This document shows, in pieces, positions 1 through 64,000 of a DNA stretch of 64,000 nt. The DNA comes from Candidatus Brockarchaeota archaeon (GTDB lineage: Archaea; Thermoproteota; EX4484-205; JAAOZP01). Positions within the stretch are counted from its first letter, which is position 1, and the number at the start of each line of letters is the position of its first letter. The DNA is taken from contig JAFNIQ010000002.1 in assembly GCA_017601395.1 (NCBI GenBank), forward strand, positions 6,990 through 70,989. Reading direction: 5' to 3'. The notes beneath the pieces are model-generated. The model searched no databases. It saw nothing but the letters and a program-made list of their open reading frames with translations, and was not told the DNA's origin. The translations under genes and the position numbers were made by a program.

Positions 1-884
1 ACTTTCAACTGCTCCTTCGTAAGGGTTAACTGTTCAAGGTTCGCATGAGTGTTTAAGAGGATTGTTGCAGCCGGAGCCTCGTAAAGCTCCCTGGATTTCA
101 AACCCAGTATCCCGTCTTCAATTATATCTATTCTCCCAACGCCGTGTTGCCCGCCAATCCTGTTCAGATAGAGTATTATTTCAACAGGGTCTCTTATCCC
201 GTCTACTTCGACAGGGATGCCTTTCTCATAGGTTATTTGAATCTTCTGGGGAGTTTCCGGGGCCTTTTCAGGGTGGACGGCCCAAATATAGTCCTCGGGA
301 TACTGTGTGTAAAGGTCTTCAACCTGCCCACTTCCAATGGAGTGGGACCACATGTTAACGTCTCCACCAAGCTTCCCCTTCGGCTTCTTAGGCTCAATAC
401 CGTGTTTCCTGAGTATCTCCTCCTCTTCAAACCTTGAGAGGTTCAGCTCTCTAACTGGCGCTATCACCTTCAGGTTTGGATCCACGTATTTAACTGCAAC
501 CTCCATCCTGAACTGGTCGTTACCCTTGCCCGTGCAACCGTGTGCAACAGCCTCCGCCCCTTCCTTCTTAGCTATTTCAGCGGCCTTAGAAGCTATCAGA
601 ACCCTAGTCATAGAGGTTCCAACCGGGTAGCCCCCGTAGCTCCCATTAGCCTTGATGCATCTGAATATGTATTCTGTGGCAAACTCGTGCTTAGCATCTA
701 TGAAATGTATTTTTAAACCCAGCTTCTCAGCTCTTTCATAAGCGATCCTGATCTCCTCCTCTCCTTGGCCAACGTCAACGAGAACAGGAATTACTTCATC
801 GTATCCGTACTTCTCTTTCAACAGTATTGTTATGAGTGTGGAGTCTAGGCCGCCTGAGTATGTTGAAACAACTTTTCCCGGCAT
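1..884 (-). CDS. argG: argininosuccinate synthase, 3'-truncated by the window edge. The start codon is at 884 and the gene runs off the left edge.
   Basis: Manual reverse translation from 884 gives MPGKVVSTYSGGLDSTLITILLKEKYGYDEVIPVLVDVGQGEE.. and later AHGCTGKGNDQFR. These are the canonical ArgG PP-loop and signature regions. The ORF is missing from the supplied track because it has no in-window stop. Confidence 0.9.
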   Translation of the reverse strand, partial: MPGKVVSTYSGGLDSTLITILLKEKYGYDEVIPVLVDVGQGEEEIRIAYERAEKLGLKIHFIDAKHEFATEYIFRCIKANGSYGGYPVGTSMTRVLIASKAAEIAKKEGAEAVAHGCTGKGNDQFRMEVAVKYVDPNLKVIAPVRELNLSRFEEEEILRKHGIEPKKPKGKLGGDVNMWSHSIGSGQVEDLYTQYPEDYIWAVHPEKAPETPQKIQITYEKGIPVEVDGIRDPVEIILYLNRIGGQHGVGRIDIIEDGILGLKSRELYEAPAATILLNTHANLEQLTLTKEQLK

Positions 885-966
885 TTCCAGAGTGGTGTGT
901 CCAGCCTTTCCCTATTTAAGTTATTCTGTGAAACTATGACTCTTTCAGCATAAAACCAATATACTG

Positions 967-1197
967 GTGCACCCTCACATTTCCAGAATGGTTGAAGAGT
1001 GGGTTGTCGTCGGGCCGCATGAATACTTGCTTGAGACGGCTGATCTTGAAGAACTTGAGAAAAAGGTCTACGAGGCTCTGAAGAAGGGGAAGCGCATGCC
1101 TCTGTCTGGAATATGGAGGTCTGCCCCATGCCACCTGTGGGAGCTCGACGCAGTTTTGAAAAGGCTTAAGGATAAAGGTCTGGTTACAGAGGAATGA
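967..1197 (+). CDS. small hypothetical protein, possibly a winged-helix-like DNA-binding protein
   Basis: 76-aa ORF with a charged N-terminal helix and a C-terminal SGIWRSAPCHLWELDAVLKRLKDKGLV segment resembling a recognition helix and wing. It overlaps only spurious antisense ORFs. Confidence 0.35.
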   Translation: MHPHISRMVEEWVVVGPHEYLLETADLEELEKKVYEALKKGKRMPLSGIWRSAPCHLWELDAVLKRLKDKGLVTEE

Positions 1198-1206
1198 AGA
1201 GAGTTA

Positions 1207-2295
1207 ATGAGGATTGATTGCGATGCTCTAATAGTTGGAGGCGGGCCCTCCGGTCTTTCAACAGGCTTATTCATTTCTAAAAAGGGTTTTAAAACCATAG
1301 TTCTTGAGGAGCATAATGAAGTAGGCAGGCCTGAGCAGTGCGCTGGTCTTGTCAGCTGGAGGATAGGCGGGCTTCCGCAACACCTTGTTTTAAACAGGGT
1401 TGACACCGCGAGGTTCTGCCTCGGGAAGGAGAGTTTTGAAGTATACTCTAAGAAAGATATGCTCGTGATAGATAGAGCTGGCTACGATAAGCATCTCGCT
1501 GAAAATGCTTTGGCAGAGGGGGTTGAGATTAGGCTCGGCGAGAGGGTGGTGGGGCTAAAGGAAGGATGCGTGGTCACGAGTAAGGGAGGCCATTACTCTG
1601 GAAGAATCCTTGTCGGGGCCGATGGGCCTAACTCTATTGTTGCAAGGCTGACTGGTTTAAAGCAGCCTGATAACCTTCTCTTCGCGCTTCAATGCGTGGC
1701 CAACGGTGTCTTCGAACAGGATGTTGTCGAGCTGAGGTTTGACCCAGAGTTTTCCAAGGATGTTTTCGCCTGGATCATACCTTTAAGCAGGAACAGGGCG
1801 AGAGTGGGTCTTTTAACCAGTGGCAATCCTTGGCCGAGGCTTAGGCTGCTCCTGAAGAGGCTGAACATGGAGTCTAGTTGCGGCAGGTTTGTAGGGGACT
1901 CTATAAGATTCGGGATGATGAGCAGAACCTCCGCCAGCAGGGTTATTCTAGTCGGCGATGCTGCGTGCCAAGTCAAGCCTTTCTCGCTAGGCGGTCTTGT
2001 CTACAACAGGATCTGCAGTAGGATCGCTGGGGATGCTTGCGCAGCCGCCCTTGAAAGAAACCTTTTCGACGGAGGCTTCATGGCTGAAACATATGATTCT
2101 GTCTGGAGAAAAACTATTGGTGGAGCGTTGGAAAAAGGGCTCAAAATGAGGAAGCTTTTCAACATCATGAGGCGAATACCTTTTTCGTTCACGTTGACGA
2201 GGATTTTGGGGTTAAGCCTACTAGCAGGCAGGGTTCTCGACCCTGATTTTCTTAGAAACAGCCCTGTCTGTCAAAACGGTTGCGAAGCGTTTTGA
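1207..2295 (+). CDS. FAD-dependent oxidoreductase of the geranylgeranyl reductase family
   Basis: N-terminal GxGxxG FAD motif (ALIVGGGPSGLSTG) and the GGR-family LVGDAAcqvkPfsGGL motif (ILVGDAACQVKPFSLGG). Confidence 0.75.
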   Translation: MRIDCDALIVGGGPSGLSTGLFISKKGFKTIVLEEHNEVGRPEQCAGLVSWRIGGLPQHLVLNRVDTARFCLGKESFEVYSKKDMLVIDRAGYDKHLAENALAEGVEIRLGERVVGLKEGCVVTSKGGHYSGRILVGADGPNSIVARLTGLKQPDNLLFALQCVANGVFEQDVVELRFDPEFSKDVFAWIIPLSRNRARVGLLTSGNPWPRLRLLLKRLNMESSCGRFVGDSIRFGMMSRTSASRVILVGDAACQVKPFSLGGLVYNRICSRIAGDACAAALERNLFDGGFMAETYDSVWRKTIGGALEKGLKMRKLFNIMRRIPFSFTLTRILGLSLLAGRVLDPDFLRNSPVCQNGCEAF

Positions 2296-2317
2296 AAAGG
2301 CTTATTAGGGTTCAGAT

Positions 2318-3139
2318 TTGTTTTCGAATAGTCCTGTGAAAATCAGGGAGATTGAGTGTAAGACACTGCTGAATAGGAGTGCTATTGCAGACTACTGTGT
2401 AAACCCGTATGTAGGCTGTCAGCATGGATGTAGATACTGCTATGCTGCAGGAATAACCTTTAGGTTTAGAAGAAGTAGAGAAGAGTGGGGCGAGTTTCTC
2501 GACGTTAAGACTAATGCCTTAAAAATCCTTTCAAGCGAGGTTGAGAAGAAGAAGGCTGGAAAAGTATACTTGAGTTCGCTCACCGATCCTTATCAGCCGG
2601 TTGAGAAGGAATACGAGTTGACGCGGAAAATTCTTGAAATGCTTGTTCAAAAAGGGTTTCCCATTATTGTTCAAACCAAGTCGAACCTTGTTGTGAGAGA
2701 CTTGGATGTTTTGAAGAGGAACGAGCTTAATGAGGTTGGGGTTACGGTGGTTACGTTGGACGAGGAAGTCTGGAAGGATTTCGAGCCGGCTTCCTCAAGT
2801 CCTGAGGAGAGGCTTGAAGCAATCAGGCTTGCCAAAGAGAAAGGTTTGAGAACATATGTTTTCTTCGGACCAATACTTCCATTTCTTTCAGAAACCGATT
2901 TAGAAGGTTTTTTGAAGAGGTTTAGAGAGGCGGGGGCGGACTATGTTTATGTTGACAGGCTTAACCTGAGGCCAATGGTTTGGAGCATGGTTTCAAAAGT
3001 TGTCTTGAAAAAATATCCGGAGCTATATGGTGAATGGAGAAGAATATTATTTTCAGAATCATCTTACTATGATGAAGTTAAGAAGAAAGTCTTTGAAGTT
3101 TCTAAAAAAATCGGTTTGGAGCTGGTTTTCTGCTATTAA
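2318..3139 (+). CDS. radical SAM protein, SplB/DNA-photolyase-like (COG1533 type)
   Basis: CxxxCxxC cluster (GCQHGCRYC) near the N-terminus, which is the radical SAM 4Fe-4S motif. Length and context resemble SplB-like proteins. Confidence 0.7.
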   Translation: MFSNSPVKIREIECKTLLNRSAIADYCVNPYVGCQHGCRYCYAAGITFRFRRSREEWGEFLDVKTNALKILSSEVEKKKAGKVYLSSLTDPYQPVEKEYELTRKILEMLVQKGFPIIVQTKSNLVVRDLDVLKRNELNEVGVTVVTLDEEVWKDFEPASSSPEERLEAIRLAKEKGLRTYVFFGPILPFLSETDLEGFLKRFREAGADYVYVDRLNLRPMVWSMVSKVVLKKYPELYGEWRRILFSESSYYDEVKKKVFEVSKKIGLELVFCY

Positions 3140-3227
3140 ATACCTGTAGCGCGCTACGACCCCATAGAGGCGACGCCCCTCGCCTCAGTCGCGGAGGTGT
3201 CAGAATAGGTTTTTAAATGCGTATGGT

Positions 3228-4742
3228 TTGTTTGAAAAAGGCGTGAGCAGTATTAGGCTGAAATACTCGGGACTGGTCAACTTCGCCTCAAGGATGTTTT
3301 CAGTCCTAACAGGCTTATTGTTTACAATGCTCGTAACTAGGAGGCTTACCGAAGAGCTTTTCGGAACCTGGCAGTTCTACGCAAGCCTGTTAAGCTATTT
3401 CACAATACCTTCAAGCATTGCGAACTACTGGCTTACGAGATTCACAGGAAGAGGAAAACCGGTTGCGAAATCAGGAGTCTTATTCAACAGCATTGTTTCA
3501 CTGGTTTCAGCAGCATTCTTCACCTTCTTGTCTCCAGTTTTCGCGTCAAGCGTAAGCATCGACCTACCGACAATCCTCGCGTTCATATTGTGGATCGTAG
3601 CGATATATCACACGTCCAGCTTGGAATCAGTATGCCATGGGGCTGAACCACATATAGTAGGGTATGGAACCGTTTTTTTCGAAGCATCTAAGGTGGTTAT
3701 CGGAGTAGTACTAGTCGGATACTTCAGGCTGTCTCTTTTCGGAGCTGTTCTTTCAGTAGACCTTGCTCTAATTATTCAGGCGCTATATTACTCGCTGAGG
3801 CTGTCAAAACATCTTAAAGGTTCATTCCAGCCGAATGAGGTGAGCCGGTGGTTTAGAATTGGCTGGATACCTCTAGCATCAATCGCTCCTGGAATAGCGT
3901 ATTCCCAGGATGCTCTCGTCTTAACGCTGTTAACCGGATCCCTGCTTCCAGTGGCATACATCAGGGCTGCAAACATTTTTGCCAGCGTGATACTTTTCGC
4001 AGGGTCTCTAGCAATAGGGCTATATCCGAAACTCCTATCCGGCGGAACAGGTAGAGATATTGAGGAGTCGCTGGAGCTCGTGCTGCTTTTCCTAATGCCC
4101 ATGACACTCGGACAGTTGATTCTTGCAGAGCCTCTACTATATCTTTTAAGAGAAGGCTATGCGCCTGTGCATAATGTTCTTAGATTAATGGCTTTATGTT
4201 CTGCAATCACTGTGTTGAAAAGTTTTTTCTCAACAGTCATATTGGGAGTTGAAAAGATCGATGTTAATGAGAACGCCTCGTGGAAAAAACTAGTCGACTC
4301 GTATCTAATAAGGATCCCGCTGATCGACCTTTCCGGTTCAATTGTTTACGTAACAGTGACCGCGGTTGTGGCTGAAATATTGAACGATTTAAAGAGCCCG
4401 CTCATATTATTCTCTCTGTCTGCAGCCTTATGCTACTTGCTGGTTAACCTCTCTATAATGCTTTACTATTTACGGCTCTCCAGGCGACTCGTCGTCTTCA
4501 GTTTAGATTTTAGGAGGATATTTAAACTAGTTATCTCGGGAATAGTGATGTCAAGTGTGCTGCTAACGCTGTATCCTGAATCAGCTAAAAGCGAGCAGAT
4601 AATGATTGTATTAACATCTTTAATGCCCGTCATCCTAGTGGGCATAATTGTTTATTTCACCACTCTGTGTTTGATAGATCGCGAATCCCGCGAGATGTTT
4701 AAAGCATTTTTAGGCTGGTTTCTAGCAAAGAAACCCAGTTAA
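3228..4742 (+). CDS. polysaccharide/oligosaccharide flippase (MOP/Wzx-like multi-pass membrane protein)
   Basis: 504 aa, about 12-14 hydrophobic helices and no soluble domains. The typical Wzx-like N-terminal KxxxxN..R region is present. It lies next to GT2 and sugar kinase genes. Confidence 0.55.
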   Translation: MFEKGVSSIRLKYSGLVNFASRMFSVLTGLLFTMLVTRRLTEELFGTWQFYASLLSYFTIPSSIANYWLTRFTGRGKPVAKSGVLFNSIVSLVSAAFFTFLSPVFASSVSIDLPTILAFILWIVAIYHTSSLESVCHGAEPHIVGYGTVFFEASKVVIGVVLVGYFRLSLFGAVLSVDLALIIQALYYSLRLSKHLKGSFQPNEVSRWFRIGWIPLASIAPGIAYSQDALVLTLLTGSLLPVAYIRAANIFASVILFAGSLAIGLYPKLLSGGTGRDIEESLELVLLFLMPMTLGQLILAEPLLYLLREGYAPVHNVLRLMALCSAITVLKSFFSTVILGVEKIDVNENASWKKLVDSYLIRIPLIDLSGSIVYVTVTAVVAEILNDLKSPLILFSLSAALCYLLVNLSIMLYYLRLSRRLVVFSLDFRRIFKLVISGIVMSSVLLTLYPESAKSEQIMIVLTSLMPVILVGIIVYFTTLCLIDRESREMFKAFLGWFLAKKPS

Positions 4743-4747
4743 ACGGC

Positions 4748-5725
4748 TTATTCTAGTGCGGCAGCTAGGGCACCGTAGAGAACCACATCTTCCCCGAGTG
4801 GAGTTATCTTTATCTCAGGCAATCTGTTCATAGCGTATTTTGAAACGTTTTTCTTCACTGGGTCAAGTATAAGGTCACTGTTGAAAAGAGCAACTGATCC
4901 GCCCACTGTTATTAGCTCAGGATCGTATACGTCTATTATGTTAGCAAAGCCAATTGCGTTAAGAAGCCCGATTTTCCCAATTATCCTGAGTGCCAACTCA
5001 TCGCCTCCCCTAGCGGCGTCGAAAAGCATTTTGGAAGTAGCCTTTGAAAAATCCTCACAGAAATGCTTTCTCAGAGAGCTCTTATTGAAATCTACGCCCC
5101 ATTCTTTTAAGAGCATCCTAGCATAATTGACCATTCCGCTTCCGCTGCAATATGCTTCCCAGTGTCCCGGCTTTCCACATCCGCATTCGAGAAGCCCCTC
5201 CTTATCCACCACCATGTGGCCAACTTCATGTGCATTACCGTCTTTTCCAAGCAGGATGTGTCCATCAACTATCGCTCCACCCCCTATTCCGGTGCTTATC
5301 GTAACGTAGACAATGTTTTCAAGATTTCTACCGGCTCCGAATCTTTTTTCCCCGAGAACGGCTGCAACACAATCGTTCAGAAGTCTAACAGGCACGTTAA
5401 AATGTTTTTCAATGCCTTCTACAACGGGTATTGTGCCCACCCGCAGATTAGGAGGGTTAACGATCAAACCTTTCTTTAATTCCAACGGGCCTATTGACCC
5501 CACTCCAACTGCTTTCAAGCTCTTGTCCGTAAACCCCAGAGACCTGAGGGCGCCTCTACCCATTTCAACGATCTGCCTCACAATATCCAGTCCTGTTGTT
5601 CCCGTCGTCCTTTCTGATTTTTTAAAAAGAATCCTTCCATTCGTGTCGGATAAGGCAACCCTGACGTTGGATGCTCCAAGATCCACTCCGAGCACTATGC
5701 TCAACTCGTTTAAAACACGGAGCAC
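4748..5725 (-). CDS. ROK family sugar kinase (glucokinase-like)
   Basis: N-terminal LGVDLGASNVRVAL ATPase motif and the ROK zinc motif ECGCGKPGHWEAYCSG. Confidence 0.85.
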   Translation of the reverse strand: MLRVLNELSIVLGVDLGASNVRVALSDTNGRILFKKSERTTGTTGLDIVRQIVEMGRGALRSLGFTDKSLKAVGVGSIGPLELKKGLIVNPPNLRVGTIPVVEGIEKHFNVPVRLLNDCVAAVLGEKRFGAGRNLENIVYVTISTGIGGGAIVDGHILLGKDGNAHEVGHMVVDKEGLLECGCGKPGHWEAYCSGSGMVNYARMLLKEWGVDFNKSSLRKHFCEDFSKATSKMLFDAARGGDELALRIIGKIGLLNAIGFANIIDVYDPELITVGGSVALFNSDLILDPVKKNVSKYAMNRLPEIKITPLGEDVVLYGALAAALE

Positions 5726-5733
5726 AGTCCGAT

Positions 5734-6111
5734 TTATCTTTTTACCATCCTGATTAAGCTCTTGAACTGCCTCTTCAAATCCTTTAAATCATCTATAAAA
5801 ATCCTGAATCCCACGGTTACAGTGCTTGAACCAAGCTTCCAGGGGATGCTGGCAAGGCTTGTCTCATATATGAGCATCACTAGGTTTTGGGCTGAAAAGA
5901 CTAATAGGCCGAGTGCAGCAACTATTGCCCCGATCAGCCAGTGGTGTATTCTAAGCCCCCTTACTGAGAACGCGTAATTCTTGGTTTTAATCCGGTTTAG
6001 AACTATTCTGGTAGCCTTATCCATTGCCCAGAATAGTGTTATGGACTGCGTTGTGCTGAAGAGGATTACTGGAACATCCACCGGTAGCATGTTAGAATTT
6101 TTAACGCGCAT
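5734..6111 (-). CDS. small hypothetical membrane protein
   Basis: 125-aa ORF with 1-2 predicted TM helices (HHWLIGAIVAALGLLVF). It has the same orientation as the flanking ROK and GT2 genes and competes with a weaker + strand ORF at 5981..6244. Confidence 0.3.
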   Translation of the reverse strand: MRVKNSNMLPVDVPVILFSTTQSITLFWAMDKATRIVLNRIKTKNYAFSVRGLRIHHWLIGAIVAALGLLVFSAQNLVMLIYETSLASIPWKLGSSTVTVGFRIFIDDLKDLKRQFKSLIRMVKR

Positions 6112-6248
6112 AGTTAAAAAGCTTTCTAAGGGTATGTGGTGTTCTAAGTCAAATGCCTTTTTAAAATCAATCCATCGTTTACTGTTTTCAGCTTTAAAAG
6201 AAGCTCCTGTTTTTCATTCCGTTTTCCAATATAAGATTTCATGAAAAA

Positions 6249-6986
6249 TTAATACAGTTTTCTATAGTATCTTTTTTCGGGTGGAACCCTTCTTTTGAGG
6301 AGTTCGCTGAAAACGTTGTAAAGCCATTCGTAGAAGCTTCTGCCAAAACCATACTTTTCGTACCTTCTCATGGAGAAGTATACTCTGAGTCCTCCGTCAA
6401 ACATTATTCTCCCAATCTTCCTCATCCTGAATTGAAGCCCATAGTCATCCCCGGCCCCTACCGCCGGAAAGCCCCTCATAATTATGAAGGGCTTCTTTCT
6501 AAAGGCAGTGTTGGCACCGACACTCAGGTATATCTTAAACCTGTAAAGGATTTTCACGAAAACATTGTTTAACTCTATTAGGAAAGTGTTTTTAAAACTC
6601 CTTTCTATCGGGGTCACCACGCCGTACACCATCACGACATCCGGATAGGCTTTAAAATCGAGTATTATTCTCTCAAGCAGGTTGTGCGTGACCATGCAGT
6701 CTGCATCAGTTGTGAAAACTAGGTCTGCCTCCGCATTTTTCACTCCATCGTTCCTCGCCCCTCCAACCGTAGGGGTCTCCTGTATCACTATTTTATCAGC
6801 ATACTTTCTGCATATCTCTAAGGTTCTGTCCACGCTTCCCCCGTCTACAATAATGATCTCATAGTCCGTCCTAGGTATTGTTTGCCAACTTAGCGTCGTG
6901 AGCAGTTTTTCAACATACTTCTCCTCGTTGAACGTTGGCACCACTACGGATATTTTCTTGTTCCCCAATTCTGCTTGCTTAAACAA
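6249..6986 (-). CDS. glycosyltransferase family 2
   Basis: ISVVVPTFNEE ... IIIVDGGSVDRT ... TDADC motifs, which match the GT2 DxD fold. Confidence 0.85.
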   Translation of the reverse strand: MFKQAELGNKKISVVVPTFNEEKYVEKLLTTLSWQTIPRTDYEIIIVDGGSVDRTLEICRKYADKIVIQETPTVGGARNDGVKNAEADLVFTTDADCMVTHNLLERIILDFKAYPDVVMVYGVVTPIERSFKNTFLIELNNVFVKILYRFKIYLSVGANTAFRKKPFIIMRGFPAVGAGDDYGLQFRMRKIGRIMFDGGLRVYFSMRRYEKYGFGRSFYEWLYNVFSELLKRRVPPEKRYYRKLY

Positions 6987-7113
6987 CTAAAACCTCATAT
7001 TTAAAAAAATGGGTTACTGGTAAAAACGTTTTCCCGTGAAATACCGTTAGAAATGTTTAAACAGGGTTTTGCAGGGCATCCTTTTCAACTACCGATAAAG
7101 GTTTATAAAAACG

Positions 7114-8193
7114 TTGCTTGAGGCAGTAGCTATGACGAGCGGTTATAAAAAGGCGTTCTGGGTGAATCCGAGGCCTATTGCTCAAAACCCTGAGAAACAT
7201 GTTAGAGAAATTGTGGAAATGGGTGCAGACGAGATTTTTCTGCTAAGCATAGATGGTGAGGGGGCCCTCTACCCAGCCAAGTTTTCAGTTGTTGCAAAAG
7301 GAGCTGCTGAAAGGAGCTTGATAGGAGACATTATAAGGGAGGCGAAGAGAAGTGGATTAAAGGTTCACGCTTGGGTGGTTGCTTTGAACAAGCCGAACGA
7401 GGAGCTTGCTGCTAAGAGGAAGGACTGGTTTGTAGTCAGCAGGGAGGGGAAGAGCTGTGTTGATAACCCGCCTTATGTAGAAAGCTATAAATGGCTTTGC
7501 CCGTCGAACGATGATGTTAAAAGCTACTTCACTGGAACGATTCAGGAGCTCATGGAGATTTATGACTTGGATGGGGTTCATTTAGACTACATTAGGCTTC
7601 CAGATCTTTTCCTTCCAGAAGGATTAAGAGAAAGATATGGGTTGGAAAAGGGGATAGATGTCTACAGAGAGAAGTTCGACTTCTGCTACTGTGAAAAATG
7701 TAGAAACGGGTTTAAAAAAGATTTTGGCATAGATCCTTTCGGAATCAGGTTCGGTTCGAGAAAATGGTACGAATGGCATGCATGGAGAGCTGAAAGGATT
7801 ACTGAAATAGTTAAAAACTTCCATAGGACTGTGAAAAAATATGATAATACCATTGAGACTTCAGCCGCTGTTTTCGCAACCCCGGGGTATGCGTACAGGA
7901 TCGTTTTCCAAAAGTGGTGCGAATGGCCGCTTGACAGTTTCGAACCAATGATATACCATGAATACTATGGGAAAAACATAAGGTGGATTGGCGAAGCAGT
8001 CATGGAGGGTGTTTCCTGCAGCAAAATGATAGTCGCCGGAATACAGTTTGAATTCTTAAGGAGCGGAAGGGATGTGGAGGAAGCGGTGAACGTAGCGTTA
8101 GAAAAAGGCTCCAACGGGGTTTGCTTCTTCCTATACCCGTTGCAGCATCCTGAGCTGAAGGATGCGGTGAAAGACGCGTTTTCAAGGTTCTAA
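7114..8193 (+). CDS. glycoside hydrolase-like protein (GHL10/DUF187-type TIM barrel)
   Basis: Family resemblance to the GHL10 TIM barrel (HAWVVALN .. DGVHLDYIRLPD). The true start may be the internal Met (MTSGYKKAFWVNP). Confidence 0.5.
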   Translation: MLEAVAMTSGYKKAFWVNPRPIAQNPEKHVREIVEMGADEIFLLSIDGEGALYPAKFSVVAKGAAERSLIGDIIREAKRSGLKVHAWVVALNKPNEELAAKRKDWFVVSREGKSCVDNPPYVESYKWLCPSNDDVKSYFTGTIQELMEIYDLDGVHLDYIRLPDLFLPEGLRERYGLEKGIDVYREKFDFCYCEKCRNGFKKDFGIDPFGIRFGSRKWYEWHAWRAERITEIVKNFHRTVKKYDNTIETSAAVFATPGYAYRIVFQKWCEWPLDSFEPMIYHEYYGKNIRWIGEAVMEGVSCSKMIVAGIQFEFLRSGRDVEEAVNVALEKGSNGVCFFLYPLQHPELKDAVKDAFSRF

Positions 8194-8249
8194 ATACCTC
8201 TGGTCTTGCAAGCGTCTATCGGTAGCCCATGGACGAGTTAGATTAAAAT

Positions 8250-9635
8250 ATGCTTTACGCTTACAGGGTAAGGATGAAACTAGAGGAAGCTAGACGGCTT
8301 AATCCCTACGGGTGTTTCGACGTGGTTGTGGCAGGTGGTGGTACTGCCGGAGCTGTGGCTGCAATAGCTGCTGCGAGAAACGGTGTGAAAACCCTTTTGG
8401 TCGAGCAATTCGGCTTTCTAGGTGGAAGCGGGTCGGCGGCGCTCGTGGTGCCGATGATGCCGAACCACGTAGGGGGGATGCCACTTGTCAGAGGGATAAG
8501 CCGGGAGATACAGCAGCGTCTTCTAGAAATGGGTTGCGCCGCCATAGATAAAAACGGCAATGAAGGTTGGTTTAACCCGGAGGCCTTAAAATTCGTGTTG
8601 GAGGAAATGGTTTTGGAGGCTGGTGGAAGGATTCTCTATTTCACGTTTGTAGAGGACGTTATAATGGATGGTGATGAACTAAGGGGAATAGTGATAGCGA
8701 ACAAGTCTGGTAGACAGGCCGTTTTCTCGAAGATTGTCGTTGACTCCACTGGCGACGGGGATGTTGCTGCTCTCGCAGGGGTCCCCTTCGAATCCGGGAG
8801 AAAGGAGGACGGTGTTAGCCAGCCGATGTCACTAAGATTCATGGTGGGAAACGTTAACATTGAAAAACTCGCTGTTTTCCTCGTTGAAAATGATAGCAGG
8901 AGCTATGTCGACCCGCCGCTCATAGAGTTCGCAATGGTCCCGGGTGGAGGATGGCCGCTTGAAAAATACTTCAACGAGGGTGTTGAAGAAGGCATTCTGG
9001 AGGATTCAGACATGGCTTATTTTCAAGCGTTCAGCGTGCCTGGGATGCCGGGTGTCATCGCGTTCAACTGTCCAAGAATAATCGGCAACTTCAAGGGATT
9101 TAACGCGGATCATCTCACGGAGGCAGCGATACAGGGTAGGAGGAGAATAAGCAGGCTTTTCAAGTTCCTAAGGAAGAAAATACCTGGTTTCGAAAACTCC
9201 TACTTAGCCATGACTGCTCAGATGGTCGGTGTAAGGGAGTCTCGAAGAATAATCGGCGAGTATGTTCTTTCCGCGCAGGACTATTTTAACGCCAAGAAGT
9301 TTGAAGACGCTGTTTCGAGAAACAGGTATCCGATTGACATACATCTGCCAACCAGCCATCTGCCAGGGGAGAGAAAACTAGGCCCTGAGGAGTACCATGA
9401 AATACCTTTCAGATCGCTGATACCATTGAGGGTTGAAAACCTGATTGTTGCATGCAGGGCTCTTTCAGCGTCCTTCGAAGCCCATGCTGCGGTAAGGATC
9501 CAGCCTAACATGAGGGCAATAGGCCAGGCAGCAGGGGTTGCTGCTGCTCTATGCGTTAAAAAGGGTGTAAGGCCTAGGCAACTTGATGGGAAAGAGCTTA
9601 GAGAAACATTAATTCAACAGGGCGCCTACCTTTAA
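8250..9635 (+). CDS. FAD-dependent oxidoreductase (PF12831-like)
   Basis: DVVVAGGGTAGAVAAIAAARNG dinucleotide-binding motif at the N-terminus, length 461 aa. This family is often found in CAZyme clusters. Confidence 0.7.
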   Translation: MLYAYRVRMKLEEARRLNPYGCFDVVVAGGGTAGAVAAIAAARNGVKTLLVEQFGFLGGSGSAALVVPMMPNHVGGMPLVRGISREIQQRLLEMGCAAIDKNGNEGWFNPEALKFVLEEMVLEAGGRILYFTFVEDVIMDGDELRGIVIANKSGRQAVFSKIVVDSTGDGDVAALAGVPFESGRKEDGVSQPMSLRFMVGNVNIEKLAVFLVENDSRSYVDPPLIEFAMVPGGGWPLEKYFNEGVEEGILEDSDMAYFQAFSVPGMPGVIAFNCPRIIGNFKGFNADHLTEAAIQGRRRISRLFKFLRKKIPGFENSYLAMTAQMVGVRESRRIIGEYVLSAQDYFNAKKFEDAVSRNRYPIDIHLPTSHLPGERKLGPEEYHEIPFRSLIPLRVENLIVACRALSASFEAHAAVRIQPNMRAIGQAAGVAAALCVKKGVRPRQLDGKELRETLIQQGAYL

Positions 9636-9644
9636 CTCGGCTAA

Positions 9645-10808
9645 TCATTCCCATCCGCAATGTTTCTTTAAAAGCGAAACAAAATGCCTGTAGTTTTCAA
9701 GAGGCACGTCAGCGGGTACGGCATGGTCGACGCCCGGGAAATACCCTTTCCTCCTTACAAGCGTAGGAACCTTGCGGTCAACCTCCTTTTCCACCGAATC
9801 CTTATCCTTGGCAAGCTCCCTCTTATCTATCCCGCCTATCATTATTAAGTCAGGGTAATTCTCTCCGAGCTTAACCACATCCATGCCTGCTGCCACTTCA
9901 CACGGTGTTACGCCATTTAAGCCGAGCTTAAGCCAGATTGGTATCAGCTGTTCCACGTTTCCATCGCTATCCACGATCAGAACCTTCACGCCGTGCTCCC
10001 TGAAGAACCTAGCTATCTCGCGGTATGCCGTGCTCATGAACTCTTTCACGGCTTCAGGCCCTATCATCGGGCCGTTCTTGTAAGCCATGTCTTCGCTTAA
10101 AATCACGAAGTCCAGTTCCAGATCGTCTAGAGCCCTATGCAGGGCTCGTGTTTGAAACTCTGCACAGAAATCCATGATCTCCTTTATGAAACCCGGGTTC
10201 CTATGGATTCCCAGCGCAATACCCTTCAATCCAACCATGTCCCTAGTCCACCAGAAGGGGCCCCTGATGGATACGCACAGCGGATAGTCTCTCTCCCGGT
10301 GCTTCTTCACCAGGAAATCCCAATTCCTAGGGTATCTCTCAGGGTCCGTCGGGTCATAACGCTTCTTAATCTTCAAGAAGTCTTCAGGGCTCTTAACCGG
10401 GAAGTCAATCCAGCTTCTCGTCGCGAAGCCGCTCCACCCGTTTTTCCAATCCTCCTGAAAACCGATCTGCGTTATCCCCAGGCTATCAACCCAAACCCTG
10501 TGTCTTTCATCCTCTCTTATCACCTGATATTTGAAAGCTGGCCTCGGCCCTAGGTCAATCAAGCCTGGGTCAGGATTCCACTCAAACCCTTCACTCGGGT
10601 AAGACGCTATGTTGACGGCTCCAACTTCGCAGCCTTTAACTCCAAGGTATTCAGCCAGATCTTTGTTTTCCGGAAGACCCTGTTTAACCCAGCTTCTTAA
10701 CGTGGCTGGTCTAACGCTTCCCACTCCCCACAGAGGCGTCTTATCCGGAGTTTTAAATAAGGCTACGTGAAGGAATCTTTCCCGAGGTGTCAGTGGCTCC
10801 ACGCGCAT
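9645..10808 (-). CDS. uroporphyrinogen decarboxylase (URO-D) family protein, paralog 1
   Basis: Overall URO-D/MtaA-like TIM-barrel pattern (ILSEDMAYKNGPMIGPEAVKEF..; ..GGIDKRELA..). It is embedded in the sugar catabolic cluster. Confidence 0.55.
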   Translation of the reverse strand: MRVEPLTPRERFLHVALFKTPDKTPLWGVGSVRPATLRSWVKQGLPENKDLAEYLGVKGCEVGAVNIASYPSEGFEWNPDPGLIDLGPRPAFKYQVIREDERHRVWVDSLGITQIGFQEDWKNGWSGFATRSWIDFPVKSPEDFLKIKKRYDPTDPERYPRNWDFLVKKHRERDYPLCVSIRGPFWWTRDMVGLKGIALGIHRNPGFIKEIMDFCAEFQTRALHRALDDLELDFVILSEDMAYKNGPMIGPEAVKEFMSTAYREIARFFREHGVKVLIVDSDGNVEQLIPIWLKLGLNGVTPCEVAAGMDVVKLGENYPDLIMIGGIDKRELAKDKDSVEKEVDRKVPTLVRRKGYFPGVDHAVPADVPLENYRHFVSLLKKHCGWE

Positions 10809-10870
10809 TCTTAGGTGTGCACGATATAAAAAGCTTTTTAGTTTCTGATCAGGGTTGTTCGCGATAAAAC

Positions 10871-11632
10871 ATGAGCAGCTTTAAGGAAAGAATGAGGAGC
10901 GAAGATGTTTTAATAGGTGCGGTGATAGAGACTCCTGAACCGGATGTTGCAGAGCTTATGGGAACCCTTGGGTTCGACTGGTTCTGGATAGACATGGAGC
11001 ATTGCCCCCTTGATTTCAAACATGTTCAAACTATTCTTCAAGCCATCGGAAAGTCTGAGGCAGCATCCCTTGTCAGGGTTCCCTGGAATGACCCTGTTTA
11101 TATTAAAAGGGCGCTTGACCTATGGCCCACGGGCGTAATTGTTCCTTGGGTTAACAGTAGGGATGAGGCTGTGAAAGCAGTTTCAGCCTGCAAGTATCCT
11201 CCAGAGGGGATCAGGGGCTGTGGCCCAAGGAGGCCGGTATGGTATAGGAGCTTCACTGAGTATGTTAGGGAGGCTAATGAAAGCGTCGTTATTATTGTTC
11301 AAATAGAGACTGCCGATGCGTTGAAAAACCTGAGTGAAATACTTTCAGTTCCAGGTATAGATGGCACAATGGTGGGTCCTGCAGACTTATCCGCCTCTCT
11401 AGGCTACTTAGGCTATCCTGATAAGCCGGAGGTGGTTGAGGTGATAAGACGCGTGGCCGAAATGCACAGGGGGACAAACGTATGCCCAGGTATAGCGTCT
11501 AATCCTAAGGACGCTGAGAAACACATAAAGCTAGGATTCAGGCTGCTAAACGTGGGCAGCGACTTGGGCTTCATGAGGATGGCTGCTGTCGAAACTCTTA
11601 AGCAGATAAGGGAATTTTTAAACTCGCGATGA
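10871..11632 (+). CDS. HpcH/HpaI family aldolase, likely a 2-keto-3-deoxy-L-rhamnonate/-sugar-acid aldolase
   Basis: Class II pyruvate-aldolase HpcH pattern (WIDMEH, VRVP, IVQIET, DGTMVGPADLS). It is divergent from the GH78 rhamnosidase. Confidence 0.8.
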   Translation: MSSFKERMRSEDVLIGAVIETPEPDVAELMGTLGFDWFWIDMEHCPLDFKHVQTILQAIGKSEAASLVRVPWNDPVYIKRALDLWPTGVIVPWVNSRDEAVKAVSACKYPPEGIRGCGPRRPVWYRSFTEYVREANESVVIIVQIETADALKNLSEILSVPGIDGTMVGPADLSASLGYLGYPDKPEVVEVIRRVAEMHRGTNVCPGIASNPKDAEKHIKLGFRLLNVGSDLGFMRMAAVETLKQIREFLNSR

Positions 11633-11689
11633 GGATGCTGAACATTTTTCCGAAGGTTTAAGGAAACATTGATAACACTGGCAAGCGTC

Positions 11690-14600
11690 CTATGCTACGG
11701 TGAAGCTGTAGCTTCCAGATAGGACCCTGTATACGACGCAGCCCTCTCTAATACCGATCAGCTTAACACATTCAGATTTTTCAGCTGGCTTCCCACTCTC
11801 CATCACCCTCTCCGGCTCACTTGTCGGAACATATACTAATGCTGAAGTATTTGCCGGGATGACGAGCTGCAGGTGGAAAGCGTCGCCGGAGAACCACCAG
11901 TCTACTGAAACCGTTCCACGGATAGACTCGTAGCTCGCGTGGACCCGTCCCAGTTCTCTCGAAGGCTTCGGCTTGATGATGATGCTTTTAAAACCTGTGT
12001 CTTCAACATCTATTCCTGCGACGGTTGAGAAAAGCCATTCTCCCACGCTTCCGAAAGCATAATGGTTGAAAGAGTTCATCCCTGGTTCATGTATGCCCTC
12101 TTCAGTCATGCTGTTCCACCGCTCCCAGATGGTTGTCGCGCCAAGCTTCACCGTGTAGAGCCAGGACGGATAGGTTTCCTGCAGGAGAAGCCTATAAGCT
12201 AAGTCGGTCTTGCCGAACTTGGTGAGAGCCTGCATGAGGTGCCGCGTCCCAACGAATCCTGTGGACAGGTGCCACCCGCGTTCCTCAATATCCTTAACTA
12301 GGTGTTTCAAAGCCGTTTCCTCCATCTCTCTGGGAAGCAGTTTTAAATCAAGCGCTAAAGCATAGCATGTCTGTGTTTCGCCTTTTATCTGTCCATCTGG
12401 TTGAACATATGCTTTATGGAATGCTGTTCGAATATTGTTGAATAATTCTTCAAAGCGTTTCGCATCATCCGTCTTTCCTATTTCTCGGGCCATCTCAACC
12501 ATGAGCTTAACGACGTAAGCGAAATAGGCTGTTGCAATCACGTCCTTAGGGGTTTCGGGGCCCGCTGGAACCCAGTCGCCATACCCTATCTCCGGCCGCA
12601 GGAAGCCTTTACTGTTTTCAACAAGGTAGTTAATGTAACGGGCCATTTTCTCGTAGTAAAGCCTGATTACCCTTGTGTCGCCGTAAGTACGCCAAACCAC
12701 ATAGGGTATGATTATCCCTGCATCGCCCCAGCAGGGTGTACCAAAGCCTGCGCCAGTCGCGGGTGCGACGTCAGGATAGGCTCCGTCTTCCCTCTGGCTG
12801 TCGTTTAAGTCGATTAACCATTTAGTCATGAAGGCGGAAATATCGGCAAGATAGGCGGCGGTTCTGGCAAAGATCTGTGCATCCCCCGTCCATCCCTGCC
12901 GCTCATCGCGCTGCGGGCAATCCGTCGGCACCTCGAAATAGTTGCCGCGCAGGCTCCAAAGGATGTTTTGCACGAGCCTGTTTAAAAGCGGGTTTGAGCA
13001 TCTGAAATCTCCGACTATTTGAATATCCGTGTGAATAACGATGCCCGTCACAGCATCTATTGGCGGCTTACCCGGGTATCCTGTGACCTCAACATACCTG
13101 AAGCCATGATATGTGAAACGCGGCTCAAAAAACTCCTCGCTACCGCCTTTGCAAATATAGATATCGGTGGCTCTAGCCCCCCTAAGGTTTGCAGTATGCA
13201 GGGTGCCATCAGGGTTAAGGACCTCGGCGTAACGGAGCATTATCCTTGTTCCCGGCTCCGCGTTTCTAACTCTCAGCCTTATGACGCCAACCATGTTCTG
13301 ACCGAAATCGAATACGAAAACTCCGGGACTGATCTCCCTCACCGACTTGGCTTGCAGCTCCATAGTTTTTCTGACGGGCTCCCCAGGATGGGCTGTTAGT
13401 TGCAAACCTACATTATCCACCGTCACGTTTCCCCAGTTATCGTCCTTGAACCACGGTTCATCCCATCCCCGGATCTCGCGCCTAGCGTCATAAGTTTCAC
13501 CCATATAGTTATCTGCTTCTAGAATTGGGCCATACGTTACCTTCCAACTCTCATCGCTGACGACAATTTGACTCTCGCCATCATAATATTCTATCTCCAG
13601 CTGCAATAATAGGCGTGGCCCGCGTCCAAACCTGTTCAGCCTACCCCAACCTCCTTGATATCCAGAATACCATTCGCTGTGCAGAATCACTCCTATTGCA
13701 TTCTCCCCATGGTTAAGAAGACTCGTGACATCGTAAGTACGATAGTATGCACGTTTCCGATAGTCGGGCCATCCCGGTATGAAATAATCTTCAGTAACGC
13801 GTTTACCATTTAAGCGGAGCTCGCAGCTCCCTAGGGCACTAACATATATGAGAGCTCGCTTAACCTTTTTCTCAATGGTGAAACGCTTTCTGAAAAATGG
13901 TGGTGGCCGAACATATGGGGGCCTTGTTGCTAAGATTCCCCACGGCTTAGTCTTGAAGTCGCCCAGTTCAAATGCACTCATCCAGCCGGAGTCGTCGAAA
14001 TCAGGTTTCTCCCAGCCCTCCTCAGAAGTTTCGGAGGATTTCCAGCTTGCGTCAGTAACGAGTATGAATGGCTTGCCGTCCTCAAACTCAATTATTACTT
14101 TCCCGAGCAGGCCTGCGGAACCGCCGGTGTTTGTGGCCTTAATCGCGAAAACATTAAGACCAGCATGCAGCAGATCAGTGATCTTAATCATCTGTGGACG
14201 TTGCCAAGCATAGGGCTTACCATTGCTTCTACCTGCTTCCTTCCCGTTTACGAAAAGCACAAACTGATCGTCAGCAGTAATCAGGAAGATTCCCCTCAGC
14301 ATTTTCCTGTCTGATGGCAGACTTATTGTTCGGCGGAAATAACGGTCCGCAACAGGGGCTTCTTTAGCGGGATCGCCCTCTTTAAACCATATCCACTTAC
14401 ACCCTTTGAAATTCGGCTCCTCCCATTCAGCATACTCGTCATATCCGATCCACCTCGCCTTCCAATCGTTCGGCTCAAGCAGGCCCATTGTCCAGTATGC
14501 GGGCTCGCTCCACTCAGAGGGTCTTCCCCGCTTATCCCAGACCCGCACTTTCCACCAGCACTCCATTCTGGATGAAAGTGTTTTCCCAGCGTATGTGATT

Positions 14601-14866
14601 TGGCTTGTCTCTTTAGACTGGACTTTCCCGGTGTCCCATAGGTCACCAATATCTTTCTCAAGGTTTAACCTTGTGCTTGAAACAATAATCTGATAGGCTG
14701 TTTGAAACTGTCCTCTTTCAGATGACTCGACGATCCAGCTTAACCTGGGTTTTAAAACGTCTATTCCCAGAGGGTTGACCCTGTACTCGCAACGCAGCTT
14801 TCTAACCTTTAAACCAGGCTTTCTCCCTTCTTCAACAGGTTTAGACAAGTCTTCGGTCAACTTCAA
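11690..14866 (-). CDS. alpha-L-rhamnosidase (GH78)
   Basis: 1058 aa. The N-terminal RCEYRVNPLGID...PRLSWIV...QTAYQI and the ARWIG.. region are hallmark GH78 (Bac_rhamnosid) sequences. Confidence 0.9.
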   Translation of the reverse strand: MKLTEDLSKPVEEGRKPGLKVRKLRCEYRVNPLGIDVLKPRLSWIVESSERGQFQTAYQIIVSSTRLNLEKDIGDLWDTGKVQSKETSQITYAGKTLSSRMECWWKVRVWDKRGRPSEWSEPAYWTMGLLEPNDWKARWIGYDEYAEWEEPNFKGCKWIWFKEGDPAKEAPVADRYFRRTISLPSDRKMLRGIFLITADDQFVLFVNGKEAGRSNGKPYAWQRPQMIKITDLLHAGLNVFAIKATNTGGSAGLLGKVIIEFEDGKPFILVTDASWKSSETSEEGWEKPDFDDSGWMSAFELGDFKTKPWGILATRPPYVRPPPFFRKRFTIEKKVKRALIYVSALGSCELRLNGKRVTEDYFIPGWPDYRKRAYYRTYDVTSLLNHGENAIGVILHSEWYSGYQGGWGRLNRFGRGPRLLLQLEIEYYDGESQIVVSDESWKVTYGPILEADNYMGETYDARREIRGWDEPWFKDDNWGNVTVDNVGLQLTAHPGEPVRKTMELQAKSVREISPGVFVFDFGQNMVGVIRLRVRNAEPGTRIMLRYAEVLNPDGTLHTANLRGARATDIYICKGGSEEFFEPRFTYHGFRYVEVTGYPGKPPIDAVTGIVIHTDIQIVGDFRCSNPLLNRLVQNILWSLRGNYFEVPTDCPQRDERQGWTGDAQIFARTAAYLADISAFMTKWLIDLNDSQREDGAYPDVAPATGAGFGTPCWGDAGIIIPYVVWRTYGDTRVIRLYYEKMARYINYLVENSKGFLRPEIGYGDWVPAGPETPKDVIATAYFAYVVKLMVEMAREIGKTDDAKRFEELFNNIRTAFHKAYVQPDGQIKGETQTCYALALDLKLLPREMEETALKHLVKDIEERGWHLSTGFVGTRHLMQALTKFGKTDLAYRLLLQETYPSWLYTVKLGATTIWERWNSMTEEGIHEPGMNSFNHYAFGSVGEWLFSTVAGIDVEDTGFKSIIIKPKPSRELGRVHASYESIRGTVSVDWWFSGDAFHLQLVIPANTSALVYVPTSEPERVMESGKPAEKSECVKLIGIREGCVVYRVLSGSYSFTVA

Positions 14867-14974
14867 TCCTTTCTTAACCCTTCAGGCGTTTACTTTAAGC
14901 TTTTGCAGTTCCATGGCAGTTTAATAGTAAGAATAGTCTTCTCGTCACGGACTACTTTAACGCTGCTTGTCTTC

Positions 14975-15988
14975 TCAATATTCCCGGCATTTCTCCATTA
15001 ATGACATTACTTTCCTAACGCTTTCGGGCGTAACGCTCAGGGGGGCTCCCTCGCGTAGAGTCTTGTAGAGTTCCTCGTAAAACAAGATTTCGCCGCGCTT
15101 AGCATTCTCGTCTAGAGTCCACTTCTCCTCCTTCCAGGGGATATCTTCCCAGTTGTAGCTGCGGTCTGGAGTCGGCCTCGTTTCAACCTGTCTGGGAGGA
15201 AGATCCTTAGGGTCGAAATACTTCCACTTTATCGAGGTCCCGTTTCCAGAAAGTCCTCCTTGGGTACCCATTATCAGCCAATAATCCTGAGGGTAGGCGC
15301 ATGCGCGAGTAACCTCTATATCAATCTTCGTTGAACCAGGTCCCTCCAAAATTATCTTAACATGATCCTCAGCATCACCCAGAGTTAGGGTCCTCTGCAG
15401 GTCGCAGAAAAGTACTTCCACCTCCTCCCCCACGAGTTGAACCGCCTGGTCTATAAGATGGGAAGCATTATTGTTAAGTTCTCCTCCCCCAAACCTTTTT
15501 AATGTCTGCCAATCCCAACGTCTTCCAAAGGAGTGTAAATATATTTTCACAAGCACTATACGTCCAAGCTTACCGGATCTAACTATCTCCTTAACTTTTA
15601 AGAAGTCTGGGGTGTATCTCTTGTTCTGAAATACCGTTAGTATTCTTCCAGTCTCCTTCGCAACCCTTATCATCTCGTCTGCTTCAGCCAAGTTTGTCGC
15701 CATCGGCTTCTCACACACGACGTTTTTACCGGATTTCAACGCTTCTATGGTTTGTGGGGCGTGAAGATGGCTTGGCGTTGCTACAACCACCAGTTCCACC
15801 TCTTCATCCGTCAAGAGTGAACCGAAATCTGTATAGGCTCTGCAACCGAACCTGTTAACAGCTTCCTTTCGTCTCTCCTCAAGTGGGTCGAAGACTGCAA
15901 CCACTTTATACATGTCGTAGCATTTCTCGAGTGCATTGGCATGAATGTCCCATCCGCTTCTTCCGAGCCCAGAGATCCCAACGTTCAC
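14975..15988 (-). CDS. Gfo/Idh/MocA family oxidoreductase
   Basis: N-terminal Rossmann motif (VGISGLGRSG ... VVCEKPMA), which is the EKP motif typical of this family. Confidence 0.85.
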   Translation of the reverse strand: MNVGISGLGRSGWDIHANALEKCYDMYKVVAVFDPLEERRKEAVNRFGCRAYTDFGSLLTDEEVELVVVATPSHLHAPQTIEALKSGKNVVCEKPMATNLAEADEMIRVAKETGRILTVFQNKRYTPDFLKVKEIVRSGKLGRIVLVKIYLHSFGRRWDWQTLKRFGGGELNNNASHLIDQAVQLVGEEVEVLFCDLQRTLTLGDAEDHVKIILEGPGSTKIDIEVTRACAYPQDYWLIMGTQGGLSGNGTSIKWKYFDPKDLPPRQVETRPTPDRSYNWEDIPWKEEKWTLDENAKRGEILFYEELYKTLREGAPLSVTPESVRKVMSLMEKCREY

Positions 15989-16021
15989 CCGGCCGCTCAG
16001 TTAAAGCTCCCTCCTTACACT

Positions 16022-16786
16022 CTAGAATAACCTTAAAAGGTATCTTGCAAACTCGCGGACCCCTATTTTAGGATCTTCCTTTTCCTCATACTCGATTGAG
16101 ATAAACCCGTTGTAACCATTGTCTTCAAGAATCCTCTTAACCATCTCATAGTCAACCCTCGTGTTTTCAGAGATACTTATCTTACCATGAATGTGTACTG
16201 CATAGGGAACTGTTTTCGCAATGTCTTCATAAGTGGACTCCCTGTAATTGCCGAGGTCTAGGTTAACTCTTAACCAAGGTGAACCCACGCTCTCAACTAT
16301 TCTCACCACATTATCCGCCCTGGCTGTAACGCCCCCATGGTTCTCCAAAGCTATTGTAACACCGTTTTCCTCAGCATAGGTTATGCATCTGCTTAAGGCT
16401 TCAACCGTCCACCGTGTGGCCTGTTCCTCAGAATATCCTTCAGGCACGTAGCCGCCGAAAACCCGTAGTGCAGAAGCACCGAGCTCACGGGCAATCCTTA
16501 ATCCTTCCTCCACAGTCTTAATCATTCTTTCTCTTTCACGAGGATCTGGGCTGCAGAAGTTAGTCGAGATTCCGGCACAGGAGACTGGAAGCCCTCGTGA
16601 AAATGCAATCCTCTTTAAATTCCTGAGGTATCCTGGTTCTCTTGAAGGAAGCCAGTAGAGCGTCATCTCCACTCCGTCTAAACCGATTTTATATGCTTCC
16701 TCAATGAAATCCTCATAGCTCATTCTTCCATCCTTAAGATAATCCCTGTATGAGTAGGCTGCACAACCGATCTTTATCATTTCCAT
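16022..16786 (-). CDS. sugar phosphate isomerase/epimerase (xylose isomerase-like TIM barrel)
   Basis: AP_endonuc_2/xylose-isomerase-like pattern (LENHGG, metal-binding E/D/H positions). Confidence 0.75.
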   Translation of the reverse strand: MEMIKIGCAAYSYRDYLKDGRMSYEDFIEEAYKIGLDGVEMTLYWLPSREPGYLRNLKRIAFSRGLPVSCAGISTNFCSPDPRERERMIKTVEEGLRIARELGASALRVFGGYVPEGYSEEQATRWTVEALSRCITYAEENGVTIALENHGGVTARADNVVRIVESVGSPWLRVNLDLGNYRESTYEDIAKTVPYAVHIHGKISISENTRVDYEMVKRILEDNGYNGFISIEYEEKEDPKIGVREFARYLLRLF

Positions 16787-16794
16787 GCGTGAGG

Positions 16795-17060
16795 CTGAAG
16801 AAGGCTATTTATGTTTTTTAGTCCTCCATGTCGACTGGCACTGTGGCACCCCTCTACTTAAGGTATTGGGTTCCCGGTTCGTCGCCCTGTGGGCTCATCC
16901 TACCGGGTTCAGGGCTGTGTCAAAGCAGCCCCTGCCATGAGCATATAGCTCATAGCCCGCTTTCTTATAATCTAAGAAAAAGCCACGCATGGCCTATGCC
17001 CGATTAAAGGCGGGCTTCAGCCGTTACAAAGCGGGCTAAGATGTCTCTTCAAAAACTCCC
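16795..17060. ncRNA. candidate structured non-coding RNA of unknown class in a 405-nt intergenic region
   Basis: Nested hairpins GCTCAT..GGGCTG-TGTCAAAG-CAGCCC..ATGAGC and AGCCCGCTTT...AAAGGCGGGCT. There is also an ACAAAGCGGGCU element and an AGCAGCC motif. No coding potential and no tRNA T-loop. The class is unassigned and the strand is uncertain. Confidence 0.3.
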
Positions 17061-17120
17061 CATTTCACGTTCCTCCGCAGCTCCCAATTATGTTAAACAG
17101 ATGGACAGTATATAGACATT

Positions 17121-17170
17121 CCGATGGCACTCCGATGACACACGGATGGAATACGGATGGCACACGATCG
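17121..17170. repeat. about 4.5 copies of a degenerate 11-nt tandem repeat (consensus CGGATGGCACA)
   Basis: The units CCGATGGCACT / CCGATGACACA / CGGATGGAATA / CGGATGGCACA / CGATCG are seen directly. They lie just 3' of the stop of the 17192..17941 gene. Confidence 0.6.
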
Positions 17171-17191
17171 CCTTTATATTTGGAAAGCGTG

Positions 17192-17941
17192 CTAATACCC
17201 GATTTTTCTTAAGTAATTCCTGCTCTCCAACATGCTTTCGAACGGGCTTCTTAGGGTCCAATCTTGTTCAACGACAACCCACTTTACTCCAAGCTGCGTC
17301 GTGAAGCCAAGTATGGCTGGAAAATCTATCGAGCCCTTTCCAAGCTCGGAGAACTTCCTGTTTTTCATGTCTTCCTCAGACCCGTCTTTCAGATGCAAGT
17401 ATTCGATCCTTTCCCTATTGGTCTTGATGAACTGAAGCGGGTTTGCCCCGCCGAATTTAACCCAATACGTGTCAACGCATAGTCCGACTAACTCCGGCTC
17501 CGTTTTCTGAATGATTATTCCTATTCCCCTTTGATTATTAGCTATTTCGTGCCCGTGATTATGATAGCAGGTTTTAACCCCGTGCTTCCTGGTAATTCTC
17601 CCCGCCTTGTTTAAAAACTCTGCGCAGTTTAAATAGTCTTCCTCAGAGCCTTTTCCACCTGGACCGCTAAAAGTCAAATATTCTCCTTCAAGCCTTTCCA
17701 ATAGTCTTGCCGCCGGTTCAACCTGTTCCATGTTTCCAACACCCATGTGTAATGCGACAAGCCTTAAGCCTTTTTCGAGCAAAAGCCTTCTTATCTCCAT
17801 AATATCTGTAGAAACTATTTCAGGAGAGGTTTCTATCCCATCGTATCCGGCCTCCCTTACTTCGTCAAGAACTCCTTTAAGGTTTTCCCGCGGCTTTGCT
17901 CCCCAGATAATTAGTTGAGCGCCAATCTTCAAGCTGCTCAT
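17192..17941 (-). CDS. sugar phosphate isomerase/epimerase (xylose isomerase-like TIM barrel)
   Basis: AP_endonuc_2-like sequence (GYDGIE, HNHGHE, LHLKD). Confidence 0.75.
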   Translation of the reverse strand: MSSLKIGAQLIIWGAKPRENLKGVLDEVREAGYDGIETSPEIVSTDIMEIRRLLLEKGLRLVALHMGVGNMEQVEPAARLLERLEGEYLTFSGPGGKGSEEDYLNCAEFLNKAGRITRKHGVKTCYHNHGHEIANNQRGIGIIIQKTEPELVGLCVDTYWVKFGGANPLQFIKTNRERIEYLHLKDGSEEDMKNRKFSELGKGSIDFPAILGFTTQLGVKWVVVEQDWTLRSPFESMLESRNYLRKIGY

Positions 17942-18027
17942 GCTTCCTCTGTTAAGTTTAACGATATAAATCTTTCCCGGATTTCATGGGAAAGCTTAAA
18001 TAGTTTTTAGTAGGCTAACCGTCGACT

Positions 18028-19161
18028 TTGAGCATTGATGTGGAAAAATGGGTTAAGAAGGTAAGCTCAAGATTAGATCTAGAGGTAGTCGACGAGGCGA
18101 GAAACAGGATTGCTGCAGCATGGAATTTTAAACAAGTGGAAACCCCTCCTTTGATCATTAACTGTCCTCCTCCAGAACCTTGGCCCTCCTTCAAATACTA
18201 TGAAACATATTACGATATGGATAAGATGCTTTTGTCTCAACTAGCCTCAGTATATTCTCATGCCCTTCTTCAAGATGATGGCATGCCATGCGTAAGGGCT
18301 AATTATGGCGTTGGAATCGTACCGAGCGGATTTGGTTGCGAGATAGTCGTACAACCCTTCTCCGACCAAATGCCATGGGTTAAAGAGCCGGTTTTAAAGA
18401 AGGATCCTCCGGACCTAGGTGAGTTAAAGGATCCTTGGTCTCGTCAAAGCTTGATGACGCGCGTTATTGAAACAGAAGAGTATTTCGTTAAAAAACTTGA
18501 CGGAACAGGGGTAAGAGTATACCTGTGCGACACTCAGGGCCCGTTAGACATAGCCTACCTACTCAGGGGACCGAAGCTGCTGAGCGATTTCCACCGCCAC
18601 CCGGACTTTGCAATGGAGCTTCTTAAGAGGGTTGCCGAAGTATACGTTGAGTTCTCAATTGTGCAGAAGAAAATAGTCGGCGAGCCTCTTAACCAGGGGT
18701 TCCACGGGACGCCTAACGTATGGATGGATAAAGGCGGTGTTAGACTCTGCGAGGACGTGGCTGTGATGATGAACCCGGCTCAATACAGAAAGTTCTGCAT
18801 CCCGGTTAACGAGTTTTCAGTCAGGCTATTCGACGGAGGCATGGGTCATTTCTGCTGCAGCGAGGCTTCAGATGGCAAGCAGGTTCTTGAACCAATCTTG
18901 TCAAGCGGAGCCTTTAAAGCATTCTTCTTCGGAAGCCCCGCCAAGTTCTACGGCTTAAAGGAAACCGTGGAATTGTTTCAAAGGAAACACGTGTGTCTAA
19001 TATGGACTGAGGGTCCCCAAGAGGGTGAGAAACCAGGATCCTGGGTCGATAAAGTTTCGAAATCTCTTGAAAATAAAACTGGAGTCGTATTCTCAATCAG
19101 TGTTGAAAGCTTTAACGTTGCACGAGAAATTCTGAAAGAATGGAAAAGAGCATTCAGATAG
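18028..19161 (+). CDS. URO-D-like protein (uroporphyrinogen decarboxylase/methyltransferase MtaA family), paralog 2. Assignment is tentative.
   Basis: 377 aa with a similar length and patterning to the URO-D fold (VRANYGVG.., ..MMNPAQYRKF..). Divergent. Confidence 0.4.
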   Translation: MSIDVEKWVKKVSSRLDLEVVDEARNRIAAAWNFKQVETPPLIINCPPPEPWPSFKYYETYYDMDKMLLSQLASVYSHALLQDDGMPCVRANYGVGIVPSGFGCEIVVQPFSDQMPWVKEPVLKKDPPDLGELKDPWSRQSLMTRVIETEEYFVKKLDGTGVRVYLCDTQGPLDIAYLLRGPKLLSDFHRHPDFAMELLKRVAEVYVEFSIVQKKIVGEPLNQGFHGTPNVWMDKGGVRLCEDVAVMMNPAQYRKFCIPVNEFSVRLFDGGMGHFCCSEASDGKQVLEPILSSGAFKAFFFGSPAKFYGLKETVELFQRKHVCLIWTEGPQEGEKPGSWVDKVSKSLENKTGVVFSISVESFNVAREILKEWKRAFR

Positions 19162-19375
19162 CTGTGAGAATGCTCTTAGAAAAGCCTGTTTGACCATTGT
19201 CTTCCATGTTTTCTATGAACAGTTTTATTGTGTGTGGGGAAGCCAATGCGTATTGTCCTGCCTTCGCTAATGCTTGAGCAGTCTTTCTCCTAACATTCTG
19301 CAAAAGCCTCACGTAATTCCCCCTAGAGACACCATCCTCACCCCTGCTTCCCTTCTGTGAAAGCCCCTTTAGCAT
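19154..19375 (-). CDS. small hypothetical protein, a doubtful gene
   Basis: 73-aa ORF in a 340-nt gap. It overlaps the upstream stop codon by 8 nt. No recognisable motif. Confidence 0.2.
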   Translation of the reverse strand: MLKGLSQKGSRGEDGVSRGNYVRLLQNVRRKTAQALAKAGQYALASPHTIKLFIENMEDNGQTGFSKSILTAI

Positions 19376-19503
19376 GCTTAGTTATGTTAGAGACGAGCTT
19401 GAAGAGTTGACTGAAGGCTGTCGCCAAACCCGTCATAAATATTGATCTGCAAGCCTCCTCTGCCAAGTTTATAAGTTGGAACCGCAGATTATTTTTAACA
19501 GCC

Positions 19504-20079
19504 ATGCGGGAAGACTATGCCTGGAACAGCATAATCCGGGAGGCGTATGCTGCCTCTAGGGAACTAGGGGTTCCGACGATAAGCATGGATGATGGCCGTG
19601 TGCTTTACTCAACATCTTTCCTGACGGCCCTACGGTTTGGAAGGCTAAAAGCCATGGACGCTGGTGCAGGCACAGGGTTTTCAACAATATGGATTTCTAG
19701 AGCTATTTTAGAAGCAGGGGTTGACGGCAATGTCTACGCGGTTGAGAAGATTATTCAAAGATTTAAGAGTCTTAAAAATCTTGTAGTTAAGCATCACTTG
19801 GAGAACTTGATCACGCCAGTTAACGGCGATGCATTTGATCATGTTGGGAAAGTTGAAGAGCTGAACTTAGTCTTCATAGATATTGAGAAGGAGCACTACT
19901 TACAGTTTTTCCGTCTGGTTGAGAGTAGGATCCCCAGCGGCGGGGTGGTGCTTGCGCATAACGTCAGACATCCCTACGGCACTGTGGATGCTTTTCTAAA
20001 CGAAGTCTCTGGGAGGGTGTGGAGAACCATTATAGTGCCCACTCAGGAAGGGGTCTCTATAAGCATTAAGACTGGCTAG
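19504..20079 (+). CDS. class I SAM-dependent methyltransferase (O-methyltransferase family 3-like)
   Basis: Motif I AMDAGAGTGFST, and a downstream acidic D/E (LVFIDIEKE) as in caffeoyl-CoA OMT-like enzymes. Confidence 0.6.
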   Translation: MREDYAWNSIIREAYAASRELGVPTISMDDGRVLYSTSFLTALRFGRLKAMDAGAGTGFSTIWISRAILEAGVDGNVYAVEKIIQRFKSLKNLVVKHHLENLITPVNGDAFDHVGKVEELNLVFIDIEKEHYLQFFRLVESRIPSGGVVLAHNVRHPYGTVDAFLNEVSGRVWRTIIVPTQEGVSISIKTG

Positions 20080-20962
20080 CACTTATAGGCTTTTTAGAAG
20101 ATTCCCTAACGCTTTCCTCTATAGCCTTAATAACAGCTACTGGCTCAAGCATTTCTCCTTCAGAAAGTATCCACTGTTTCCTGTCAAGCATCTCCTTAAT
20201 CTTGATCATTCCCTTCTTATAACAGTCCTTGGAGTCAACCTTGGTTGAGAAATGGGTTTTCTTAGTTAGACCTTCAACCGAGAAAACATATGGTATTTCT
20301 GGAGAGATTTTTATAGTCCCAATCAGTTTCTCATGGACGAGTGTTGCAACAATGCTTTTACCCTTCGCAACAGCGTGTACTTCCTTCACTCCTGTTCCCG
20401 CAACCTCGTTAAAAATCTCTGCACAATGGATCCCGTAGAAGATCAATCCACCGTACTCGCTTTCAAGGTCTCCTGGTCCAAGGACGCTTAGGAAAACCGG
20501 TTCCTCATTCTTTAAAATTCCTTTCAGCTCTTGCACGGTATCCGTAAACCTCAACGTCGAAAAGCTCATTAAAAGGGTTTGTCTCTCCTTTGCTAGCTGG
20601 ATGATCTTTTTAGCGTCTGCAACCGTGGCTGCTAAAGGCTTATCCACGAAAACCGGTGTCCCGCTTTCTATGAAGGGCTTCGCATATTCTAGATGGAGCC
20701 CACCGTGTCTAAAAACCACGAACGCAATGTCAATTTTCCCAATCATCTCGTTTACGTCTGAAACAATATTTTCAATACCGCCTTTCTCCGCGACCTCCCT
20801 GTTTCTTTTTTCGTCGAACCCGAAGATGTGGGTTGCTTTGAAACCCGGTACGTAATTTTCCCTGTCTATGCCGTTCGCAATCTGTGAGAAAGTAATTGCG
20901 TGAGAATTATCTGAGCCGACTATCCCTATTCTGTAAACCATGTGAGCGGGCGAGTGAAACAA
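20066..20962 (-). CDS. Gfo/Idh/MocA family oxidoreductase. The probable true start is MVYRIGIVG.
   Basis: RIGIVGSDNSHA Rossmann motif and the VFVDKPLA (EKP-like) motif. Confidence 0.8.
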   Translation of the reverse strand: MFHSPAHMVYRIGIVGSDNSHAITFSQIANGIDRENYVPGFKATHIFGFDEKRNREVAEKGGIENIVSDVNEMIGKIDIAFVVFRHGGLHLEYAKPFIESGTPVFVDKPLAATVADAKKIIQLAKERQTLLMSFSTLRFTDTVQELKGILKNEEPVFLSVLGPGDLESEYGGLIFYGIHCAEIFNEVAGTGVKEVHAVAKGKSIVATLVHEKLIGTIKISPEIPYVFSVEGLTKKTHFSTKVDSKDCYKKGMIKIKEMLDRKQWILSEGEMLEPVAVIKAIEESVRESSKKPISASQS

Positions 20963-20981
20963 CTTTATAAGTTTTTCACAT

Positions 20982-21416
20982 TCACTGTTTTTTCAGCCTG
21001 AACAGGAAGTGGCAGCACTCATCTCCTCTCATTAAAAGCTTGTCCCTAACCAGTTCTATCCCATGGTTAAATCCTTTTACAACATAATGATCTCCACTGC
21101 AGATTAGTTTTTCCCCGATGTCTGCTGCGTTAAATTTTTTAAAGATTTCAGCGTGGATGCACTTCTTAACGATGACTTCCAAGGCCTCTTCGCTTTCCTC
21201 CAAGACTTCAAACTCATGGGCCTCCTTGCTGAACAGAACCAAGAAATGTCTTGGAGACTTATCCTTAGCCTCTAGGCCTCGCTTCCTCCATTCTTCCTCG
21301 ATCCTCATATTCCTCCAGTCTAATAGAACGTCAAGCGCCTCCTTCCCAAACTCCTTCTCAAGAATCCGGCTCATCATGATTAAAGAAAAATCTCTATAAT
21401 ACCGTAATTCGCTCAT
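20982..21416 (-). CDS. hypothetical protein, possibly ATC-hydrolase-like (PF14196)
   Basis: 144 aa. The C-terminal CSGDHYVVKGFNHGIELVRDKLLMRGDECCHF has a Cys/His cluster. The family assignment is weak. Confidence 0.35.
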   Translation of the reverse strand: MSELRYYRDFSLIMMSRILEKEFGKEALDVLLDWRNMRIEEEWRKRGLEAKDKSPRHFLVLFSKEAHEFEVLEESEEALEVIVKKCIHAEIFKKFNAADIGEKLICSGDHYVVKGFNHGIELVRDKLLMRGDECCHFLFRLKKQ

Positions 21417-21598
21417 TTTTGATCCTAAATGGTTCTTTTCACTATTAAATCTTTCTGGTGGAACATGAATTCCATGTAATCTTTTTTAGGAATGGCTTCA
21501 TGCTTGGTTACTAGTGAGGCTCGCTTCTTCAACCCCTTTCCCTCTCATAGTTCTGCAGAAAGAATAAATAGCCTCTCCTTCGCTATGGACACGGATTC

Positions 21599-22333
21599 AT
21601 GATGGGAGCTGGAAGCATAGTTGTAGTCAGAAACCTTGTTAAACGCTTCGGGGATCTGACGGCTGTCGACGGGGTTTCTTTAAAAATTGAGGAGGGTGAA
21701 GTATTCGGGTTAATAGGCCCTAACGGTGCTGGCAAGACCACCATTCTAAGAATAATGGCGACGCTCCTCCTGCCGACAAGCGGCTATGTCAACATACTTG
21801 GGTATGACGCTGTTAAGGAGGCCGGTAGGATTAGGCCTTACATCTCATACTTGGCTGAGGACGCTGGTACATATAGAAATCTGAGTGGCCGCGAATATCT
21901 ATATATAGTAGCAAGAATATACTTTGATTCGAATACTGAGGCGTCGAGGGCTGTTGAGGAGGCGGTTAGAATCTCTGGGCTGGGTGAGAGGGTGTATGAT
22001 AAGATGAAGACTTACAGCAAGGGTATGAAGAGGCGGCTCCAGATCGCGAGGGCATTGATGACGAGGCCGAAGCTAGCGATTTTAGACGAGCCTACTGCAG
22101 GTCTAGACGTTTTTCACGCGAAACACATAAGGGAGGTTGTAATCAGGCATGTCAAAGAGGGTGGAACAGTGGTTCTTTCAAGCCACAACATGCTTGAGGT
22201 AGAATATCTGTGTACTAGAGTTGCTTTCATACATCGTGGCCACGTTCTTTTTGAAGGAGAGCCGAAGGCGATTATAAATGAACTGGGGGTTTCGAATCTT
22301 GAAGAGGCCTTTATCGAGGTGGTCGGTAGATGA
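21599..22333 (+). CDS. ABC transporter ATP-binding protein (ABC-2 type)
   Basis: Walker A GPNGAGKTT, signature YSKGMKRRLQIA, Walker B AILDEPTAGLD, and an H-loop SSH. Confidence 0.9.
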   Translation: MMGAGSIVVVRNLVKRFGDLTAVDGVSLKIEEGEVFGLIGPNGAGKTTILRIMATLLLPTSGYVNILGYDAVKEAGRIRPYISYLAEDAGTYRNLSGREYLYIVARIYFDSNTEASRAVEEAVRISGLGERVYDKMKTYSKGMKRRLQIARALMTRPKLAILDEPTAGLDVFHAKHIREVVIRHVKEGGTVVLSSHNMLEVEYLCTRVAFIHRGHVLFEGEPKAIINELGVSNLEEAFIEVVGR

Positions 22334-23670
22334 GGAAGCTTTTTTCACTGGTCGAGAAGGAGGTTAAGGATCTTCTAAGAGACCCTAGGATATACATAGG
22401 CCTCGTAGTGCCAGTGGTATTGATGCCGCTACTGGGTTTTCTAATGTCAACCTCAATGGGCAGCTCTATTGAAGCCGGTGTCGAGAGGTTGAAAATAGCT
22501 GTGCTTGACTGTGATAAGACTGCGTTAAGCAACGCTCTCCTAAACCTGTCTATGAGCTTGGGTGCGGATGTTAAGATGGTTGATGCTGCTGACTTGGATA
22601 CTGCAGTCGGGGAAGCGAGAAAGCTCGGTTCAAACGCCTTGCTGGTTATAAGAAAAGGGTTTGAGAATGATCTTGTTAACTTCAGGAAGGCAAGTGTTGA
22701 ATTATACGTTGTAATGGAGAGCATGAGCCTAGGCTCAATAGGAGCGTACACGGCTGTCGAAGGAGTACTGGCTTTATCTTCGAAGTTTTTCAGCAACATG
22801 TTGATATCGAAGCTTAACCCAAGCATTTCTCCTGATGTTGTTCGAGACCCCTTCAACATTTCAACGCGTTCAATACTTAAGGATAAAATAATTGAAGTTC
22901 CTCCTCAAGTGCTTTTCAACCAGCTCCTAATGGGATACAGCATTATGATTCCGCTTCTGCTTTTAATGCTGTCGATTACTGTTGTCCAGTTTGCCGCTAC
23001 TGCAACTGCGGTTGAGAATGAGGAGAAAACCTTGGAAACGCTCTTGACCTTTCCAGTGACGCGTTACGATATTCTGCTGGCAAAGCTGCTGGGCTCATCC
23101 ATCTTAGCTGTTATTGGAAGCATCCTGTTTACGGGCGGGTTCATCCTGTACTTTAACAACATGCTTTCCCTGTCTGGCTTCAATTTTCCCGTGGAGGATG
23201 TTTCCCAACTGCTTCCTCAGCCACCGCCTGAGAGCTTAATACTTCTCACGGTCAGCCTGCTGCTTGCAATACTTTTCGTAACGTCTCTTGGCGTGGCGAT
23301 TGGAGCGTTAAGCAGCGATGTCAGGATGGCGAACTCTCTCCTCGGAGTAGTAATAGTCCCAATAATGATTCCCTCCTTCCTGATGATGTATGGGGACCTC
23401 GACACGCTGCCTTTAGCTCTTCAGCTTCTAGTATATGCCTTGCCAACATCCTACCCCATAATGATAGCTAAAGACATGACGATGACGCCAATATCCTTTG
23501 AAACTATAATCGGAATACCGTATTCAGCCGCCCTAACGGTTCTAGTCCTCTACGCTACAAGCATGCTGCTGGCGCCGGAGAAGCTCTTAACGATTCAATA
23601 TGGGCTGAGGCTCAGGGGTGCAAGGAGACGGCAGATCAAGGAGCTTGACAACCAGTCTACATTAGGCTGA
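22330..23670 (+). CDS. ABC-2 family transporter permease
   Basis: It overlaps the ATPase stop by 4 nt (ATGA). 446 aa, with an N-terminal TM helix, a large extracytoplasmic loop and a C-terminal multi-TM bundle typical of ABC-2 permeases. Confidence 0.75.
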   Translation: MRKLFSLVEKEVKDLLRDPRIYIGLVVPVVLMPLLGFLMSTSMGSSIEAGVERLKIAVLDCDKTALSNALLNLSMSLGADVKMVDAADLDTAVGEARKLGSNALLVIRKGFENDLVNFRKASVELYVVMESMSLGSIGAYTAVEGVLALSSKFFSNMLISKLNPSISPDVVRDPFNISTRSILKDKIIEVPPQVLFNQLLMGYSIMIPLLLLMLSITVVQFAATATAVENEEKTLETLLTFPVTRYDILLAKLLGSSILAVIGSILFTGGFILYFNNMLSLSGFNFPVEDVSQLLPQPPPESLILLTVSLLLAILFVTSLGVAIGALSSDVRMANSLLGVVIVPIMIPSFLMMYGDLDTLPLALQLLVYALPTSYPIMIAKDMTMTPISFETIIGIPYSAALTVLVLYATSMLLAPEKLLTIQYGLRLRGARRRQIKELDNQSTLG

Positions 23671-23932
23671 TCCAGCCCTCCTTCCTCCAGCATTTTTCTA
23701 CAATATGATGTGAATCAACACTATAATTTTTCACGTTACCAGATAATCTTAAATTAGTATGAGCAACACACTCCTTATGGGGAAACCAAGTTCAAGGCTT
23801 AAGCTACAACAGACACCGCGTGCATTCGTATGCTTAAAGCATGCTAAATACTCATCCCCATGAGAACCTCGTCTCCTGTTGTCTTCAACAACCGTATTAA
23901 AACATCTCGGCTCTAATCGTCTATATGACTAC

Positions 23933-25147
23933 TCAGGATCCCGGTAATCCTTTCTCCATCTTCTGTTCTAACTCGTCCCAGAGATAAGTGATCTTTTCAC
24001 GTTTTCCAAGGGCTACTTCAATGGCCTGCTGTATATCCGGATCGTATGCTGGACAATAATCTACAAAGATCCCCTTGTCTCTATATTCTTGGAGACACCT
24101 GCCTATAATAATGTTTATACGCCCGTCTAAAGGCTTAGCACCCCTACCGATAACAATCGCCATTTTAGGGCCTTTCGCAATCTGTCTTATGCCAACCTTT
24201 TTTATAGCTATGGATAGTTTTTTCTCGCAGCCTGAGCACACATTCCCTTGGACTAGCTTAACGTTCCTAGCCTGCTTAAGAAGTCGTGCGGGTTTTGCAA
24301 GAGGCATTACAAAAATTTTCCTCGAAGCTTTTCCCTCTTTAACGAGCTGCTCAAGCGTTATTCCCACCAGCTCTATTTTCTTTGGATCTATCTCTCCCAA
24401 TCCGAGCTCGTGGGCGTAGCGAATATGCTCGATGCTCATCGGGTTAAAACCCATTCTAAAACAGGCTATAGCGTCTGTGGCAACAGGATCGTCGCCGGCT
24501 ATTATAAGCCCCAGGGGGGAAGCCTCATTATAGCCGACTCCTATTAAACCGTCTATAATGGTTAATCTCACTCGTAGGATCCTGTTTAGTTCTGCAAGCG
24601 TCCAATTCAGGCTGTTAAGATGACCGAGCCGCCGTTGAGTGGGTCCTATAACACCCCACATGTTTTTCAACCCCAGCGTAACATTGCATAATCCATGGTG
24701 CTTCATGACCGGAAGACTAACTATGAGGTCGGCATCCATTACTGTTTTAGCGATTCTTAACGTAGGGCAGCCTTTCGCATCCGGAACCTCCACGGTTACC
24801 TGTTCATCCCTACGGAAATCAACAAACCTCGCTCCAGCTCTCTCGGCGACTTCTCTTATCCGCATTTTTTCAAAGACTTCGCTGGATATTGTTCCGACAA
24901 GAGGGTTCTCGCCAACGATAACGTTGCATCCAATATCCGTAAATATTTTAGAGACAGCGTAAATTATACGGGGGTCGGTGGCTTCAACATCTGTAACGTT
25001 TAAAATATTGGGTTTCACAACCACCTTGTCACCATGTCTTGCAAATGCCTCTGGGCCTCCTAATAGTTCTATGCTGTGCTTCACACCGCTGAAAACATCT
25101 TCGTCAAAACATTTTCGCGGAACCTTTACAACGGAAACTTTTGCCAA
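23933..25147 (-). CDS. DUF362 domain-containing protein
   Basis: N-terminal KVSVVKVPR...VVVKPNI, which is the characteristic start of DUF362 proteins, and a C-terminal CxxC (CSGCEKK). Confidence 0.6.
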   Translation of the reverse strand: MAKVSVVKVPRKCFDEDVFSGVKHSIELLGGPEAFARHGDKVVVKPNILNVTDVEATDPRIIYAVSKIFTDIGCNVIVGENPLVGTISSEVFEKMRIREVAERAGARFVDFRRDEQVTVEVPDAKGCPTLRIAKTVMDADLIVSLPVMKHHGLCNVTLGLKNMWGVIGPTQRRLGHLNSLNWTLAELNRILRVRLTIIDGLIGVGYNEASPLGLIIAGDDPVATDAIACFRMGFNPMSIEHIRYAHELGLGEIDPKKIELVGITLEQLVKEGKASRKIFVMPLAKPARLLKQARNVKLVQGNVCSGCEKKLSIAIKKVGIRQIAKGPKMAIVIGRGAKPLDGRINIIIGRCLQEYRDKGIFVDYCPAYDPDIQQAIEVALGKREKITYLWDELEQKMEKGLPGS

Positions 25148-25464
25148 TGTTCACACTGTTAAACAGAGCTTTTGTAAGCATTATTTAAGATTTGTTAATA
25201 CTTCAAGTAAGCCTTAATACTGGGGTTAGCGGGTTTTAATGAGGGTTTTAATGAAAAACTGCCCGGGTGTACCGCCATCCTGTGAAGGAAGAGGATTTCT
25301 CTATTTCCTTCGCATATCCCTCTGAATTCGGCTCTATCGGCAGCTCTTAGATAACAGGGAGGAAACGACTTATGATGAGACACCGGTCGCTGATTTAAAA
25401 TTCGGAGAATATGTTTTTCCAGATCTGTCAGGCAGAAGGCTGCTAAGAGCGTTTTCTACTTTAA

Positions 25465-26128
25465 GATGATGGAGTATCACCCCTCCTTCGTAAAGAGGGA
25501 AATCGTTTTCTCAAACGTTGGGGTTGAAGCTACTGAGCTGTTCGGCCAGTGTCCGAACGGAGGCTTCTTCTAGACGATTATTCTTGAAGCCAGTTGCAAG
25601 CATTAGGGTGAAGTGGAATAAATGGTTCAACTCTCTACCCGCATCGGTTTCGAAGCAGAGGCTGATAGAAAGGCGTACTATAAATGCTGGTGGATTGTGA
25701 GGCTAAACTACTATAGGCATCCACGTTTGGGAAAAAACCGTTCTGGAGGCTCTGCCGGTTTACCGCGGCTACTGGCAATGGTCTCTCCATGCTGTCGAGT
25801 GGCATTCGACGCTCAACCCGGAAACAGGACCTGGCTTTGTCAAAAACCTTCTAAACTCATTTCTCAAACACCGGAGGGAAGACGGTTATGTTACGCACGC
25901 GACTGCCTAAGCGAGAAAACTCCGGGTGAAACATTGAGTAGGAGAAGCATTATTCAGACTCCCCACATCCCGTGGGTCGCGCTGAGACACTACCATGATA
26001 CGAAAGATCTCGAAAGCATTAAAGCATGGTATCCTAGGCTGGTGAAGTACTACAACTATCTCAACGAGTCTCGGGATGCTAGGCTACATAGGCTTTCAAT
26101 ATTTTTACAGTTGTGTTTCAACGATTAG
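25465..26128 (+). pseudogene. glycoside hydrolase pseudogene ((alpha/alpha)6-barrel GH63/GH15/GH37-like), with multiple frameshifts and in-frame stops
   Basis: Frame 0 fragment GIHVWEKTVLEALPVYRGYWQWSLHAVEWHSTLNPETGPGFVKNLLNSFLKHRREDGYVTH. It continues in frame 2 with TPHIPWVALRHYHDTKDLESIKAWYPRLVKYYNYLNESRD. Both are classic (alpha/alpha)6 GH motifs split across frames. Upstream pieces are in a third frame. Confidence 0.5.
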
Positions 26129-28380
26129 GAAAAACATTTATGCCCAACCATTCGTCTAAAAGCATGGTTTTCCCGGGCGAGGAGAAGGCGGATTACGGCC
26201 TAACTCTAAGCAACGATAAGGTTGAAGTAGTGTTCAGTCTTGAAAGCGGGGGGATAAGGCAGATCATGAACAAAAAGGTTTCAACCACTTATCTGAAGCA
26301 TTCCTCTGACCGGCTTGTTTACATTTGGCTCCTCCAGAAGGGAAAGAAGTCTCCAGTTTACGCTAATGATGACGAGCCATTCAGGGCTGTCTCATCGGGG
26401 CCTGAGACCTTGAAGGATATCCGTTTGAGCAAGGATGGTTCACGCTCTTCCATCGAGATTCTTCACAGGATTGAATCGGTGGATGTTAAATGCAGGTTTA
26501 TGCTTGAAGACGAAAGCCCGCTTCTAACCTGTGATGTTGAAGTAGACAATACTCAGAATCCAGACTGCTCAGAGGATGTTGTCGGAGTAGGTTTCCCACA
26601 GTTGAAAGGAGTATGTATAGGTAATAATAGTGAGGACGATATACTAGTTAGGCCAAACCGTTTCGGAGAGAAAATCAAGGATCCGGTTGGAAAATGCGGA
26701 ACCTATCCTAGAACGTTGCTTTATGGCGGTTTTGCCTCAATGATGTGGATGGATATTTACGACGAGAAAGCGGGGCTCTATATTGCTAGTTACGATAAGG
26801 AGCTAATACTTACCGCTTTAGAATCAATCCCAGACTGCTCTAGAAGGACAATAAGCCTCGGTATGAGGAAGTATGCTTATGTCCCTGTCGGAAGCTCTTG
26901 GAGGTCAAGCCCCTTTGTAATCGGGGTGCATGAGGGGGACTGGCACTGGGCTGCCGACAGGTATAGGGAGTGGGCTGAGTCTTGGATGGTGAAGCCCAAT
27001 ATTCCTGAAAAGCTGAAATGGAGCGACGGGTGGTATGGTGTCCACTTTAAAGCTGGGGGAGAGATAAAGTTCAGCTTCAAGGATATTAAAGACCTTTTTG
27101 AGGACGCGGAGTATCTTGGTCTAAACCATGTTCAGTTGTGGGGCCAGATGGTTGGAGATGGTTGTTGCTACAGGTTCTACTATCCGGATCCGAGACTAGG
27201 AACAGTTGAAGAGCTTAAGCAAGCGATAGCCATGGTCAAAAGTAAGGGCGGTATAATAGGCTTCTACTTTAACATTCAAGCATTCTCACCCTACGTGAGA
27301 GAGTATCTTCGTGCAAGAGGCATCAGGATTCCAGAATCCGAAGAGATTCCGGACTGGATGGGCGAGTTCAGAAATTATGCTCAAACAAACTTCGACGGGT
27401 CGGCGACTGTGCAGTATCCTGGAAGAGAGTTTGAAAACGACGGTTTCAGGATAATGTGCACGTATTCTGAGGGCTGGCAGAAATACTTGGTCCATTGGAT
27501 TGTAGAGAAATACTTGAAGGAGTATGGTGCCGACTTCGCCTATGTCGATCAAACTTTTTCCCCGCCGGTTTCCTACTGTTTCAACCTTGCTCACGGCCAC
27601 AAGCATCACGGGTGTTCAGTCCAGGGAAGAGTTAAAACGATACAGAAGCTCTCTGAGGAGGGTAGGAAGCTTACCCGAGATTTTTCACTGTGTATCGAAG
27701 GAAATGGGGACTCCGTAGGGCAATATTGCAGTCTTCACCTTTACACTAGTTTCTCAAGCCAGACGATGCATCCTGCTCCAGAAGTTTTCGCATACACTTT
27801 CCCCGAGTATATTATAATAGACGGTTTTGCCAACCCGCCGGTCGAATGGATAGGCAAATGCTACTATCCAGATATGGATGGTGAAGTGGGCTTGGACGAC
27901 CTTCTCAACAGGGTCTACCTGCTCGGGTTCAGGTTTGACGTAACACCGCTCCCGCTTGGGTCGAGGATTAAGAGAGGCGAGCCATTAACTGAGCATATAA
28001 GAAGATTGATAGCTCTCAGGAGGAGGGTTAAGCAGCTGCAGTATGATTCAAGGTTCATGGACAGCCTGGGAGTAAAATGGTACTCTGAGAAAGTTATTGC
28101 AAAGGTGTTTAAGGGCTTGGATGGAAGAAGCTTGTTGATAAACCTTATTGACTATAGGTCTGAGAAAAAGAGTTTTCTAATAGAGGTTGATTCTGAGTTC
28201 TATAGTCTCAATGGTGAAGTAGCATGTAGACTCTACGCGGTTGACGGTCAGGAGGCTAATCTACGTGTTAAACTGGTTCAAGGGAAGCTGCTGGTTGAAA
28301 TCCCGCCTTTCAACGGTAAGGTTGCAAGCATCATTCTGAAAAATATTCAACAGGCGTCAGCGGTAAACAGCTTGCCTTAA
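26113..28380 (+). CDS. putative glycoside hydrolase with a beta-sandwich plus TIM-barrel architecture, family unassigned
   Basis: 755 aa. The central region LGLNHVQLWGQMVGDGCCYRFYYPDPRLGTVEELKQAIAMVKSKGGIIGFYFN and ADFAYVDQ resemble GH TIM-barrel cores. No secure family call is possible. Confidence 0.4.
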   Translation: MFQRLGKTFMPNHSSKSMVFPGEEKADYGLTLSNDKVEVVFSLESGGIRQIMNKKVSTTYLKHSSDRLVYIWLLQKGKKSPVYANDDEPFRAVSSGPETLKDIRLSKDGSRSSIEILHRIESVDVKCRFMLEDESPLLTCDVEVDNTQNPDCSEDVVGVGFPQLKGVCIGNNSEDDILVRPNRFGEKIKDPVGKCGTYPRTLLYGGFASMMWMDIYDEKAGLYIASYDKELILTALESIPDCSRRTISLGMRKYAYVPVGSSWRSSPFVIGVHEGDWHWAADRYREWAESWMVKPNIPEKLKWSDGWYGVHFKAGGEIKFSFKDIKDLFEDAEYLGLNHVQLWGQMVGDGCCYRFYYPDPRLGTVEELKQAIAMVKSKGGIIGFYFNIQAFSPYVREYLRARGIRIPESEEIPDWMGEFRNYAQTNFDGSATVQYPGREFENDGFRIMCTYSEGWQKYLVHWIVEKYLKEYGADFAYVDQTFSPPVSYCFNLAHGHKHHGCSVQGRVKTIQKLSEEGRKLTRDFSLCIEGNGDSVGQYCSLHLYTSFSSQTMHPAPEVFAYTFPEYIIIDGFANPPVEWIGKCYYPDMDGEVGLDDLLNRVYLLGFRFDVTPLPLGSRIKRGEPLTEHIRRLIALRRRVKQLQYDSRFMDSLGVKWYSEKVIAKVFKGLDGRSLLINLIDYRSEKKSFLIEVDSEFYSLNGEVACRLYAVDGQEANLRVKLVQGKLLVEIPPFNGKVASIILKNIQQASAVNSLP

Positions 28381-29714
28381 GCATATTCGCTTACCTTATG
28401 TATGCCGAGACGGTTTGCAACATTTCTAATAGCGTCATCCATGTTAATATACTTGAACTCTGCGAACCTTCCGATTAGTTCCACACCTATCTCGTTGAAG
28501 AAGGCTCTTATTCTCTCCATGCATTCTTGGTAATTCGAATCAAGAATGGGGTATGCATACTTGTGTTGAAAAACATTCCTGTAGACAACCTTGTTCTTAG
28601 AAATAATCTTAAGCTTATCAAGCTCCTCAATCACCATGCTTGCAACTTCGTCGCAACTCGTCCTAAGGAGACGGTCATCCGGCTTGACGGTTATCTCTGC
28701 GAGGATAGACGACTTTCCCTCCGGAGCGTTTTCCGGGCTAAAGTTAGAGGGAAAGCTAACCCTGTGTGGATGAATATTCCTATCGGGAATATACAGCCAG
28801 CTTAAACCCTTAACATTAAGCTCTTCCAACCCTATTGCAACCGTCACAAGAGAGTTAAACCTTAACCTCTCGACATTACTCTTCACGTACCGAGGAGCGT
28901 TGAATACTCTAACGGCATCGTGTAAAGGAATTGTAGAGACGATTCTGTCGAAAACTTTCTCTACATGCCCGTTTGAAACAACCCATTCTCCAGACTCGTT
29001 TTCAGCATTCTTTGCTTCAAAGCCTGTTACCACGTGTTCCTGCACACTACTCTTCAAAGATTCTATGAGCGCCTGAATTCCCCCCTTCCTCGGGTAGTGG
29101 AAGAAAAGCTGGTGGACATATCCCTCTGAACCAATTCCAAGAGAAGCCTTGACAACATCCAACACCTTAGGATTAGGAATCCTACCTATAAAACCGAGAG
29201 ACATGTCTTCTATGCTCATCTTCCAGATTTTCTCATTATAAGGGATCAAGTACTTCTCGGAGATAGCGCTTCCGAGAGAATTGTAAAAGAACTCTCTGAG
29301 ATTCCCCGGTTCGCGTTTTCTCCATATTCTGGCATAGAGAAAATGAAGGAGGCATGAAAGGTTTTCGAGAAATGGCAGGTCGGACAAACCGTTTTCAAAA
29401 GGGTATTTCACAAGCCTACCCTTATAGAGGATCGCGGTATTTCTCCTATTCTCAATCCTGTTGCCCCTTAAAAGGCTAAGCATGAAGCTTAGAACGTCGG
29501 TGTCCTTCGAGAAAATTATATGTGAACCGCCAATGTCGAAAGTAAACCCTTCTTCAACAATGCTCCTCATCAAACCCCCGGGAACACTGTTTTTTTCCAG
29601 CACGGTAACGTCGAAACCCATTCGAGAAGAAAAGTAAGCATAAGCAATTCCGGAGAGCCCGCCGCCTAAAACACCAACTCTAGTAGCCTCGTGTTTAACA
29701 GCCTTAACGCTCAT
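28377..29714 (-). CDS. FAD-dependent oxidoreductase, UDP-galactopyranose mutase-like (amine oxidase fold)
   Basis: N-terminal VGVLGGGLSGIAYAY..LEKNSVPGG FAD motif. The C-terminal GRFAEFKYINMDDAI resembles the Glf C-terminal motif (GRLGTYRYLDMD). Confidence 0.5.
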   Translation of the reverse strand: MSVKAVKHEATRVGVLGGGLSGIAYAYFSSRMGFDVTVLEKNSVPGGLMRSIVEEGFTFDIGGSHIIFSKDTDVLSFMLSLLRGNRIENRRNTAILYKGRLVKYPFENGLSDLPFLENLSCLLHFLYARIWRKREPGNLREFFYNSLGSAISEKYLIPYNEKIWKMSIEDMSLGFIGRIPNPKVLDVVKASLGIGSEGYVHQLFFHYPRKGGIQALIESLKSSVQEHVVTGFEAKNAENESGEWVVSNGHVEKVFDRIVSTIPLHDAVRVFNAPRYVKSNVERLRFNSLVTVAIGLEELNVKGLSWLYIPDRNIHPHRVSFPSNFSPENAPEGKSSILAEITVKPDDRLLRTSCDEVASMVIEELDKLKIISKNKVVYRNVFQHKYAYPILDSNYQECMERIRAFFNEIGVELIGRFAEFKYINMDDAIRNVANRLGIHKVSEYA

Positions 29715-29733
29715 GTCCTTTCATCATTTCTCG

Positions 29734-30066
29734 TTAAACGTAGTAGCCTGAATGAGGCTCCCTACGCTGACTCGGTTGCGGTGGATACTGGTCTTTAATC
29801 TCTCCAATCATCTTCTCGAGCTCAGCTAAGTGTTGGTTCAACCATTTAGTAAGCTGCTTCAATGCAACTGGCGTAAGTATTACTTCAACCTTAATCTCCC
29901 TACTTACAGTGGGGGGCTGGGTTGGCTCTTCGGGATGATTCACAACATCATTGAAGAAGGCGATTCTAAAATCAAACCCATTGAAGCCTCCAATCGCGCC
30001 CGTTGCATATACTCTTGCAAAGTCCTCGGCATACTTGATCTTAACCGGTATCCGCATTTCCGTCAT
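29734..30066 (-). CDS. DUF3467 domain-containing protein
   Basis: MTEMRIPVKIKYAEDFARVYATGAIGGF.. matches the conserved DUF3467 N-terminus. It is co-directional with the Glf-like gene, 19 nt upstream of it. Confidence 0.45.
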   Translation of the reverse strand: MTEMRIPVKIKYAEDFARVYATGAIGGFNGFDFRIAFFNDVVNHPEEPTQPPTVSREIKVEVILTPVALKQLTKWLNQHLAELEKMIGEIKDQYPPQPSQRREPHSGYYV

Positions 30067-30219
30067 GCTGGATTTTTAATCTATGCTGCTCTTAATAAGA
30101 ATTTGTCGGGCTTTTAACGGCTTTTGCTCGCTAAGATATTTTTATCAAATTTTGACACGCACAAGTATGCATTACCCCAGTCTGATAGGTTCCATAATGC
30201 TTAAATTAGAGAACTCTGG

Positions 30220-31389
30220 ATGATAAAACGATGGGAAATGAGTGCCCCGCGCAAAATAGGTGTTGCATTACTTGGTTATGCCTTTATGGGTAAGGCGCAT
30301 TCTCATGGTTTCAAAAGCATGCCCCACTTCTTCTATCCTCCACCCGCCGTACCCGATCTGGTAGTAATATATGGCAGGACTGAGGAAAAGGTTAGGAATG
30401 CTGCCGTAAACTACGGGTTTAGAAAGTATGTTACTGATTGGAGGAAGGCTGTTGAAGACCCTGAAGTAGAGGTGGTTGACAACTGTCTCCCGAACAACAT
30501 GCACGTTGATCCCACGATTGAAGCTATTGAAAAAGGTAAGCACGTGTTATGCGAAAAGCCTCTCGCAAGGAGTGGTGAGGAGGCGAGGATTCTCAGGGAT
30601 GTTGCAAATAGGGCTAAGGTTAAAACCATGGTTGCATTCAACTATAGGTTTGTCCCAGCGGTTCAGCTTGCCAGGCAAATAGTTAAATCCGGAATGCTTG
30701 GCAGGATATACCATTTCAGGGCTAGGTACCTTCAGGACTGGATTGTTGACCCAAACTTCCCATTAGCTTGGAGGCTTAGGAAGGAGGAGGCTGGAAGCGG
30801 TCCCTTAGGCGATCTCGGTAGCCACATAATAGACCTTGGAAGGTTTATAGTTGGGGAGTTTAAGTCAGTAATGGGCATGGTTAAAACGTTCATTGAGGAG
30901 AGGCCTCTGCCTGAGGATCCAAGTAGGAAGGGCAAAGTAACGGTTGACGATGCTTTCGAGGCAGTTATAGAGCTTGATAACGGGGCAATAGGTACCTTAG
31001 AGGCCTCGAGGTTCGCAACCGGTAGGAAAAATTATAATAACTTCGAGATTAACGGTGAGAAGGGTTCAATAGAGTTCAACCTTGAGCGGCTGAACGAGCT
31101 GAAACTATATTTGAGGGAATGGGAGGATAAGGCGATAGGCGGCTGGAACACTATTCTTGTGACTGAGAAGACCCAGCCCTACATAGAGAGATACTGGCCA
31201 TCCGGCCACATCATAGGATGGGAACATACTTTCATAAATGAAATATACCACTTCATCAAGGCCGTGGTTAAGGATGAGGATATTGCCCCTTTGGGAGCTA
31301 CTTTCGAGGACGGTTATAGAAACAATATGATCATGGACGCCATATTGAAGTCGGCTGAAACAGGTAGAAGAATAGAAATTTCATTCTAA
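30220..31389 (+). CDS. Gfo/Idh/MocA family oxidoreductase
   Basis: KIGVALLGYAFMGKAHS Rossmann motif and VLCEKPLA. Confidence 0.85.
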   Translation: MIKRWEMSAPRKIGVALLGYAFMGKAHSHGFKSMPHFFYPPPAVPDLVVIYGRTEEKVRNAAVNYGFRKYVTDWRKAVEDPEVEVVDNCLPNNMHVDPTIEAIEKGKHVLCEKPLARSGEEARILRDVANRAKVKTMVAFNYRFVPAVQLARQIVKSGMLGRIYHFRARYLQDWIVDPNFPLAWRLRKEEAGSGPLGDLGSHIIDLGRFIVGEFKSVMGMVKTFIEERPLPEDPSRKGKVTVDDAFEAVIELDNGAIGTLEASRFATGRKNYNNFEINGEKGSIEFNLERLNELKLYLREWEDKAIGGWNTILVTEKTQPYIERYWPSGHIIGWEHTFINEIYHFIKAVVKDEDIAPLGATFEDGYRNNMIMDAILKSAETGRRIEISF

Positions 31390-31563
31390 CCGAGTTATTT
31401 TTCTGATTATTTCTAATTCCATTGTTTTCAATTCATAAAATCATTTGTCCTGCTCCAAATGCACTGTTCGAAAAAATGTACAGCATGCTCTTTTCTCGAA
31501 TCTTTTTTTCTAAAAAGTCGAGCAACACAACGTTTAACATGTCTTTAGAAGCCTTTCACAGCA

Positions 31564-32827
31564 ATGTGTAAAAAGAGGTTATGGATAGTTGCGACGATTC
31601 TCTTACTGGCTACTATAGTGCCTCTTGGAGCCATTTTCCTCCCATACCCTTATTCGCCGATTCGCCCACCGCAGGCGAACGATGCTGGTTCAGCACCGCA
31701 GGGAGTTCAGGAGGTTGTAAAGGCCAATAAACCGATTCACATTCAAGCTTTACTCTGAACTTGTTAAAGCTGAGAGCGGCAATATTTTTCTTCTCTCCTT
31801 ACAGCATCTTCTCTGCTCTTGCAATGACATATGAGGGTGCTAGGGGGAAAACCGCGGAGGAAATGAAAACGGTTTTCGACTTCCCGGAAAACAGTTTGTT
31901 AAGGCCGAATTTCGCCGCGATCCATAACCGTATTAATAAGGCTGCTGGAGAATACGAGTTGAGGACTGGAAACGCGCTCTGGGTTCTGAAGGGCTATCTG
32001 TTTCTTGAAGAATATTTGAAGACGGTTGAAAAAATACTACGGTGGGAAGGCTGAGGTTTTAGACTTTATTCGTAAAGCTGAAAAGTCGCGGGGAACAATC
32101 AACGTCTTCATAAAGGAGCAGACGAATCATAAGATTAAAGACTTGATCCCGCCCGGGGTTCTCAACGAGCTTACGCGGCTCGTCTTAACCAACGCTATCT
32201 ACTTCAAAGGCGACTGGAAGATAGCGTTCAACGAATCCCTCACCATGGAAGAGGATTTCTGGATAATTCTGAATAGAAGCGTGAAGGTCCAGATGATGCA
32301 TATGCATCCAAATGAAACAATAAGGTTCAACTTCGTTGATACGGGGGATTTGCAAATTCTAGAGCTGCCGTACAAAGGGGGTAATGTCTCTATGCTGATA
32401 ATACTACCGAAACATTGAGGCGGCAGAGTCGTTCCTAACGGCGGAGAAGCTTGAAGAGTATAGGGCTCAAATGAAGGAGGAGAAGCTGGATGAGATCTGC
32501 CTGCCGAAATTCGAGATTGAAACCAAATACTTTATGCGGGAGACTTTAAGCAGCTTGGGAATGCCTACCGTATTCACTGGGGAAGCGGATTTCTTGGGAA
32601 TGACTGGCGGAAGAGACTTGTTTATCAGCCAAGTTATTCACCAGGCTTACGTTAAGGTCGGTGAGAAGGGGACTGAAGCGGCTGCCGCAACCGCCGTGGT
32701 CATGAAGCTAACTGCCATACCGGAGACTAAAGTCTTTAGAGCAGACCACCCGTTCATCTTCATGATTCAGGAGAAGGAAACGGGAGCCATTCTCTTCATG
32801 GGAAGGATTAGCAATCCTACGGGATAA
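31564..32827 (+). pseudogene. serpin (serine protease inhibitor) pseudogene, split into four frames by four +1 single-base insertions in A/T homopolymer runs
   Basis: Signal peptide MCKKRLWIVATILLLATIV. Serpin helix A FKLYSELVKAESGNIF is in frame 2. FFSPYSIFSALAMTYEGARGKTAEEM is in frame 0. NAIYFKGDWKIAFNESLT and LELPYKGGNVSMLIILPK are in frame 1. The hinge/RCL EKGTEAAAATAVVM and HPFIFMIQEKETGAILFMGRISNP are in frame 2. The shifts lie near 31727 (aataaa), 31775 (attttt), 32035 (aaaaaa) and 32410 (aaa). Confidence 0.8.
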
Positions 32828-32947
32828 ATAGGGGAAACTAGATTTACTTAATTCTAAGTTTCGCAGAGAGATTCTGATTTTTCAACCATCTTGTATAAAA
32901 AATGCTGCTAAAGCTTTTTCAGCAGTTTTAAAAATATAGAGGAGAGC

Positions 32948-33451
32948 TTGGGAGGACGGGGAAAGATTGTTATAATCCTACTGGTTTCCGCTGTAGTTTT
33001 ACTCTGTTTTTGGGCATACTTCAACAATGGCGGTTCAAGGGTCACTGAGGAGTTTCAAAAGATGAGTACTGCAAGGATCCGGATTGTTAACGACGAGGGC
33101 CAGGTTATCGAGTTTGAGGTTAAGGTTGCGGATGAGCCTGATGAGCGTGCAGCAGGCTTCCAGAACATCAGTAGGAGCATCATTGAGAAGACTCTTATAC
33201 TGTTCATATTCCCCGATGAAGTTAACGGTTTATTCCATATGCGCAACGTTGAGGCAAGCCTAGACATAGCTTTCATCAAGGCGGACGGAGCCATAGTTGG
33301 GATCCTGCGCATGGATCCAAGCCCGACTAAGCTATATGGTGTGGATAAGTACTTCAAGTATGCCATTGAAGCTCCGGCAGGCTTCTTTAAGGAGAGAAAA
33401 ATAACACCTGAGCGATCCAGACTGATTGTCGACTCAATCCCGAAAGGCTGA
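32948..33451 (+). CDS. DUF192 domain-containing protein (COG1430-like), with an N-terminal signal anchor
   Basis: N-terminal TM helix, then VADEPDERAAGFQNIS...LFIFPDE...FHMRNVEASLDIAFIKADGAIVGI, which matches the DUF192 pattern. Confidence 0.55.
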   Translation: MGGRGKIVIILLVSAVVLLCFWAYFNNGGSRVTEEFQKMSTARIRIVNDEGQVIEFEVKVADEPDERAAGFQNISRSIIEKTLILFIFPDEVNGLFHMRNVEASLDIAFIKADGAIVGILRMDPSPTKLYGVDKYFKYAIEAPAGFFKERKITPERSRLIVDSIPKG

Positions 33452-33629
33452 TCCATAGACAACCAGATGGCTGATAGATGCGGGTGTAATAATTAGCGTT
33501 CATATTCTGTCTTGATTTCTCTAATTATAAACATTTTCCCAACGTCGAACTGCAATAGAAGCGTGTCTTTTCAAGATTTTAATTAAAAAATTTTATATCC
33601 ATCTGCCAGCCATATTAAAAGGAAGGGAA

Positions 33630-36629
33630 TTGGTAAGTAGGCGTGTAGGAAGTAATTTATTGCTCGTCGTTCTAATTCTCATCGCATTCTGTTTTTCAGC
33701 TATTTCCTCAGTAAGATGGATGCCTACTATAATGGTTTCTGGAACGCGATATGGTGAAATAGAATTAAATATTGGTTGTGGCAGCCCAAGTATATCATAC
33801 TTCGGGAACTACCTATTTGTTGAGCTTGATGGTTTTCATTATTTTGGTGAACCTGGCAATCCGGAGCTTCCGACTAAGTTTTTAGACGTGTTGCTTCCAC
33901 CCGATGTGAATACAACCACCATAGATATATGTGTTTTACGGGATGAAAGCTATGAGATGAATGTGACTGCAGAAGTAATTCCGGCGCCACCTTTGGCATG
34001 CGGTGAAGCAGTGGATTGGGGTATCGGCAAGGATATACAGAATGGTAAGAATCTTCTCGTATACGGGAGAGGAGAATATTATCCGGATAACGCTGTAGAG
34101 GTTTACCAGGTTTCTAATAGAGGAATATATGTGTTTGCAAGAATCCGGTATAATCCCATCCAGTATAACCCGTTAAAAGGGAGGCTTAAGATACATGAGA
34201 ATATATCTTTCAAGATCACTTATCAGCTTACAGGTAGACGAGCAGCCATTGTTAAAAACACGATAGTTGAAAAAATCGTTGAGAAACAATTTGTAAACTG
34301 GAATAGCGCTAAAGAATGGTATTTGCCGTCTTTTCCGGCATTGAACTCCCAGTACGATTATGTTATAGTCACTACGAAGGCTATAAAAACAGGAAGCATG
34401 GAGCTAAACAATTATGTGAATCATCTTCAGAACACTAGAGGCTTCAAGGTGAGGGTGATCACAGAGGATGATTACGGGCCGGAAACTGGGCAGCAGAGAG
34501 CAGTAAACATAAGAAACTGGTTGAAGAACAATTATCTAACCCTGGGGGTCAAGTATGTTCTTCTAATAGGCAATCCTGATCCAGATGACCCGAGTAATCC
34601 GTCTGACTCTTACGGTGATGTCCCAATGATGATGTGCTGGCCGAGGGTTCAGGGTTATGATACTGTGCCCACGGACTATTTCTATGCTGACCTTACTGGA
34701 AACTGGAATACCGATGGGGACAGTTATTATGGGGAATATGGTCAAGATACTGGCGTGGACTTCACTCCGGAGGTATATGTAGGAAGAATACCTGTTTACA
34801 ATGATGATTACGCTACGCTAGATGAGGTTCTCCGAAAGACGATGAGCTACGTGTTCTCAGGAACAGGATGGAGAAACAGGATTATGCTTCCAGTAGCTAT
34901 AAGCAACTATGCGAATGAAGATAACCAGGGCTGGCAAAGAACAGATGGTTTAGACTTGCCTAAATATGTGGTTGAAAACATTCTGCCTGGGGGCTGGACG
35001 CACTATGTTCTTTACGAGAGAGCTGGACGGGACCCGGTGCCTGAGGCTGCGCCATATTACTCAGCACCATTAACTAAGGCTAACTTGGTCAACGAGTGGA
35101 AGAAGGGTTACGGAGTGGTTTTCTGGTTCGGCCATGGGAGCAGCCAAGGAGCCTTCAGAAAGTATTGGAGTTTTGACGATGGTGACGGGGTGCCGGAGTC
35201 CGGCGAGATGAGTTGGCAATTATTCTTCGGCTCTTCTGATACTCCTGGATTGAACGGCTCCGCACCCTCATTCATATTCCAATGCTCCTGTAACAATGGT
35301 TATCCGGAGGATGAAAATAACCTTGGCTATGCTCTTCTTAAGAATGGTGCGGTAGCAACTGTTTCAGCCTCGAGGGTAAGCTGGTATATAGTTGGCTACT
35401 GGTGGCCCCGTATGCTTGCGGATAATGTTGAAATAGGGTACCGCTACGTTGAGAAACTGTTAAAGGATAAGCTTAGTGCAGGCGTAGCTCTCTACGAGGC
35501 TAAGGGGATGCTGCCTCATGATAGCAGTGTTTGGTGGATGAACCTGTTCTGCTTCAACCTTTACGGTGACCCAAGTCTCTCACTGTTCAACGCTTTATCT
35601 AAGATTACTGTCGACTCGGACCCACGGGGCTCAGGCCTCGTGAAGGTTGATGGACAACTTATCACGACACCTGTAGTCTTCACATGGGAGGAGGGCTCAA
35701 CCCACCTGCTGGAAGCAGTCTCACCCATGGACTTAGAGAATGGGACGAGGTATGTCTGGTATGGCTGGAGCGACGGAGGAGCCCAAAGCCACAATTACAC
35801 TGTTACAAGTTACAACACTACTGTAAAAGCCTTCTTCAAGAAACAGTATAACGTCACTTTCACGGTTAAGCCACTGAGCTGCGGAACCACATCGCCTTCC
35901 GGCTCGGACTGGTACAACGAGGGCTCAACAATACAAATATCCGCCATCGCTGACCCTGACTACGTCTTCAAAAATTGGTTTTCAAACACGTCGAAGATAA
36001 CTATAGCTGACCCCTATTTGCCGAACACTAATGCAACTATAGGCGGTCCGGGAACTGTGACGGCCAACTTCACTGTTACGGTTACAAGCTTAACGTTGAA
36101 AGTGGTGGACAGCATGGTTCAAACAGGAGTAGTAAATCTAACAGTCAAAATAATATCGCTTAACAACATTACTGGTGCAGGGTATGCGGTAGACGCCACT
36201 AATCCTCTAACTCTAATACCTTCTCCAGCAGACGGCTCCTGGGATTCAAGCATAGAGTACATCAGAATAAGCTTCAACGGTTCAACCTATGCCGATGGAT
36301 TCCACACGATCTACGTTAGGGCTAACGATACGGAGAATACGAGTAACTGGCTCACTTTACGTTTCCACGTCAGGAGTCTGGTTAAGAGGTACAACCTTAT
36401 CGCCCTAATCCTCAAACAATCTTCGGGATACTCGGCTGAAACGCTTGGGAAAGCGATAGGGCCGGAAGCAACGTTAATAGCAAGATGGGATATTGGAACG
36501 CAAAAGTTTAAAGGCTATTCGCCCGGCATCAGCAGCCCGGCGGACGACTTTCCAGTAGAGCAGGGCTTCGGATACTTCGTGTACTTGAATTCTCCGCGCA
36601 AATTCGTGGAGCTGGAGGTAGAGGGATGA
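33630..36629 (+). CDS. secreted peptidase C25 (gingipain-like, clan CD) family protein with a propeptide and C-terminal Ig-like/beta-sandwich domains
   Basis: Signal peptide. C25-propeptide-like segment GFHYFGEPGNPELPTKFLDVLLPPD. Catalytic His in VVFWFGHGSSQGAF and catalytic Cys in SFIFQCSCNNGY (clan CD His-Gly ... Cys dyad spacing). The C-terminal NLYGDP motif is shared with the 55109..59161 protein. 999 aa. Confidence 0.65.
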   Translation: MVSRRVGSNLLLVVLILIAFCFSAISSVRWMPTIMVSGTRYGEIELNIGCGSPSISYFGNYLFVELDGFHYFGEPGNPELPTKFLDVLLPPDVNTTTIDICVLRDESYEMNVTAEVIPAPPLACGEAVDWGIGKDIQNGKNLLVYGRGEYYPDNAVEVYQVSNRGIYVFARIRYNPIQYNPLKGRLKIHENISFKITYQLTGRRAAIVKNTIVEKIVEKQFVNWNSAKEWYLPSFPALNSQYDYVIVTTKAIKTGSMELNNYVNHLQNTRGFKVRVITEDDYGPETGQQRAVNIRNWLKNNYLTLGVKYVLLIGNPDPDDPSNPSDSYGDVPMMMCWPRVQGYDTVPTDYFYADLTGNWNTDGDSYYGEYGQDTGVDFTPEVYVGRIPVYNDDYATLDEVLRKTMSYVFSGTGWRNRIMLPVAISNYANEDNQGWQRTDGLDLPKYVVENILPGGWTHYVLYERAGRDPVPEAAPYYSAPLTKANLVNEWKKGYGVVFWFGHGSSQGAFRKYWSFDDGDGVPESGEMSWQLFFGSSDTPGLNGSAPSFIFQCSCNNGYPEDENNLGYALLKNGAVATVSASRVSWYIVGYWWPRMLADNVEIGYRYVEKLLKDKLSAGVALYEAKGMLPHDSSVWWMNLFCFNLYGDPSLSLFNALSKITVDSDPRGSGLVKVDGQLITTPVVFTWEEGSTHLLEAVSPMDLENGTRYVWYGWSDGGAQSHNYTVTSYNTTVKAFFKKQYNVTFTVKPLSCGTTSPSGSDWYNEGSTIQISAIADPDYVFKNWFSNTSKITIADPYLPNTNATIGGPGTVTANFTVTVTSLTLKVVDSMVQTGVVNLTVKIISLNNITGAGYAVDATNPLTLIPSPADGSWDSSIEYIRISFNGSTYADGFHTIYVRANDTENTSNWLTLRFHVRSLVKRYNLIALILKQSSGYSAETLGKAIGPEATLIARWDIGTQKFKGYSPGISSPADDFPVEQGFGYFVYLNSPRKFVELEVEG

Positions 36630-38515
36630 TGAAGAAGGCTTTCTACTTAGCCTGCATATTCATTCTATGTGGGATAATCTTAACCGTCATAAATTTCGTT
36701 AGGGCGCAGGTACCTGTAAACGTGTGGGGATATGTCTATATGCCTGATGGGACTCTTGCAGTCGGCGCTTCTGTTTCAATTTCTGGTGGAGGAGACTCTA
36801 AATCAACAACTACTGGAACCGACGGCAAATATGGGCCAGTTACGCTAACTGTTTCTTCTGTTCCCGTGAATATAGTCGTAAGTGCATCGAAAGACAGTTA
36901 TTCAGGTAGTGCATCTGCCATAGGCGAGGGTACGGTACAGATAGACATACATCTTTCAGCAGCGCCTCCACCCCCGCCTCCTCCGCCTTCCCCGCCACCA
37001 TCGAGAAAGCTGGTTAGTATCCAGCTTAGCGTCCCGAGCGAGGCTGCTGTTAACGCCAGTGTCAGGATAATTGGGAAGGTTAATCCAAGTGTTTCCCAAT
37101 TATACTTGAAGACTAGGGATCCGAAAAATATTCTGAATGAATATCAGTTGTCGGTTGCCTTAAACGGAAGCTTCTCGTTCGACTTTACGCCTACGATTTT
37201 AGGCGTCTATAGGATTTCAGCGTTTTTTCCTGGCGACTTAGAGTATGAGCCTGCTTCAACACCCGAGTACTCTCTTCGGGTGAAATCAAGGTCGATTCTT
37301 AATCTGACTTTAAGCCCGACCGTGGTGGTAGCAGGATTCGAGAACATTAGTATAAGCGGGAGGCTTTATCCTCCTAGTGTTCAAAACGTTTTACTCTACT
37401 ATTCCTTAGACAATGCTTCATGGATTCTCTTCGCCGAGTTGAATGCTACGACGGGGGTTTTATCAATAGTTTGGAAGCCGAGGGTTTTCGGAGACGTCTT
37501 CATAAAGGCAGAGTGGACTGGGAACGATACTTATACCGGCTCGGTTGCATACGGGAGGTTTCAAACAGTGTTGCCAAGCGTATGCATGTTGCGAGCATGG
37601 GTTGAGAACTCTCCAATCAGGATTGGGGAGGAAGTACGGGTCAACGGGGTTCTTATTGGTGTTGCGCATCCTGAAACCGCCGAGTTAACTATGCGTATTT
37701 ATAATGATGGGAGGGAGGTTGAAACCTTTAGGCTGAATCCTTCTCCAGACGGGGTTTTCACCGTAAGCTATAAGCCAGGGTCGCCCGGGGTCTATGTTCT
37801 GCTTCTCGAGGCTAGTGGAGTAAGATTGTTGAGGGCTAGCAATGTTACGACAGTCGTTGTCTTAGGAGAGGTGAAGCTTAGGGCGGTTAACTCCACAGGC
37901 GGACTACTGGGTGAAGCAGTAGTGGAGTTGAAGCATAATAGTGAAATTGCAAGCTCAGGAGCAGGTGAATTGAAAATCGTCCTGAATCTCGGGGATTACG
38001 AGGTCATCGTAAAGAGTGATGGCGCTGAAGTATTCAAGGGTTATCTCAGTCTAACGAATAAAGGTGTCTCCCTGATTTCCCTTAAACAGAGTGCAGAGTT
38101 TCCGCTTCCCATAACAAGCAGGCCTTTGATAATTGAATTGAGGACTGAAACCTATTTCCTGAACGTTCACGTGGTCAATGAATTCGGCGAGCCGATGGGA
38201 AACGTTGAAGTCAAGATAGCTCCATCTCCGCATCCCGTGACAAGTAGGCCTTTAAACGAATCATCGGTTTTTCAAACTACCGGGAGAACAGATGCTGAGG
38301 GCCGCATTGTTTTTTCAAACATTCCTGCTGGAAACTATACTGTCAGCACTTCTGCTGAAAGCAAGAATGTTAATCTTATTCGAAACGAATCTGTAACGCT
38401 AAAAGGATCGGGGGTTAACTTGAGGATAGTTCTTATTCTTGTCGCTGTTGCTTTAATAGTTTTATGCTTCACTACTTTCTACCTTGCTAGAAAGAAGCCT
38501 GTCATGGAGAAGTAG
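36626..38515 (+). CDS. cell-surface protein with carboxypeptidase-regulatory-like beta-sandwich repeats, a poly-Pro linker and a C-terminal TM anchor
   Basis: It overlaps the upstream stop by 4 nt. It has a signal peptide, TGTDGKYGPV (a CarboxypepD_reg-like motif), PPPPPPPPSPPPS, and a C-terminal hydrophobic helix plus RKKP. Confidence 0.6.
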   Translation: MMKKAFYLACIFILCGIILTVINFVRAQVPVNVWGYVYMPDGTLAVGASVSISGGGDSKSTTTGTDGKYGPVTLTVSSVPVNIVVSASKDSYSGSASAIGEGTVQIDIHLSAAPPPPPPPPSPPPSRKLVSIQLSVPSEAAVNASVRIIGKVNPSVSQLYLKTRDPKNILNEYQLSVALNGSFSFDFTPTILGVYRISAFFPGDLEYEPASTPEYSLRVKSRSILNLTLSPTVVVAGFENISISGRLYPPSVQNVLLYYSLDNASWILFAELNATTGVLSIVWKPRVFGDVFIKAEWTGNDTYTGSVAYGRFQTVLPSVCMLRAWVENSPIRIGEEVRVNGVLIGVAHPETAELTMRIYNDGREVETFRLNPSPDGVFTVSYKPGSPGVYVLLLEASGVRLLRASNVTTVVVLGEVKLRAVNSTGGLLGEAVVELKHNSEIASSGAGELKIVLNLGDYEVIVKSDGAEVFKGYLSLTNKGVSLISLKQSAEFPLPITSRPLIIELRTETYFLNVHVVNEFGEPMGNVEVKIAPSPHPVTSRPLNESSVFQTTGRTDAEGRIVFSNIPAGNYTVSTSAESKNVNLIRNESVTLKGSGVNLRIVLILVAVALIVLCFTTFYLARKKPVMEK

Positions 38516-38552
38516 GAAACGATTAAATCATGGCTAATGCAGGATATTTTTA

Positions 38553-38924
38553 GTGGTGCGGATGAGGAGGGAAGGCAACCTGTGGCTTGGCGCATTCTTG
38601 GGGTTCATAATAAACTCTGTTCTAGGCGCGTACTTTCCGGTGATCGGCCCTTTAATCGGCGGCTTCATATCCGGCTTAATGGCTGGAGGAGGACCTGGCA
38701 GAGGAGCCCTAGCCGGGTTTCTAGCAGGAGTGTTTGGCGGAATAATTGCAACCATACTTCTAGTCATCGGGTTCGTTGCTGCCGGAGGCCTGCTTGGAGG
38801 GGTTCTCGGCGGGCTACTCGGTCTTCTAGGAGGCCTGGTTGCTGGCGGAGCAATCATAGTATCGCTGGCATTCGGATCGATAATGTCAATAATCGGTGGA
38901 GCTATTGGTGGAGCAGTAGGTTAG
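38553..38924 (+). CDS. glycine-rich small membrane protein (DUF5518-like)
   Basis: 123 aa, extremely G/L/A/I rich with GxxxG repeats. The alternative ORFs in the other two frames are R-rich and P-rich artifacts of the GC-rich triplet periodicity. Confidence 0.45.
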   Translation: MVRMRREGNLWLGAFLGFIINSVLGAYFPVIGPLIGGFISGLMAGGGPGRGALAGFLAGVFGGIIATILLVIGFVAAGGLLGGVLGGLLGLLGGLVAGGAIIVSLAFGSIMSIIGGAIGGAVG

Positions 38925-38999
38925 AATCAACCATTTTTTATGTTTCGCTTCTCAGCGGAAAATTTAGCATGCGCTTTCTAGAAAGTATGGTTCTAAGTC

Positions 39000-40547
39000 T
39001 CAGTATCTGCTTTCATGCCTATTCTGTGGGCTTATCTCAATGTTCATGTTTATTCTTTTCGCAAACCTGTTGAGCTTCTTATTGTACTTCTTGACAAGTA
39101 TGGGAACGTCCTCCTTATTTACATACAGGATCAAACTGTCCCCCTCAATCCTGATGTCGAAGTCTGAAATCTGGTTGCGCACTATCGCTTGCACTTCCTC
39201 CTTAAGCTTCTCCTCATATCCTGTCTTCTTCTTGCGAACCGGGACTATGAAGGTTTGTTCTCCGAAGACGTAGAGCTCGTACTCCGCCTCCCCCGTCAAG
39301 AAGTTTTTAACGACTATCGTCGGCCTAGCTAGGTCCGCGTTTCTCATCCCCTTAGGGATCTTCACAACTGTTTCAAGCGTGTATATTTTCGAAACCTCGC
39401 CCTCCTTCATAAATATGACTGTGTCTATGATGGAGGGTATGAGCCCAAGGTCAGTCCTCCCGGTGAAGCGTTGAATAGCATCCATGGGTGTTGTAGCATG
39501 TATGACGCCGACCATCCCTATGCCTGCAAGCCTAAGGTCTATGAAAATGCTGAAGTCATTAGTATCTCTAAGCTCATCGTATATCGTGTAGTCCGGTCTG
39601 CTTAACAGTAATACGTCGTGAAGCTCGCTGGGCTCGGCTGCTGTCTTAGAATACTGTGTCACGTCAGGAGGGAGTTGAAGGTCTCTCGGGCTTTCTATTG
39701 TTTTAACAACCTTGTTCATCGACCTGTAGAACTCTGCGAGGGCCTGGGCGAAAGTGGACTTCCCCATTCCAGGTGCTCCAGCTATGAGTATTCCTTCAGC
39801 CTGAGTCTCAAGCCTCTCGATAAGCTTGTCAGCTAAATTATACTCGTCAAGGCTTCTCTTAATGAGTGGCTTAACAGCGGTTATTTCAAGCCCGTCTGAG
39901 AAGGGTGGTCGAGTAATGACTATTCTAAGGTCTTTAAGCTGTATTATTGTCGAGCCAGACTTATCTATTTCCACAAAACCTTGGTTTGTAAACTGGACTC
40001 TCTCCATTATGTCAGCTATTATTGATTCAAGCTCAGACTTACTGATCGGTTTCTCTCCGACATCTCTGTAAACCCATCTGCCAGGAATCCCCTCCTTAGC
40101 CTTCGGGATAACGTTCTCCTTGAGATGTATAGACATTATGCCTGGTTTAAAGAACTCTTCAAGCTTAGCCTTTCCAACCGGGCTAAGGTAGATCGCCTCA
40201 ATCCCCATTGCTCTCGCAGTCTTAGCCAAAACCGGGTCGCATGAAACCAGAGTGCCGCCTGTGTTCATCGCTAGGTCTCTGAGAACTGTTGAAACCTCTT
40301 CCGGAGTATTGGAAGAGCCTATAAACTCGACCTCCAGCCCTTTCTCTGAGGCTGCATCCCTAAGGGATTTTAAGCCGTTTAACCCTGTTTCATCGCCGAA
40401 TCTAGCTTTTCTCTCGAATTCCGAGACAATGGCCTTATGCACTATTATCCTACCAGTCACCTCACCGTTTTCAACTGCTCTAGCAGCCACTCCGGTAAGT
40501 ATTGAAGCAGGGTCTAGAACATAGACTTTAACCGCATTATTACTCAT
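39000..40547 (-). CDS. PIN-domain PilT-family ATPase (archaeal COG1855 type) with a C-terminal KH-like region
   Basis: N-terminal PIN-like fold (VYVLDPASIL), Walker A GAPGMGKST and a Walker B/Asp box. 515 aa. Confidence 0.75.
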   Translation of the reverse strand: MSNNAVKVYVLDPASILTGVAARAVENGEVTGRIIVHKAIVSEFERKARFGDETGLNGLKSLRDAASEKGLEVEFIGSSNTPEEVSTVLRDLAMNTGGTLVSCDPVLAKTARAMGIEAIYLSPVGKAKLEEFFKPGIMSIHLKENVIPKAKEGIPGRWVYRDVGEKPISKSELESIIADIMERVQFTNQGFVEIDKSGSTIIQLKDLRIVITRPPFSDGLEITAVKPLIKRSLDEYNLADKLIERLETQAEGILIAGAPGMGKSTFAQALAEFYRSMNKVVKTIESPRDLQLPPDVTQYSKTAAEPSELHDVLLLSRPDYTIYDELRDTNDFSIFIDLRLAGIGMVGVIHATTPMDAIQRFTGRTDLGLIPSIIDTVIFMKEGEVSKIYTLETVVKIPKGMRNADLARPTIVVKNFLTGEAEYELYVFGEQTFIVPVRKKKTGYEEKLKEEVQAIVRNQISDFDIRIEGDSLILYVNKEDVPILVKKYNKKLNRFAKRINMNIEISPQNRHESRY

Positions 40548-40637
40548 AACTATCTCTTCTCGGCTTTCGAGAATCTTTCTTAAACGCGTTTATAAACTTT
40601 TCTAAGGTGGTTGGCTAAGAAAACACTGTCTCAAGCC

Positions 40638-41423
40638 TCAGCCACAGATCTCTCTAAGCTTCTGAATACAGGATAATGCCGCCAGATAGCTTGTCCTAGG
40701 GTTATCCGGGTGCGGAACATTCTCAACCAGTATCCTTAGATTGGAAACCTTGGATTCAACATCTATCTCGTGCATTATCTCTTTCCTAGTTGGATCTGCT
40801 ATTATTCTAACTAGAACCCCTGACTTAGAGTATAAGGCTAGTGCTGCCGCCACGTTCACGCTTTTTGGGAAATGCGTTAAAGCGTCTTCCACGGGCCCCT
40901 CGTAAACCAGCGTCGGCTCCCTAATTTTATCTAGTTCAATCCCCTTCTCCTTGAAATAGTTGGAATAGGCTAATGCTTCAGGAGGCTTCCTCGTGGTTAA
41001 AACCATCCTGTCCACGCCGACTAGGCTTATGGCTCGGATCGCATCCAGTCCAGCGATTGCTCCCGCCGGAACATGTATTCTGCGAGTGTTTTCCTCATAT
41101 ATTTTCCTTGTCTCAGGGAAAAGAAGCCCCCCTATGCTCATCACGAGAACCTCTTTCCCGGCTTCAACAATGGGCTTAAGGTATTTTAGAACAGCCTCGT
41201 CGCTTGCAGCCTCGACGATAACCTCGAGCCTCCTGTCTTTCAACATCTCCTCTATTCCTTCCAGAACCTTCGGCTTGCTCCTCAGCTTCTCAACCAGCTT
41301 CGACGCAGCCTCCTTACGAGAATCGTAGACGTAAACCAGTTTCGCGTTAACCTTTCCCTCGTCCACAGCCTTGGCTATGAGAGAGCCTATTGCACCACAC
41401 CCTATCAACCCTATCCTCCTCAT
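40638..41423 (-). CDS. nadX: L-aspartate dehydrogenase
   Basis: MRRIGLIGCGAIGSLIA N-terminal Rossmann motif. It is 261 aa and lies in an operon with nadC and nadA. Confidence 0.8.
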   Translation of the reverse strand: MRRIGLIGCGAIGSLIAKAVDEGKVNAKLVYVYDSRKEAASKLVEKLRSKPKVLEGIEEMLKDRRLEVIVEAASDEAVLKYLKPIVEAGKEVLVMSIGGLLFPETRKIYEENTRRIHVPAGAIAGLDAIRAISLVGVDRMVLTTRKPPEALAYSNYFKEKGIELDKIREPTLVYEGPVEDALTHFPKSVNVAAALALYSKSGVLVRIIADPTRKEIMHEIDVESKVSNLRILVENVPHPDNPRTSYLAALSCIQKLREICG

Positions 41424-42274
41424 TTCTCAACCCTCGTGACTTCGAGCGATATGTCTACTGCTTTCGCTGAATGCGTTAGCTCTCCTGAGCTTATTATATC
41501 CGGGCCGGCTTCCACATATTCTTCAAGATTTTCAAGCTTCACTCCGCCGGAGACCTCTACTAGAACCCTGCTTCTCAACCCTTTCTCTCTAAGCATTTCA
41601 ATCGTCCTCCTTACTTTTTCAGGGGTGCAATTGTCAAGCATGATTATGTCTGCACCCGCCTCAGCAGCTTCCACAGCGTCTTCAGCCTCAGCCACCTCGA
41701 TCTCTATCTTCTTGCTGAAGCTCGCCAGTTCCCTGGCCTTCTTAACAGCTTCACCAACCGAGTTGAAATACTTTAGATGGTTTTCCTTGATGAGAATCAT
41801 GTCTGACAGGTTCAGCCTATGGGTGTCCCCGCCCGCGGCTGCAATAGCCTTCTTCTCGAAATACTGGAAGCCGGGTTTAACCTTCCTGGTTGCAGCTATC
41901 TTCAGGTTCGGGTTTATTCTTCTCGCCTTCTCAACAAAGGCCTTGGTTAGCGTTGCCACTCCAAAGGCTTGGGAGAGAATGTTCAGCAATAGTCTTTCGA
42001 TCTCCATGAGCCTACGCATATTGCCTTTAATCCACATTACTTGATCCCATTTTCCGAATTCCTCGCCGCTCTTCTTTAAAACCCTAACCGTGAAGCCCAT
42101 CTTCTCAAGTATCATAGCGAGATCCTCACAGCAGGCTGCAACACCCTCCTCCTTAGCTATTACAACCGCTTCGCACGTTACTTGCGGAGGTATTATCTCG
42201 GAGGTCACGTCCCAATAGGGAATATCCTCGGAGAGCCATTCGATAAATTTTCTGAAAACTACTTCCTCGACCAA
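41420..42274 (-). CDS. nadC: nicotinate-nucleotide pyrophosphorylase (carboxylating) / quinolinate phosphoribosyltransferase
   Basis: Typical QPRTase sequence (DVTS..., ATRKV.PG, IMLDN). It overlaps nadX by 4 nt. Confidence 0.9.
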   Translation of the reverse strand: MVEEVVFRKFIEWLSEDIPYWDVTSEIIPPQVTCEAVVIAKEEGVAACCEDLAMILEKMGFTVRVLKKSGEEFGKWDQVMWIKGNMRRLMEIERLLLNILSQAFGVATLTKAFVEKARRINPNLKIAATRKVKPGFQYFEKKAIAAAGGDTHRLNLSDMILIKENHLKYFNSVGEAVKKARELASFSKKIEIEVAEAEDAVEAAEAGADIIMLDNCTPEKVRRTIEMLREKGLRSRVLVEVSGGVKLENLEEYVEAGPDIISSGELTHSAKAVDISLEVTRVEK

Positions 42275-43194
42275 GGTGTTTCAACCCCCAGAAGAGTAAA
42301 ACTTCTTTCAAGAACTCTCCTAGCCTTTTCAGCAAGCTTCTCATCGACCTTTACAAGAGTCTCGCCGCTAACGAGGCTCCTGTATACTTTTTCAAGCGTT
42401 ATCTTCTTCATGTTGGGGCATATCGTGTCTTTACTGACAGGATAAGCCTCCTTACCGGAATAAAGCTTTGAGATTCTGTGAATCACCCCGTTCTCAGTGC
42501 CTATTATAAAACGCTTTGCATCAATCTCTCCCACCGCTCTTATTATTTGGCTAGTGCTGCCCACGAAATCCGCCAGCCTCCTTGTTTCAGGCGGGCACTC
42601 CGGATGCACAAGTATCTTCGCATCCGGCATCCTTTCCTTAATGGATAATATTTTATCCGGTGTGATCCCTATGTGAACCGGGCAGTAGCTGTTAAGTGGA
42701 ACAGCAATAACCTCCTTCCGCGTGGTTTCAGCAACATAGGACGCTAGATTCCGATCTGGTCCGAAAAGGATTTTCCCCGCGTCAAGCTTCGAAACCAGCT
42801 TAGAGGCACTGCTGCTGGTAACCACGTAGTCAGCCATAGACTTTACTTCGACGAATGAATTCACGTAAACTACTAGTGGTGCATCCGGGTTTCTCCTACG
42901 GTATTCTTCAACCACTGTGGGGTCAAGCTGCCAAGCCATCGGGCAGATGGAGCTTGGCTCAGGCGTTAACACTGTCTTACTAGGGTTCAGCACAGCCGCC
43001 TGCTCAACCATGAAATCTACGCCTGCGAAAACGATGGTTTTCGCATCGGTCTCCATGGCTTTGACCGAAAGTTCCAGGCTGTCGCCGACGAAATCAGCGA
43101 CATCCTGCACCTCAGGCCTCTGATAATTATGGGCTAATACTACGGCCCCAATGTCTCTCGCCCTTTCCCGTATTTTACGGCTAAGGTTTTCCAT
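42259..43194 (-). CDS. nadA: quinolinate synthase
   Basis: AHNYQ start motif, conserved Cys ligands (ICPMA, YCPVH, ICPNM). It overlaps nadC by 16 nt. Confidence 0.9.
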   Translation of the reverse strand: MENLSRKIRERARDIGAVVLAHNYQRPEVQDVADFVGDSLELSVKAMETDAKTIVFAGVDFMVEQAAVLNPSKTVLTPEPSSICPMAWQLDPTVVEEYRRRNPDAPLVVYVNSFVEVKSMADYVVTSSSASKLVSKLDAGKILFGPDRNLASYVAETTRKEVIAVPLNSYCPVHIGITPDKILSIKERMPDAKILVHPECPPETRRLADFVGSTSQIIRAVGEIDAKRFIIGTENGVIHRISKLYSGKEAYPVSKDTICPNMKKITLEKVYRSLVSGETLVKVDEKLAEKARRVLERSFTLLGVETPWSRK

Positions 43195-43214
43195 CAGCTT
43201 CTCTTGAAGCCTAA

Positions 43215-43291
43215 AACCCTCTTATTTAAGGGGTTCTATTAAGGCAATAATTGCATAGATGCTTCATTAAGAGGCAAAATAGAGTTGCAAC
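43215..43291. promoter_or_regulatory. divergent nadA / nadK-like intergenic region with three short palindromes, which are candidate operator sites
   Basis: AACCCTCTTATTTAAGGGGTT (imperfect inverted repeat, 43215-43235), GCAATAATTGC (43244-43254) and GTTGCAAC (43284-43291). All were seen directly in the 152-nt divergent spacer. Confidence 0.35.
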
Positions 43292-43346
43292 GTTTTTAAA
43301 CCGCTGAAAGCAATAAATAGCCCTTCCAATAAACTACTAAAGCCAG

Positions 43347-44345
43347 TTGAACATAGTGTTAGCTCCAGCGGGGTTCGACCGTGGTCTCCTTAGGGAGTGC
43401 TTGAGAACAGTTAATCGCGTCGGGGTGGAGGTTACGCGCGTCAAGCGTCTCGAAGAGCTTGAGAAGCTTAACGAGGGTCTTCTCCTCATCTTGGGTGAGG
43501 ATAAGGATGTTCTGAAAGCGTTACATCACGTGAAATCTAGGGATGTGCTCATCCTGGGGGTTAGCAAGACTGAGAATAATAGTTTCCTGATGGAGACAAC
43601 GCTTGAGAGGCTCGGCGACGCTTTAAGAGCTTTTCTAAGAAGAGAGTATAGCGTGGAGTATTCTTCAAGGCTTAAGGCTGTTGTGGATGATTCTGAAACA
43701 CCGTGTGCGCTAAACGAGCTGGCAATCTTCCCAAGGAAAAGTGCCACAATACTTGAATACAGCCTTTACGTTGACGGCGAGTTCGTCTGGAGGGATATAG
43801 GCGACGGCCTGATAGTTTCCACACCCATAGGTTCAACGGCGTATGCTCTTTCGACAGGAGGACCAATAATACATCCGCAAGCCAAGGTGGTAGGCATAGT
43901 CCCGGTTAACTCTTTAAACCTTACTAGAAGACCCTTGGTAACCCCTATTGAAAGCCTCATAGAAATCCGAGACATAGTCAGCAATTCGGCTTGCGAAGTC
44001 ATCGTGGATGGGGGGTATAGAATGAGGATAACTGACAGGGTCGTCGTTAAGAAGGGTGAAGACGCTGGCTTCGTAAGGCTCAGCGAAGCGCTTCTCGCAA
44101 GAAGGCTCGAGAAGAAGGCTAGGATGTCTCTCGACATAAGCAGTCTGCCTCCTAGTGCTAAACTAATTTTGAAGGTTCTCGAATACGAGGGGGCTTTAAC
44201 CCAGAAAGACATTGTTAAGAAGACGATGCTCCCCGCGAGGACTGTGCGACACGCTCTCGCAATACTTGTCGGAAACAACTTCGTCAAGAAAAGGCCTTTA
44301 ATAAGGGATCCGAGGCAGGATCTCTACTATATTGAGTCCAAATGA
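43347..44345 (+). CDS. NAD kinase-like protein with a degenerate GGDG motif and a C-terminal winged-helix DNA-binding domain
   Basis: Conserved NAD kinase C-half (NELAIF, DGLIVSTPIGSTAYALSTGGPI). The N-half LLILGEDKDVLKAL replaces the catalytic GGDG(T). A C-terminal extension of about 80 aa (LILKVLEYEGALTQKDIVKKTMLPARTVRHALAILVGNNFVKKRP) is a wHTH. Confidence 0.7.
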   Translation: MNIVLAPAGFDRGLLRECLRTVNRVGVEVTRVKRLEELEKLNEGLLLILGEDKDVLKALHHVKSRDVLILGVSKTENNSFLMETTLERLGDALRAFLRREYSVEYSSRLKAVVDDSETPCALNELAIFPRKSATILEYSLYVDGEFVWRDIGDGLIVSTPIGSTAYALSTGGPIIHPQAKVVGIVPVNSLNLTRRPLVTPIESLIEIRDIVSNSACEVIVDGGYRMRITDRVVVKKGEDAGFVRLSEALLARRLEKKARMSLDISSLPPSAKLILKVLEYEGALTQKDIVKKTMLPARTVRHALAILVGNNFVKKRPLIRDPRQDLYYIESK

Positions 44346-44373
44346 TTAGCATACGCTAAGTTTTTTTAACAGC

Positions 44374-45513
44374 ATGTTTTTAGAAAGGCCTATGGGAAGC
44401 GAGATAAGGGTTACTGACTCGGCAAGATCCCATAGAGTTGAGCTTCTTCTGGATGAACTGGGAGGGTCGCCGGTTAGCTGGCTCATCATCAATGATCTTG
44501 AAGTAAAAGTTGGGAAAACCTTCCTGAAAATGGGCGGAGTAGGTGGAGTTGGAACGCTCGAGGAACACAGGATGAAAGGATATTCTAGAAAGGTTATGGA
44601 GTTTTCAATCGAATACATGGTTAAAAACGAATATGATGTTTCAATGTTGTTCGGCATACCTGACTACTATATTAGATGGGGTTATGCTTCAACGCTTCCC
44701 AATTGCAAGATAACCATGCCTTTAAGAAATGCTGAGAGGGCTAGGCCTGGGCTTAAAGCCCGCCCGATGGAGAAGGACGATGCTGAAGCTATCTTGAAAA
44801 TTTACGAGTTGGCTAACGAGCATAGGACGGGCCCCCTTAAAAGATATAGGGGTGAATGGTTCAGATTTAGAAAGGGAAGCTGGTGGGGAGTACCTGCTGA
44901 CGGAACAGTCTTCGAAGATGAGTCTGGAAGGATAGTTGCATACTGTGCTTCTGACCGTTGGCCGAGGGTAATGAGGATAACTGAGGTGGGTGCTGTAGAC
45001 GCTGCCCTGTATGAGCATGTGCTCCGCTACGCGTGCGACACTGCTTTCCAGAAGAAGGCTAGTGAGCTTGAAATATACGTCCCGTTTGACCATCCTTTCG
45101 CCGAGCTTTGTAAAAGCCTCGGCTGCACGATTAGCATTGACTATCCATATGCTTCAGACGGCATGGGGAGAATCATTAATCTCAAGTCGACCTTCGAGAA
45201 GCTTGTTTCAGTATTTGAGGACCGTTTGGAAAAAGCATGTGTGAAAGATCTGGCTTCGCAAATATCTTTTAAAACCGACATAGGCATTGCTACTCTCGAA
45301 GTTTCCGAATCCGGGGTGTCTCTTTCAGAAACCGTGTCGGCGAACTGGGTTGAGCTCCCGCAATGGGTGTTGATGCAACTCATTCTTGGATATAGGGATC
45401 CGAAGAACGTCTTAGTCGACCAAGCCGTGAAACATAAGGGGAAGGTTGAGAAAACTTTAGAAACATTGTTTCCACCAGGAAATCCCCATATATGGCACTC
45501 AGACTGGTTTTAG
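44374..45513 (+). CDS. GNAT family N-acetyltransferase, Eis-like with a C-terminal SCP2-like region
   Basis: GNAT motif A (GGVGGVGTLEEHRMKGYSRKVM) and a total length of 379 aa, as in Eis-like GNAT-SCP proteins. Confidence 0.55.
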   Translation: MFLERPMGSEIRVTDSARSHRVELLLDELGGSPVSWLIINDLEVKVGKTFLKMGGVGGVGTLEEHRMKGYSRKVMEFSIEYMVKNEYDVSMLFGIPDYYIRWGYASTLPNCKITMPLRNAERARPGLKARPMEKDDAEAILKIYELANEHRTGPLKRYRGEWFRFRKGSWWGVPADGTVFEDESGRIVAYCASDRWPRVMRITEVGAVDAALYEHVLRYACDTAFQKKASELEIYVPFDHPFAELCKSLGCTISIDYPYASDGMGRIINLKSTFEKLVSVFEDRLEKACVKDLASQISFKTDIGIATLEVSESGVSLSETVSANWVELPQWVLMQLILGYRDPKNVLVDQAVKHKGKVEKTLETLFPPGNPHIWHSDWF

Positions 45514-45539
45514 CATATTGCTTTCTATGCTGGCATTCA

Positions 45540-46340
45540 CTACTGCCCGTAGGCCTTCCTGTAGAAATCGTCGAGTATCGCTGGAACCCTCTCATCCTGT
45601 TTAACCCTTCTTATAGCATCTGCCACGTAATCAACAAGCTTTTCAACCATGATTCTGCCCTTCTCCTTAGTTGCCAGCCTAGGGTCACCGAGATAAAGCT
45701 GGACCGCGTAGGCCTGCCAGTCGACAGGCGTCTCTACTCCAGGCAGATTCGTACCCCCTATCTTCGCCTCATGTTTAACATCCTCCATCTTAATCAGGTT
45801 TTCAAACAAGTATAGCCCCATGCTGGTTTCACGCTCGCAAGCATGCCCTGTTATCTTGCTCTCGCATATTTTCTCAGCAATCTCTTCTATTGATGACCAG
45901 GGCTCAATTAACGCGTAAATAGTATAATCCTTCTTCTTATGCAGGCTTTCCCTCAGGAAAACCCTTAGAAGATTATTGTTTCCTCCATGACCGTTTACAA
46001 TAAGGATTTTTTTAAAACCGTTTCTCGCAACCTCGTCGCATATTTCCTCAAGAATAGTAAGGATTGTCCTAGCGCTTAGCGATATGGTTCCAGGAAAATG
46101 CCGGTTCTCCGGCACATAAACATAGTATAGCGTAGGCAAAACTACTGCAGGCTCCTTTTCAGCGGCCATTCTAGTTATCTCGCGAATAGTTATGGAGTCT
46201 GTTCCAGTCGGCATGTGGGGTCCATGTATCTCGACCGAGCCTACTGGGAGAATCGCGACGAGTTTCTTCTCAGCCACTTCCTTTATATCGGGGCTTGTTA
46301 AATATTCCCAGAGCATTCCTAAACTTTTAAGCAGTTGCAA
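45540..46340 (-). CDS. creatininase family protein (ArfB-like amidohydrolase)
   Basis: LPVGSVEIHGPHMPTGTD and ILIVNGHGGN, which are the creatininase-fold metal-binding motifs. Confidence 0.75.
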   Translation of the reverse strand: MQLLKSLGMLWEYLTSPDIKEVAEKKLVAILPVGSVEIHGPHMPTGTDSITIREITRMAAEKEPAVVLPTLYYVYVPENRHFPGTISLSARTILTILEEICDEVARNGFKKILIVNGHGGNNNLLRVFLRESLHKKKDYTIYALIEPWSSIEEIAEKICESKITGHACERETSMGLYLFENLIKMEDVKHEAKIGGTNLPGVETPVDWQAYAVQLYLGDPRLATKEKGRIMVEKLVDYVADAIRRVKQDERVPAILDDFYRKAYGQ

Positions 46341-46834
46341 AGCTTATAACTTTTTCTGCGAGAGCCATTAAATACGCTTACCTTTTTGAGACTTACAAAG
46401 ATTATATGACATTTTAGATATATTCAGACGAGGTTGATACTAATCTTCTAAATTGCTCTATGCGGTTAGCTTGTTTAAACGAATCTTTCTAAGGATCAGT
46501 ATCCGGATTTAAATATGGGGTTTCAGAGTCCATTGGAAAACCAGTGCGCGCGAACTCCGGAGGAAGAGGATAGACTCTAAAAGATGCTACCGGCTCCATC
46601 CGTACATACGGCATGTTAAAGAATAAGTTGCTGAAAAGTTGTCACAGGTTCTAAAAGGTTTCTGCCTGCCTTATAGTGGAAGTAGCCTAAGAAAAGCACT
46701 CAGTATACGTTTTCCATAAAGCACTGTACCGGCAGGGTGGGCCCGAGGGAGACGAGAATCCAGTTGGCTTTAGTCATAGGAATGCCAGATTCTAACTAAA
46801 AGTTTATCACCAGTAGAGTGGATGTTCAAAAGGG

Positions 46835-48007
46835 TTGGATAATATCGTTGTAGGGACATCGGGCTGGAGCTATAAGGATTGGCTAAACGTGTTCTACACA
46901 AGTAGTGAGAAAATGTTCAAGCAGTATGCGGATGTTTTCAAGACGGTTGAAGTGGATTCAACCTTCTATAAACAGCCTAACCTGGGATTCATCCGTACTA
47001 TTGCCAGGTCTTCGCCGAAAGGCTTCGTATTCTCCCTTAAGGTTCCTAAAACAGTGACTCACGTTAAACTAATGGATCTGGAGAAGGGTGCTCTGAGGGA
47101 TTTAAAGCTCTTCCTGAGTGCGCTGGCTCCTCTCAAGGAAGACGGGAAGCTTGGGCCACTGCTTTTCCAGCTTCCACCCAAGCCTGCTGCAGCCTTCAAA
47201 GGCTTTAAAGAGTTCTTGGAAAGCCTTCCTGAAGGTTACGATTTTACTGTCGAGTTCAGGCATCCGACTTGGCTGATGGATGAGTCTTTCAGAATTCTGT
47301 CGGAGAACAATGTGGGTTACTGTATTGTCGACGAGCCTCTTCTGCCTGCATTGTTGAAGGTTACAGGAGATTTTTCATACGTAAGGTTTCACGGCAGGGG
47401 GAACAGGCCTTGGTACTATTACGATTACAGGATTGAGGAGCTTGAGGAGTGGAAGGGAAAGCTGGAGGAGCTCTCGTCCAAGGCTAAGAAGGTTTACGTC
47501 TATTTCAATAATCACTTCAGAGGGTATGCGGTTAAGAACGCGCTTCAAATGATGAGAATCGTCGGAGTCATGGAAAAGCCTCAGGAGGAGGCTTTGAACA
47601 GGGTTCTAAACTACTTTGAAGAGCAGGGTTTAAGGAGGACTGTTAGCAAGGTTGAGGCAGCGCTTTCTTCAGGTGAAAAAGGCATTGAGAAACTGGTCTC
47701 AGCCTTCCTTGAGGGGGGTAGGCTGGAGAGGGCGAGGGAACTAGTTGGGAAAGTGGTTGTTGAGGAGGCTGGAGAGGAGAAGGTTAAAGCTAAGGTTAAG
47801 GAATACGCTGTCATCATAAATATTCCTGACAGGAGGCTGAAGCATGACTGTGAGGACTGGGTTAAAAGAATTGGTCAAAAACAGTTCTGCAAGCATGTTG
47901 CCGCGCTTTTTCTCGCCATGAGACCGGAGGAGTCTATGCGGATCCTTACATTGATTTGTAAAAACCTTGATAGCTGGGTCTTCGAAGCCGAAGCCAGGAA
48001 GGCTTAA
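46835..48007 (+). CDS. DUF72 domain protein with a C-terminal SWIM-like zinc-finger extension
   Basis: DUF72 hallmark VGTSGWSYKDW..FY at the N-terminus. The C-terminal HDCEDWVKRIGQKQFCKHVAALFLA fits SWIM CxCx(n)CxH, with His at the first ligand position. Confidence 0.7.
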   Translation: MDNIVVGTSGWSYKDWLNVFYTSSEKMFKQYADVFKTVEVDSTFYKQPNLGFIRTIARSSPKGFVFSLKVPKTVTHVKLMDLEKGALRDLKLFLSALAPLKEDGKLGPLLFQLPPKPAAAFKGFKEFLESLPEGYDFTVEFRHPTWLMDESFRILSENNVGYCIVDEPLLPALLKVTGDFSYVRFHGRGNRPWYYYDYRIEELEEWKGKLEELSSKAKKVYVYFNNHFRGYAVKNALQMMRIVGVMEKPQEEALNRVLNYFEEQGLRRTVSKVEAALSSGEKGIEKLVSAFLEGGRLERARELVGKVVVEEAGEEKVKAKVKEYAVIINIPDRRLKHDCEDWVKRIGQKQFCKHVAALFLAMRPEESMRILTLICKNLDSWVFEAEARKA

Positions 48008-48137
48008 AAACTTCTAGTTTTCCAAATCCCGTTTGCTACTTTCCTTAATCGAATTCTGGAATTCTGTTGTTATAAGGAGTCTTGATCATAGTAAACCATA
48101 TTAAGATGTCTCATGAAATCTTCTTAGGTGTTTAAAG

Positions 48138-48653
48138 ATGGATGTGATGGAGGCGATTAAAACTAGGCGGAGCATTAGAAAGTATAAGTCGACTCCAGTG
48201 GAGGACGAGAAGATAATAGAGTGTCTTGAAGCAGCCAGATGGGCTCCCTCAGCTAACAATTCTCAGCCATGGGAGTTCCTAGTGGTGAAGAACCCTGAGA
48301 CTAGGAGGAAGCTTGCGGAGATACATAGGTACGGGAGGTTCATGGCTGACAGTCCCGTCGTAGTGGTTTTCATAGCTGACCCTGGGAGGAGCAGCAACTG
48401 GTATCACGGGGATGTTGCGGTTTCCGTGCAAAACTTTCTTCTCGCTGCCCACTCTATGGGGCTAGGAACATGCTGGATGGGCGTTTTGAACACTCCCTTT
48501 GAAGAACCTATAAGGAAGCTGCTAGGAATACCTGACGGTCTTAGAGTTCTATGTACTGTTTCAGTCGGCTATCCTGATGAGAAACCCGGTAGAAACAGGA
48601 GACCGCTTGAAGAAATAACGCATTGGGAAAAATATGGGTTAAAATCAAAATAG
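48138..48653 (+). CDS. nitroreductase family protein
   Basis: RRSIRKY, APSANNSQPWEF, and a C-terminal VSVGYPDEKP. Confidence 0.85.
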   Translation: MDVMEAIKTRRSIRKYKSTPVEDEKIIECLEAARWAPSANNSQPWEFLVVKNPETRRKLAEIHRYGRFMADSPVVVVFIADPGRSSNWYHGDVAVSVQNFLLAAHSMGLGTCWMGVLNTPFEEPIRKLLGIPDGLRVLCTVSVGYPDEKPGRNRRPLEEITHWEKYGLKSK

Positions 48654-48791
48654 CCGAGTACTAATTGAACTATATGTTTTTCTAAATCGGCTTCCACACT
48701 GCTTCTATAGATCGCTATGCATGGCTTTATGAGATTTGGCATATTGGCCACTTGATAAGTTTATTAATATCCCTGTTATTGTAGGATCAAA

Positions 48792-49682
48792 ATGTATGTC
48801 TCAGTAAGGGATTTCACGGTAGTATGGGTTGGTTACGAGGATCTCGTTAAAGGTTTAAAGGACTTGGGTTTAGACAGGTATGAAATGTACGTCAACAAAA
48901 CATTAACTCAAGACACGTATGAAGATATGGGCCACATAGTGAAGCTAGGTTTTAACCTGAGAGACGCGCGTGAAAGAAAAGAATTTTTAGAATTTTCTAA
49001 AAATACGGGTATAAAACCGTGCACCATATTGTTGGAAAATGATTTTTCAAGTGGAAATCTGGAAGAGGAGCTGGATTATATTAAAAAGGCGACACAACTT
49101 GCGGATGAAATCGGGGTTGAAGTGATACGGATAAACTCGCATATGCAAATAATGGAAGAGAAGCCAATTGAAGAGTATGCTGAGCACTTCGTTAAAATAA
49201 TGAAATCCCTTTTAAGAGAGACGAGGAGCAGCAGCGTAGCTTATGCTGTAGAGAATCACGGCTATGTTAGTAACGATGAGCGATTTTTAGACCATGCTTT
49301 TAAAGAGGTGAATGATGAGAGAGTAGGCTTGACGTTAGACACCGGGAACTTCTATTGGTATGGTTATCCGTTGAGTAAGGTTCATGAACTCATAGAAAAG
49401 TATGCAAAACTAGTTAAACATACTCATCTTAAAAATTTAAAATATCCTGAAGCTAGGAGGGAAATGCAGAGGCGTCCTGGGGAAGATTTTCCTCAGGTTG
49501 CAGTACCTCTGTACGAAGGAGATATTGACTTGAAAAGGGTCGTTCAGGTCTTGAGGAAAGCTGGGTATAGTGGCGATTTAACCATCGAAGACGAGTCTCT
49601 AGGAAAGTATGGTCGGGAAGAGAGAAAAACTGTTTTGAAAAAGGACGTGGAATTTATCAAGAAGCTAATATCTGAAACCTAG
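48792..49682 (+). CDS. sugar phosphate isomerase/epimerase-like TIM-barrel protein. It is AT-rich and possibly foreign.
   Basis: AP_endonuc_2-like pattern (ENHG, TLDTGN, HLKN). GC content is visibly lower than in neighbouring genes. Confidence 0.65.
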   Translation: MYVSVRDFTVVWVGYEDLVKGLKDLGLDRYEMYVNKTLTQDTYEDMGHIVKLGFNLRDARERKEFLEFSKNTGIKPCTILLENDFSSGNLEEELDYIKKATQLADEIGVEVIRINSHMQIMEEKPIEEYAEHFVKIMKSLLRETRSSSVAYAVENHGYVSNDERFLDHAFKEVNDERVGLTLDTGNFYWYGYPLSKVHELIEKYAKLVKHTHLKNLKYPEARREMQRRPGEDFPQVAVPLYEGDIDLKRVVQVLRKAGYSGDLTIEDESLGKYGREERKTVLKKDVEFIKKLISET

Positions 49683-49905
49683 TTTCCTGCTTCAGCGTGC
49701 GAGAAGATCATAGAATCCTAGAGAAGCTGTAGAAGGAAAGTAAGGTTTGAGATTCAACTAATTCTCTTACCAAATATTATTGGACGAAAAATCGGAGAAA
49801 GGCGCGCTATTATTGTGTGCGGTAACTCGGATTAGGAGTTTGCCTTGCTGCCATCTAAGTAGGATTTATTAATCCAAATCTCTAGGAATCCAAATGACGT
49901 AGAAA

Positions 49906-50544
49906 ATGAAAAATGAGGTGATTGCGCTGACCGTTGGCGGGCTTCTAATCGGCGTGGCCTTAGGATACTTCGGTCTCGCCGGATCTCAGATCAGCTCCCT
50001 CCAGTCTCAGCTAGGTGCCGCTCAGGCCGAAATTTCGCGGCTGAATGAAGAGATTCAGGAGCTGAACGCCACGATAGTAGCGCTGAAGGCTGCCGAAGCT
50101 GTCCCTGAGGTCTCAATCTTGGGTGTCTACTTCTCTCCAAGGGGCGGATGTGCTTCAACCTTGATCCACTGGCTGGACAGGGCTAACTTGAGCATCCACG
50201 TCCTGATCTATAGCTTCACTCTCGACAGTATAGGCGACGCGGTTCTTGCTGCGTACCAAAGAGGGGTAGAGGTTAAGATCGTGTTCGAGGAGCAGCAAGT
50301 TACGAAGTATAGCGAATACTTCCGCCTGAAGGCAGCCGGAGTCCAGGTGAGGAACGACACTAACCCGAATCTCATGCACCACAAGGTAGCGATAATCGAC
50401 GGTCACATAGTCTTGATCGGCAGCTTCAATTGGACTGCGTCAGCAGACCAAGATAACAATGAGAACTTGCTGGTGATTCGAAGCGCGAAGCTGGCCGCGG
50501 CCCTCGAAAGGGAGTTCCAGAGGATCTGGACCACTGGGAGATAG
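49906..50544 (+). CDS. membrane-anchored phospholipase D-like (Nuc family) single-HKD nuclease
   Basis: N-terminal TM helix, a coiled-coil segment, then the PLD/Nuc domain with the HxK(x)4D motif (MHHKVAIIDG..GSFNWTASADQDNNEN). GC content is higher than in the flanks. Confidence 0.75.
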   Translation: MKNEVIALTVGGLLIGVALGYFGLAGSQISSLQSQLGAAQAEISRLNEEIQELNATIVALKAAEAVPEVSILGVYFSPRGGCASTLIHWLDRANLSIHVLIYSFTLDSIGDAVLAAYQRGVEVKIVFEEQQVTKYSEYFRLKAAGVQVRNDTNPNLMHHKVAIIDGHIVLIGSFNWTASADQDNNENLLVIRSAKLAAALEREFQRIWTTGR

Positions 50545-50934
50545 GCTTCACGCGCTCGAAAGGACGAATTTTCGAGTTTACTCCAATCCTTTAGTTACCA
50601 GTAAGCGTGAGCCAGCTTATTCCGAAATTGCTTGGCATGAATCCCGTTTACTCCCGCTTGTGCGCGCTACATGGTTGCTGAGACCTTGAATCTAAAGTGA
50701 GGATTTAAATACGATTACAGTATATTCAATCGACTCTTTGAACAAGGCTAGAAATCCCAAATTGAAAGACTCAGAGCTAGTGGGAGAGATTACTTAAGAA
50801 ATAAATAACATTTTTTACTGTTTACAACTTGAAGAAGATGTTTTCCGATGAGAATGTGTTTAGTTTTCTTTTCTACCCTGATTTCCCTTCGTCATGCGTT
50901 AAGCGGTTGGCCAAGCAGTTTATGATCGCCTCTT

Positions 50935-51294
50935 TTATAATTCTTTGATATACGTTCTAATTCTGACTTCTTGGTCTCTCCATATTTTCATAAGATTAGC
51001 GAAATAGTCATAAAGCTCGTCTATATCTCTACACCATACTACCTTGTGGGTCTTTATGATTTCAGCCTTCATATAGAGTGGAAGTTCTTCAAACAACCAG
51101 ATGTCGTACTTCTGGTTATTAACCCTGGAGAACACGTCTAGCAGTAATCCTGCTTTATCGTTAACCTCTGGTGCAACTATGCAAACGTCGACATCTCTTA
51201 TCATCGATTCTCCCTTCGCCTTAGAGCCGAATAGGAGTATTGCTAAAACACCCTTAATCTCGGATAACTGGTATAGCTCTATGTGCTCGTCCAT
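50935..51294 (-). CDS. minimal nucleotidyltransferase (MntA-like antitoxin)
   Basis: LLFGSKAKGES...RDVDVCIV, which is the GS-x9-13-DxD polymerase-beta superfamily NTase motif. Confidence 0.8.
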   Translation of the reverse strand: MDEHIELYQLSEIKGVLAILLFGSKAKGESMIRDVDVCIVAPEVNDKAGLLLDVFSRVNNQKYDIWLFEELPLYMKAEIIKTHKVVWCRDIDELYDYFANLMKIWRDQEVRIRTYIKEL

Positions 51295-51680
51295 GACTCT
51301 AAATCCTTCCTTATTTTAGCCAATTTGGGAAGGAGGGTTTTTATCGATTCCAGTGCTAATTTATCTGATATTTCGTTATAGTTATGCACAAGTCTATTTC
51401 TCAATCCGTTTGCACTTCTCAGAATACTGGAGGTATCTTTATCGATTAATCCTTTTTCTTCAATTAACAGAATGTTAGTATAATCGTCTTTTGGGGGTAT
51501 TTTCAATTCGACGAGTTTCATAGATAGCATGTCAAAGAATGCTTCAACTATCTCCTGAAAAGCCTTGTAGATCGCTAATCGAGTTCTCTCTTCATCTTGG
51601 GAGGGTAACCAAGATTCTATATTGGCCATCCTCCTATCTATATGAGCAAGCTTGTCCATGTATCTTATCTTTCTCTCCAC
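51279..51680 (-). CDS. HEPN domain toxin (HepT/DUF86-like)
   Basis: RNRLVHNY, the Rx4-6H HEPN motif. It overlaps the MNT gene by 16 nt and is AT-rich. Confidence 0.8.
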   Translation of the reverse strand: MERKIRYMDKLAHIDRRMANIESWLPSQDEERTRLAIYKAFQEIVEAFFDMLSMKLVELKIPPKDDYTNILLIEEKGLIDKDTSSILRSANGLRNRLVHNYNEISDKLALESIKTLLPKLAKIRKDLESWTST

Positions 51681-51748
51681 GATATTTCTAAAATAGAAGA
51701 TTAATAAAAGCCTTTTTGGGAGAAGGTAAAAGGTTCGGATTTGCTATT

Positions 51749-52624
51749 TTAAGACGTTAGGGAAATATTATGACTCGTAATACTTGCGGATTTTTCATGA
51801 ACTTTTAACGTGGCTCTTCTTAACGCCCAGCAGCTGGCTACAACCCCGATAGCCATGGAAGATGGGTGAATAGAAGCATACTCGATATGGATATCCAGGG
51901 CGGTTACACCGCCGAAGCCGTGAACACCTATATCAAGCCTGTTAATCTTTCTTAAAAGATCCTCCTCCATTCCTGCAATAACACTGTTCTCATGCCTCTT
52001 TCCAAGTGGCCTTAAGTAAACGGCTCTTTTAGCAAGGTCCAATGCTATATCCGAAGATGGGCCAATACCGACTCCAATTACAATCGGAGGGCATGGCTTG
52101 GCTCCGGCTTGTGCAACGCTCTCCAACACCGTTTGAAAGATCTCCTTTCTCCCGGCCGTAGCGGGTAAAACCCTTAGGCTTGAAACGGCCTCCGAGCCCC
52201 CTCCCTTAGCGACCACAGTTATCTCTAAGCTTTCCGTACCGGGCTCCCAAAGGATCCACGGGATAAATCTCCCCGTGTTGTCTCCGGAATTCCTCCCTGA
52301 GGGGAAATCTATCGCGTTCGGCCTCAAAGGTATTTTACCACTTGCCTCCACAACAGCCCCAACAATGATTCTCCGCAGCTCATCCTCCCTCCATTCTCCT
52401 CTCTTAACATAGAAGGTTAACGTGCCTGTATCTTGGCATATGGGTTTACCCTCTTTTTCGGCGGTTTCAACATTCTCCAGGAGGGCACCCAGTATTTTCC
52501 TAGGAACCTCCCTTTCTTCACACTCATAGGCTTCTTTCAAACGGTTCTTAACATCTACGGGGAGGGATGTTTCGCAGAGCCTTATTGCTTCAACAACATA
52601 TTCCTTAAGCTTAGCGGGATGCAT
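51749..52624 (-). CDS. fumarate hydratase class I, alpha (N-terminal catalytic) subunit; TtdA-like
   Basis: ICQDTGT motif (Fe-S hydro-lyase alpha), and a length of 291 aa. Confidence 0.85.
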
Positions 52625-52628
52625 TTTT

Positions 52629-53270
52629 CTAGTCCTCCAGGCTTTTCAAAACTCGCGAAAGGTTTTCGCCGACCCTTCTCCTAAGGTCCTCGTACAGATC
52701 GTTTCCAAAAGCATCTATTACGATTGTTATCGGCCCAAGCTCCTTAACCTCGAGATGCCACATTGCCTCAGGGGCTCCAAGCTCTTCAAGCCAGTAGACT
52801 CCAATAATACGTTTAACGCTTTTAGCAATCAGCGCTGCGGCTCCCCCGGGAAGAACCCCGTAGAAGGCTTTGAATTCTCGGCATGCCTCCATGGTTCTAC
52901 TCCCCATGCCACCTTTTCCAATAATGCCTGTAATCCCTGTCTCCCTGATAAACTCATATTCGTTATTCTCCATTCTGAAACTCGTGGTGGGGCCGATTGA
53001 AACAACCTCCCACTCGGAATCCTTCCTCCTGACTATTGGACCTGCGTGAAACTCGATGAGGCCCCGAAGGGAAAAGGGCAGCCTATTCCTGTTCGCCAAT
53101 ATTAATTTTTGAGTCCTATCCCTACTCGTAAAAACTTCCCCGCTAATATACACAATGTCTCCAGCCCTGAGTTTAGTAACCTCTTCCTTTTCGAGTGGGG
53201 TTTCAAGTTTATATTCTCTAGCCAACGGGAATATCTTCACACACCTCGATTTAACCTTTTGAGCCTGCAT
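52629..53270 (-). CDS. fumarate hydratase class I, beta subunit (C-terminal domain)
   Basis: Fe-S hydro-lyase beta-type swivel domain (GEVFTSRD..., GIIGKGGMG), encoded immediately upstream of the alpha subunit. Confidence 0.85.
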   Translation of the reverse strand: MQAQKVKSRCVKIFPLAREYKLETPLEKEEVTKLRAGDIVYISGEVFTSRDRTQKLILANRNRLPFSLRGLIEFHAGPIVRRKDSEWEVVSIGPTTSFRMENNEYEFIRETGITGIIGKGGMGSRTMEACREFKAFYGVLPGGAAALIAKSVKRIIGVYWLEELGAPEAMWHLEVKELGPITIVIDAFGNDLYEDLRRRVGENLSRVLKSLED

Positions 53271-53308
53271 GCTTCTAAAACAATAGAAAAAATATGGGAA
53301 ATACAGTG

Positions 53309-55096
53309 TTACGTGGAAGCAGAAGGCGGTGGGGATGCGAGGGGAAGCTTCTTGCTCCTTCTTCTATACAATGAGAGCGTAGCAATCACAATAATCATTA
53401 CAGACATAATCCCTACCATCATATTAGTGTAGTCCTCGGAATACATGGCCCGCATCTCCAGCCTCGGCTCATATCCTGTGAAGACAAGACTGACAGAGCT
53501 ATCCGTAGAGTTCAGAAAACCAGTCCACTGTTTAAATACATATCTGGCGCCCAATAGGCCTAGCAGCCCAGGCATGTTCACGGAGGATGGTGCAATCAGA
53601 GCCGCCTCATCACCCTCCCTATATCTGCCTGAGCCGGATATCTCAACCGCGATGTTGGAGGAAACGTTTAGATTGTAACTCATCACAACCCTGATTAGTT
53701 TTACGGTGGAATTTCTCGCTTCCTCGTTGTCGGTAACCGTCAATGTGACCAAATAATCTCCCAGCCCATGATAGGAATGCTTCACATTAACACCTGAACC
53801 CTCCCCACCGTCTCCAAACTCCCATTTGTATAAGGATATTCTTCCATCAGGGTCGTTGGACTCTGAGGCATCAAATATCACATCTTCGCCCAAGCCTACC
53901 TTACCAGGCGTGCAGCTAAATTTCGCTATTGGCAAATAGTTCGTGCTGACCATGACCGCCATGAGTGGCGTCGTCTGGCTCTCGTACGAAACATATCCTA
54001 TGGCATAATATATGGCACCTTTCTCAGCCGAGGAAGTGTTCCAAGCTGAGGTGAACCTAAAAGAGCCTCCGGGCGCAAGGGATGAAAAATTAAGGTGGCT
54101 GCTCCAAACAGTATTGTTTCCCTTCTGCATCATGAAGATGCATCTCCCCGAGAGGGTCATCGAACCCTCGTTCAGGATGTCGAGCGAGATCTCCACCTGA
54201 TCCCCTATCTTAAAGTGTTTCGGTTCAACGCTAAAGCTTGTCACATTAATCAGAGGCCTGCCGAGCCTGAACCCGCAGGTCTTCCTGTCAAGCCAGTTTC
54301 CTGAGGTATCGTTCAACATAACCTCCACGTAATAGTCGCCTATCGGGAAGCCCTTGCTGTTCCAGATCATTGTGAATGATGCTTGTCCCACTACATTATG
54401 AAGCGTTCTTAAAGGTAAGCCATCAACAACCTTGTCTAAACCATAACACTTTATCAGAGTACTTGCAATGATATCTCTGGCATCGCCTGAGTTGTTAAGC
54501 AAAACGTTAATTGTAACCTCCTCTTGAGGATCATAGACTGGCTTTTCCGTATCAGCATTGAGTATTGAAACTGTCGAAAATATGTAGGTTACATCAAACT
54601 CGTAGTGCTTATAATATCTGACTTCAGTTGTTTCAGAATCATAGTAAAAAGGATATATAATTATAGTGAGCGTGGTAGTGCCATCGGGATTCATCGATAT
54701 GGACCAATGGTAATCTTCATTCGGATACCAGTCTTTGTCTTCGTTTGAAAATGGTCTATTAGAAGATGAACGGTTTTGCATCGTCACGATTGGCAATTTC
54801 AATCCACTATCTGTTACAAGTCCACTACGCTTTCTTTCGACTACCGTCTGAACCCGGTATCCTCTAGGATAATCAACTGAAACAGAGTAGAAGGGAATCC
54901 TTGGCTTACCTTCTACAAGCAGAATATGTCCTCCGGGGATTCTAACGTAATCGAAATCAGCGATCTTACTTACTTCGTAATCAGGTATCAAAATTTCCAG
55001 CATTGAGGGTGGTTCAGTACTGTTAACTTGAAGCACATTAAAGATAGATAGGAAAAGAATAATACTGAAGAGCAGCCACCAAAATCTTTTAATCAT
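53309..55096 (-). CDS. secreted or membrane-anchored protein with a C25-propeptide-like N-domain and a PKD domain
   Basis: Signal peptide. GGHILLVEGKPRIPFYSVSVDYPRGY aligns with the propeptide segment of the 33630 peptidase. PKD domain DPDGRISLYKWEFGDGGEGSGVNVKHSYHGLGDYLVTLTVTDNEEA. C-terminal TM anchor plus RRRSKK. Confidence 0.6.
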   Translation of the reverse strand: MIKRFWWLLFSIILFLSIFNVLQVNSTEPPSMLEILIPDYEVSKIADFDYVRIPGGHILLVEGKPRIPFYSVSVDYPRGYRVQTVVERKRSGLVTDSGLKLPIVTMQNRSSSNRPFSNEDKDWYPNEDYHWSISMNPDGTTTLTIIIYPFYYDSETTEVRYYKHYEFDVTYIFSTVSILNADTEKPVYDPQEEVTINVLLNNSGDARDIIASTLIKCYGLDKVVDGLPLRTLHNVVGQASFTMIWNSKGFPIGDYYVEVMLNDTSGNWLDRKTCGFRLGRPLINVTSFSVEPKHFKIGDQVEISLDILNEGSMTLSGRCIFMMQKGNNTVWSSHLNFSSLAPGGSFRFTSAWNTSSAEKGAIYYAIGYVSYESQTTPLMAVMVSTNYLPIAKFSCTPGKVGLGEDVIFDASESNDPDGRISLYKWEFGDGGEGSGVNVKHSYHGLGDYLVTLTVTDNEEARNSTVKLIRVVMSYNLNVSSNIAVEISGSGRYREGDEAALIAPSSVNMPGLLGLLGARYVFKQWTGFLNSTDSSVSLVFTGYEPRLEMRAMYSEDYTNMMVGIMSVMIIVIATLSLYRRRSKKLPLASPPPSAST

Positions 55097-55108
55097 TATA
55101 ACGTCACC

Positions 55109-58100
55109 TCAATCTCCAAACTTCGGGTCTCCGTATAGGTTGTAGTGATAGGCGTATACCAACCATGCGGTATTCACACGGATCAAGTGTCTTTTCGACA
55201 GGGCAAAAGCTTTTCCAATCGTGCGATAAGTCCATTCTGCACCATAAAGCTGATAGTGGAACTCGTCAGACTCGTCGCCAACGCTGATAGTTGCACCCAT
55301 GTATATTGCTGCACCATTCTTCAGAAAGGCTTCAGATATACTAATGTCACCAATATCCGTAGTCTCGTAGTAGCCTGTTGAGCAGGCAGCAGCAGAAACC
55401 ACAGGCGCACTGTTGCCAAAGGTAAGGGGGTGTCCTGGAAGGTCAGTATACAGCTCTGTACTGCCGCACCAACCTATGAACGCGTCAAGACAACACGCCC
55501 AGCTTCCCGGGCCACCGTGGCCAGCAAATACGATGATATCCTTTCCCTGTGCCGCTTCCTTGATTTGATACCCTCTTTCCGATAAGGCCCTACAATCACT
55601 TTCATAAATATTGTAGGGAAGTAAAAGTAGTGCTCCTCCTGAGATTCGAATACCGAAACGTACTGCTTCAATTATTTCAGCATCCTCTTTACTTATTAGT
55701 GTATGTAGAGTGGCCAGATCCATGGGAGGATGATTCTTGATGCAAGGAGCGCCGTCTAACGTATGACCTGGTGCTTCCAGGCAATTGTAAACTCCCACTA
55801 AACGACTTAGACTACCATAATTCGTTACCAGTCGACGGAGCTCTGATGGCGGTTCTGGAGTAGGAGTATCGGGATCCAGATCCCAATACGTGCCTAATAT
55901 GTAAAGTGCCTCACGGAGTAGGTTAACTTCAGTATCATAGTACTCGGTATGCCGTAGCGATACGCTAGCCCCCTGAAAAGTATGAAGAAGATCTGCTAAG
56001 ACATGACCATTCCGCACCCAAACCTCCTCCCAGGGCCCAGCAGGCCCAGTAGTAACCAGGGCATCAGAACGGTCAAATTCCCTACGGCCGATTGCTACGT
56101 CAATACTGGTTATGATAGGGGTTTTTAAATTTCTAGCAGTATCGCCCACGATCCTGCCCACCATGATATCTGGAAAATGATCGTTATAGCAAGTATCTGA
56201 ATACGGATTGTCGCTGAGCGGAATACTTACATTAAGAATGACCCTGTTGAAAGAGGGAACGATCTCCGTTTCTCCCACGATTAGAACATAGGCATCCCTG
56301 TCTCTCTCAGGATTCGGGTCTCTGAAAACGGGAGAAAGCCTACTGGCCCATGCTCCTGAAGGCGAGATGAATTTCTTGATCTCGTGGGCTGTTAATTCTC
56401 CTCGCAAGTATCCCAGGACCCCGCTCTTAAGCCTAGCCAGTTCCGCCATCTCGACCAAGAGAGAATTCACCCCGTCTTCATCATCTGGGTTGCGGCTGAA
56501 CAATCTTGAAGGATGCGTAATAATTATGTAGTCTGCACTTCTGAGAACCGTCGACAAATCTCCAGGGTGATATCTCAACTGGAAGCTATGTCCGTAATTC
56601 GTGCCGCCGCATGAGAAGCTCACAGATGTATCGAGCCAGCCGAATATGTAGCAATCGTCCGGAATGGTTGGAGCAAACAGTATGGGCACAGCAAAATACT
56701 GGAGTGTTGCAACACCTCCAGGCGGTAACGTGGCTTCTCCCGGTGGTTTGAAAATAACGGTGCTAGTCCAAAACGACGGTACGAACCTTACGCTCATGAA
56801 TGCTGTGTGAGGAATCACTTGAAACCCGCAAACATCATCGCGGAGAGTAAGATTGTACAAAGTCTCCGTTCCTATATTCCTTACGAACAGTGTTACAAGG
56901 TATGTCGTCTGGTAAATATCGTGCCTTACCACATTCCTCGTGACGTTGACGCTGATAATCCTATATTCGAGAGGAGGCGGTGCCCATTCGAAGCGCAGGA
57001 TGCTGGCTCTTATGCTGTCGCGACCATAGTTGCCCAAGTCGTCCCATGCCTTGACCTCTATCACGCACTCAGAGCCAGGTTCAAGCCCCGTCGTGTTCCA
57101 GAGGTGAGTGAACGAAAGGCTACTTGTCCGAGGTTCCGTGACAACCTCCCTCCTGAGGAAATCGTAGCGAAACGGAGAATACTCCCACCTCCTAACTAAC
57201 GCGCCGTCTATGTAGAGCTCAGCTTTCTGAATGTGTCCTGCGGGTGTGGCATGATATTCCCTGTCCTGAATTAGAGCCTCTATTCGAACAAGTCCGTGTA
57301 CCGGCCCCCCATCGCTGGGGCTAACTATCCGCACATCCGGTGGATTCGTGTCTGGAAGCGGGTTGGCGATCGTACCGTTTTTAACGTCAAAAGCCCTGTT
57401 TCCAGCTGTATCAAAAGCTGTCGCGTCGAAACTGTGGACCCCGTTGGGGTAGAGGGTTGTGTTGCAAACCCAGAAGTAGGGCGGGGAGAAATCTATAAAC
57501 TTTATCGCTTTATCTATAGAGAACATCACGCCTCCCACACCAACGTTATCGCTGGCGTGGGCCAAGATGTTTACGACGCCGACAAGTCTCTCCGGCAGGA
57601 GCAAGGTTACTGAGGGCTTCTCCTCATCCGGCGGGGACGCCGTTTCGAAAACCATGGTCTTGCTTACGGCAGAGCTCCCACAAATATCGTTCGACTTTAC
57701 GTAGAACCTGTAGGTTGTCCTCGGCTTTAATCCCGTAATCCTTAACGCATGGTCTTTCACGAGGTTCGGGTCGTAAACGGTTTTCTCCTCTCCGGTGGAA
57801 CGGTCGCTGTAAACAACCATGCTGTCGCTATTCTTATTAGTAACCCATTTTATGGTCGCCGAGTCCTGAGTAGTGCTCACGGCACTTGGCCCAGATGTGA
57901 TTAATATAGGAATGGGATAAGAGATGCAGGTCTTCTCGAGACAGTTGTTTTTCTCATCTGACTCCTTAATTTGGTTGAAGTTATCCACACAGGTCTTTAC
58001 TGTAATGTTGTGACACTCCGGCCACTTATAGTCCTTAAACCAGGATTCTAAGTTCTCTCCTGGCTTCAGGTCGACTCCAACAGGGTCGTGGGCAACCTCC

Positions 58101-59161
58101 TTACCATCCACGTAGAGCGTTGTACTATGGTTTCCCTTCGCCAATTCGCTTCCAATATTCTTTATTGCATATCTTATCACGCTGTTGTTCCTGTCACAAC
58201 TTATCTCTGTGATTATCAGGTCCGGCAGGTTTTCCTTAAGCCACTTCTCCTCGAGACAGTTGTTTTCTTCACTCGACTCTTCGATGTCCTGCTCGCAATC
58301 GGCACAGACATTGACGATGTGCTCACCAGGCGTCGGCTGCCAAGCGTAGTTGAATACGCCCTCAGTCTCCTCACCGGGTTTAAGCACCTGCGTAATCGCG
58401 TGTTTCGCCACCTGCTTCCCGTCTATTGAAAGACAATTTCGGAAGCTCTTGGCAGGCATACCCGGCGGTGTGGTGGCAGCATCACCAATATTCTTTGCCT
58501 TGTAATGGACTAGGCCGTTGCTCTCCCATACGTCGGTTATAACGAGGTCTGGCAGAGGTTTAGTCTCTATTCTTGCCTCCGCCCAGACAGCCCAGTCCCT
58601 GTTTGAGGTCTGCCCGGCACCTACGTACAGGATGAAGTACCCCGTTTTACCGGCTAAGTAACCTAGGTCTTTAACTATTGGGTCAAGCTTTCCGTCATAG
58701 GTTGCTACGTGGCTTAAAACCGTATATGTATTCTGCTGCAGGTCTAGAAACCGCACTTCGAATATAACACCGTCTGTCCCAGTGGCTCCAGAGAGGAACC
58801 CCACTCTAGCTGTGAGTTGTACATTATTCGGCACAGTCTGTTGAGGATATCTGCCCATTATGTACCCGTTGCTAACCCACTGGGGGTGTGTTTCCAGAAC
58901 CCTACTCCACGTAGCTCCGTCTTCAAGAAGCGCGTTATTCACGTACTGTGCAAAGCCCCTGCTGTCTGAGGGGTCTCCGGGAAACGGTAAAGCCCCAGCT
59001 CCACTGCTCCATTGAGCCTCAGAAGCGTGATCAATGAAGTCATAGGCCGCGGATCCTGCCTGAACGCTGAGAATAATGTTGCTGATGAAGCTTGCTGAGG
59101 ACATTAGGATTAGGCATGTTGAGAAGTAGAATAGGCTACTTTTTAAAAAACTGATTTTCAA
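55109..59161 (-). CDS. giant secreted multidomain protein with CARDB repeats, an FN3 domain, Ig-like domains and a C-terminal peptidase C25-like (clan CD) domain
   Basis: Signal peptide. CARDB-like LPDLVITDVWESNGLVHYKAKNIGDAAT repeats. FN3 (TIKWVTNKNSDSMVVY...TGLKPRTTYRFYV). The C-terminal DIIVFAGHGGPGSW (His) and PVVSAAACSTGYYE (Ala-Cys) give the clan CD dyad, and it ends with NLYGDP. 1350 aa. Confidence 0.65.
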   Translation of the reverse strand: MKISFLKSSLFYFSTCLILMSSASFISNIILSVQAGSAAYDFIDHASEAQWSSGAGALPFPGDPSDSRGFAQYVNNALLEDGATWSRVLETHPQWVSNGYIMGRYPQQTVPNNVQLTARVGFLSGATGTDGVIFEVRFLDLQQNTYTVLSHVATYDGKLDPIVKDLGYLAGKTGYFILYVGAGQTSNRDWAVWAEARIETKPLPDLVITDVWESNGLVHYKAKNIGDAATTPPGMPAKSFRNCLSIDGKQVAKHAITQVLKPGEETEGVFNYAWQPTPGEHIVNVCADCEQDIEESSEENNCLEEKWLKENLPDLIITEISCDRNNSVIRYAIKNIGSELAKGNHSTTLYVDGKEVAHDPVGVDLKPGENLESWFKDYKWPECHNITVKTCVDNFNQIKESDEKNNCLEKTCISYPIPILITSGPSAVSTTQDSATIKWVTNKNSDSMVVYSDRSTGEEKTVYDPNLVKDHALRITGLKPRTTYRFYVKSNDICGSSAVSKTMVFETASPPDEEKPSVTLLLPERLVGVVNILAHASDNVGVGGVMFSIDKAIKFIDFSPPYFWVCNTTLYPNGVHSFDATAFDTAGNRAFDVKNGTIANPLPDTNPPDVRIVSPSDGGPVHGLVRIEALIQDREYHATPAGHIQKAELYIDGALVRRWEYSPFRYDFLRREVVTEPRTSSLSFTHLWNTTGLEPGSECVIEVKAWDDLGNYGRDSIRASILRFEWAPPPLEYRIISVNVTRNVVRHDIYQTTYLVTLFVRNIGTETLYNLTLRDDVCGFQVIPHTAFMSVRFVPSFWTSTVIFKPPGEATLPPGGVATLQYFAVPILFAPTIPDDCYIFGWLDTSVSFSCGGTNYGHSFQLRYHPGDLSTVLRSADYIIITHPSRLFSRNPDDEDGVNSLLVEMAELARLKSGVLGYLRGELTAHEIKKFISPSGAWASRLSPVFRDPNPERDRDAYVLIVGETEIVPSFNRVILNVSIPLSDNPYSDTCYNDHFPDIMVGRIVGDTARNLKTPIITSIDVAIGRREFDRSDALVTTGPAGPWEEVWVRNGHVLADLLHTFQGASVSLRHTEYYDTEVNLLREALYILGTYWDLDPDTPTPEPPSELRRLVTNYGSLSRLVGVYNCLEAPGHTLDGAPCIKNHPPMDLATLHTLISKEDAEIIEAVRFGIRISGGALLLLPYNIYESDCRALSERGYQIKEAAQGKDIIVFAGHGGPGSWACCLDAFIGWCGSTELYTDLPGHPLTFGNSAPVVSAAACSTGYYETTDIGDISISEAFLKNGAAIYMGATISVGDESDEFHYQLYGAEWTYRTIGKAFALSKRHLIRVNTAWLVYAYHYNLYGDPKFGD

Positions 59162-59337
59162 AATAATCGCCTTCTTTACCTATATTCCTCCAAAAAATAA
59201 GAATTCTTTAAAATGTTTGAAACTGTCTTGAACCACCTGTTTTCCATCATTTTCTCGCCGTTGAATTATCAAGGCTATGTTTATAAGTTTTTAGTGAAAA
59301 ATACTGTATTCTTCAAAAATATGCTTTAAAACCATAA

Positions 59338-60405
59338 ATGTCACGGAATATTAACAATAAGTGGTTCGAGGCCCAGATGGGGGTTAATTTAACACCCATA
59401 ATCGTCAGGAAGCCGATGCGTCTTGAAAACTTCAGAGGGGAAAGCTTCGCAGTCGACGCTAACCAGATGCTCTACCAGTTTCTCGCGTTAATACGTAAGC
59501 CTGACGGATCGTTTTTCACGGATGCTGCGGGCAACGTTACGTCCCACCTCATAGGTTTCGCCTTCAGGGTTACAAGGCTCCTGTGCGACTATGGCGTGCG
59601 TTTCATATTCGTATTCGACGGGAGGCCTATTCCGCTCAAGCTGAGGGAGCTTGATGAAAGGAGACATAGGAGAGAGAAGGCTTTAGCCGAGTGGAGGCGA
59701 GCGATAAAAGAGGGTAGGCTTGCAGAAGCCTTCTCCAAGGCCGTTTCCTCAACAAGATTAACTAGTACGATGGTTGAAGACGTAAAGATGCTTCTGTCGG
59801 CGATGGGTCTCCCATTTGTCGAAGCACCATCGGACGCTGAAGCTCAAGCAGCATTCATAGTTCAGAAGGGAGATGCATATGCTGTTGCTGGAAGAGACTA
59901 TGATACTCTCCTATATGGTTCCCCGAGGCTTGTTAGAAACTTAGCTATACGTAGCACGGAGTTTTTACCGAGTAAGGGCTACTCGAAGGTTTTGAAGCCT
60001 GAGCTCATAGAGGCTGAAGAAGCTTTAGGCAGACTGGGGATTACTAGGGAACAGCTGGTGGATATTGCTATACTTGTCGGGACGGATTTCAACCAGGGTG
60101 TTAGGGGGGTTGGCCCTAAAAAAGCTCTGCAGCTTATTAAGAAATATGGGCGGATAGATGAAATCCCCAGAAACATTCTTCCCAGGATTCCGGAGAATTA
60201 CTCTGAAGTTAGAAGGGTATTCATGGAGCCGGATGTTAGAAAAGAGTATTCTGTTAAATATGCGGGGCTTGATGAGGTAAGGTTAATGGAGTTCCTCCAC
60301 TTTGAAAAAGGTTTTTCTAAGGATAGGGTTGCTAAGCTTATTGAAAGGATGAGGAGCTTCTACAGGTCTGTTGGGAAGGACACTACTCTTAGAGAATGGA
60401 TTTAG
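59338..60405 (+). CDS. fen: flap endonuclease 1
   Basis: MGVNLTPII, FVFDG, and the conserved acidic residues and H3TH (GTDFNQGVRGVGPKKA). The canonical start is probably the internal Met at 59377. Confidence 0.9.
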   Translation: MSRNINNKWFEAQMGVNLTPIIVRKPMRLENFRGESFAVDANQMLYQFLALIRKPDGSFFTDAAGNVTSHLIGFAFRVTRLLCDYGVRFIFVFDGRPIPLKLRELDERRHRREKALAEWRRAIKEGRLAEAFSKAVSSTRLTSTMVEDVKMLLSAMGLPFVEAPSDAEAQAAFIVQKGDAYAVAGRDYDTLLYGSPRLVRNLAIRSTEFLPSKGYSKVLKPELIEAEEALGRLGITREQLVDIAILVGTDFNQGVRGVGPKKALQLIKKYGRIDEIPRNILPRIPENYSEVRRVFMEPDVRKEYSVKYAGLDEVRLMEFLHFEKGFSKDRVAKLIERMRSFYRSVGKDTTLREWI

Positions 60406-60458
60406 AATCATACTTAGGAAGTTTAGAAAAGATTAAAAACTCTTAACCATAAACCGTC

Positions 60459-61469
60459 TTGATGAAAGTCCTTACTTCAGGGTTCATCGTGGCCGATATG
60501 ATTCTGGCAGAACTGCCTAAAATCGCCGATCCTGGGCATATAGTGTTCGCCAAGAAAAGCGTTAAGTTGACAGTCGGAGGGCATCCCTGTAATGTTTCTA
60601 TAGATTTGATCCAGCTTGGCCTTGAAAAGGGTTCTGTCGGCATAGTAGGGGCAATCGGAAAGGATATTTTCGGGGGCTTCATAAGGAGTGTTTTGGAGGA
60701 AAAGGGGGTTGTCGCACACTTGCTCGAGCTCGTTGAAGTCGGAACGACGAAAAACATTGCGCTTGTTGTGAAGGGGGAGGACAGGCGGTTTCACTTAGAC
60801 CTTGGCGCAAGCTGGCATCTCGATCCAGGTTTCGTGTCTAAGAAGATACTCGAGATCAAACCAAGGGTTTTCTACGCTGCGTCAGGCCTGTGCGGCGAGT
60901 TCGACGGGAAGCTCAGGGAGGTTCTTGAAACCGCTAAGAAGTCTGGAAGCTTAACGTTCGTAGACATGGTGGAGCCTTATGGAAGACAATGGGATTATAT
61001 AGTTGAGCATTTAGATTACGCAGACTTTTTCCACTGTAATGACATAGAGCTGAAGAACATATTCAAGACAGATAGCTTAGCATTCGCAATGAGGGCGGCG
61101 AGTGAAAGGGTTAATGGCATAACTTTCGTAACCCTTGGCGAAAAGGGTGCGCTAGCTGTTTTGAAAAATGGGAAATACATGAGGCAAAAAGGGTTTAAAG
61201 TCGAAGTTATCGACCCCACTGGGGCTGGTGACGCGTTCAGCGCAGGAATCTTATTCGCTTTACTAAAGCATGGGGAACTTAAAGACCCTTCCGAAATCCC
61301 TCTTGAACATTTAAAGAGGCTCTTAATGTCAGGACAGGCTGCCGGTGCTGCATGCGTAACAGGCGTCGGGACAACGACAAACGTTACTAGGGAGAACGTC
61401 GACTCGATAATGAATCTCCAGGGCGAAGAGGTTTTAAAATCCACAGAGGTCCTAAACCTAATTCTTTAA
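60459..61469 (+). CDS. PfkB family carbohydrate kinase
   Basis: DPTGAGDAFSAG anion-hole motif and the ribokinase fold pattern. Confidence 0.85.
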   Translation: MMKVLTSGFIVADMILAELPKIADPGHIVFAKKSVKLTVGGHPCNVSIDLIQLGLEKGSVGIVGAIGKDIFGGFIRSVLEEKGVVAHLLELVEVGTTKNIALVVKGEDRRFHLDLGASWHLDPGFVSKKILEIKPRVFYAASGLCGEFDGKLREVLETAKKSGSLTFVDMVEPYGRQWDYIVEHLDYADFFHCNDIELKNIFKTDSLAFAMRAASERVNGITFVTLGEKGALAVLKNGKYMRQKGFKVEVIDPTGAGDAFSAGILFALLKHGELKDPSEIPLEHLKRLLMSGQAAGAACVTGVGTTTNVTRENVDSIMNLQGEEVLKSTEVLNLIL

Positions 61470-61513
61470 ACCAAAGGTTGTGTTTTAACGCGTTTTTCAC
61501 CAATGGTTGTATC

Positions 61514-62038
61514 TCAAATCTCCTCTAACGGTTTCCGTTTTGACACCGGCTCCTTTTTCTCAGCAGGATAGCCTACGGCTACCATCGAGACTACTCTCGC
61601 TTCCTTCGGAAGTCCTAAAACCTTCTTTACTTCGTCCTCCACGTGGAAAAACCGATCCAGCATGTTCCAAGCCCCTGCTCCCGCGCTGCCAAGACAAGGT
61701 TCTGCAGAGCTATCACTATATCAATCTTCCAGAAATCGGTTCCGGGAAAGCTTTCACCGGGTAGGGCGCAGCCCACTATTAAAAACCAGAGCCGATTCCA
61801 AAGGTCCTTTTAAAGGTCTGGAGAAGCTCCCGGGTGGAGGCAGCATCTTCTTCTTCGCCTCAATCAATCCCTCTTTAACCTTAGGATCCGCGACTACGAT
61901 AAAACTCCACGCCTGCCTGTTTCCAGCGGATGGCGCTAGCCTAGCGGCCTCCAGGATTCTTTCAAGTTTTTTCTTGTTCAACAGACCTATCTTCGTAAAC
62001 ACGTATGCTACGCCTTGTCCTTGTGGCTTCAAAGACAT
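61514..62038 (-). pseudogene. nitroreductase family pseudogene, frameshifted across three frames; a paralog of 48138..48653
   Basis: N-terminal LEAARLAPSAGNRQAWSFIVVADP in one frame, DIVIALQNLVLAAREQGLGTCWIGF in a second, and VSMVAVGYPAEKKEPVSKRKPLEEI in a third. Confidence 0.6.
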
Positions 62039-62177
62039 TCATCTGGACCACCCTGGGAAATGGCATAAAAAGAAACTATTTTGCTTTACCCATAGCATTT
62101 TCGCATTATCCGTATTATTAAATGTTAAAGTTTATCCTGCGTTCCCAAGCATACTGGTTTTCCAGTGTTTTTATGGC

Positions 62178-63233
62178 TTATTCGCCTTTTCCAGTTTTAA
62201 GGTGTTTTTCGAAGAATCTAAAGGCCATTCTCCCGGAGAAGCTGTGCTCCCCTGGGAAAACATCTATCCATAGGTTTTCCGGCTTACCGGCAACCTGGTA
62301 TGCCCTCCGTATTATGTCATGCGCCTTCAAGGCTGAGTGTATCCAGAAACAAGTGTCTGATGCGCCGCTCTCTATTAAAAGGGGTTTAGGAGCTATCGCG
62401 GCTATGACGTCGGGCACGTCTGCATACTTGTATAGATAAGGGACCAGCTGAGACCCACAGAAGTTTGGCCGAGATATCGCATAATGCTCAGTAGTTGTGG
62501 CATAACATATTATGTCTGCTGCTTTAACCCTGTCGTCGAGCAGTGTCAAGTAGGTTGTCATCGTTCCTCCAAAGGAAAGCCCCATGCAACCTATTCTGCT
62601 CGAGTCTACATACTCGAGCGTCGTTAGGAAGTCTATAACCCGCATACCGTCGAAAATATTGCTTCCCAGAAGCGTCCTCCCAAGGATTAAGTGTTGAATG
62701 AAATGAATGTTGCATATGTCCCTCCCAGGGTAAGGGTTGTAGTAACCTATCCTTTCACCGAAGCTCCGCCAGTCTGGGGCGACTGTGACGAAGCCAGCGT
62801 TAGCCATTTGCTCCGCGTAATTATAGTTTAGCCTCGCGATCTCCGCCTTCCTATTCGTGTCGTTAAAATGAACACCAGCTACTGGATCCTTACCGTAGGC
62901 ACCGTGGCCGTGAGCGCAAAGGATTGCGGGAAGCTTCCCGGCTGCTTTCTTCGGAATCAGGAGGTAGAGGGGTACCCAGCAGTCTTCTTCAGACTGGATA
63001 ATCCACTTCTCTCTAACATAGTTCTCCGCTTCCTCGCGACATAGCAAACTCGGGCTTAAGTCAACTGGTTTGGGAAACTCTCCTAGGAGTTCTCTAATCT
63101 TGTTCTTAAGCTCCTCCTTCCACCTGAGAAACTCATCTCTGGAGGAAGCGTTGAAGGACAGTGATGGTTTAGTTTTTTCATAGAGTTTTCTTATAAAATT
63201 GTCAGTGATCTGGGGGGCATCTATCTCTCCCAA
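62178..63233 (-). CDS. alpha/beta hydrolase (esterase; acetyl-esterase/dienelactone-hydrolase-like)
   Basis: Nucleophile elbow GCMGLSFGG (GxSxG), an upstream HGHG oxyanion region, and a length of 351 aa. Confidence 0.6.
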   Translation of the reverse strand: MGEIDAPQITDNFIRKLYEKTKPSLSFNASSRDEFLRWKEELKNKIRELLGEFPKPVDLSPSLLCREEAENYVREKWIIQSEEDCWVPLYLLIPKKAAGKLPAILCAHGHGAYGKDPVAGVHFNDTNRKAEIARLNYNYAEQMANAGFVTVAPDWRSFGERIGYYNPYPGRDICNIHFIQHLILGRTLLGSNIFDGMRVIDFLTTLEYVDSSRIGCMGLSFGGTMTTYLTLLDDRVKAADIICYATTTEHYAISRPNFCGSQLVPYLYKYADVPDVIAAIAPKPLLIESGASDTCFWIHSALKAHDIIRRAYQVAGKPENLWIDVFPGEHSFSGRMAFRFFEKHLKTGKGE

Positions 63234-63289
63234 AGCGCATCGTCAAAACCGTGTTAAGCTTATTTATAAGATTATTGGTTTCAAGCGTT

Positions 63290-64000
63290 TCATCTTCTAC
63301 CCCTAGTCTCCACAGTTTCGCTGACCATTTTCACTCTTTGGATATCGCCGTCCGGAGGCACTTGGTCGGCAACCCCTATGATAAACCTGCGGTCACTTAA
63401 ATAAGTCTCTACTATGTCGTCAAGTACTTGCTTCAACATTTCGACAGGATATTTCTTGCTGAATAAAACCCCCGGCAAGCCCCCCCATAAAACAATGTTT
63501 CCGCCAGCAATCTTCCTGAAATCCTTAACGTCAACATCTCCTGCTGGAGCCGGCGTCAGCGATTGCGCGCAGTCAACACCTGTTTGACCAAGCAATGGCA
63601 ACAATCCCCTGAGGCCGCCGTCAATATGGAGGTAAATCTTTTTCCCTTTAGCATGAAGTTCTAGAGCACGCTTCTTGTAATATGGTTCAAGATATGTCTT
63701 AAAGAGGCGTGGGCTAACCATGTCGCTGGACAGGTTCTCCCCAAAGTAAACATACTTGGCGGGCGCTTCTAAAACTGTCTCGTAAATAGGGTCGTCTGCA
63801 TCACACATCGCTTGAATGGTCTCGTCGAACTCTTCCCTGTGCATCCACTGGAGTTTAACAGTGTTTGAAAAACCGGCCAACTCCACTATCATTCTCATCA
63901 AAGGAGTCCTGGGCGGGAGAGAACTCACAATCCCCCACCCATCCCATTTCCGCATCATACGTTGCTGCCATTCATACATTTCCGGATCCTTTTCCACAAC
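63290..64000 (-). CDS. URO-D family protein, paralog 3; 5'-truncated by the window edge
   Basis: C-terminal URO-D-like sequence (..IGVADQVPPDGD..). The reading frame stays open to the end of the window. Confidence 0.55.
   Translation of the reverse strand, partial: VVEKDPEMYEWQQRMMRKWDGWGIVSSLPPRTPLMRMIVELAGFSNTVKLQWMHREEFDETIQAMCDADDPIYETVLEAPAKYVYFGENLSSDMVSPRLFKTYLEPYYKKRALELHAKGKKIYLHIDGGLRGLLPLLGQTGVDCAQSLTPAPAGDVDVKDFRKIAGGNIVLWGGLPGVLFSKKYPVEMLKQVLDDIVETYLSDRRFIIGVADQVPPDGDIQRVKMVSETVETRGRR

Follow-up and report, generated by a model that had tools for sequence, protein, structure and literature searches.

The core of a peptidase locus in an uncultured, Brockarchaeota-like hot-spring archaeon is probably a two-gene cassette for cell-surface display. 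A secreted C25 peptidase would be docked by its C-terminal module (CTD) on a membrane-anchored stalk protein encoded by the next gene. The probability assigned to this reading is about 0.55. It is carried by a strict adjacency of CTD-encoding and head-encoding genes, which recurs with several types of secreted protein. This pairing of the peptidase CTD with the head of its partner had escaped a sequence-only reading of the locus. The window analyzed here comprises 64,000 nucleotides, and positions are counted from its first letter.

The C25 peptidase and the neighbouring anchor protein

Four genes had been proposed within positions 31564–38515 (serpin, DUF192, C25 peptidase and a surface β-sandwich protein), and their positions and common orientation are upheld (Table 1). 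Judged by sequence, all four products are extracytoplasmic. A DUF5518 gene follows in 10 loci of the clade and was not seen downstream of the other cassette types; its membership of the peptidase-anchor unit is uncertain. None of the five proteins matches an anti-phage defence family (PADLOC). A scan with a sigma-70 promoter and terminator model, which is not appropriate for archaea, gave no enrichment over shuffled sequences.

Table 1. Positions of genes, domains and catalytic residues in the window.
Feature	Position	Strand	Evidence or remark
Serpin pseudogene	31564–32827	+	Pfam PF00079 fragments; alignment to L001
Signal-anchor ORF of the serpin pseudogene	31564–31758	+	
DUF192 (COG1430) protein, 167 aa, N-terminal hydrophobic anchor	32948–33451	+	PF02643
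C25 (gingipain-family) cysteine peptidase precursor, 999 aa	33630–36629	+	PF01364, PF08126, PF18998
Gingipain-type prodomain, about residues 40–235	33747–34334	+	
C25 catalytic domain, residues 244–652	34359–35585	+	
Catalytic Glu430	34917–34919	+	
Catalytic His502	35133–35135	+	
Catalytic Cys554	35289–35291	+	
CTD of the C25 peptidase, residues 917–999	36378–36626	+	
Membrane-anchored stalk (anchor) protein, 629 aa	36626–38515	+	
Anchor head domain, residues 27–112	36704–36961	+	CarboxypepD_reg fold
Poly-Pro stalk of the anchor	36962–37003	+	directly after the head
Anchor C-terminal TM helix, residues 599–623	38420–38494	+	model and sequence; followed by ARKKPVMEK
DUF5518 small glycine-rich membrane protein, 123 aa	38553–38924	+	PF17647, E 1.5e-9

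The first gene of the pair is predicted to encode an exported C25 (clan CD) peptidase with an intact His/Cys pair, as had been proposed. PF01364 is matched over its full length (profile 1–374 of 374, E 2e-41, 142.9 bits, cut-off 23) and the propeptide family PF08126 above its cut-off (25.4 bits, cut-off 22). The precursor is arranged as signal peptide, prodomain, catalytic domain, three β-sandwich domains and CTD; Pfam also finds one Flg_new_2 domain. There is an N-terminal hydrophobic signal and no TM helix in the sequence. The AlphaFold model has a mean pLDDT of 85, with low confidence for the CTD (46–69). A search returned 871 homologues at E≤1e-5, and an exact-sequence look-up of the window peptidase found no record.

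The prodomain is of the gingipain type. It matches the Kgp prodomain 5MUN in phmmer (E 1e-3), and its profile matches both 4IEF and 5MUN at E 1e-9. The best Foldseek matches are the prodomains of RgpB and Kgp (E 2e-9, target TM-score 0.69). The motifs WFGHGSS (35124–35144) and QCSCNNG (35280–35300) contain His502 and Cys554. In a profile alignment to RgpB (1CVR), which is weak overall (E 0.016), His502 corresponds to His211, Cys554 to Cys244 and Glu430 to Glu152, and the GHGS and SC.NG motifs agree. Among 78 homologues, His and Cys are each kept in 76 and Glu in 72. For the S1-pocket Asp, which would bear on a preference for Arg or Lys at P1, the same weak alignment gives no firm counterpart: Asp439, kept in 75 of the 78, lies two positions off Asp163 of RgpB. 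The family model, the aligned catalytic residues and the prodomain together place the protein in C25. Its product would be a Sec-exported zymogen of a cysteine endopeptidase, with an inhibitory prodomain ahead of a Glu430/His502/Cys554 centre, and the gene is under purifying selection (dN/dS 0.19 against L001).

The second gene starts within the stop codon of the first; the ATGA overlap is read directly in the sequence. Translation of the two genes is presumably coupled, and the product would be a type-I membrane protein that carries its head on a poly-proline stalk above β-sandwich domains. It consists of a signal peptide, the head, the stalk, five β-sandwich domains, a C-terminal TM helix and a basic tail. 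CarboxypepD_reg is matched with 51.7 bits (cut-off 32.3), and PF13620 matches the head consensus with 35 bits. The overlap, the TM helix, the CarboxypepD_reg match and the poly-Pro segment bear out the tight coupling to a membrane-anchored β-sandwich protein that had been noted before. The AlphaFold model (pLDDT 82) is all-β apart from helix 599–623. Only 21 homologues were found, and all those with an organism name come from Thermoproteota-type (TACK) archaeal MAGs. The head is the most conserved part of the anchor, and the invariant columns of alignment A3 gather there; dN/dS of the whole gene is 0.39. Foldseek returns generic chains of β-sandwich (MG/Ig-like) domains and one S-layer protein. 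It also lists C5, C3, TEP1, CD109 and A2ML1 at E 1e-14; the TM-score is about 0.15, so these matches reflect the generic similarity of tandem β-sandwiches. Membership in the α2-macroglobulin/thioester family was rejected because the anchor has no thioester domain, CxEQ motif or bait region and is only 629 aa long, in addition to the low TM-score.

Pairing of the C-terminal module with the anchor head

The CTD, the last ~80 aa of the peptidase, matches no Pfam or NCBIfam family. Its own family has the consensus GWNLIGLPL...W....Q.Y.SY......F.I.PGEGYFVY and comprises 350 cluster representatives at E≤1e-3. In 131 of 149 cases the module ends at most 15 aa from the C-terminus.

Every head gene in the fetched sequence is preceded by an ORF on the same strand that ends in a CTD and lies at most 400 nt upstream (51 of 51 evaluable loci). 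The head genes are distributed as 1 in the window, 11 in L001–L011, 8 in L092–L099 and 32 in L100–L131; L117 is left out of the 51, as its sequence is cut 104 nt upstream of the head gene. The arrangement is one-to-one, and the two genes overlap or nearly overlap. A cassette is defined here as a CTD-ended cargo gene followed on the same strand by a gene for a signal peptide, head, Pro-rich stalk and TM helix, which describes the pair in the window and likewise the pairs of all 51 evaluable loci. The CTD-ended cargo includes three C25 subtypes, S8 subtilases (773 and 1536–1670 aa), LVIVD propellers and a TCAF_N/DUF4350 protein. The cargo proteins themselves lack an anchor, and the partner combines stalk and TM helix. 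In several of the anchors, from the S8, TCAF and C25-B cassettes, a coiled coil precedes the TM helix. All 51 pairs belong to a narrow set of archaea from hot springs and vents, and many are orthologues; the independent observations therefore number about seven, the cassette types.

Across these seven types the median identity is 52% for the CTD, 65% for the head and 30% for the remaining anchor. In its catalytic part, the C25-B paralogue shows just 23% identity. Synonymous sites are saturated across cassettes (pS 0.6–0.9), with dN of 0.10–0.57. Recent gene conversion is thereby ruled out, and the conservation of CTD and head reflects selection. Some CTDs have no adjoining head gene: this is so at 5 of the 72 other C25 loci and for many proteins with tandem CTDs, bacterial ones among them. 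What the module does can therefore not be linked to the anchor partner alone. A C25 propeptide at the start of the 595-aa protein encoded after the second C25 gene (53309–55096) was considered and rejected (BLASTP E 0.71; no PF08126 match at E≤5).

In the proposed mechanism the CTD would dock non-covalently on the head, which would keep the active peptidase at the cell surface and clear of the membrane. There it may break down proteins from outside the cell and so feed a heterotroph that uses peptides. A head, stalk and TM partner of the same kind would serve the S8 subtilases, the other C25 types, the LVIVD propellers and the TCAF_N protein, all with the same CTD. That the cassettes constitute a previously undescribed modular enzyme-display system of Brockarchaeota-like archaea, in which the CTD docks on the CarboxypepD_reg head of a co-translated proline or coiled-coil stalk, is a more tentative proposal, held at somewhat below even odds. 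We know of no published family for the CTD/head cassette.

The adjacency of the two genes is equally compatible with a chaperone, a maturation factor or a regulatory partner. In a broader version of this alternative, the CTD is a general domain for secretion, folding or cell-wall binding, and the anchor is a chaperone, a regulator or an S-layer component on which nothing docks. Such a role agrees with the wide occurrence of the CTD, often in tandem and also where no head gene is present, bacterial loci included, and with the generic β-sandwich and S-layer matches of the anchor. It explains less well why head and CTD genes are paired one-to-one on the same strand in all 51 loci, why the strongest constraint across cassettes falls on the head and not on the remaining anchor, and why anchorless cargo is combined with a partner that has both stalk and TM helix. 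We regard this alternative as rather unlikely. Still less probable is that the C25 enzyme is a PorU-like processing peptidase or sortase that cleaves or attaches anchor or CTD proteins and has no nutritional role. PorU itself belongs to C25, the peptidase weakly matches an NCBIfam T9SS sortase model (E 4e-11), its gene is tightly coupled to that of a surface protein, and the CTD family resembles a sorting domain in its position at the C-termini of many secreted proteins. However, the match to the PorU model NF033707 is partial and reaches 41.3 bits against a cut-off of 420, which leaves the protein outside that family. Anchors of this type are also encoded downstream of S8 subtilases, LVIVD propellers and the TCAF_N protein in loci that have no C25 gene, and are thus independent of C25 activity. 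Furthermore, the C25 enzyme bears a CTD itself and so behaves as cargo, and to our knowledge archaea have no T9SS. Docking on the stalk is the reading retained here.

The serpin pseudogene and its neighbourhood

The serpin gene is a pseudogene, in agreement with the earlier view that the inhibitor is defunct. Three fragments match PF00079 (31761–32054, 32026–32418 and 32471–32827; E 3e-19 to 3e-39) and jointly span profile positions 23–370. If intact, its product would start with a signal anchor and continue through a Pro-rich linker into a serpin body of 370 aa. Four frameshifts split it into four ORFs, and a fifth indel affects the last codons. Relative to the intact orthologue in L001 (421 aa, 97% nucleotide identity) the indels are +1 A at 31729, +1 T at 31785, +1 A at 32029, −2 at 32409 and +1 G at 32823. 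No single frame is complete in the window; intact genes of 397–421 aa are present in L001, L002, L004, L007, L009 and L010. The inhibitory hinge (P15 Gly, P14 Thr, Ala-rich P12–P9) is preserved as EKGTEAAAATAVVMKLTAIPE across the family, the window fragment included. Clade B serpins are the best solved match of the intact orthologue (SERPINB3, E 2e-85).

It is very improbable that the frameshifts are sequencing or assembly errors in a gene that is truly intact. All five indels do lie within short homopolymer runs, and the related contig L104 has frameshifts across several of its genes, a pattern typical of error-prone assemblies. In the window, on the other hand, the serpin is the only gene hit (5 indels in 1260 nt; none in about 15 kb of neighbouring coding sequence), at a density like that of intergenic DNA (7 in 1216 nt). 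The dN/dS of the serpin is raised to 0.66, the highest of the region. Relatives carry independent and different lesions: the gene has been broken three times in the clade, in the window, in L005 and in L006, the last by an internal deletion of ~1.1 kb. L104 was not accepted as a fourth loss, since peptidase and anchor are split there too.

The sequence-only reading had joined serpin, DUF192, peptidase and anchor into one module, with the serpin as a dedicated cross-class inhibitor of the C25 enzyme that was lost here. The genes are co-oriented, their products are all extracytoplasmic, and the order serpin-DUF192-C25-anchor recurs in at least 10 related loci. The serpin has a hinge of the inhibitory type (GTEAAAATAV), and a serpin can block a gingipain when P1 fits: CrmA with P1 changed from Asp to Lys inhibits Kgp (PMC4138498). 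One S8 cassette has a BsuPI-like inhibitor gene of its own, so inhibitor genes do occur beside such cassettes. The association is nevertheless restricted to a single clade, and there the flanking housekeeping genes are collinear as well. The whole neighbourhood of at least 18 kb is shared, and serpin and DUF192 flank only its C25-A type. Neither gene lies within 7 kb in any of 72 other C25 loci or beside the C25-B, C25-C, S8, LVIVD or TCAF cassettes. Close homologues of the serpin (63–73% identity, same M-[KRE]-L-T-A loop) occur on their own in four unrelated contexts: a Pacearchaeota genome, two bacterial ones and an unrelated hot-spring metagenome contig. No partner gene travels with the serpin outside the clade, as the genes downstream in L084, L086, L088 and L090 are unrelated. 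Between serpin and peptidase lie two intergenic regions, both with an A/T-rich promoter-like sequence of their own. The serpin is broken in three loci where the peptidase is intact and under purifying selection, and the peptidase already has a latency prodomain.

A dedicated inhibitor is therefore unlikely, though marginally less so than the PorU-like role. The synteny comparison did find an intact serpin in relatives; the four-gene order appears to be lineage-specific synteny and does not support an inhibitor dedicated to the peptidase. The gene belongs to a widespread family of membrane-anchored serpins that is horizontally mobile; this copy has decayed and is probably an unrelated neighbour of the cassette. 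If it had a target, S8 subtilases would be no less probable than the C25 enzyme. DUF192 is likewise a clade-specific neighbour to which no role is assigned, and the comparison does not support its membership of the module. It matches PF02643 (E 1.1e-17, 64.4 bits, cut-off 27), its closest solved structure is 3PJY, a 'hypothetical signal peptide protein' (E 3e-4), and the literature search gave no information on its function. The gene is found in 11 of 11 clade loci, with a nonsense codon common to L007 and L100. Gene order within a single clade can thus suggest a protease-inhibitor pair that a wider comparison does not support.

Relation to known systems and implications

The gingipains RgpB and Kgp of Porphyromonas gingivalis share with the window peptidase the full-length PF01364 domain, the homologous latency prodomain (4IEF, 5MUN), the order and alignment of Glu, His and Cys, the β-sandwich domains after the catalytic domain and export as a zymogen. 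In contrast to them, the window enzyme comes from an archaeon, which has no T9SS, and carries the unannotated CTD in place of a T9SS C-terminal sorting domain. Its catalytic domain contains large insertions, and a dedicated gene encodes a membrane-anchored partner.

Serpins are known from archaea, and the prokaryotic inhibitory serpins include Tk-serpin, aeropin and miropin. The window family shares their full Pfam serpin fold and inhibitory hinge. It differs by its N-terminal signal anchor and Pro-rich linker, and the window gene is a pseudogene. The family is spread over DPANN archaea, Patescibacteria and TACK archaea (63–69% identity).

The combination of genes had been taken as undescribed in Archaea. 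This stands for the exact four-gene order, for which no description was found in the literature, but not for the components, as exported archaeal C25 peptidases are known in addition to serpins. In the available parts of two reports, 'gingipain-like' C25 proteins of the sediment archaea Thermoprofundales/MBG-D and Bathyarchaeota are predicted secreted endopeptidases and are read as degrading detrital protein (PMC6461988, PMC6752024). Many C25 proteins of this type are 41–54% identical to the window peptidase over about 60% of its length. The window protein comes from a Brockarchaeota-like clade, unlike those of Thermoprofundales and Bathyarchaeota. The same parts of these reports list the peptidases and mention neither a C-terminal module nor a coupled anchor gene.

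A counterpart in design is tetrabrachion/STABLE of Staphylothermus marinus, in which a membrane-anchored stalk binds a subtilisin-type protease non-covalently and away from the membrane, with peptide supply as the suggested role (PMC5744192). The proposed cassette would work in the same way; no sequence relationship is claimed. The two differ in build: tetrabrachion is a tetrameric S-layer protein of 70 nm, and the anchors described here have 420–630 aa, a CarboxypepD_reg head and a proline stalk. The protease is bound in tetrabrachion, whereas binding in the present cassette is suggested by the genes. The cohesin-dockerin pairs of cellulosomes follow the same logic, in which a small conserved C-terminal module on varied secreted enzymes meets a conserved module on a cell-anchored scaffold. 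This resemblance is in logic only, as Pfam finds neither cohesin nor dockerin in the peptidase, CTD, head or anchor sequences. Many enzymes share one multi-cohesin scaffoldin, whereas each cargo gene here is paired with its own anchor, and the cargo consists mostly of peptidases.

The peptidase-anchor pair looks like a reusable kit that tethers secreted enzymes to the cell surface. According to one report (PMC6752024), exported C25 enzymes rank with the most abundant extracellular peptidases predicted for anoxic sediments. A cassette of tail and anchor would provide a testable mechanism for the retention of exoenzymes at the archaeal surface and, if the reading is correct, a genetically portable counterpart of tetrabrachion/STABLE or of cohesin-dockerin pairs. 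The CTD and head might also serve display applications as a thermostable pair of proteins, and their profiles would be a sequence marker for tethered enzymes in metagenomes. The CTD family would then point to exoenzymes tethered at the surface of many uncultured archaea and of some bacteria.

Peptidase and predicted surface protein

The sequence-only reading described four genes for a serpin, a DUF192 protein, a C25 peptidase and a beta-sandwich protein, all in one orientation. This arrangement is borne out by the ORF map, on the forward strand, and by Pfam; a DUF5518 gene follows.

Features of the C25 peptidase locus (window coordinates)
Feature	Position	Strand	Source
Serpin pieces, four short ORFs	31564-32827	+	ORF map of 29-41 kb
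DUF192 protein, 167 aa	32948-33451	+	ORF map, Pfam
Peptidase, 999 aa	33630-36629	+	ORF map; Pfam Peptidase_C25 (E 2e-41, whole profile), Propeptide_C25
CTD, unannotated C-terminal module of the peptidase, ~70-80 aa (residues 917-999)	36378-36626	+	HMMER search
Anchor, 629 aa	36626-38515	+	ORF map; Pfam CarboxypepD_reg
DUF5518 protein, 123 aa	38553-38924	+	ORF map, Pfam

The peptidase starts with a signal sequence, basic and then hydrophobic. Residues ~40-235 resemble the prodomains of Kgp and RgpB in sequence and in fold (Foldseek E 2e-9, target TM-score 0.69), which together with the Pfam propeptide match agrees with the propeptide-like N-domain recognized earlier. The His and Cys motifs quoted in that reading are indeed present. 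In a profile of 78 homologues GHGS, SC.NG and an upstream Glu align with His211, Cys244 and Glu152 of RgpB, and the three residues are conserved in 76/78, 76/78 and 72/78 sequences, respectively. By Pfam and profile alignment the catalytic domain is that of a C25 peptidase. The AlphaFold model (mean pLDDT 85) has three beta-sandwich domains beyond the catalytic domain, the final domain being of lower confidence; Pfam additionally finds one InlB B-repeat-like domain. When each GTDB species was represented by a single genome, a scan found 513 relatives of the peptidase, spread over many archaeal and bacterial phyla.

The peptidase stop and the anchor start overlap as ATGA, preceded by a GGAGG-like sequence, and the two genes are translationally coupled as had been claimed. 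The architecture given for the predicted surface protein also holds up: besides the CarboxypepD_reg match, the anchor has a poly-Pro run and, in its model, a C-terminal TM helix. The model is all-beta, with six sandwiches flanked by a signal helix and the TM helix, and in structure it is closest to generic arrays of MG/Ig-like domains. Only 21 homologues were found. Their invariant positions concentrate in the head, the N-terminal domain of residues 27-112 ahead of the poly-Pro run. For peptidase, serpin and anchor alike, the nearest relatives belong to MAGs from hot springs and vents that carry the label Candidatus Brockarchaeota or Thermoproteota; a look-up with the peptidase's full sequence gave no identical record.

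The window contains another, distantly related C25 locus on its minus strand (53309-59161). There a 1350-aa protein combines a signal peptide, two CARDB domains, Big_7 and an FN3-like domain and ends in the C25 catalytic part. The gene 12 nt downstream encodes a protein of 595 aa that has a signal peptide, a PKD domain and, at the C-terminus, a TM anchor; a propeptide-like start of this protein is unsupported. Neither the CTD nor the head domain was found in the two proteins.

Genomic pairing of CTD and anchor head

Neither Pfam nor NCBIfam has a family for the 83 residues that end the peptidase. An exhaustive HMMER search with this module (CTD) retrieved 350 cluster representatives at E<=1e-3. 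In 131 of 149 retrieved proteins no more than 15 residues follow the module, which is mostly present as a tandem pair. Its carriers include S8 subtilases, PcRGLX-like lyases, beta-helix/disaggregatase-like proteins and LVIVD proteins.

Four other kinds of cargo gene, each terminating in the same CTD, are directly followed by a homologue of the head/stalk/TM gene. The cargo is a C25 paralogue (23% identical in the catalytic part; loci L092 and L094), an S8 subtilase (L097-L099, with a BsuPI-like inhibitor gene after the anchor gene), a 1909-aa TCAF_N/DUF4350 protein (L095 and L096) or, from the scan of metagenomes, additional C25 and S8 types as well as LVIVD propellers. HMMs of CTD and head were run on all fetched sequence, requiring the same strand and a distance within 400 nt. 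A CTD-ending ORF directly precedes the head gene in 51/51 evaluable loci; the sole head locus excluded is on a contig cut 104 nt upstream. By HMM, the head domain occurs nowhere else in the fetched sequence. The converse is not strict, with five other C25 loci having a CTD and no head gene.

When seven cassette types are compared, CTD and head have median identities of 52% and 65%, and the remainder of the anchor has 30%. These modules are under selective constraint: between cassette types synonymous sites are saturated while dN is 0.10-0.57, and recent gene conversion therefore does not account for their conservation.

Two of the five C25 loci with a CTD and no head gene (L015 5211-9366, L016 6827-11082; Methanobacteriota and Thermococci MAGs) encode peptidases with tandem CTDs. 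The protein encoded next, of 409 or 433 aa, has a signal peptide that leads straight into a Pro-rich stalk, plus CARDB-like and helical regions and a TM helix at the C-terminus. The head domain is absent from these downstream proteins, which may represent a different anchor family in the same use. In L097 (1465-8199; also L098, L099 and L120) a 1536-aa CTD-ending subtilase and a 505-aa anchor of the head/coiled-coil/TM type are followed by a BsuPI-family proteinase inhibitor of 199 aa that has a TM segment at its N-terminus, and the three form a protease-anchor-inhibitor trio. Between the window (33630-38515) and L001 (8001-12859), its closest relative, dS is 0.17 for the peptidase and 0.11 for the anchor versus 0.03-0.04 for the adjacent serpin, DUF192, NadA and NADK genes, a hint that strains have recombined the cassette or exchanged alleles of it.

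Serpin and DUF192 genes

In Pfam, three of the four short ORFs match successive stretches of a single serpin (profile positions 23-109, 105-228 and 256-370). L001, 96% identical to the window in DNA, encodes an intact serpin of 421 aa. Compared to it, the window gene has four frame-breaking indels and one further indel at the last codons. Since all five sit in short homopolymer runs, sequencing error might be suspected. However, the same alignment has no internal indel in the neighbouring coding sequence (about 15 kb), and the indel density of the serpin (5 in 1260 nt) is that of intergenic DNA (7 in 1216 nt). Furthermore, dN/dS versus L001 reaches 0.66 in the serpin but is 0.19 in the peptidase and 0.02-0.27 in housekeeping neighbours, and two relatives carry different lesions: a 1-nt deletion cuts the signal anchor off from the serpin body in L005, and only a ~100-nt remnant fusing N- and C-terminal codons is left in L006. 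On this comparative evidence the window serpin is a real pseudogene, as the sequence-only reading had supposed. The split serpin of L104 was not counted as a further loss because its peptidase and anchor are also split.

That reading also took the serpin for the peptidase's own inhibitor and placed both genes, with DUF192, in one module. Inhibition of a gingipain by a serpin is feasible in principle, as CrmA with Lys at P1 acts on Kgp (PMC4138498). The order GFO oxidoreductase, serpin, DUF192, C25, 629-aa protein, DUF5518 and divergent T2SSE-type ATPase is common to L001-L011, the loci of the related Brockarchaeota-like clade. The flanking NAD-biosynthesis genes are conserved alongside, so that this order is plain collinearity within one clade. 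Against a dedicated inhibitor, none of the 72 non-clade loci among the 79 fetched C25 loci has a serpin or DUF192 gene within 7 kb (tblastn, HMM). Both genes go only with the window-type cassette (C25-A) of one clade, and both are treated here as neighbours. Close serpin homologues also occur apart from C25: four non-clade contexts inspected, two of them bacterial, contain neither C25 nor DUF192 genes and have no neighbour in common. More than 100 homologues at 63-73% identity are spread over Pacearchaeota, Woesearchaeota, Aenigmarchaeota, Patescibacteria and Bathyarchaeia. The family is very uniform (~420 aa; L001 5994-7259, proteins P0121-P0240), with a common signal anchor, a Pro-rich FPYxPxQPP linker and a reactive loop M-[KRE]-L-T-A, and its members keep 63-69% identity over these groups and Brockarchaeota. 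In one Pacearchaeota genome the serpin adjoins a DDE transposase. The pattern points to extensive horizontal transfer and to a target shared by the family. Given this spread and these contexts, the serpin looks like a mobile, stand-alone gene. A dedicated pairing with the peptidase is improbable, and the inhibitor link was over-read. A serine protease is at least as likely a target as a C25 enzyme, since related genomes carry S8 cassettes.

Lineages differ in which accessory genes of this locus have decayed. The DUF192 genes of two independent assemblies (L007, about 6636-6640; L100, about 3640-3644) share an in-frame TAG (GAG to TAG, '...HMRNV*ASLDIAF'), while their serpin is intact. In the DUF192-C25 intergenic region 86 bp (window 33453-33538) are missing in L001; the longer spacers of L002 and L004 suggest a deletion in L001.

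Proposed surface display

Exported archaeal C25 peptidases are already described (PMC6461988, PMC6752024), and the novelty in Archaea first claimed for the whole combination does not extend to the enzyme. The locus is a known kind of archaeal exoenzyme with a decayed serpin. The CTD/head cassette is undescribed as far as searchable libraries and papers show.

The window also encodes a 1058-aa GH78 alpha-L-rhamnosidase with full five-domain Pfam architecture (11690-14866, minus strand), which fits the polysaccharide-degrading way of life reported for Brockarchaeota (PMC8065059).

We infer that the peptidase leaves the cell as a latent zymogen. Once activated, it would be kept at the surface because its CTD would bind the head of the co-translated anchor, raised above the membrane on the proline stalk. 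The logic of this putative pairing is similar to cohesin-dockerin display. The closest functional precedent for such a stalk-held enzyme comes from Staphylothermus marinus, where the subtilisin-type protease STABLE is bound to the stalk tetrabrachion (PMC5744192). The role of the displayed peptidase would presumably be nutritional.

Follow-up and report, generated by a model that had tools for sequence, protein, structure and literature searches.

A gene encoding an NAD-kinase-like protein fused to a C-terminal winged helix-turn-helix (wHTH) probably specifies a transcription factor of NAD metabolism that has an NAD kinase as its scaffold, responds to NAD(P) and regulates its own expression. 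It lies in the window, the whole 64,000-nucleotide stretch of a Candidatus Brockarchaeota archaeon genome analysed here (GCA_017601395.1 JAFNIQ010000002.1:6990-70989). The domain architecture of the protein, the retention of NAD-site residues, the divergent pairing of its gene with a de novo NAD operon and the recurrence of a motif beside its orthologues across phyla all support this reading. As the first-pass annotation of this DNA had supposed, no published description of an archaeal NAD regulator of this type was found in the literature and, if a regulator, the protein is the first transcription factor for NAD metabolism proposed for archaea. The core of that annotation, a kinase-derived DNA-binding regulator paired with its target operon, is supported by the family, its gene neighbours and the motif, but its further claim of a pure sensor is not demonstrated.

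The genes, their coordinates and the divergent arrangement are as first described (Table 1). On the minus strand (43194-40638), nadA and nadC overlap by 16 nt and nadC and nadX by 4 nt, an operon-like arrangement; the nadX product combines Asp_DH_C and NAD_binding_3 domains. A spacer of 152 nt (43195-43346) separates this operon from the divergent fusion gene, whose TTG start is kept in relatives. The source databases label the fusion protein 'NAD(+)/NADH kinase'.

Table 1. Coordinates of the genes, protein segments and candidate control sites of the nadA-nadC-nadX/fusion locus
Feature	Position	Strand	Basis
nadX, L-aspartate dehydrogenase	40638..41423	-	TIGR03855, 213.6 bits vs cutoff 206.55
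nadC, quinolinate phosphoribosyltransferase	41420..42274	-	TIGR00078, 293.3 bits vs cutoff 198.4
nadA, quinolinate synthase	42259..43194	-	PF02445, E 5.6e-104; NF006878, 370.6 bits vs cutoff 294
Presumed nadA promoter core GAACCCC-TTAAATAA (BRE-like block and TATA)	43222..43236	-	Conservation; putative function
Candidate operator GGCAATAATTGCA, instance of GGCAA-N3-TTGCC	43243..43255	.	Invariance in relatives, cross-phylum recurrence
Second, half-conserved site GGCAAAATAGAGT, 29 bp from the first	43272..43284	.	GGCAAAA half invariant in relatives
Weak third site AGCAATAAATAGC	43309..43321	.	Direct repeat of AAGGCAATAA; partly conserved in relatives
Presumed fusion-gene BRE/TATA AATAAATA, overlapped by AGCAATAAATAGC	43312..43319	.	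Archaeal promoter geometry
NAD-kinase-like/winged-helix fusion gene, 332 aa, TTG start	43347..44345	+	ORF, PF20143 and HTH_9, AF2 model, Foldseek
GEDK at the GGDG position, residues 50-53	43494..43505	+	Alignment to P. aeruginosa and Y. pestis NadK
NE short motif of the NAD site, N123-E124	43713..43718	+	Equivalent to Asn159/Glu160 of M. tuberculosis Ppnk
Conserved region II DGLIVSTPIGSTAYALSTGGP, dinucleotide-binding loop, residues 153-173	43803..43865	+	Family alignment, Ppnk mapping
Long linker helix from kinase body to winged helix, residues 249-265	44091..44141	+	DSSP on AF2 model
C-terminal winged helix-turn-helix, residues 266-332	44142..44342	+	HTH_9 profile, AF2 model, conservation

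Both domains of the NAD-kinase fold are present in the fusion protein, followed by a linker helix and a winged helix. The protein's AlphaFold2 (AF2) model, with a mean pLDDT of 88.7, has NAD kinases as its top 50 Foldseek matches (E ~1e-23, TM-score on target 0.80-0.87), and by fold the protein belongs with the NAD kinase family. In the Pfam scan the NAD_kinase_C model, PF20143, matches residues 122-235 (E 4e-27), while the N-domain model PF01513 has no match in the window's protein. All 18 of the NCBIfam NadK models remain below cutoff, the best equivalog being NF002984 (139.6 bits vs a cutoff of 326), and in the window's clade the protein scores less than half of each NadK equivalog cutoff.

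The appended wHTH noted in the first reading is also present: the model gives three helices (269-281, 286-293 and 297-309) and a two-strand wing (314-317/325-328), the canonical fold of winged-helix transcription factors, and HTH_9 matches the C-terminus just above threshold (24.7 vs 23.4 bits). The domain does not qualify as MarR family proper (MarR_2 19.0 vs 27 bits, MarR 18.2 vs 24.6), the TFIIE profile matches weakly, and phmmer against PDB reaches only E ~0.3, to AF2008 (1sfx) and a MarR. No other part of the protein is as well conserved across TACK and Asgard archaea as this domain, which has the cross-phylum pattern PPSAKLILKxLEYEG...LPxRTxRxAL...RDxRQ and eight residues (P268, S270, K272, L295, R298, T299, L307 and R320) invariant in 85 sequences. 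DNA binding by the protein is predicted.

Replacement of the catalytic GGDG by GEDK had been claimed from the start. GEDK does align with GGDG, but the loss was overstated: G50 and D52, the equivalent of the catalytic Asp, are retained and are invariant in 85/85 family members. What has changed is the second Gly, now Glu at a position variable in the family, and the fourth, now Lys, where 64/85 members carry Arg or Lys and just 8/85 Gly. The tetrad, said to be kept by every NAD kinase (PMC8553519), survives here in its first Gly and Asp alone. The second N-domain motif, GINxGxLGFL, has become GVSKTENNSFL. The nucleotide-binding C-half is as announced, with NE at 123-124 and a DGxxxxTPxGSTAYSxSxGGP-type segment, conserved region II, in which D153, T164 and Y166 stand among columns that are invariant or near-invariant (alignments A1/A3). 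In M. tuberculosis Ppnk, mutagenesis has identified five vital residues, Asp85, Asn159, Glu160, Thr200 and Tyr202 (PMC8553519), and all five are found in the fusion protein, as D52, N123, E124, T164 and Y166. Fusion residue D153 maps to Ppnk Asp189, which is supplied to the NAD site by the neighbouring subunit (PMC8553519). Because the catalytic Asp and all these residues are kept, the protein is not established as kinase-dead. The intact Asp at this aligned position is one half of the condition that the first-pass annotation had itself set against its reading.

The fusion gene defines a family conserved across TACK and Asgard archaea and repeatedly adjoins genes for NAD de novo synthesis, salvage or probable niacin uptake. 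A divergent nadA-nadC-nadX is found in the window's clade, in Thermofilaceae-like L003 and L090 and in L171, a divergent nadA in two Thorarchaeota (L007 and L169) and a divergent nicotinate phosphoribosyltransferase gene in Njordarchaeia (L170). The neighbour in L086, L172, L001 and L012 encodes an MFS transporter, orthologous in all four, that belongs to the aromatic-acid:H+ symporter type, as does the bacterial niacin transporter NiaP (PMC2330245).

Three palindromes had been reported in the spacer and all were located, at 43215-43235, 43244-43254 and 43284-43291. Taken singly they are not above chance: of dinucleotide-shuffled spacers, 93%, 46% and 67%, respectively, contain one or more palindromes of the corresponding kind. 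Conservation in relatives separates them: it extends to GCAATAATTGC alone, and neither AACCC...GGGTT nor GTTGCAAC is kept by so near a relative as the 86%-identical L174. AACCC...GGGTT, which also contains the presumed nadA TATA/BRE, was rejected as an operator. The candidate operator GGCAATAATTGCA is invariant in L081, L082, L083 and L174, where the flanking spacer diverges, and 6 nt separate it from the nadA BRE-like block. The string TATTTAAGGGGTTCT is invariant in four aligned sequences and differs by one base (GGGG to GTGG) in L174; a TATA-GGGG-N6/7-GGCAA arrangement also occurs at L003 and L090. Conservation of GGCAAAATAGAGT is limited to one half. The presumed TATA of nadA is centred ~31 nt 5' of the ATG, so that the mRNA leader may be short or absent, and that of the fusion gene ~32 nt 5' of the TTG start.

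The motif GGCAA-N3-TTGCC was defined from the window, L003 and L007 and later found in other lineages. It adjoins the orthologous fusion gene in ~7 further lineages (Thermoproteota, Thorarchaeota and Njordarchaeia), a predicted dyad-symmetric operator being present beside the gene in ~8 lineages. The sites lie either 17-29 nt before the fusion start codon or by the promoter of the divergent nadA, nicotinate phosphoribosyltransferase or NiaP-like MFS gene. Distances from the start are -27 in L086 (a perfect site) and L170, -22 in L172 and, with 2 mismatches, L001, and, from corrected starts, -29 in L088 and -17 in L171 (2 mismatches); L169 has two sites, one of them perfect, and the motif also turned up in L012. 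Paired sites 29-32 bp apart are found in L007, L169, L172, L001, L170, L088 and L171. Perfect matches number three in 352 kb of loci, and all three lie no more than 102 nt upstream of a fusion gene. A site with at most one mismatch lies within 150 nt upstream of the fusion gene in 6 of ~12 lineages, against a per-lineage background of 0.0085 (binomial tail 3e-10), a statistic that is partly post hoc, as the motif was set after three of the lineages had been seen. In the Thermofilaceae-like sites GGCAAATATGTCA and GGCAAAAGTGGCA the right half is degenerate. The first-pass annotation had suggested looking in related genomes for the same fusion and palindromes; they hold a conserved family with a GGCAATAATTGCA-type motif beside the fusion gene across phyla. 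Neither motif nor NAD neighbours were seen in the members from ammonia-oxidising Nitrososphaerota and Aigarchaeota, and the regulatory role may for this reason not span the whole family.

In the mechanism that we propose, the kinase body retains its dinucleotide pocket and would serve as a dimer- or tetramer-forming sensor, its presumed effector being NAD(P)(H) or a metabolite close by in the pathway. Such an oligomeric ligand-sensing module would follow from the completion of the NAD-kinase pocket by a residue of the neighbouring subunit. The oligomer may bind GGCAA-N3-TTGCC through its C-terminal winged helices, as a rule at a pair of sites spaced by 29-32 bp. In the window these sites are located between the two divergent promoters: one abuts the nadA-nadC-nadX BRE/TATA, and weaker ones extend toward the regulator's own TATA. 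Their occupancy would consequently set transcription of both the de novo NAD operon and the regulator. The placement of the motif 17-29 nt before the fusion start in five to six lineages is a signature of autoregulation. Plentiful cofactor would, we infer, lead to repression and not to activation. The 'ligand-responsive repressor' of the first reading is plausible, but the direction of control is not settled: the position of GGCAATAATTGCA just upstream of the nadA BRE/TATA is compatible with repression or activation. Archaeal repressors classically bind elsewhere than upstream of the BRE/TATA.

Two further readings turn on catalysis. It is a serious possibility, if somewhat short of probable, that the protein is a pseudoenzyme regulator whose kinase activity is lost and whose pocket reads NAD(P) levels. 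This would fit the degraded Gly-rich loop with its conserved basic residue, the absent PF01513 match and the low NadK equivalog scores, and it is consistent with the observation that the operator-bearing lineages are mostly those without a PF01513 match (P0001-16, P0028, P0065, P0067, P0091 and P0119). NrtR members without Nudix activity offer a precedent (PMC6800001). The conserved catalytic Asp and mutagenesis-defined residues speak against such a loss, although conservation of the Asp is also expected from mere contact with the 2'-OH of bound NAD; nor has a co-resident canonical NadK been demonstrated.

Possible, but somewhat more doubtful, is a trigger enzyme with two functions, in which the protein binds DNA and is at the same time an active NAD kinase, possibly one whose use of phosphoryl donors has changed. 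This reading overlaps the NAD-metabolism regulator favoured here and differs only by claiming catalysis. The combination that marks trigger enzymes, an enzyme domain with a DNA-binding domain and sites at pathway genes, is present (nadA, pncB and NiaP-like genes), and archaeal RbkR and bacterial NadR and BirA are the named likenesses. The invariance of G50 and D52, the retention of every Ppnk mutagenesis-vital residue and of the entire two-domain fold would all be expected of an active kinase, and most family members outside the Brockarchaeota-like ones do match PF01513. In the ammonia oxidisers the fusion gene is in an operon with a PfkB-family kinase gene, without an operator, and looks metabolic, and in no fusion-bearing genome has a separate canonical NadK been demonstrated. 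Catalysis is harder to reconcile with basic residues and a variable second Gly in a tetrad that all NAD kinases are said to conserve (PMC8553519), with the replaced second N-domain motif, or with the lost PF01513 match and low equivalog scores of the window's clade. Canonical GGDG NadKs exist in Thermoproteota, and a separate housekeeping enzyme is accordingly plausible.

That the protein is simply a housekeeping NAD kinase, with a winged helix for protein or RNA contact, mere clustering with nadA and a palindrome belonging to another factor, would agree with its database annotation and with spacer palindromes singly at chance level, but is very unlikely given that the motif accompanies the fusion also at loci that lack a neighbouring nad gene (L086, L088 and L172), precedes its start codon by 17-29 nt in five to six lineages and persists from phylum to phylum just as do near-invariant residues of the wHTH's predicted third helix, and that every NadK equivalog cutoff is missed.

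The regulator proposed here shares with canonical NadK/PpnK (A. fulgidus 1SUW, M. tuberculosis 1U0R) the two-domain fold (TM-score on target 0.78-0.87), NE motif, conserved region II and catalytic Asp. It differs in GEDK, in the lost second N-domain motif and in some 80 extra residues of linker helix and wHTH, and no solved NadK in the PDB bears a wHTH. With MarR/TrmB-type archaeal regulators it has in common the H-H-H-wing topology, weak MarR/MarR_2 matches and a dyad-symmetric candidate operator, but the MarR models are sub-threshold and it would dimerise via the kinase body rather than MarR-type terminal helices. The bacterial enzyme-derived NAD regulators NadR, NiaR and NrtR are precedents (PMC2330245, PMC2330246, PMC6800001). 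They are autoregulated with palindromic operators, the putative regulon of the fusion protein matches theirs (de novo nadA/nadC, salvage pncB and a NiaP-type transporter), and in NadR (NMNAT/RNK) and NrtR (Nudix) the effector domain likewise comes from an NAD-pathway enzyme. The resemblance is functional only: all three are bacterial and unrelated in sequence and domains, none of theirs (3H, Nudix, HTH_3, HTH_11, NMNAT, RNK, NrtR wHTH) appearing in Pfam/NCBIfam scans of the fusion protein, and the NAD kinase fold is unreported as a sensor. RbkR, an enzyme-derived archaeal riboflavin kinase/wHTH regulator (Rodionova et al. 2017, PMC5397151), occurs in Thermoproteota, is autoregulated and has been shown to be an active kinase (PMC5397151). 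Its kinase fold is unrelated to the NadK type and its wHTH is N-terminal rather than C-terminal, and in the fusion protein the phosphate loop is degenerate and kinase function putative. Both nevertheless join an archaeal cofactor-pathway kinase to a winged helix, with predicted palindromic control of nearby genes for the biosynthesis or uptake of their own cofactor.

The nadA, nadC and nadX genes, the last encoding L-aspartate dehydrogenase, overlap by 16 and 4 nt and are divergently oriented to a gene encoding a 332-residue protein, here called the fusion, with a 152-nt spacer between them. This arrangement had been proposed in the first-pass annotation, and the ORF map and profile scans agree on it. 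In the profile scans, PF20143, the model of the C-terminal NAD-kinase domain, matches the fusion (E 4e-27) and the N-terminal NAD-kinase model PF01513 does not; the fusion scores 50–140 bits on 18 NCBIfam NAD kinase (NadK) models, whose cutoffs are 211–493. HTH_9 matches its last 65 residues, barely over threshold, while MarR, MarR_2 and TFIIE fall under threshold. An AlphaFold2 model with 85 homologues as input (mean pLDDT 88.7) includes a complete two-domain NadK body, a long helix (residues 249–265) and a textbook winged helix. Foldseek comparison of this model with the PDB retrieved NAD kinases only (TM-score on the target 0.80–0.87) and the winged helix is absent from all of these matched structures. 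The HTH_9 match and the model together thus bear out the suggestion of a C-terminal winged helix appended to a NAD-kinase-like body.

Features of the window and operator-like sites beside the fusion gene in other loci (window positions unless relative to a gene)
Feature	Location	Strand	Sequence	Basis or remark
nadA	42259-43194	-		ORF map and profile scan, above curated NCBIfam cutoff
nadC	41420-42274	-		ORF map and profile scan, above curated NCBIfam cutoff
nadX (L-aspartate dehydrogenase)	40638-41423	-		ORF map and profile scan, above curated NCBIfam cutoff
Fusion ORF, 332 aa	43347-44345	+		divergent from nadA-nadC-nadX
GNAT (Acetyltransf_9) gene, 379 aa	44374-45513	+
ATPase gene, 515 aa	39000-40547	-		weak T2SSE match
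Two large adjoining ORFs, 999 and 629 aa	33630-38515	+
Gly-rich 123-aa ORF and overlapping 107-aa ORF	38534-38924	+ (123 aa), opposite (107 aa)
Invariant block	43222-43236		TATTTAAGGGGTTCT	spacer alignment
Invariant block	43243-43255		GGCAATAATTGCA	spacer alignment
Invariant block	43272-43278		GGCAAAA	spacer alignment
One-mismatch motif match	5851-5863
One-mismatch motif match	5917-5929
L086 site	27 nt upstream of start codon		GGCAATAATTGCC
L088 (Metallosphaera) site	29 nt upstream of start		GGCAAAAAATGCC	start matching family N-terminus
L170 site	-27		TGCAAATTTTGCC
L172 site	-22		AGCAATTGTTGCC
L001 site	-22		AGAAATTGTTGCC
L171 site	-17		GGCAAAATATGCA	from start 9 nt downstream of annotated start
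L012 site	between fusion stop codon and MFS gene		GGCATATCTTGCC	motif-like

The GNAT gene begins 28 nt past the fusion stop codon on the same strand, and since this synteny is retained in relatives (L083, L089, L173-L175) the two genes may be co-transcribed. Control by acetylation has been reported for bacterial NrtR (PMC6800001). The ATPase gene immediately downstream of nadX also keeps its position in relatives, with 72–89% identity (L082, L083, L089, L173). Further along lie the two large adjoining ORFs. The 629-aa product looks, from its sequence, like a surface protein: it has N- and C-terminal hydrophobic segments and a run of eight prolines in a 15-residue Pro/Ser stretch. The counterparts of these ORFs in relatives match CarboxypepD_reg and Peptidase_C25. 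Next to them, the Gly-rich 123-aa ORF has hydrophobic stretches, and the Pro/Arg-rich 107-aa ORF overlapping it is likely to be an artefact that mirrors the Gly codons.

The fusion carries GEDK (residues 50–53) in the GGDG position, since phmmer against PDB sequences aligns its LILGEDKDVL with VVVGGDGSML of Pseudomonas aeruginosa NadK. The earlier view that GEDK had replaced the catalytic GGDG therefore holds for the position of the motif but not for its Asp: D52 is invariant (85/85 sequences of the family alignment), as is G50. At the second Gly position the residue varies, with G in 30/85, and the fourth position is occupied by Arg or Lys in 64 of the 85 sequences and by Gly in only eight. 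GGDG, the NE/D motif and conserved region II are present in all NAD kinases; the Asp takes a proton from the 2'-OH, and in Mycobacterium tuberculosis Ppnk mutagenesis identified Asp85, Asn159, Glu160, Thr200 and Tyr202 as vital, while the NAD site is completed by Asp189 from the neighbouring subunit (PMC8553519). The equivalent residues are all present in the fusion (D52, N123, E124, T164, Y166 and D153), so its dinucleotide pocket is, on this comparison, intact. Neither the Gly-rich phosphate loop nor the second N-domain motif (GINxGxLGFL, here GVSKTENNSFL) is intact, and a loss of kinase activity is plausible.

No second, canonical NadK was found within the 64-kb window by tblastn with seven canonical NadK queries. 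GGDG-type NadKs occur in other Thermoproteota (Desulfurococcaceae, Acidilobaceae, Ignisphaera, Zestosphaera and Ignicoccus), as found among representative sequences and with two canonical NadKs of the Thermoproteota type as queries in a profile search. Among the matches listed, no assembly contained both a canonical NadK and the fusion, and the genome scan included at least 12 fusion loci. Degenerate GGDG motifs (GDDA, GNDN) are also found in the NadK-like proteins P0142 (267 aa), P0196 (240 aa) and P0277 (320 aa, a member of the P0196 cluster), so that loss of the Gly-rich loop may extend beyond the fusion family; P0142 and P0196 are without a winged helix and P0277, given its length, may carry one.

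The fusion architecture is found in more than 100 clusters of about 330 aa. Members from sources labelled Brockarchaeota and "Thermoproteota archaeon" are 72–95% identical to the window fusion, and further source labels include Aigarchaeota, Nitrososphaerota (ammonia oxidisers among them), Metallosphaera, Thorarchaeota and Njordarchaeia. The best-conserved region of the family is the winged helix, where P268, S270, K272, L295, R298, T299, L307 and R320 are shared by 85 of 85 sequences. Public taxonomic labels for the window's own clade are inconsistent: "Thaumarchaeota archaeon" is the label of loci L173-L175 (P0499), which match the window at about 86% DNA identity with full synteny across about 14 kb, and Brockarchaeota or Thermoproteota archaeon that of other close relatives. 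In L012, a contig labelled Methanomassiliicoccales (CAYFYB010000002.1), there is also a NadK-wHTH gene of TACK type (46% identity); either the family extends to this group or the contig is misbinned.

The fusion lies beside NAD-related genes in several lineages. It is divergent from nadA-nadC-nadX throughout the window's clade (L081-L084, L089, L173-L175), in the Thermofilaceae-like loci L003 and L090, where it is only 42–45% identical, and in L171, which encodes a relative of the Metallosphaera-type protein. In the Thorarchaeota L007 and L169, nadA alone is divergent from the fusion gene, and in a Njordarchaeia contig (L170) the divergent gene encodes nicotinate phosphoribosyltransferase (441 bits on NF006415, cutoff 243). 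Orthologous MFS transporter genes are divergent from the fusion gene in L086, L172 and L001 and directly downstream of it in L012. Their best matches are to the aromatic-acid:H+ symporter family and PcaK, the same terms in which the bacterial niacin transporter NiaP is described in the NiaR paper (PMC2330245). No NAD-gene neighbours were present in the Aigarchaeota fusion loci examined. In ammonia oxidisers a PfkB-family kinase gene and, second, the fusion gene make up an operon at 16 loci (L002, L004-L006, L008-L010, L092, L093, L095, L097, L099, L100, L104, L106 and L109), the kinase gene often overlapping the fusion gene (in L006, for example, the kinase gene is at 1311-2186 and the fusion at 2179-3210).

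An alignment of the window spacer with those of three relatives (72–75% protein identity) includes three invariant blocks. On the minus strand, TATTTAAGGGGTTCT reads as a presumed BRE-like element and TATA box centred about 31 nt upstream of the nadA ATG. In a relative with 86% identity, both GGCAA blocks are unchanged and the TATA block differs at one base, G to T (GGGG to GTGG); the order TATA-GGGG-N6/7-GGCAA is also present in Thermofilaceae-like loci. A sigma-70 promoter scan gave no match, this model being irrelevant to an archaeon. Three spacer palindromes had been proposed from the sequence alone, one of which, within GGCAATAATTGCA, is conserved. The others, AACCC...GGGTT and GTTGCAAC, are broken in the 86%-identical relative and, being unconserved and at chance level, were ruled out as operators. 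Taken singly, none of the three spacer palindromes is remarkable, an equivalent one being present in 46%–93% of dinucleotide shuffles.

From the window, L003 and L007 we derived the putative operator motif GGCAA-N3-TTGCC and sought it in the other loci. The Thorarchaeota L007 and L169 each have two sites exactly 29 bp apart, one next to each of the divergent TATA boxes. A second, weaker site at a distance of 29–32 bp is common; in the window this is the spacing between 43243 and 43272. Over 352 kb of fusion loci, the motif with at most one mismatch has a background of 5.7e-5 per nt, and the three perfect matches are all found in the 102 nt preceding the fusion gene. A site is present within 150 nt upstream in 6 of about 12 lineages, with a binomial tail of 3e-10 that is partly post hoc. 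The operator is absent near the gene itself in ammonia-oxidiser and Aigarchaeota members, and GGCAA-N3-TTGCC was not found upstream of the PfkB-fusion operon of the former.

Other motif matches in the window (1822, 5851, 5917 and 25133) were taken as background, being inside ORFs with no NAD genes near; that at 25133 is at the extreme 5' end of a DUF362 ORF. The matches at 5851 and 5917 are 66 bp apart within a 125-aa ORF with hydrophobic stretches, between ROK-family and glycosyltransferase genes. Matches in the thaumarchaeal L004, L006 and L009 are inside genes and were likewise rejected.

Archaeal repressors usually act at a site covering the transcription start. A site 17–29 nt before the fusion start codon would do so where the TATA box is about 30 nt upstream of the gene, so autorepression of the fusion gene is the simplest reading. 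The nadA site adjoins the upstream side of the BRE and could either obstruct TFB or attract it; repression is favoured over activation as the candidate sign, on the model of NiaR, NrtR and NadR. NAD kinases form dimers or tetramers, and a neighbouring subunit is needed for the NAD pocket (PMC8553519), so that ligand occupancy could be coupled to oligomeric state, which would present two or four winged helices to the paired palindromes. The conserved Arg or Lys replacing the fourth Gly of GGDG, normally the place of an ATP phosphate, provides a clue to the ligand sensed and might, more speculatively, favour a phosphorylated one such as NADP.

The boldest reading, given slightly less than an even chance, is that the fusion is the founder of a fourth class of NAD-homeostasis regulator and the first from archaea. 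It would be a transcription factor derived from a NAD kinase and sensing NAD(P), with an operator (GGCAA-N3-TTGCC) and a predicted reading helix nearly unchanged over Thermoproteota, part of the Nitrososphaerota and Asgard archaea; it would couple ligand binding at the dimer-interface dinucleotide pocket to paired-site DNA binding and, in some lineages such as the ammonia oxidisers, may also serve as the cell's NAD kinase. If so, it would clearly exemplify the reuse of an essential housekeeping kinase fold as a metabolite sensor. It provides a concrete archaeal candidate with a defined putative operator and a wide family distribution, Asgard archaea included.

Transcriptional control of NAD synthesis has so far been described in bacteria alone, and the systems listed in 2019 were NadR, NiaR and NrtR only (PMC6800001). 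Our full-text literature searches found no paper on a protein joining a NAD kinase to a winged helix, nor on a NAD regulator of any archaeon, in keeping with the earlier remark that none of this type had been described. The predicted regulon (de novo synthesis, salvage and probable niacin uptake) resembles in content those of the three bacterial regulators. That the fusion belongs among the enzyme-derived cofactor regulators is a reading well supported by comparative genomics, and its nearest precedent in kind is RbkR of archaea, in which a riboflavin kinase is joined to a winged helix (PMC5397151).

Follow-up and report, generated by a model that had tools for sequence, protein, structure and literature searches.

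Gingipain-family peptidases are repeatedly invoked as extracellular protein degraders of the abundant uncultured archaea of sediments and hot springs. In a 64,000-nucleotide stretch of a Candidatus Brockarchaeota contig (hereafter, the window), two adjacent genes of the minus strand, named here A and B, raise a question about how such an enzyme is controlled and retained. A encodes a C25 peptidase, and a segment resembling a gingipain propeptide had been suggested to lie not on A but on B. Is the first domain of B truly related to gingipain prodomains and, if so, what may it do for a peptidase that is encoded by another gene?

The two genes and their products

Both open reading frames are present as given in the preliminary description (Table 1), whose portrayal of A as a CARDB/FN3/Ig giant with a C-terminal C25 domain agrees with the Pfam families and with the motifs that it had quoted, FAGHGGPGSW (aa 1212-1221) and SAAACSTGYYE (aa 1256-1266). 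Protein A is an exact match to GenBank MBO3840919.1, a 'hypothetical protein' of a Candidatus Brockarchaeota MAG. Its signal peptide, a feature that is also present in the L003 ortholog, would be cleaved after ILSVQA.

Table 1. Features of genes A and B, with positions in the window
Feature	Positions	Strand	Residues (aa)	Description and basis
Gene A	55109..59161	(-)		1350-aa secreted multidomain C25 peptidase; TTG start; stop TGA 55109-55111; ORF list and Pfam
A, predicted signal peptide	59054..59161	(-)	1 to ~36	...ILSVQA/GS; hydrophobic N-terminus, by inspection
A, non-catalytic ectodomains	56576..59053	(-)		Pfam; no Propeptide_C25 among them
A, N-terminal beta domain			37-205	
A, CARDB, two			207-410	Pfam E=2.7e-24, two stretches
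A, FN3-like domain			426-507	Pfam fn3/Pur_ac_phosph_N
A, Big_7, two			516-700	Pfam, two stretches
A, pre-catalytic Ig domain			725-862	CARDB/DUF7507-like; weak DUF7507 match in L003 ortholog
A, Peptidase_C25 catalytic domain	55112..56560	(-)	868-1350	Pfam, AF2 and Foldseek
A, putative catalytic His codon	55517..55519	(-)	1215	FAGHGG; near-invariant column, 51-sequence alignment A4
A, putative catalytic Cys codon	55382..55384	(-)	1260	AAACSTG; near-invariant column, 51-sequence alignment A4
A, C25 C-terminal signature	55112..55141	(-)	1341-1350	NLYGDPKFGD; last residues of A
A-B spacer	55097..55108	(-)		12 nt, GGTGACGTTATA; Shine-Dalgarno-like GGTGA at 55104-55108
Gene B	53309..55096	(-)		595-aa type-I membrane protein, proposed partner of A; ORF list, orthologs, conserved adjacency
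B, predicted signal peptide	55016..55096	(-)	1-27	Alignment A1
B, prodomain-like domain (PDL)	54563..55015	(-)	28-178	Gingipain prodomain fold; AF2 and Foldseek
B, PDL variable loop	54731..54784	(-)	105-122	TMQNRSSSNRPFSNEDKD; low confidence, pLDDT ~51
B, two CARDB-like Ig domains	53939..54562	(-)	179-386	Weak Pfam CARDB E=0.0015, aa 288-361
B, PKD domain	53702..53932	(-)	389-465	Pfam PKD_4 E=1.7e-20, 73.3 bits, cut-off 27
B, C-terminal beta domain	53429..53689	(-)	470-556	Possibly InlB-B-repeat-like
B, transmembrane helix and basic stop-transfer	53348..53422	(-)	559-577; 578-583	RRRSKK; by inspection

Protein A belongs to the C25 peptidase family. The Peptidase_C25 model (PF01364), a check that had been proposed for A, matches the whole protein with E=3.5e-20 (73 bits, cut-off 23; best stretch aa 1201-1347) and the isolated C-terminal segment with E=4.5e-21 (75.9 bits). 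When an AlphaFold2 (AF2) model of the catalytic domain was compared with the PDB by Foldseek, the top matches were Kgp (4RBM, 6I9A) and RgpB (1CVR, 4IEF chains B and D), with E values from 1.5e-10 to 4.6e-10; phmmer gave a weak alignment of aa 951-1023 with 1CVR. The putative dyad has the order of clan CD, His (AGHGG) and then Cys (AACSTG), both nearly invariant in 51 homologues. The domain also holds an insertion of ~140 aa (aa 1065-1205) that varies by lineage, and it ends with NLYGDPKFGD, the point where a linker begins in fused homologues.

A does not follow the canonical zymogen layout, in which the prodomain stands directly before the catalytic domain. In its place there is a CARDB/DUF7507-like Ig domain, which is conserved in the L005 partner peptidase, and Propeptide_C25 was not found by Pfam in A or in the partner peptidases of three other loci. 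Protein A is also devoid of a C-terminal anchor.

For B, the PKD domain and transmembrane anchor that had been described are both present. The PKD assignment, judged by the PF18911/PF00801 HMM threshold, holds for aa 389-465, which in the PDB match collagenase PKD domains with E values down to 8e-20. The CARDB-like Ig domains are conserved in the alignment consensus of split and fused homologues. In contrast, the C-terminal beta domain is missing in the P0034-P0056 variants (alignment A1); it has only weak BLASTP similarity (E ~2-6) to the Flg_new_2 region of the protein at 33630. Among split-type homologues, 54 of 77 Met-initiated proteins have an N-terminal hydrophobic stretch of 12 residues or more, and 38 of 83 have a C-terminal TM-like segment.

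The first domain of B

The AF2 model of B aa 28-178 has a pLDDT of 90.9 and shows the gingipain prodomain fold. In a Foldseek search of the PDB, the only significant matches of this prodomain-like domain (PDL) were the prodomains of RgpB (4IEF chains A, C, E and G) and Kgp (5MUN chains A and B), with E values from 1.4e-7 to 8.5e-7, probability 1.00 and TM scores of 0.65-0.73. The next match had E=0.23, so that six orders of magnitude separate the prodomains from all other folds, and the IgSF domains of 1CVR and 4RBM were absent from the matches of the PDL alone. The same fold match was reproduced inside a chimeric model (see below).

At the sequence level the resemblance is faint. The Pfam model Propeptide_C25 (PF08126, cut-off 22 bits), whose failure on B had been named beforehand as a result that would count against the proposal, gave no match to the window copy of B even at E<=10. 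It is found below threshold in 11 of 29 B orthologs (best E=6.4e-4) and reaches 19.1 bits in a fused homologue (P0142). Likewise, an HMM search of PDB sequences with the PDL profile found no prodomain chain. Profile-profile comparison with canonical propeptides by hhalign gave E=5.2e-4 and a probability of 31%, which became E=3.3e-5 and 72%, co-linear over 129 columns, with a wider profile of 189 PDL sequences; within the window, the best non-self match of the PDL profile is the canonical propeptide of ORF C. Nevertheless, because the AlphaFold model has specifically the prodomain fold, the resemblance is considered real despite the failed HMM test. The segment originally singled out as propeptide-like, GGHILLVEGKPRIPFYSVSVDYPRGY (B aa 55-80), thus keeps this assignment by model and profile-profile comparison but not by Pfam HMM.

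Whether this domain inhibits A is a separate matter. The loop at aa 105-122 corresponds in topology to the stretch in which gingipains carry their inhibitory loop, and hhalign aligns it with Kgp ...PSMSKSDDPEKVPF.... In 107 PDL loops, however, the length ranges from 11 to 45 aa and there is no conserved Lys or Arg, the frequency of these residues being <=27% at any position; the Lys of the window loop is missing from its closest orthologs. Such a hypervariable loop, in which no basic residue is conserved, does not support a P1-in-S1 block of the gingipain type, and leaves inhibition by the PDL plausible at most.

Fused relatives, conserved pairing and a model of the pair

An exhaustive profile search for the PDL yielded 776 proteins (clusters at 50% identity), of which 188 were analysed. 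In 99 of these the PDL is internal and, in 93 of the 99, it is C-terminal to a catalytic domain whose NLYGDPK[FY]G end lies <=70 aa upstream. The order in these fused proteins is catalytic domain, flexible linker, PDL and Ig domains, with anchors also following; at the junctions inspected, the linker is rich in Ala, Ser and Pro and roughly 20-45 aa long. The boundary between A and B falls inside this linker, and the signal peptide of B sits where the linker is in the fused homologues (alignment A1). In addition, all nine genomic contexts, which span archaea and a WOR-3 bacterium, have a C25 gene immediately upstream of B; in the eight contexts other than the window, the A-B spacer ranges from -4 to +43 nt. 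A fusion/fission relationship and a conserved adjacency are therefore evident and, as judged from these fused homologues, the position of the boundary and the adjacency, A and B appear to be two halves of one unit, their genes being the two sides of a break in the post-catalytic linker. The idea that the PDL is a relocated N-terminal propeptide was rejected, as in the fused relatives it comes after the catalytic domain and is separated from it by a linker.

Two groups of homologues limit what the PDL and the anchor can be for. A sister lineage (P0024/27/29; L003, L004) retains the A-B pair but has deleted the PDL, which is consequently not universally required for folding or pairing. The P0034-P0056 variants have no membrane anchor, so tethering would not be the sole role of B.

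A chimera of A(865-1350) and B(1-178), modelled by AF2 on a 51-sequence alignment of fused homologues, reached a pTM of 0.86 and a pLDDT of 84.6. Such a pTM would be hard to reach unless the 151-aa PDL were confidently placed against the catalytic core, and the model thus points to physical docking. The best explanation, with a probability of about 0.6, is that A and B are two subunits of one split gingipain-family (C25) cell-surface cysteine peptidase. The two adjacent genes would be co-transcribed; A would be exported with its predicted catalytic domain (His1215/Cys1260) at the extreme C-terminus, and B separately, through its own signal peptide, to be kept in the membrane by its C-terminal helix. 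Outside the cell, the PDL would bind the catalytic domain of A non-covalently, recreating the single-chain arrangement of the fused relatives. A first consequence would be the retention, at the archaeal cell surface, of a peptidase that has no anchor of its own; docking on the catalytic domain of A and tethering it to the membrane would be the most likely role of B. Less certainly, the PDL may stabilise A, or keep it latent until the PDL or its exposed loop is cleaved.

Other explanations share part of this evidence. The PDL might be a permanent structural subunit, a post-catalytic stabiliser or spacer that joins A and B, leaves the active site free at all times and stays in place, a role comparable to that of the IgSF domain that follows the gingipain catalytic domain. 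The loop without a conserved P1-like residue fits such a role, as do the Ig domains and anchors that follow the PDL in fused homologues, where its removal would detach the enzyme. Against it, the fold match is specific to prodomains and does not extend to the IgSF domains of 1CVR or 4RBM, the long flexible linkers of fused junctions look like cleavable tethers, and known members of the prodomain fold act as inhibitors (PMC4138498); we regard this reading as rather unlikely. It is more doubtful still that the PDL is a dedicated foldase, needed in trans once for the folding of exported A and then dispensable. Prodomains of other secreted proteases, such as subtilase propeptides, do assist folding (PMC6993865), which makes the analogy conceivable, and both proteins would arrive together through their close coupling in an operon, but the PDL has disappeared from a lineage whose A is intact and the literature examined gives no evidence of gingipain prodomains as obligate foldases.

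Two further readings remain. Databases label B simply a 'PKD domain-containing protein', and no propeptide in it is recognised by Pfam, as would be expected of a generic PKD/CARDB surface adhesin that neighbours A independently and resembles a prodomain by chance. This is strongly disfavoured and very improbable, given the immediate adjacency in all nine contexts across domains of life, the 93 proteins with both parts in one chain and the wide gap between prodomains and other folds. Finally, the existence of fused versions, with the break exactly between domains, could suggest that one long gene was broken by recent pseudogenisation or by a MAG error of the nonsense or frameshift type. The same split, however, is seen in many independent assemblies at 27-100% identity, the identical 1350-aa protein A is present in three independent sources, a clear B signal peptide replaces the linker in most contexts inspected, and the window has GGTGA between stop and start. 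The conserved signal peptide and stop and start codons refute an artefact for practical purposes, leaving it a negligible chance.

In sum, an in-trans prodomain or anchor is the best reading because A has no propeptide in cis, B has the prodomain fold and the pair is conserved. This part of the preliminary proposal stands; the inhibitory role that it also envisaged is weakened by the hypervariable loop and by the lineage without the domain.

Comparison with other peptidases and significance

The window encodes another C25 peptidase (33630-36629; Peptidase_C25 E=2e-41), with the canonical architecture and its own N-terminal Propeptide_C25 in cis (E=8.9e-6, above the gathering score). Like A, it is secreted, has the NLYGDP C-terminal signature and precedes a gene for a membrane-anchored, Ig-rich protein; unlike A, its catalytic domain is not C-terminal, and a PDL profile search within the window found no prodomain-like domain in its downstream partner. 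BLASTP aligns the two peptidases over ~150 aa (E=0.003, 26% identity), so that, on sequence, they are only distantly related within the family, and they differ in architecture. NLYGDP, from which paralogy had been argued, is family-wide (93 of 99 fused homologues) and does not add to this.

The gingipains RgpB and Kgp of Porphyromonas gingivalis (MEROPS C25; 4IEF, 5MUN, 1CVR, 4RBM) share the catalytic fold and His/Cys dyad of A, and their prodomains the fold of the PDL. The Porphyromonas prodomain binds laterally to the catalytic domain. It is N-terminal, in cis and removed at maturation, whereas the PDL comes behind the catalytic domain, in the same chain or as part of the product of the adjacent downstream gene. 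Ig/PKD domains and a membrane anchor come after the PDL, its loop has no conserved Arg or Lys, a T9SS C-terminal domain is absent, and sequence identity is only ~15-18%. As separate polypeptides, recombinant Rgp prodomains are trans inhibitors with nanomolar Ki (PMC4138498).

The stand-alone inhibitors of MEROPS I9 (yeast PBI2, POIA1, Plasmodium SUB1-ProM, Toxoplasma MIC5) are, like B, separate gene products that mimic a protease prodomain fold. They differ in acting within the subtilase (serine) clan, in fold, and in being small and soluble, whereas the PDL opens a multidomain protein with a membrane anchor. To our knowledge, the I9 inhibitors have no fused post-catalytic form. The gene for SUB1-ProM adjoins protease genes (PMC6993865). 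Legumain (C13) resembles the A/B unit in belonging to clan CD and in having a regulatory or stabilising domain after the catalytic domain, but it is of a different family, and its LSAM is helical, death-domain-like and unrelated to the beta-sandwich gingipain prodomain. We know of no split-gene form of legumain. Its C-terminal prodomain (AP and LSAM) can stay non-covalently bound after cleavage (PMC4357240).

Like A, the predicted gingipain-like peptidases of sediment archaea are C25 homologues in uncultured archaea; those of Bathyarchaeota and Thermoprofundales have been interpreted as extracellular protein-degrading enzymes (PMC6752024, PMC6461988), and extracellular peptidases of an unusual kind have been reported in Brockarchaeota (PMC8065059). 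The archaeal C25 literature examined gives family membership only and describes no post-catalytic or trans prodomain-like domain or two-gene arrangement. Relative to it, an architecture in which the prodomain fold follows the catalytic domain or belongs to an adjacent membrane protein, with several hundred relatives, appears to be new. Tentatively, and at somewhat less than even odds, this could be the first natural case in clan CD where a gingipain-type prodomain has come to follow the catalytic domain and, among many archaea and certain bacteria, to belong to a separate membrane-anchored protein, keeping the protease latent and docking it to the surface; the family so defined would be large and so far unannotated (776 clusters at 50% identity).

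For annotation, these results matter for B-type and A-type proteins, currently labelled only 'PKD domain-containing' and 'hypothetical', respectively, and the PDL extends the C25 repertoire by a domain family that lacks annotation. Natural pairs of enzyme and trans-acting prodomain could also inform the design of gingipain inhibitors. If the proposed mechanism is true, activation of A would be coupled to its release from, or rearrangement on, its anchor, and PDL docking would serve organisms without an outer membrane to retain a protease. The A/B locus thus offers a concrete, testable model for the surface retention and latency of archaeal exoproteases.

A predicted C25 peptidase and its downstream partner

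Genes A and B lie in tandem on the minus strand, with coordinates and sizes that agree with those of the preliminary description. The TGA of A and the ATG of B are separated by a spacer of 12 nt, GGTGACGTTATA, which starts with a Shine-Dalgarno-like GGTGA. The product of A is identical to GenBank MBO3840919.1, labelled 'hypothetical protein' in a Candidatus Brockarchaeota MAG; in general, database labels for A- and B-type proteins are 'hypothetical' or 'PKD domain-containing'. The flanking genes, which encode FEN-1, a PfkB kinase, class I fumarate hydratase alpha and beta, and a HepT/MNT pair, bear no relation to one another or to A and B. The genes for the HepT-like RNase and the Polbeta/MNT nucleotidyltransferase overlap as a toxin-antitoxin pair just past the split fumarate hydratase genes, and this neighbourhood is syntenic in L003 and L004, two other genomic contexts of the gene pair. 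Elsewhere, the window encodes a GH78 alpha-L-rhamnosidase whose domain set is complete (Bac_rhamnosid6H, E=4e-128), in keeping with reports that Brockarchaeota degrade plant polysaccharides.

Coordinates of the features in the window and in the other contexts of the gene pair
Feature	Position (strand)	Detail
Gene A	55109-59161 (-)	1350 aa; TTG start
Insertion in the C25 domain of A	55547-55969 (-)	A aa 1065-1205
Gene B	53309-55096 (-)	595 aa; ATG start
B, signal peptide		aa 1-27
B, prodomain-like domain (PDL)		aa 28-178; 150-aa domain without Pfam recognition
B, two CARDB-like domains		after the PDL
B, PKD domain		PKD_4, E=1.7e-20
B, further beta domain	53429-53689 (-)	aa 470-556
B, hydrophobic helix		aa 559-577, then RRRSKK
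Second two-gene unit	33630-38515 (+)	C25 peptidase and 629-aa protein
33630 peptidase	33630-36629 (+)	999 aa
HepT/MNT pair	50935-51680 (-)
Fumarate hydratase genes	51749-53270
GH78 alpha-L-rhamnosidase	11690-14866 (-)	1058 aa
L001/L002	5050-9996 (L001)	archaeal
L003	651-5359	sister lineage
L004	1-3806	archaeal; sister lineage
L005/L006		archaeal
L007	1-5606	bacterial, WOR-3 bacterium
L008		metagenomic contig
L009	1318-5997	archaeal
L010	2533-4417	metagenomic contig
L011	1-1536	metagenomic contig

In protein A, a signal peptide is followed by about 830 aa of Ig-like domains, in which Pfam recognizes CARDB (E=2.7e-24), an FN3-like domain and Big_7, and then by a catalytic domain, the protein ending in NLYGDPKFGD. 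The C-terminal part matches Peptidase_C25 (E=3.5e-20; 73 bits, the cut-off being 23), which bears out the earlier view of a giant C25 protein whose catalytic domain is C-terminal, and the motifs quoted in its favour are found in A. Furthermore, the alignment columns of His1215 and Cys1260 are almost invariant among 51 sequences, and in a model of a chimera joining A residues 865-1350 to B residues 1-178 (mean pLDDT 84.6), the catalytic part matches Kgp (4RBM, 6I9A) and RgpB (1CVR; 4IEF chains B and D) in the PDB with E~1e-10 (Foldseek). Thus, from family match, conserved residues and model, A is a predicted C25 peptidase, with an atypical architecture. Pfam scans at E≤10 found no Propeptide_C25 in A, sub-segments included, and at three other loci the orthologous peptidase upstream likewise has none by Pfam. 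NCBIfam models match neither A nor B.

The C25 domain of A is broken by an insertion of about 140 aa, largely helical and of lower model confidence, between the N-terminal portion of the catalytic domain and the segment with His1215 and Cys1260. The Pfam C25 match is also split by an insertion in the L001/L002 and L009 orthologs, where it contains FG-GAP repeats, and this site appears to be a hotspot of module insertion.

Full-length orthologs of B are common in Thermoproteota and Nitrososphaerota MAGs. Its last extracellular domain (aa 470-556) faintly resembles the Flg_new_2/InlB B-repeat region of the 33630 protein, the other C25 peptidase of the window (BLASTP E about 2-6). This domain is missing from anchor-less variants of B and so travels with the transmembrane helix.

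Identity of the first domain of protein B

The preliminary description had placed a propeptide-like segment on the downstream PKD protein and named a Propeptide_C25 HMM match as a test of it. There is no such match for the copy of B in the window: direct Pfam scans of B or of its first 200 residues returned no Propeptide_C25 at E≤10. Likewise, no prodomain chain came up among PDB sequences with phmmer or with profile hmmsearch, whose matches were noise only (malectin and aprataxin at E>0.3). The segment itself is nevertheless upheld by its predicted fold. An AlphaFold model of the PDL built with 29 orthologs (pLDDT 90.9) has as its sole significant Foldseek matches in the PDB the prodomain chains of RgpB (4IEF A/C/E/G) and Kgp (5MUN A/B), with E values of 1.4e-7 to 8.5e-7, a probability of 1.00 and TM scores of 0.65-0.73; the first match beyond these chains has E=0.23. 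A gingipain IgSF domain was rejected as an identity for this region, as the search gave no IgSF match.

Profile comparisons point the same way. With hhalign, the PDL aligns to the canonical propeptide of the 33630 protein at E=5.2e-4, and a 189-sequence PDL profile aligns to a canonical profile of two sequences only, the 33630 propeptide and a Kgp fragment, at E=3.3e-5 (probability 72%, 129 columns co-linear). A homologue search from the 33630 propeptide for this canonical profile returned nothing; this propeptide matches the Kgp prodomain at E=1.3e-4. Sub-threshold Propeptide_C25 matches occur in 11 of the 29 B orthologs, where it is by far the commonest family. In the six frames of the window, the top non-self match of the PDL HMM is the 33630 propeptide, at only E=0.04-0.18, and by BLASTP of B against the 33630 protein, the segment quoted earlier pairs with that propeptide without significance (E=0.71). 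The fold evidence for prodomain identity is strong, and the sequence signals are weaker but concordant. It is concluded that the first domain of B is a putative divergent homologue of the gingipain prodomain.

Fused homologues and the gene boundary

When 1.84 billion representative proteins were searched exhaustively with a profile, 776 with a PDL were recovered (505 at E≤1e-10), many of them of 1400-2500 aa with the domain deep inside. Among 188 proteins analysed, the PDL is N-terminal, as in B, in 83 and internal in 99. In five of seven proteins examined with Pfam, it starts 20-37 aa past the end of Peptidase_C25; in P0125, for instance, residues 925-1199 form the C25 domain and 1224-1375 the PDL. 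At the fused junctions inspected, NLYGDPK[FY]G is followed by an Ala/Ser/Pro-rich linker, and after the PDL come the same two CARDB-like domains as in B. Protein A ends exactly at the motif that precedes this linker, while B resumes after its signal peptide with the same ...L.V.VPDY... start as the fused forms. Thus, the two genes correspond to the two sides of a linker break and, read from these alignments, the boundary is a break in the post-catalytic linker, with a signal peptide in the linker's place. The in-trans prodomain proposed earlier is accordingly supported as an arrangement, but not as a displaced N-terminal propeptide, since the PDL is natively post-catalytic: the motif lies at most 70 aa upstream of it in 93 of the 99 internal cases.

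An assembly artefact as the source of the split was considered and rejected because the arrangement recurs in eight further contexts, where the C25 gene ends 2-7 residues past the motif and a B-type gene follows after spacers of -4 to +43 nt. These comprise archaeal contexts (L001/L002, L004, L005/L006, L009), one from a WOR-3 bacterium (L007) and three metagenomic contigs (L008, L010, L011). In a neighbour-joining tree built on 155 columns of the PDL, at least 19 switches between split and fused forms were counted, a hint of more than one change of architecture, although this crude tree is too weak to polarise fusion versus fission.

Some of these contexts have further features. The neighbours of the L011 pair (P0274 and P0036) encode FlgD_ig domains and Por_Secre_tail domains, the latter for T9SS C-terminal sorting; the contig is probably bacterial, and these neighbours suggest a Bacteroidota/FCB-type host, so the split architecture is not confined to archaea. 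In L007 and L008, which are bacterial or bacteria-like, the pairs stand in tandem copies. For the second B of L007, the gene call yields a truncated PDL and leaves a gap of 400 nt upstream uncalled; either a frameshift or a mis-called start could account for this. In L010, Cas1 is encoded some 1.2 kb downstream from the pair, with one gene between, a proximity that is probably coincidental.

Other propeptide systems and a possible role

In canonical gingipains and in the 33630 protein, unlike in B, the prodomain is N-terminal and in cis. The 33630 locus had been described as paralogous; the relation is in fact one of distant family membership (BLASTP E=0.003), NLYGDP being a family-wide signature. 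The 33630 peptidase, with a cis Propeptide_C25 and an InlB-B-repeat domain, gives a sub-threshold match to the T9SS sortase PorU model of NCBIfam (41 bits against a cut-off of 420) that probably reflects the shared C25 fold only. Its gene overlaps by 4 nt one whose product combines a signal peptide and a poly-Pro linker with Big_3_5/CarboxypepD_reg/MG4-like Ig domains and ends in a transmembrane helix and a basic tail. Thus, a secreted C25 peptidase with a downstream membrane-anchored Ig protein occurs twice in the window, once without a PDL.

Among other proteases, legumain of clan CD likewise carries a regulatory domain at its C-terminus, but the helical fold of that domain is unrelated (PMC4357240). 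For subtilases, stand-alone propeptide-like inhibitors (MEROPS I9) are encoded by separate genes, and the SUB1-ProM gene adjoins protease genes (PMC6993865). No report of a separately encoded propeptide-like inhibitor for C25 was found in the literature examined, and work on archaeal 'gingipains' and Brockarchaeota peptidases gives family matches without architecture.

In Porphyromonas, the N-terminal prodomain of about 200 aa binds the catalytic domain laterally and its inhibitory loop places Arg126 into S1; added in trans, recombinant prodomains of Rgp inhibit with nanomolar Ki, while that of Kgp is a poor trans inhibitor (PMC4138498). Inhibition or latency through the PDL is plausible by this homology, but the sequence gives it no support. 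The loop at the inhibitory position (B aa 105-122) is modelled with a pLDDT of about 51 and ranges from 11 to 45 aa among homologues; no conserved basic residue that could mimic P1 was found in it, Lys/Arg reaching at most 27% at any position, and the Lys of the window's B is absent from its closest orthologs. Any single-role model is also limited by a sister lineage (P0024/27/29; L003, L004) that keeps A and B with the PDL deleted, and by a group of B variants without an anchor (P0034-P0056). In P0024, a B of 474 aa, the signal peptide runs into the first CARDB-like domain with the PDL cleanly missing; the catalytic domain of this lineage's A is shorter and lacks the insertion of about 140 aa.

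Binding is proposed, since the homologous prodomain is known to bind the catalytic domain and the chimera, modelled from an alignment of naturally paired fused sequences without the L005 A+B concatenation row, has a pTM of 0.86. As the PDL makes up 23% of that chain and the linker is disordered, we infer that the model places it confidently. Outside the cell, the PDL of B would bind the catalytic domain of A and, because A lacks a C-terminal anchor and a transmembrane helix is present in B, the first consequence would be retention of the peptidase at the cell surface, which would be of use to an archaeon that lacks an outer membrane.
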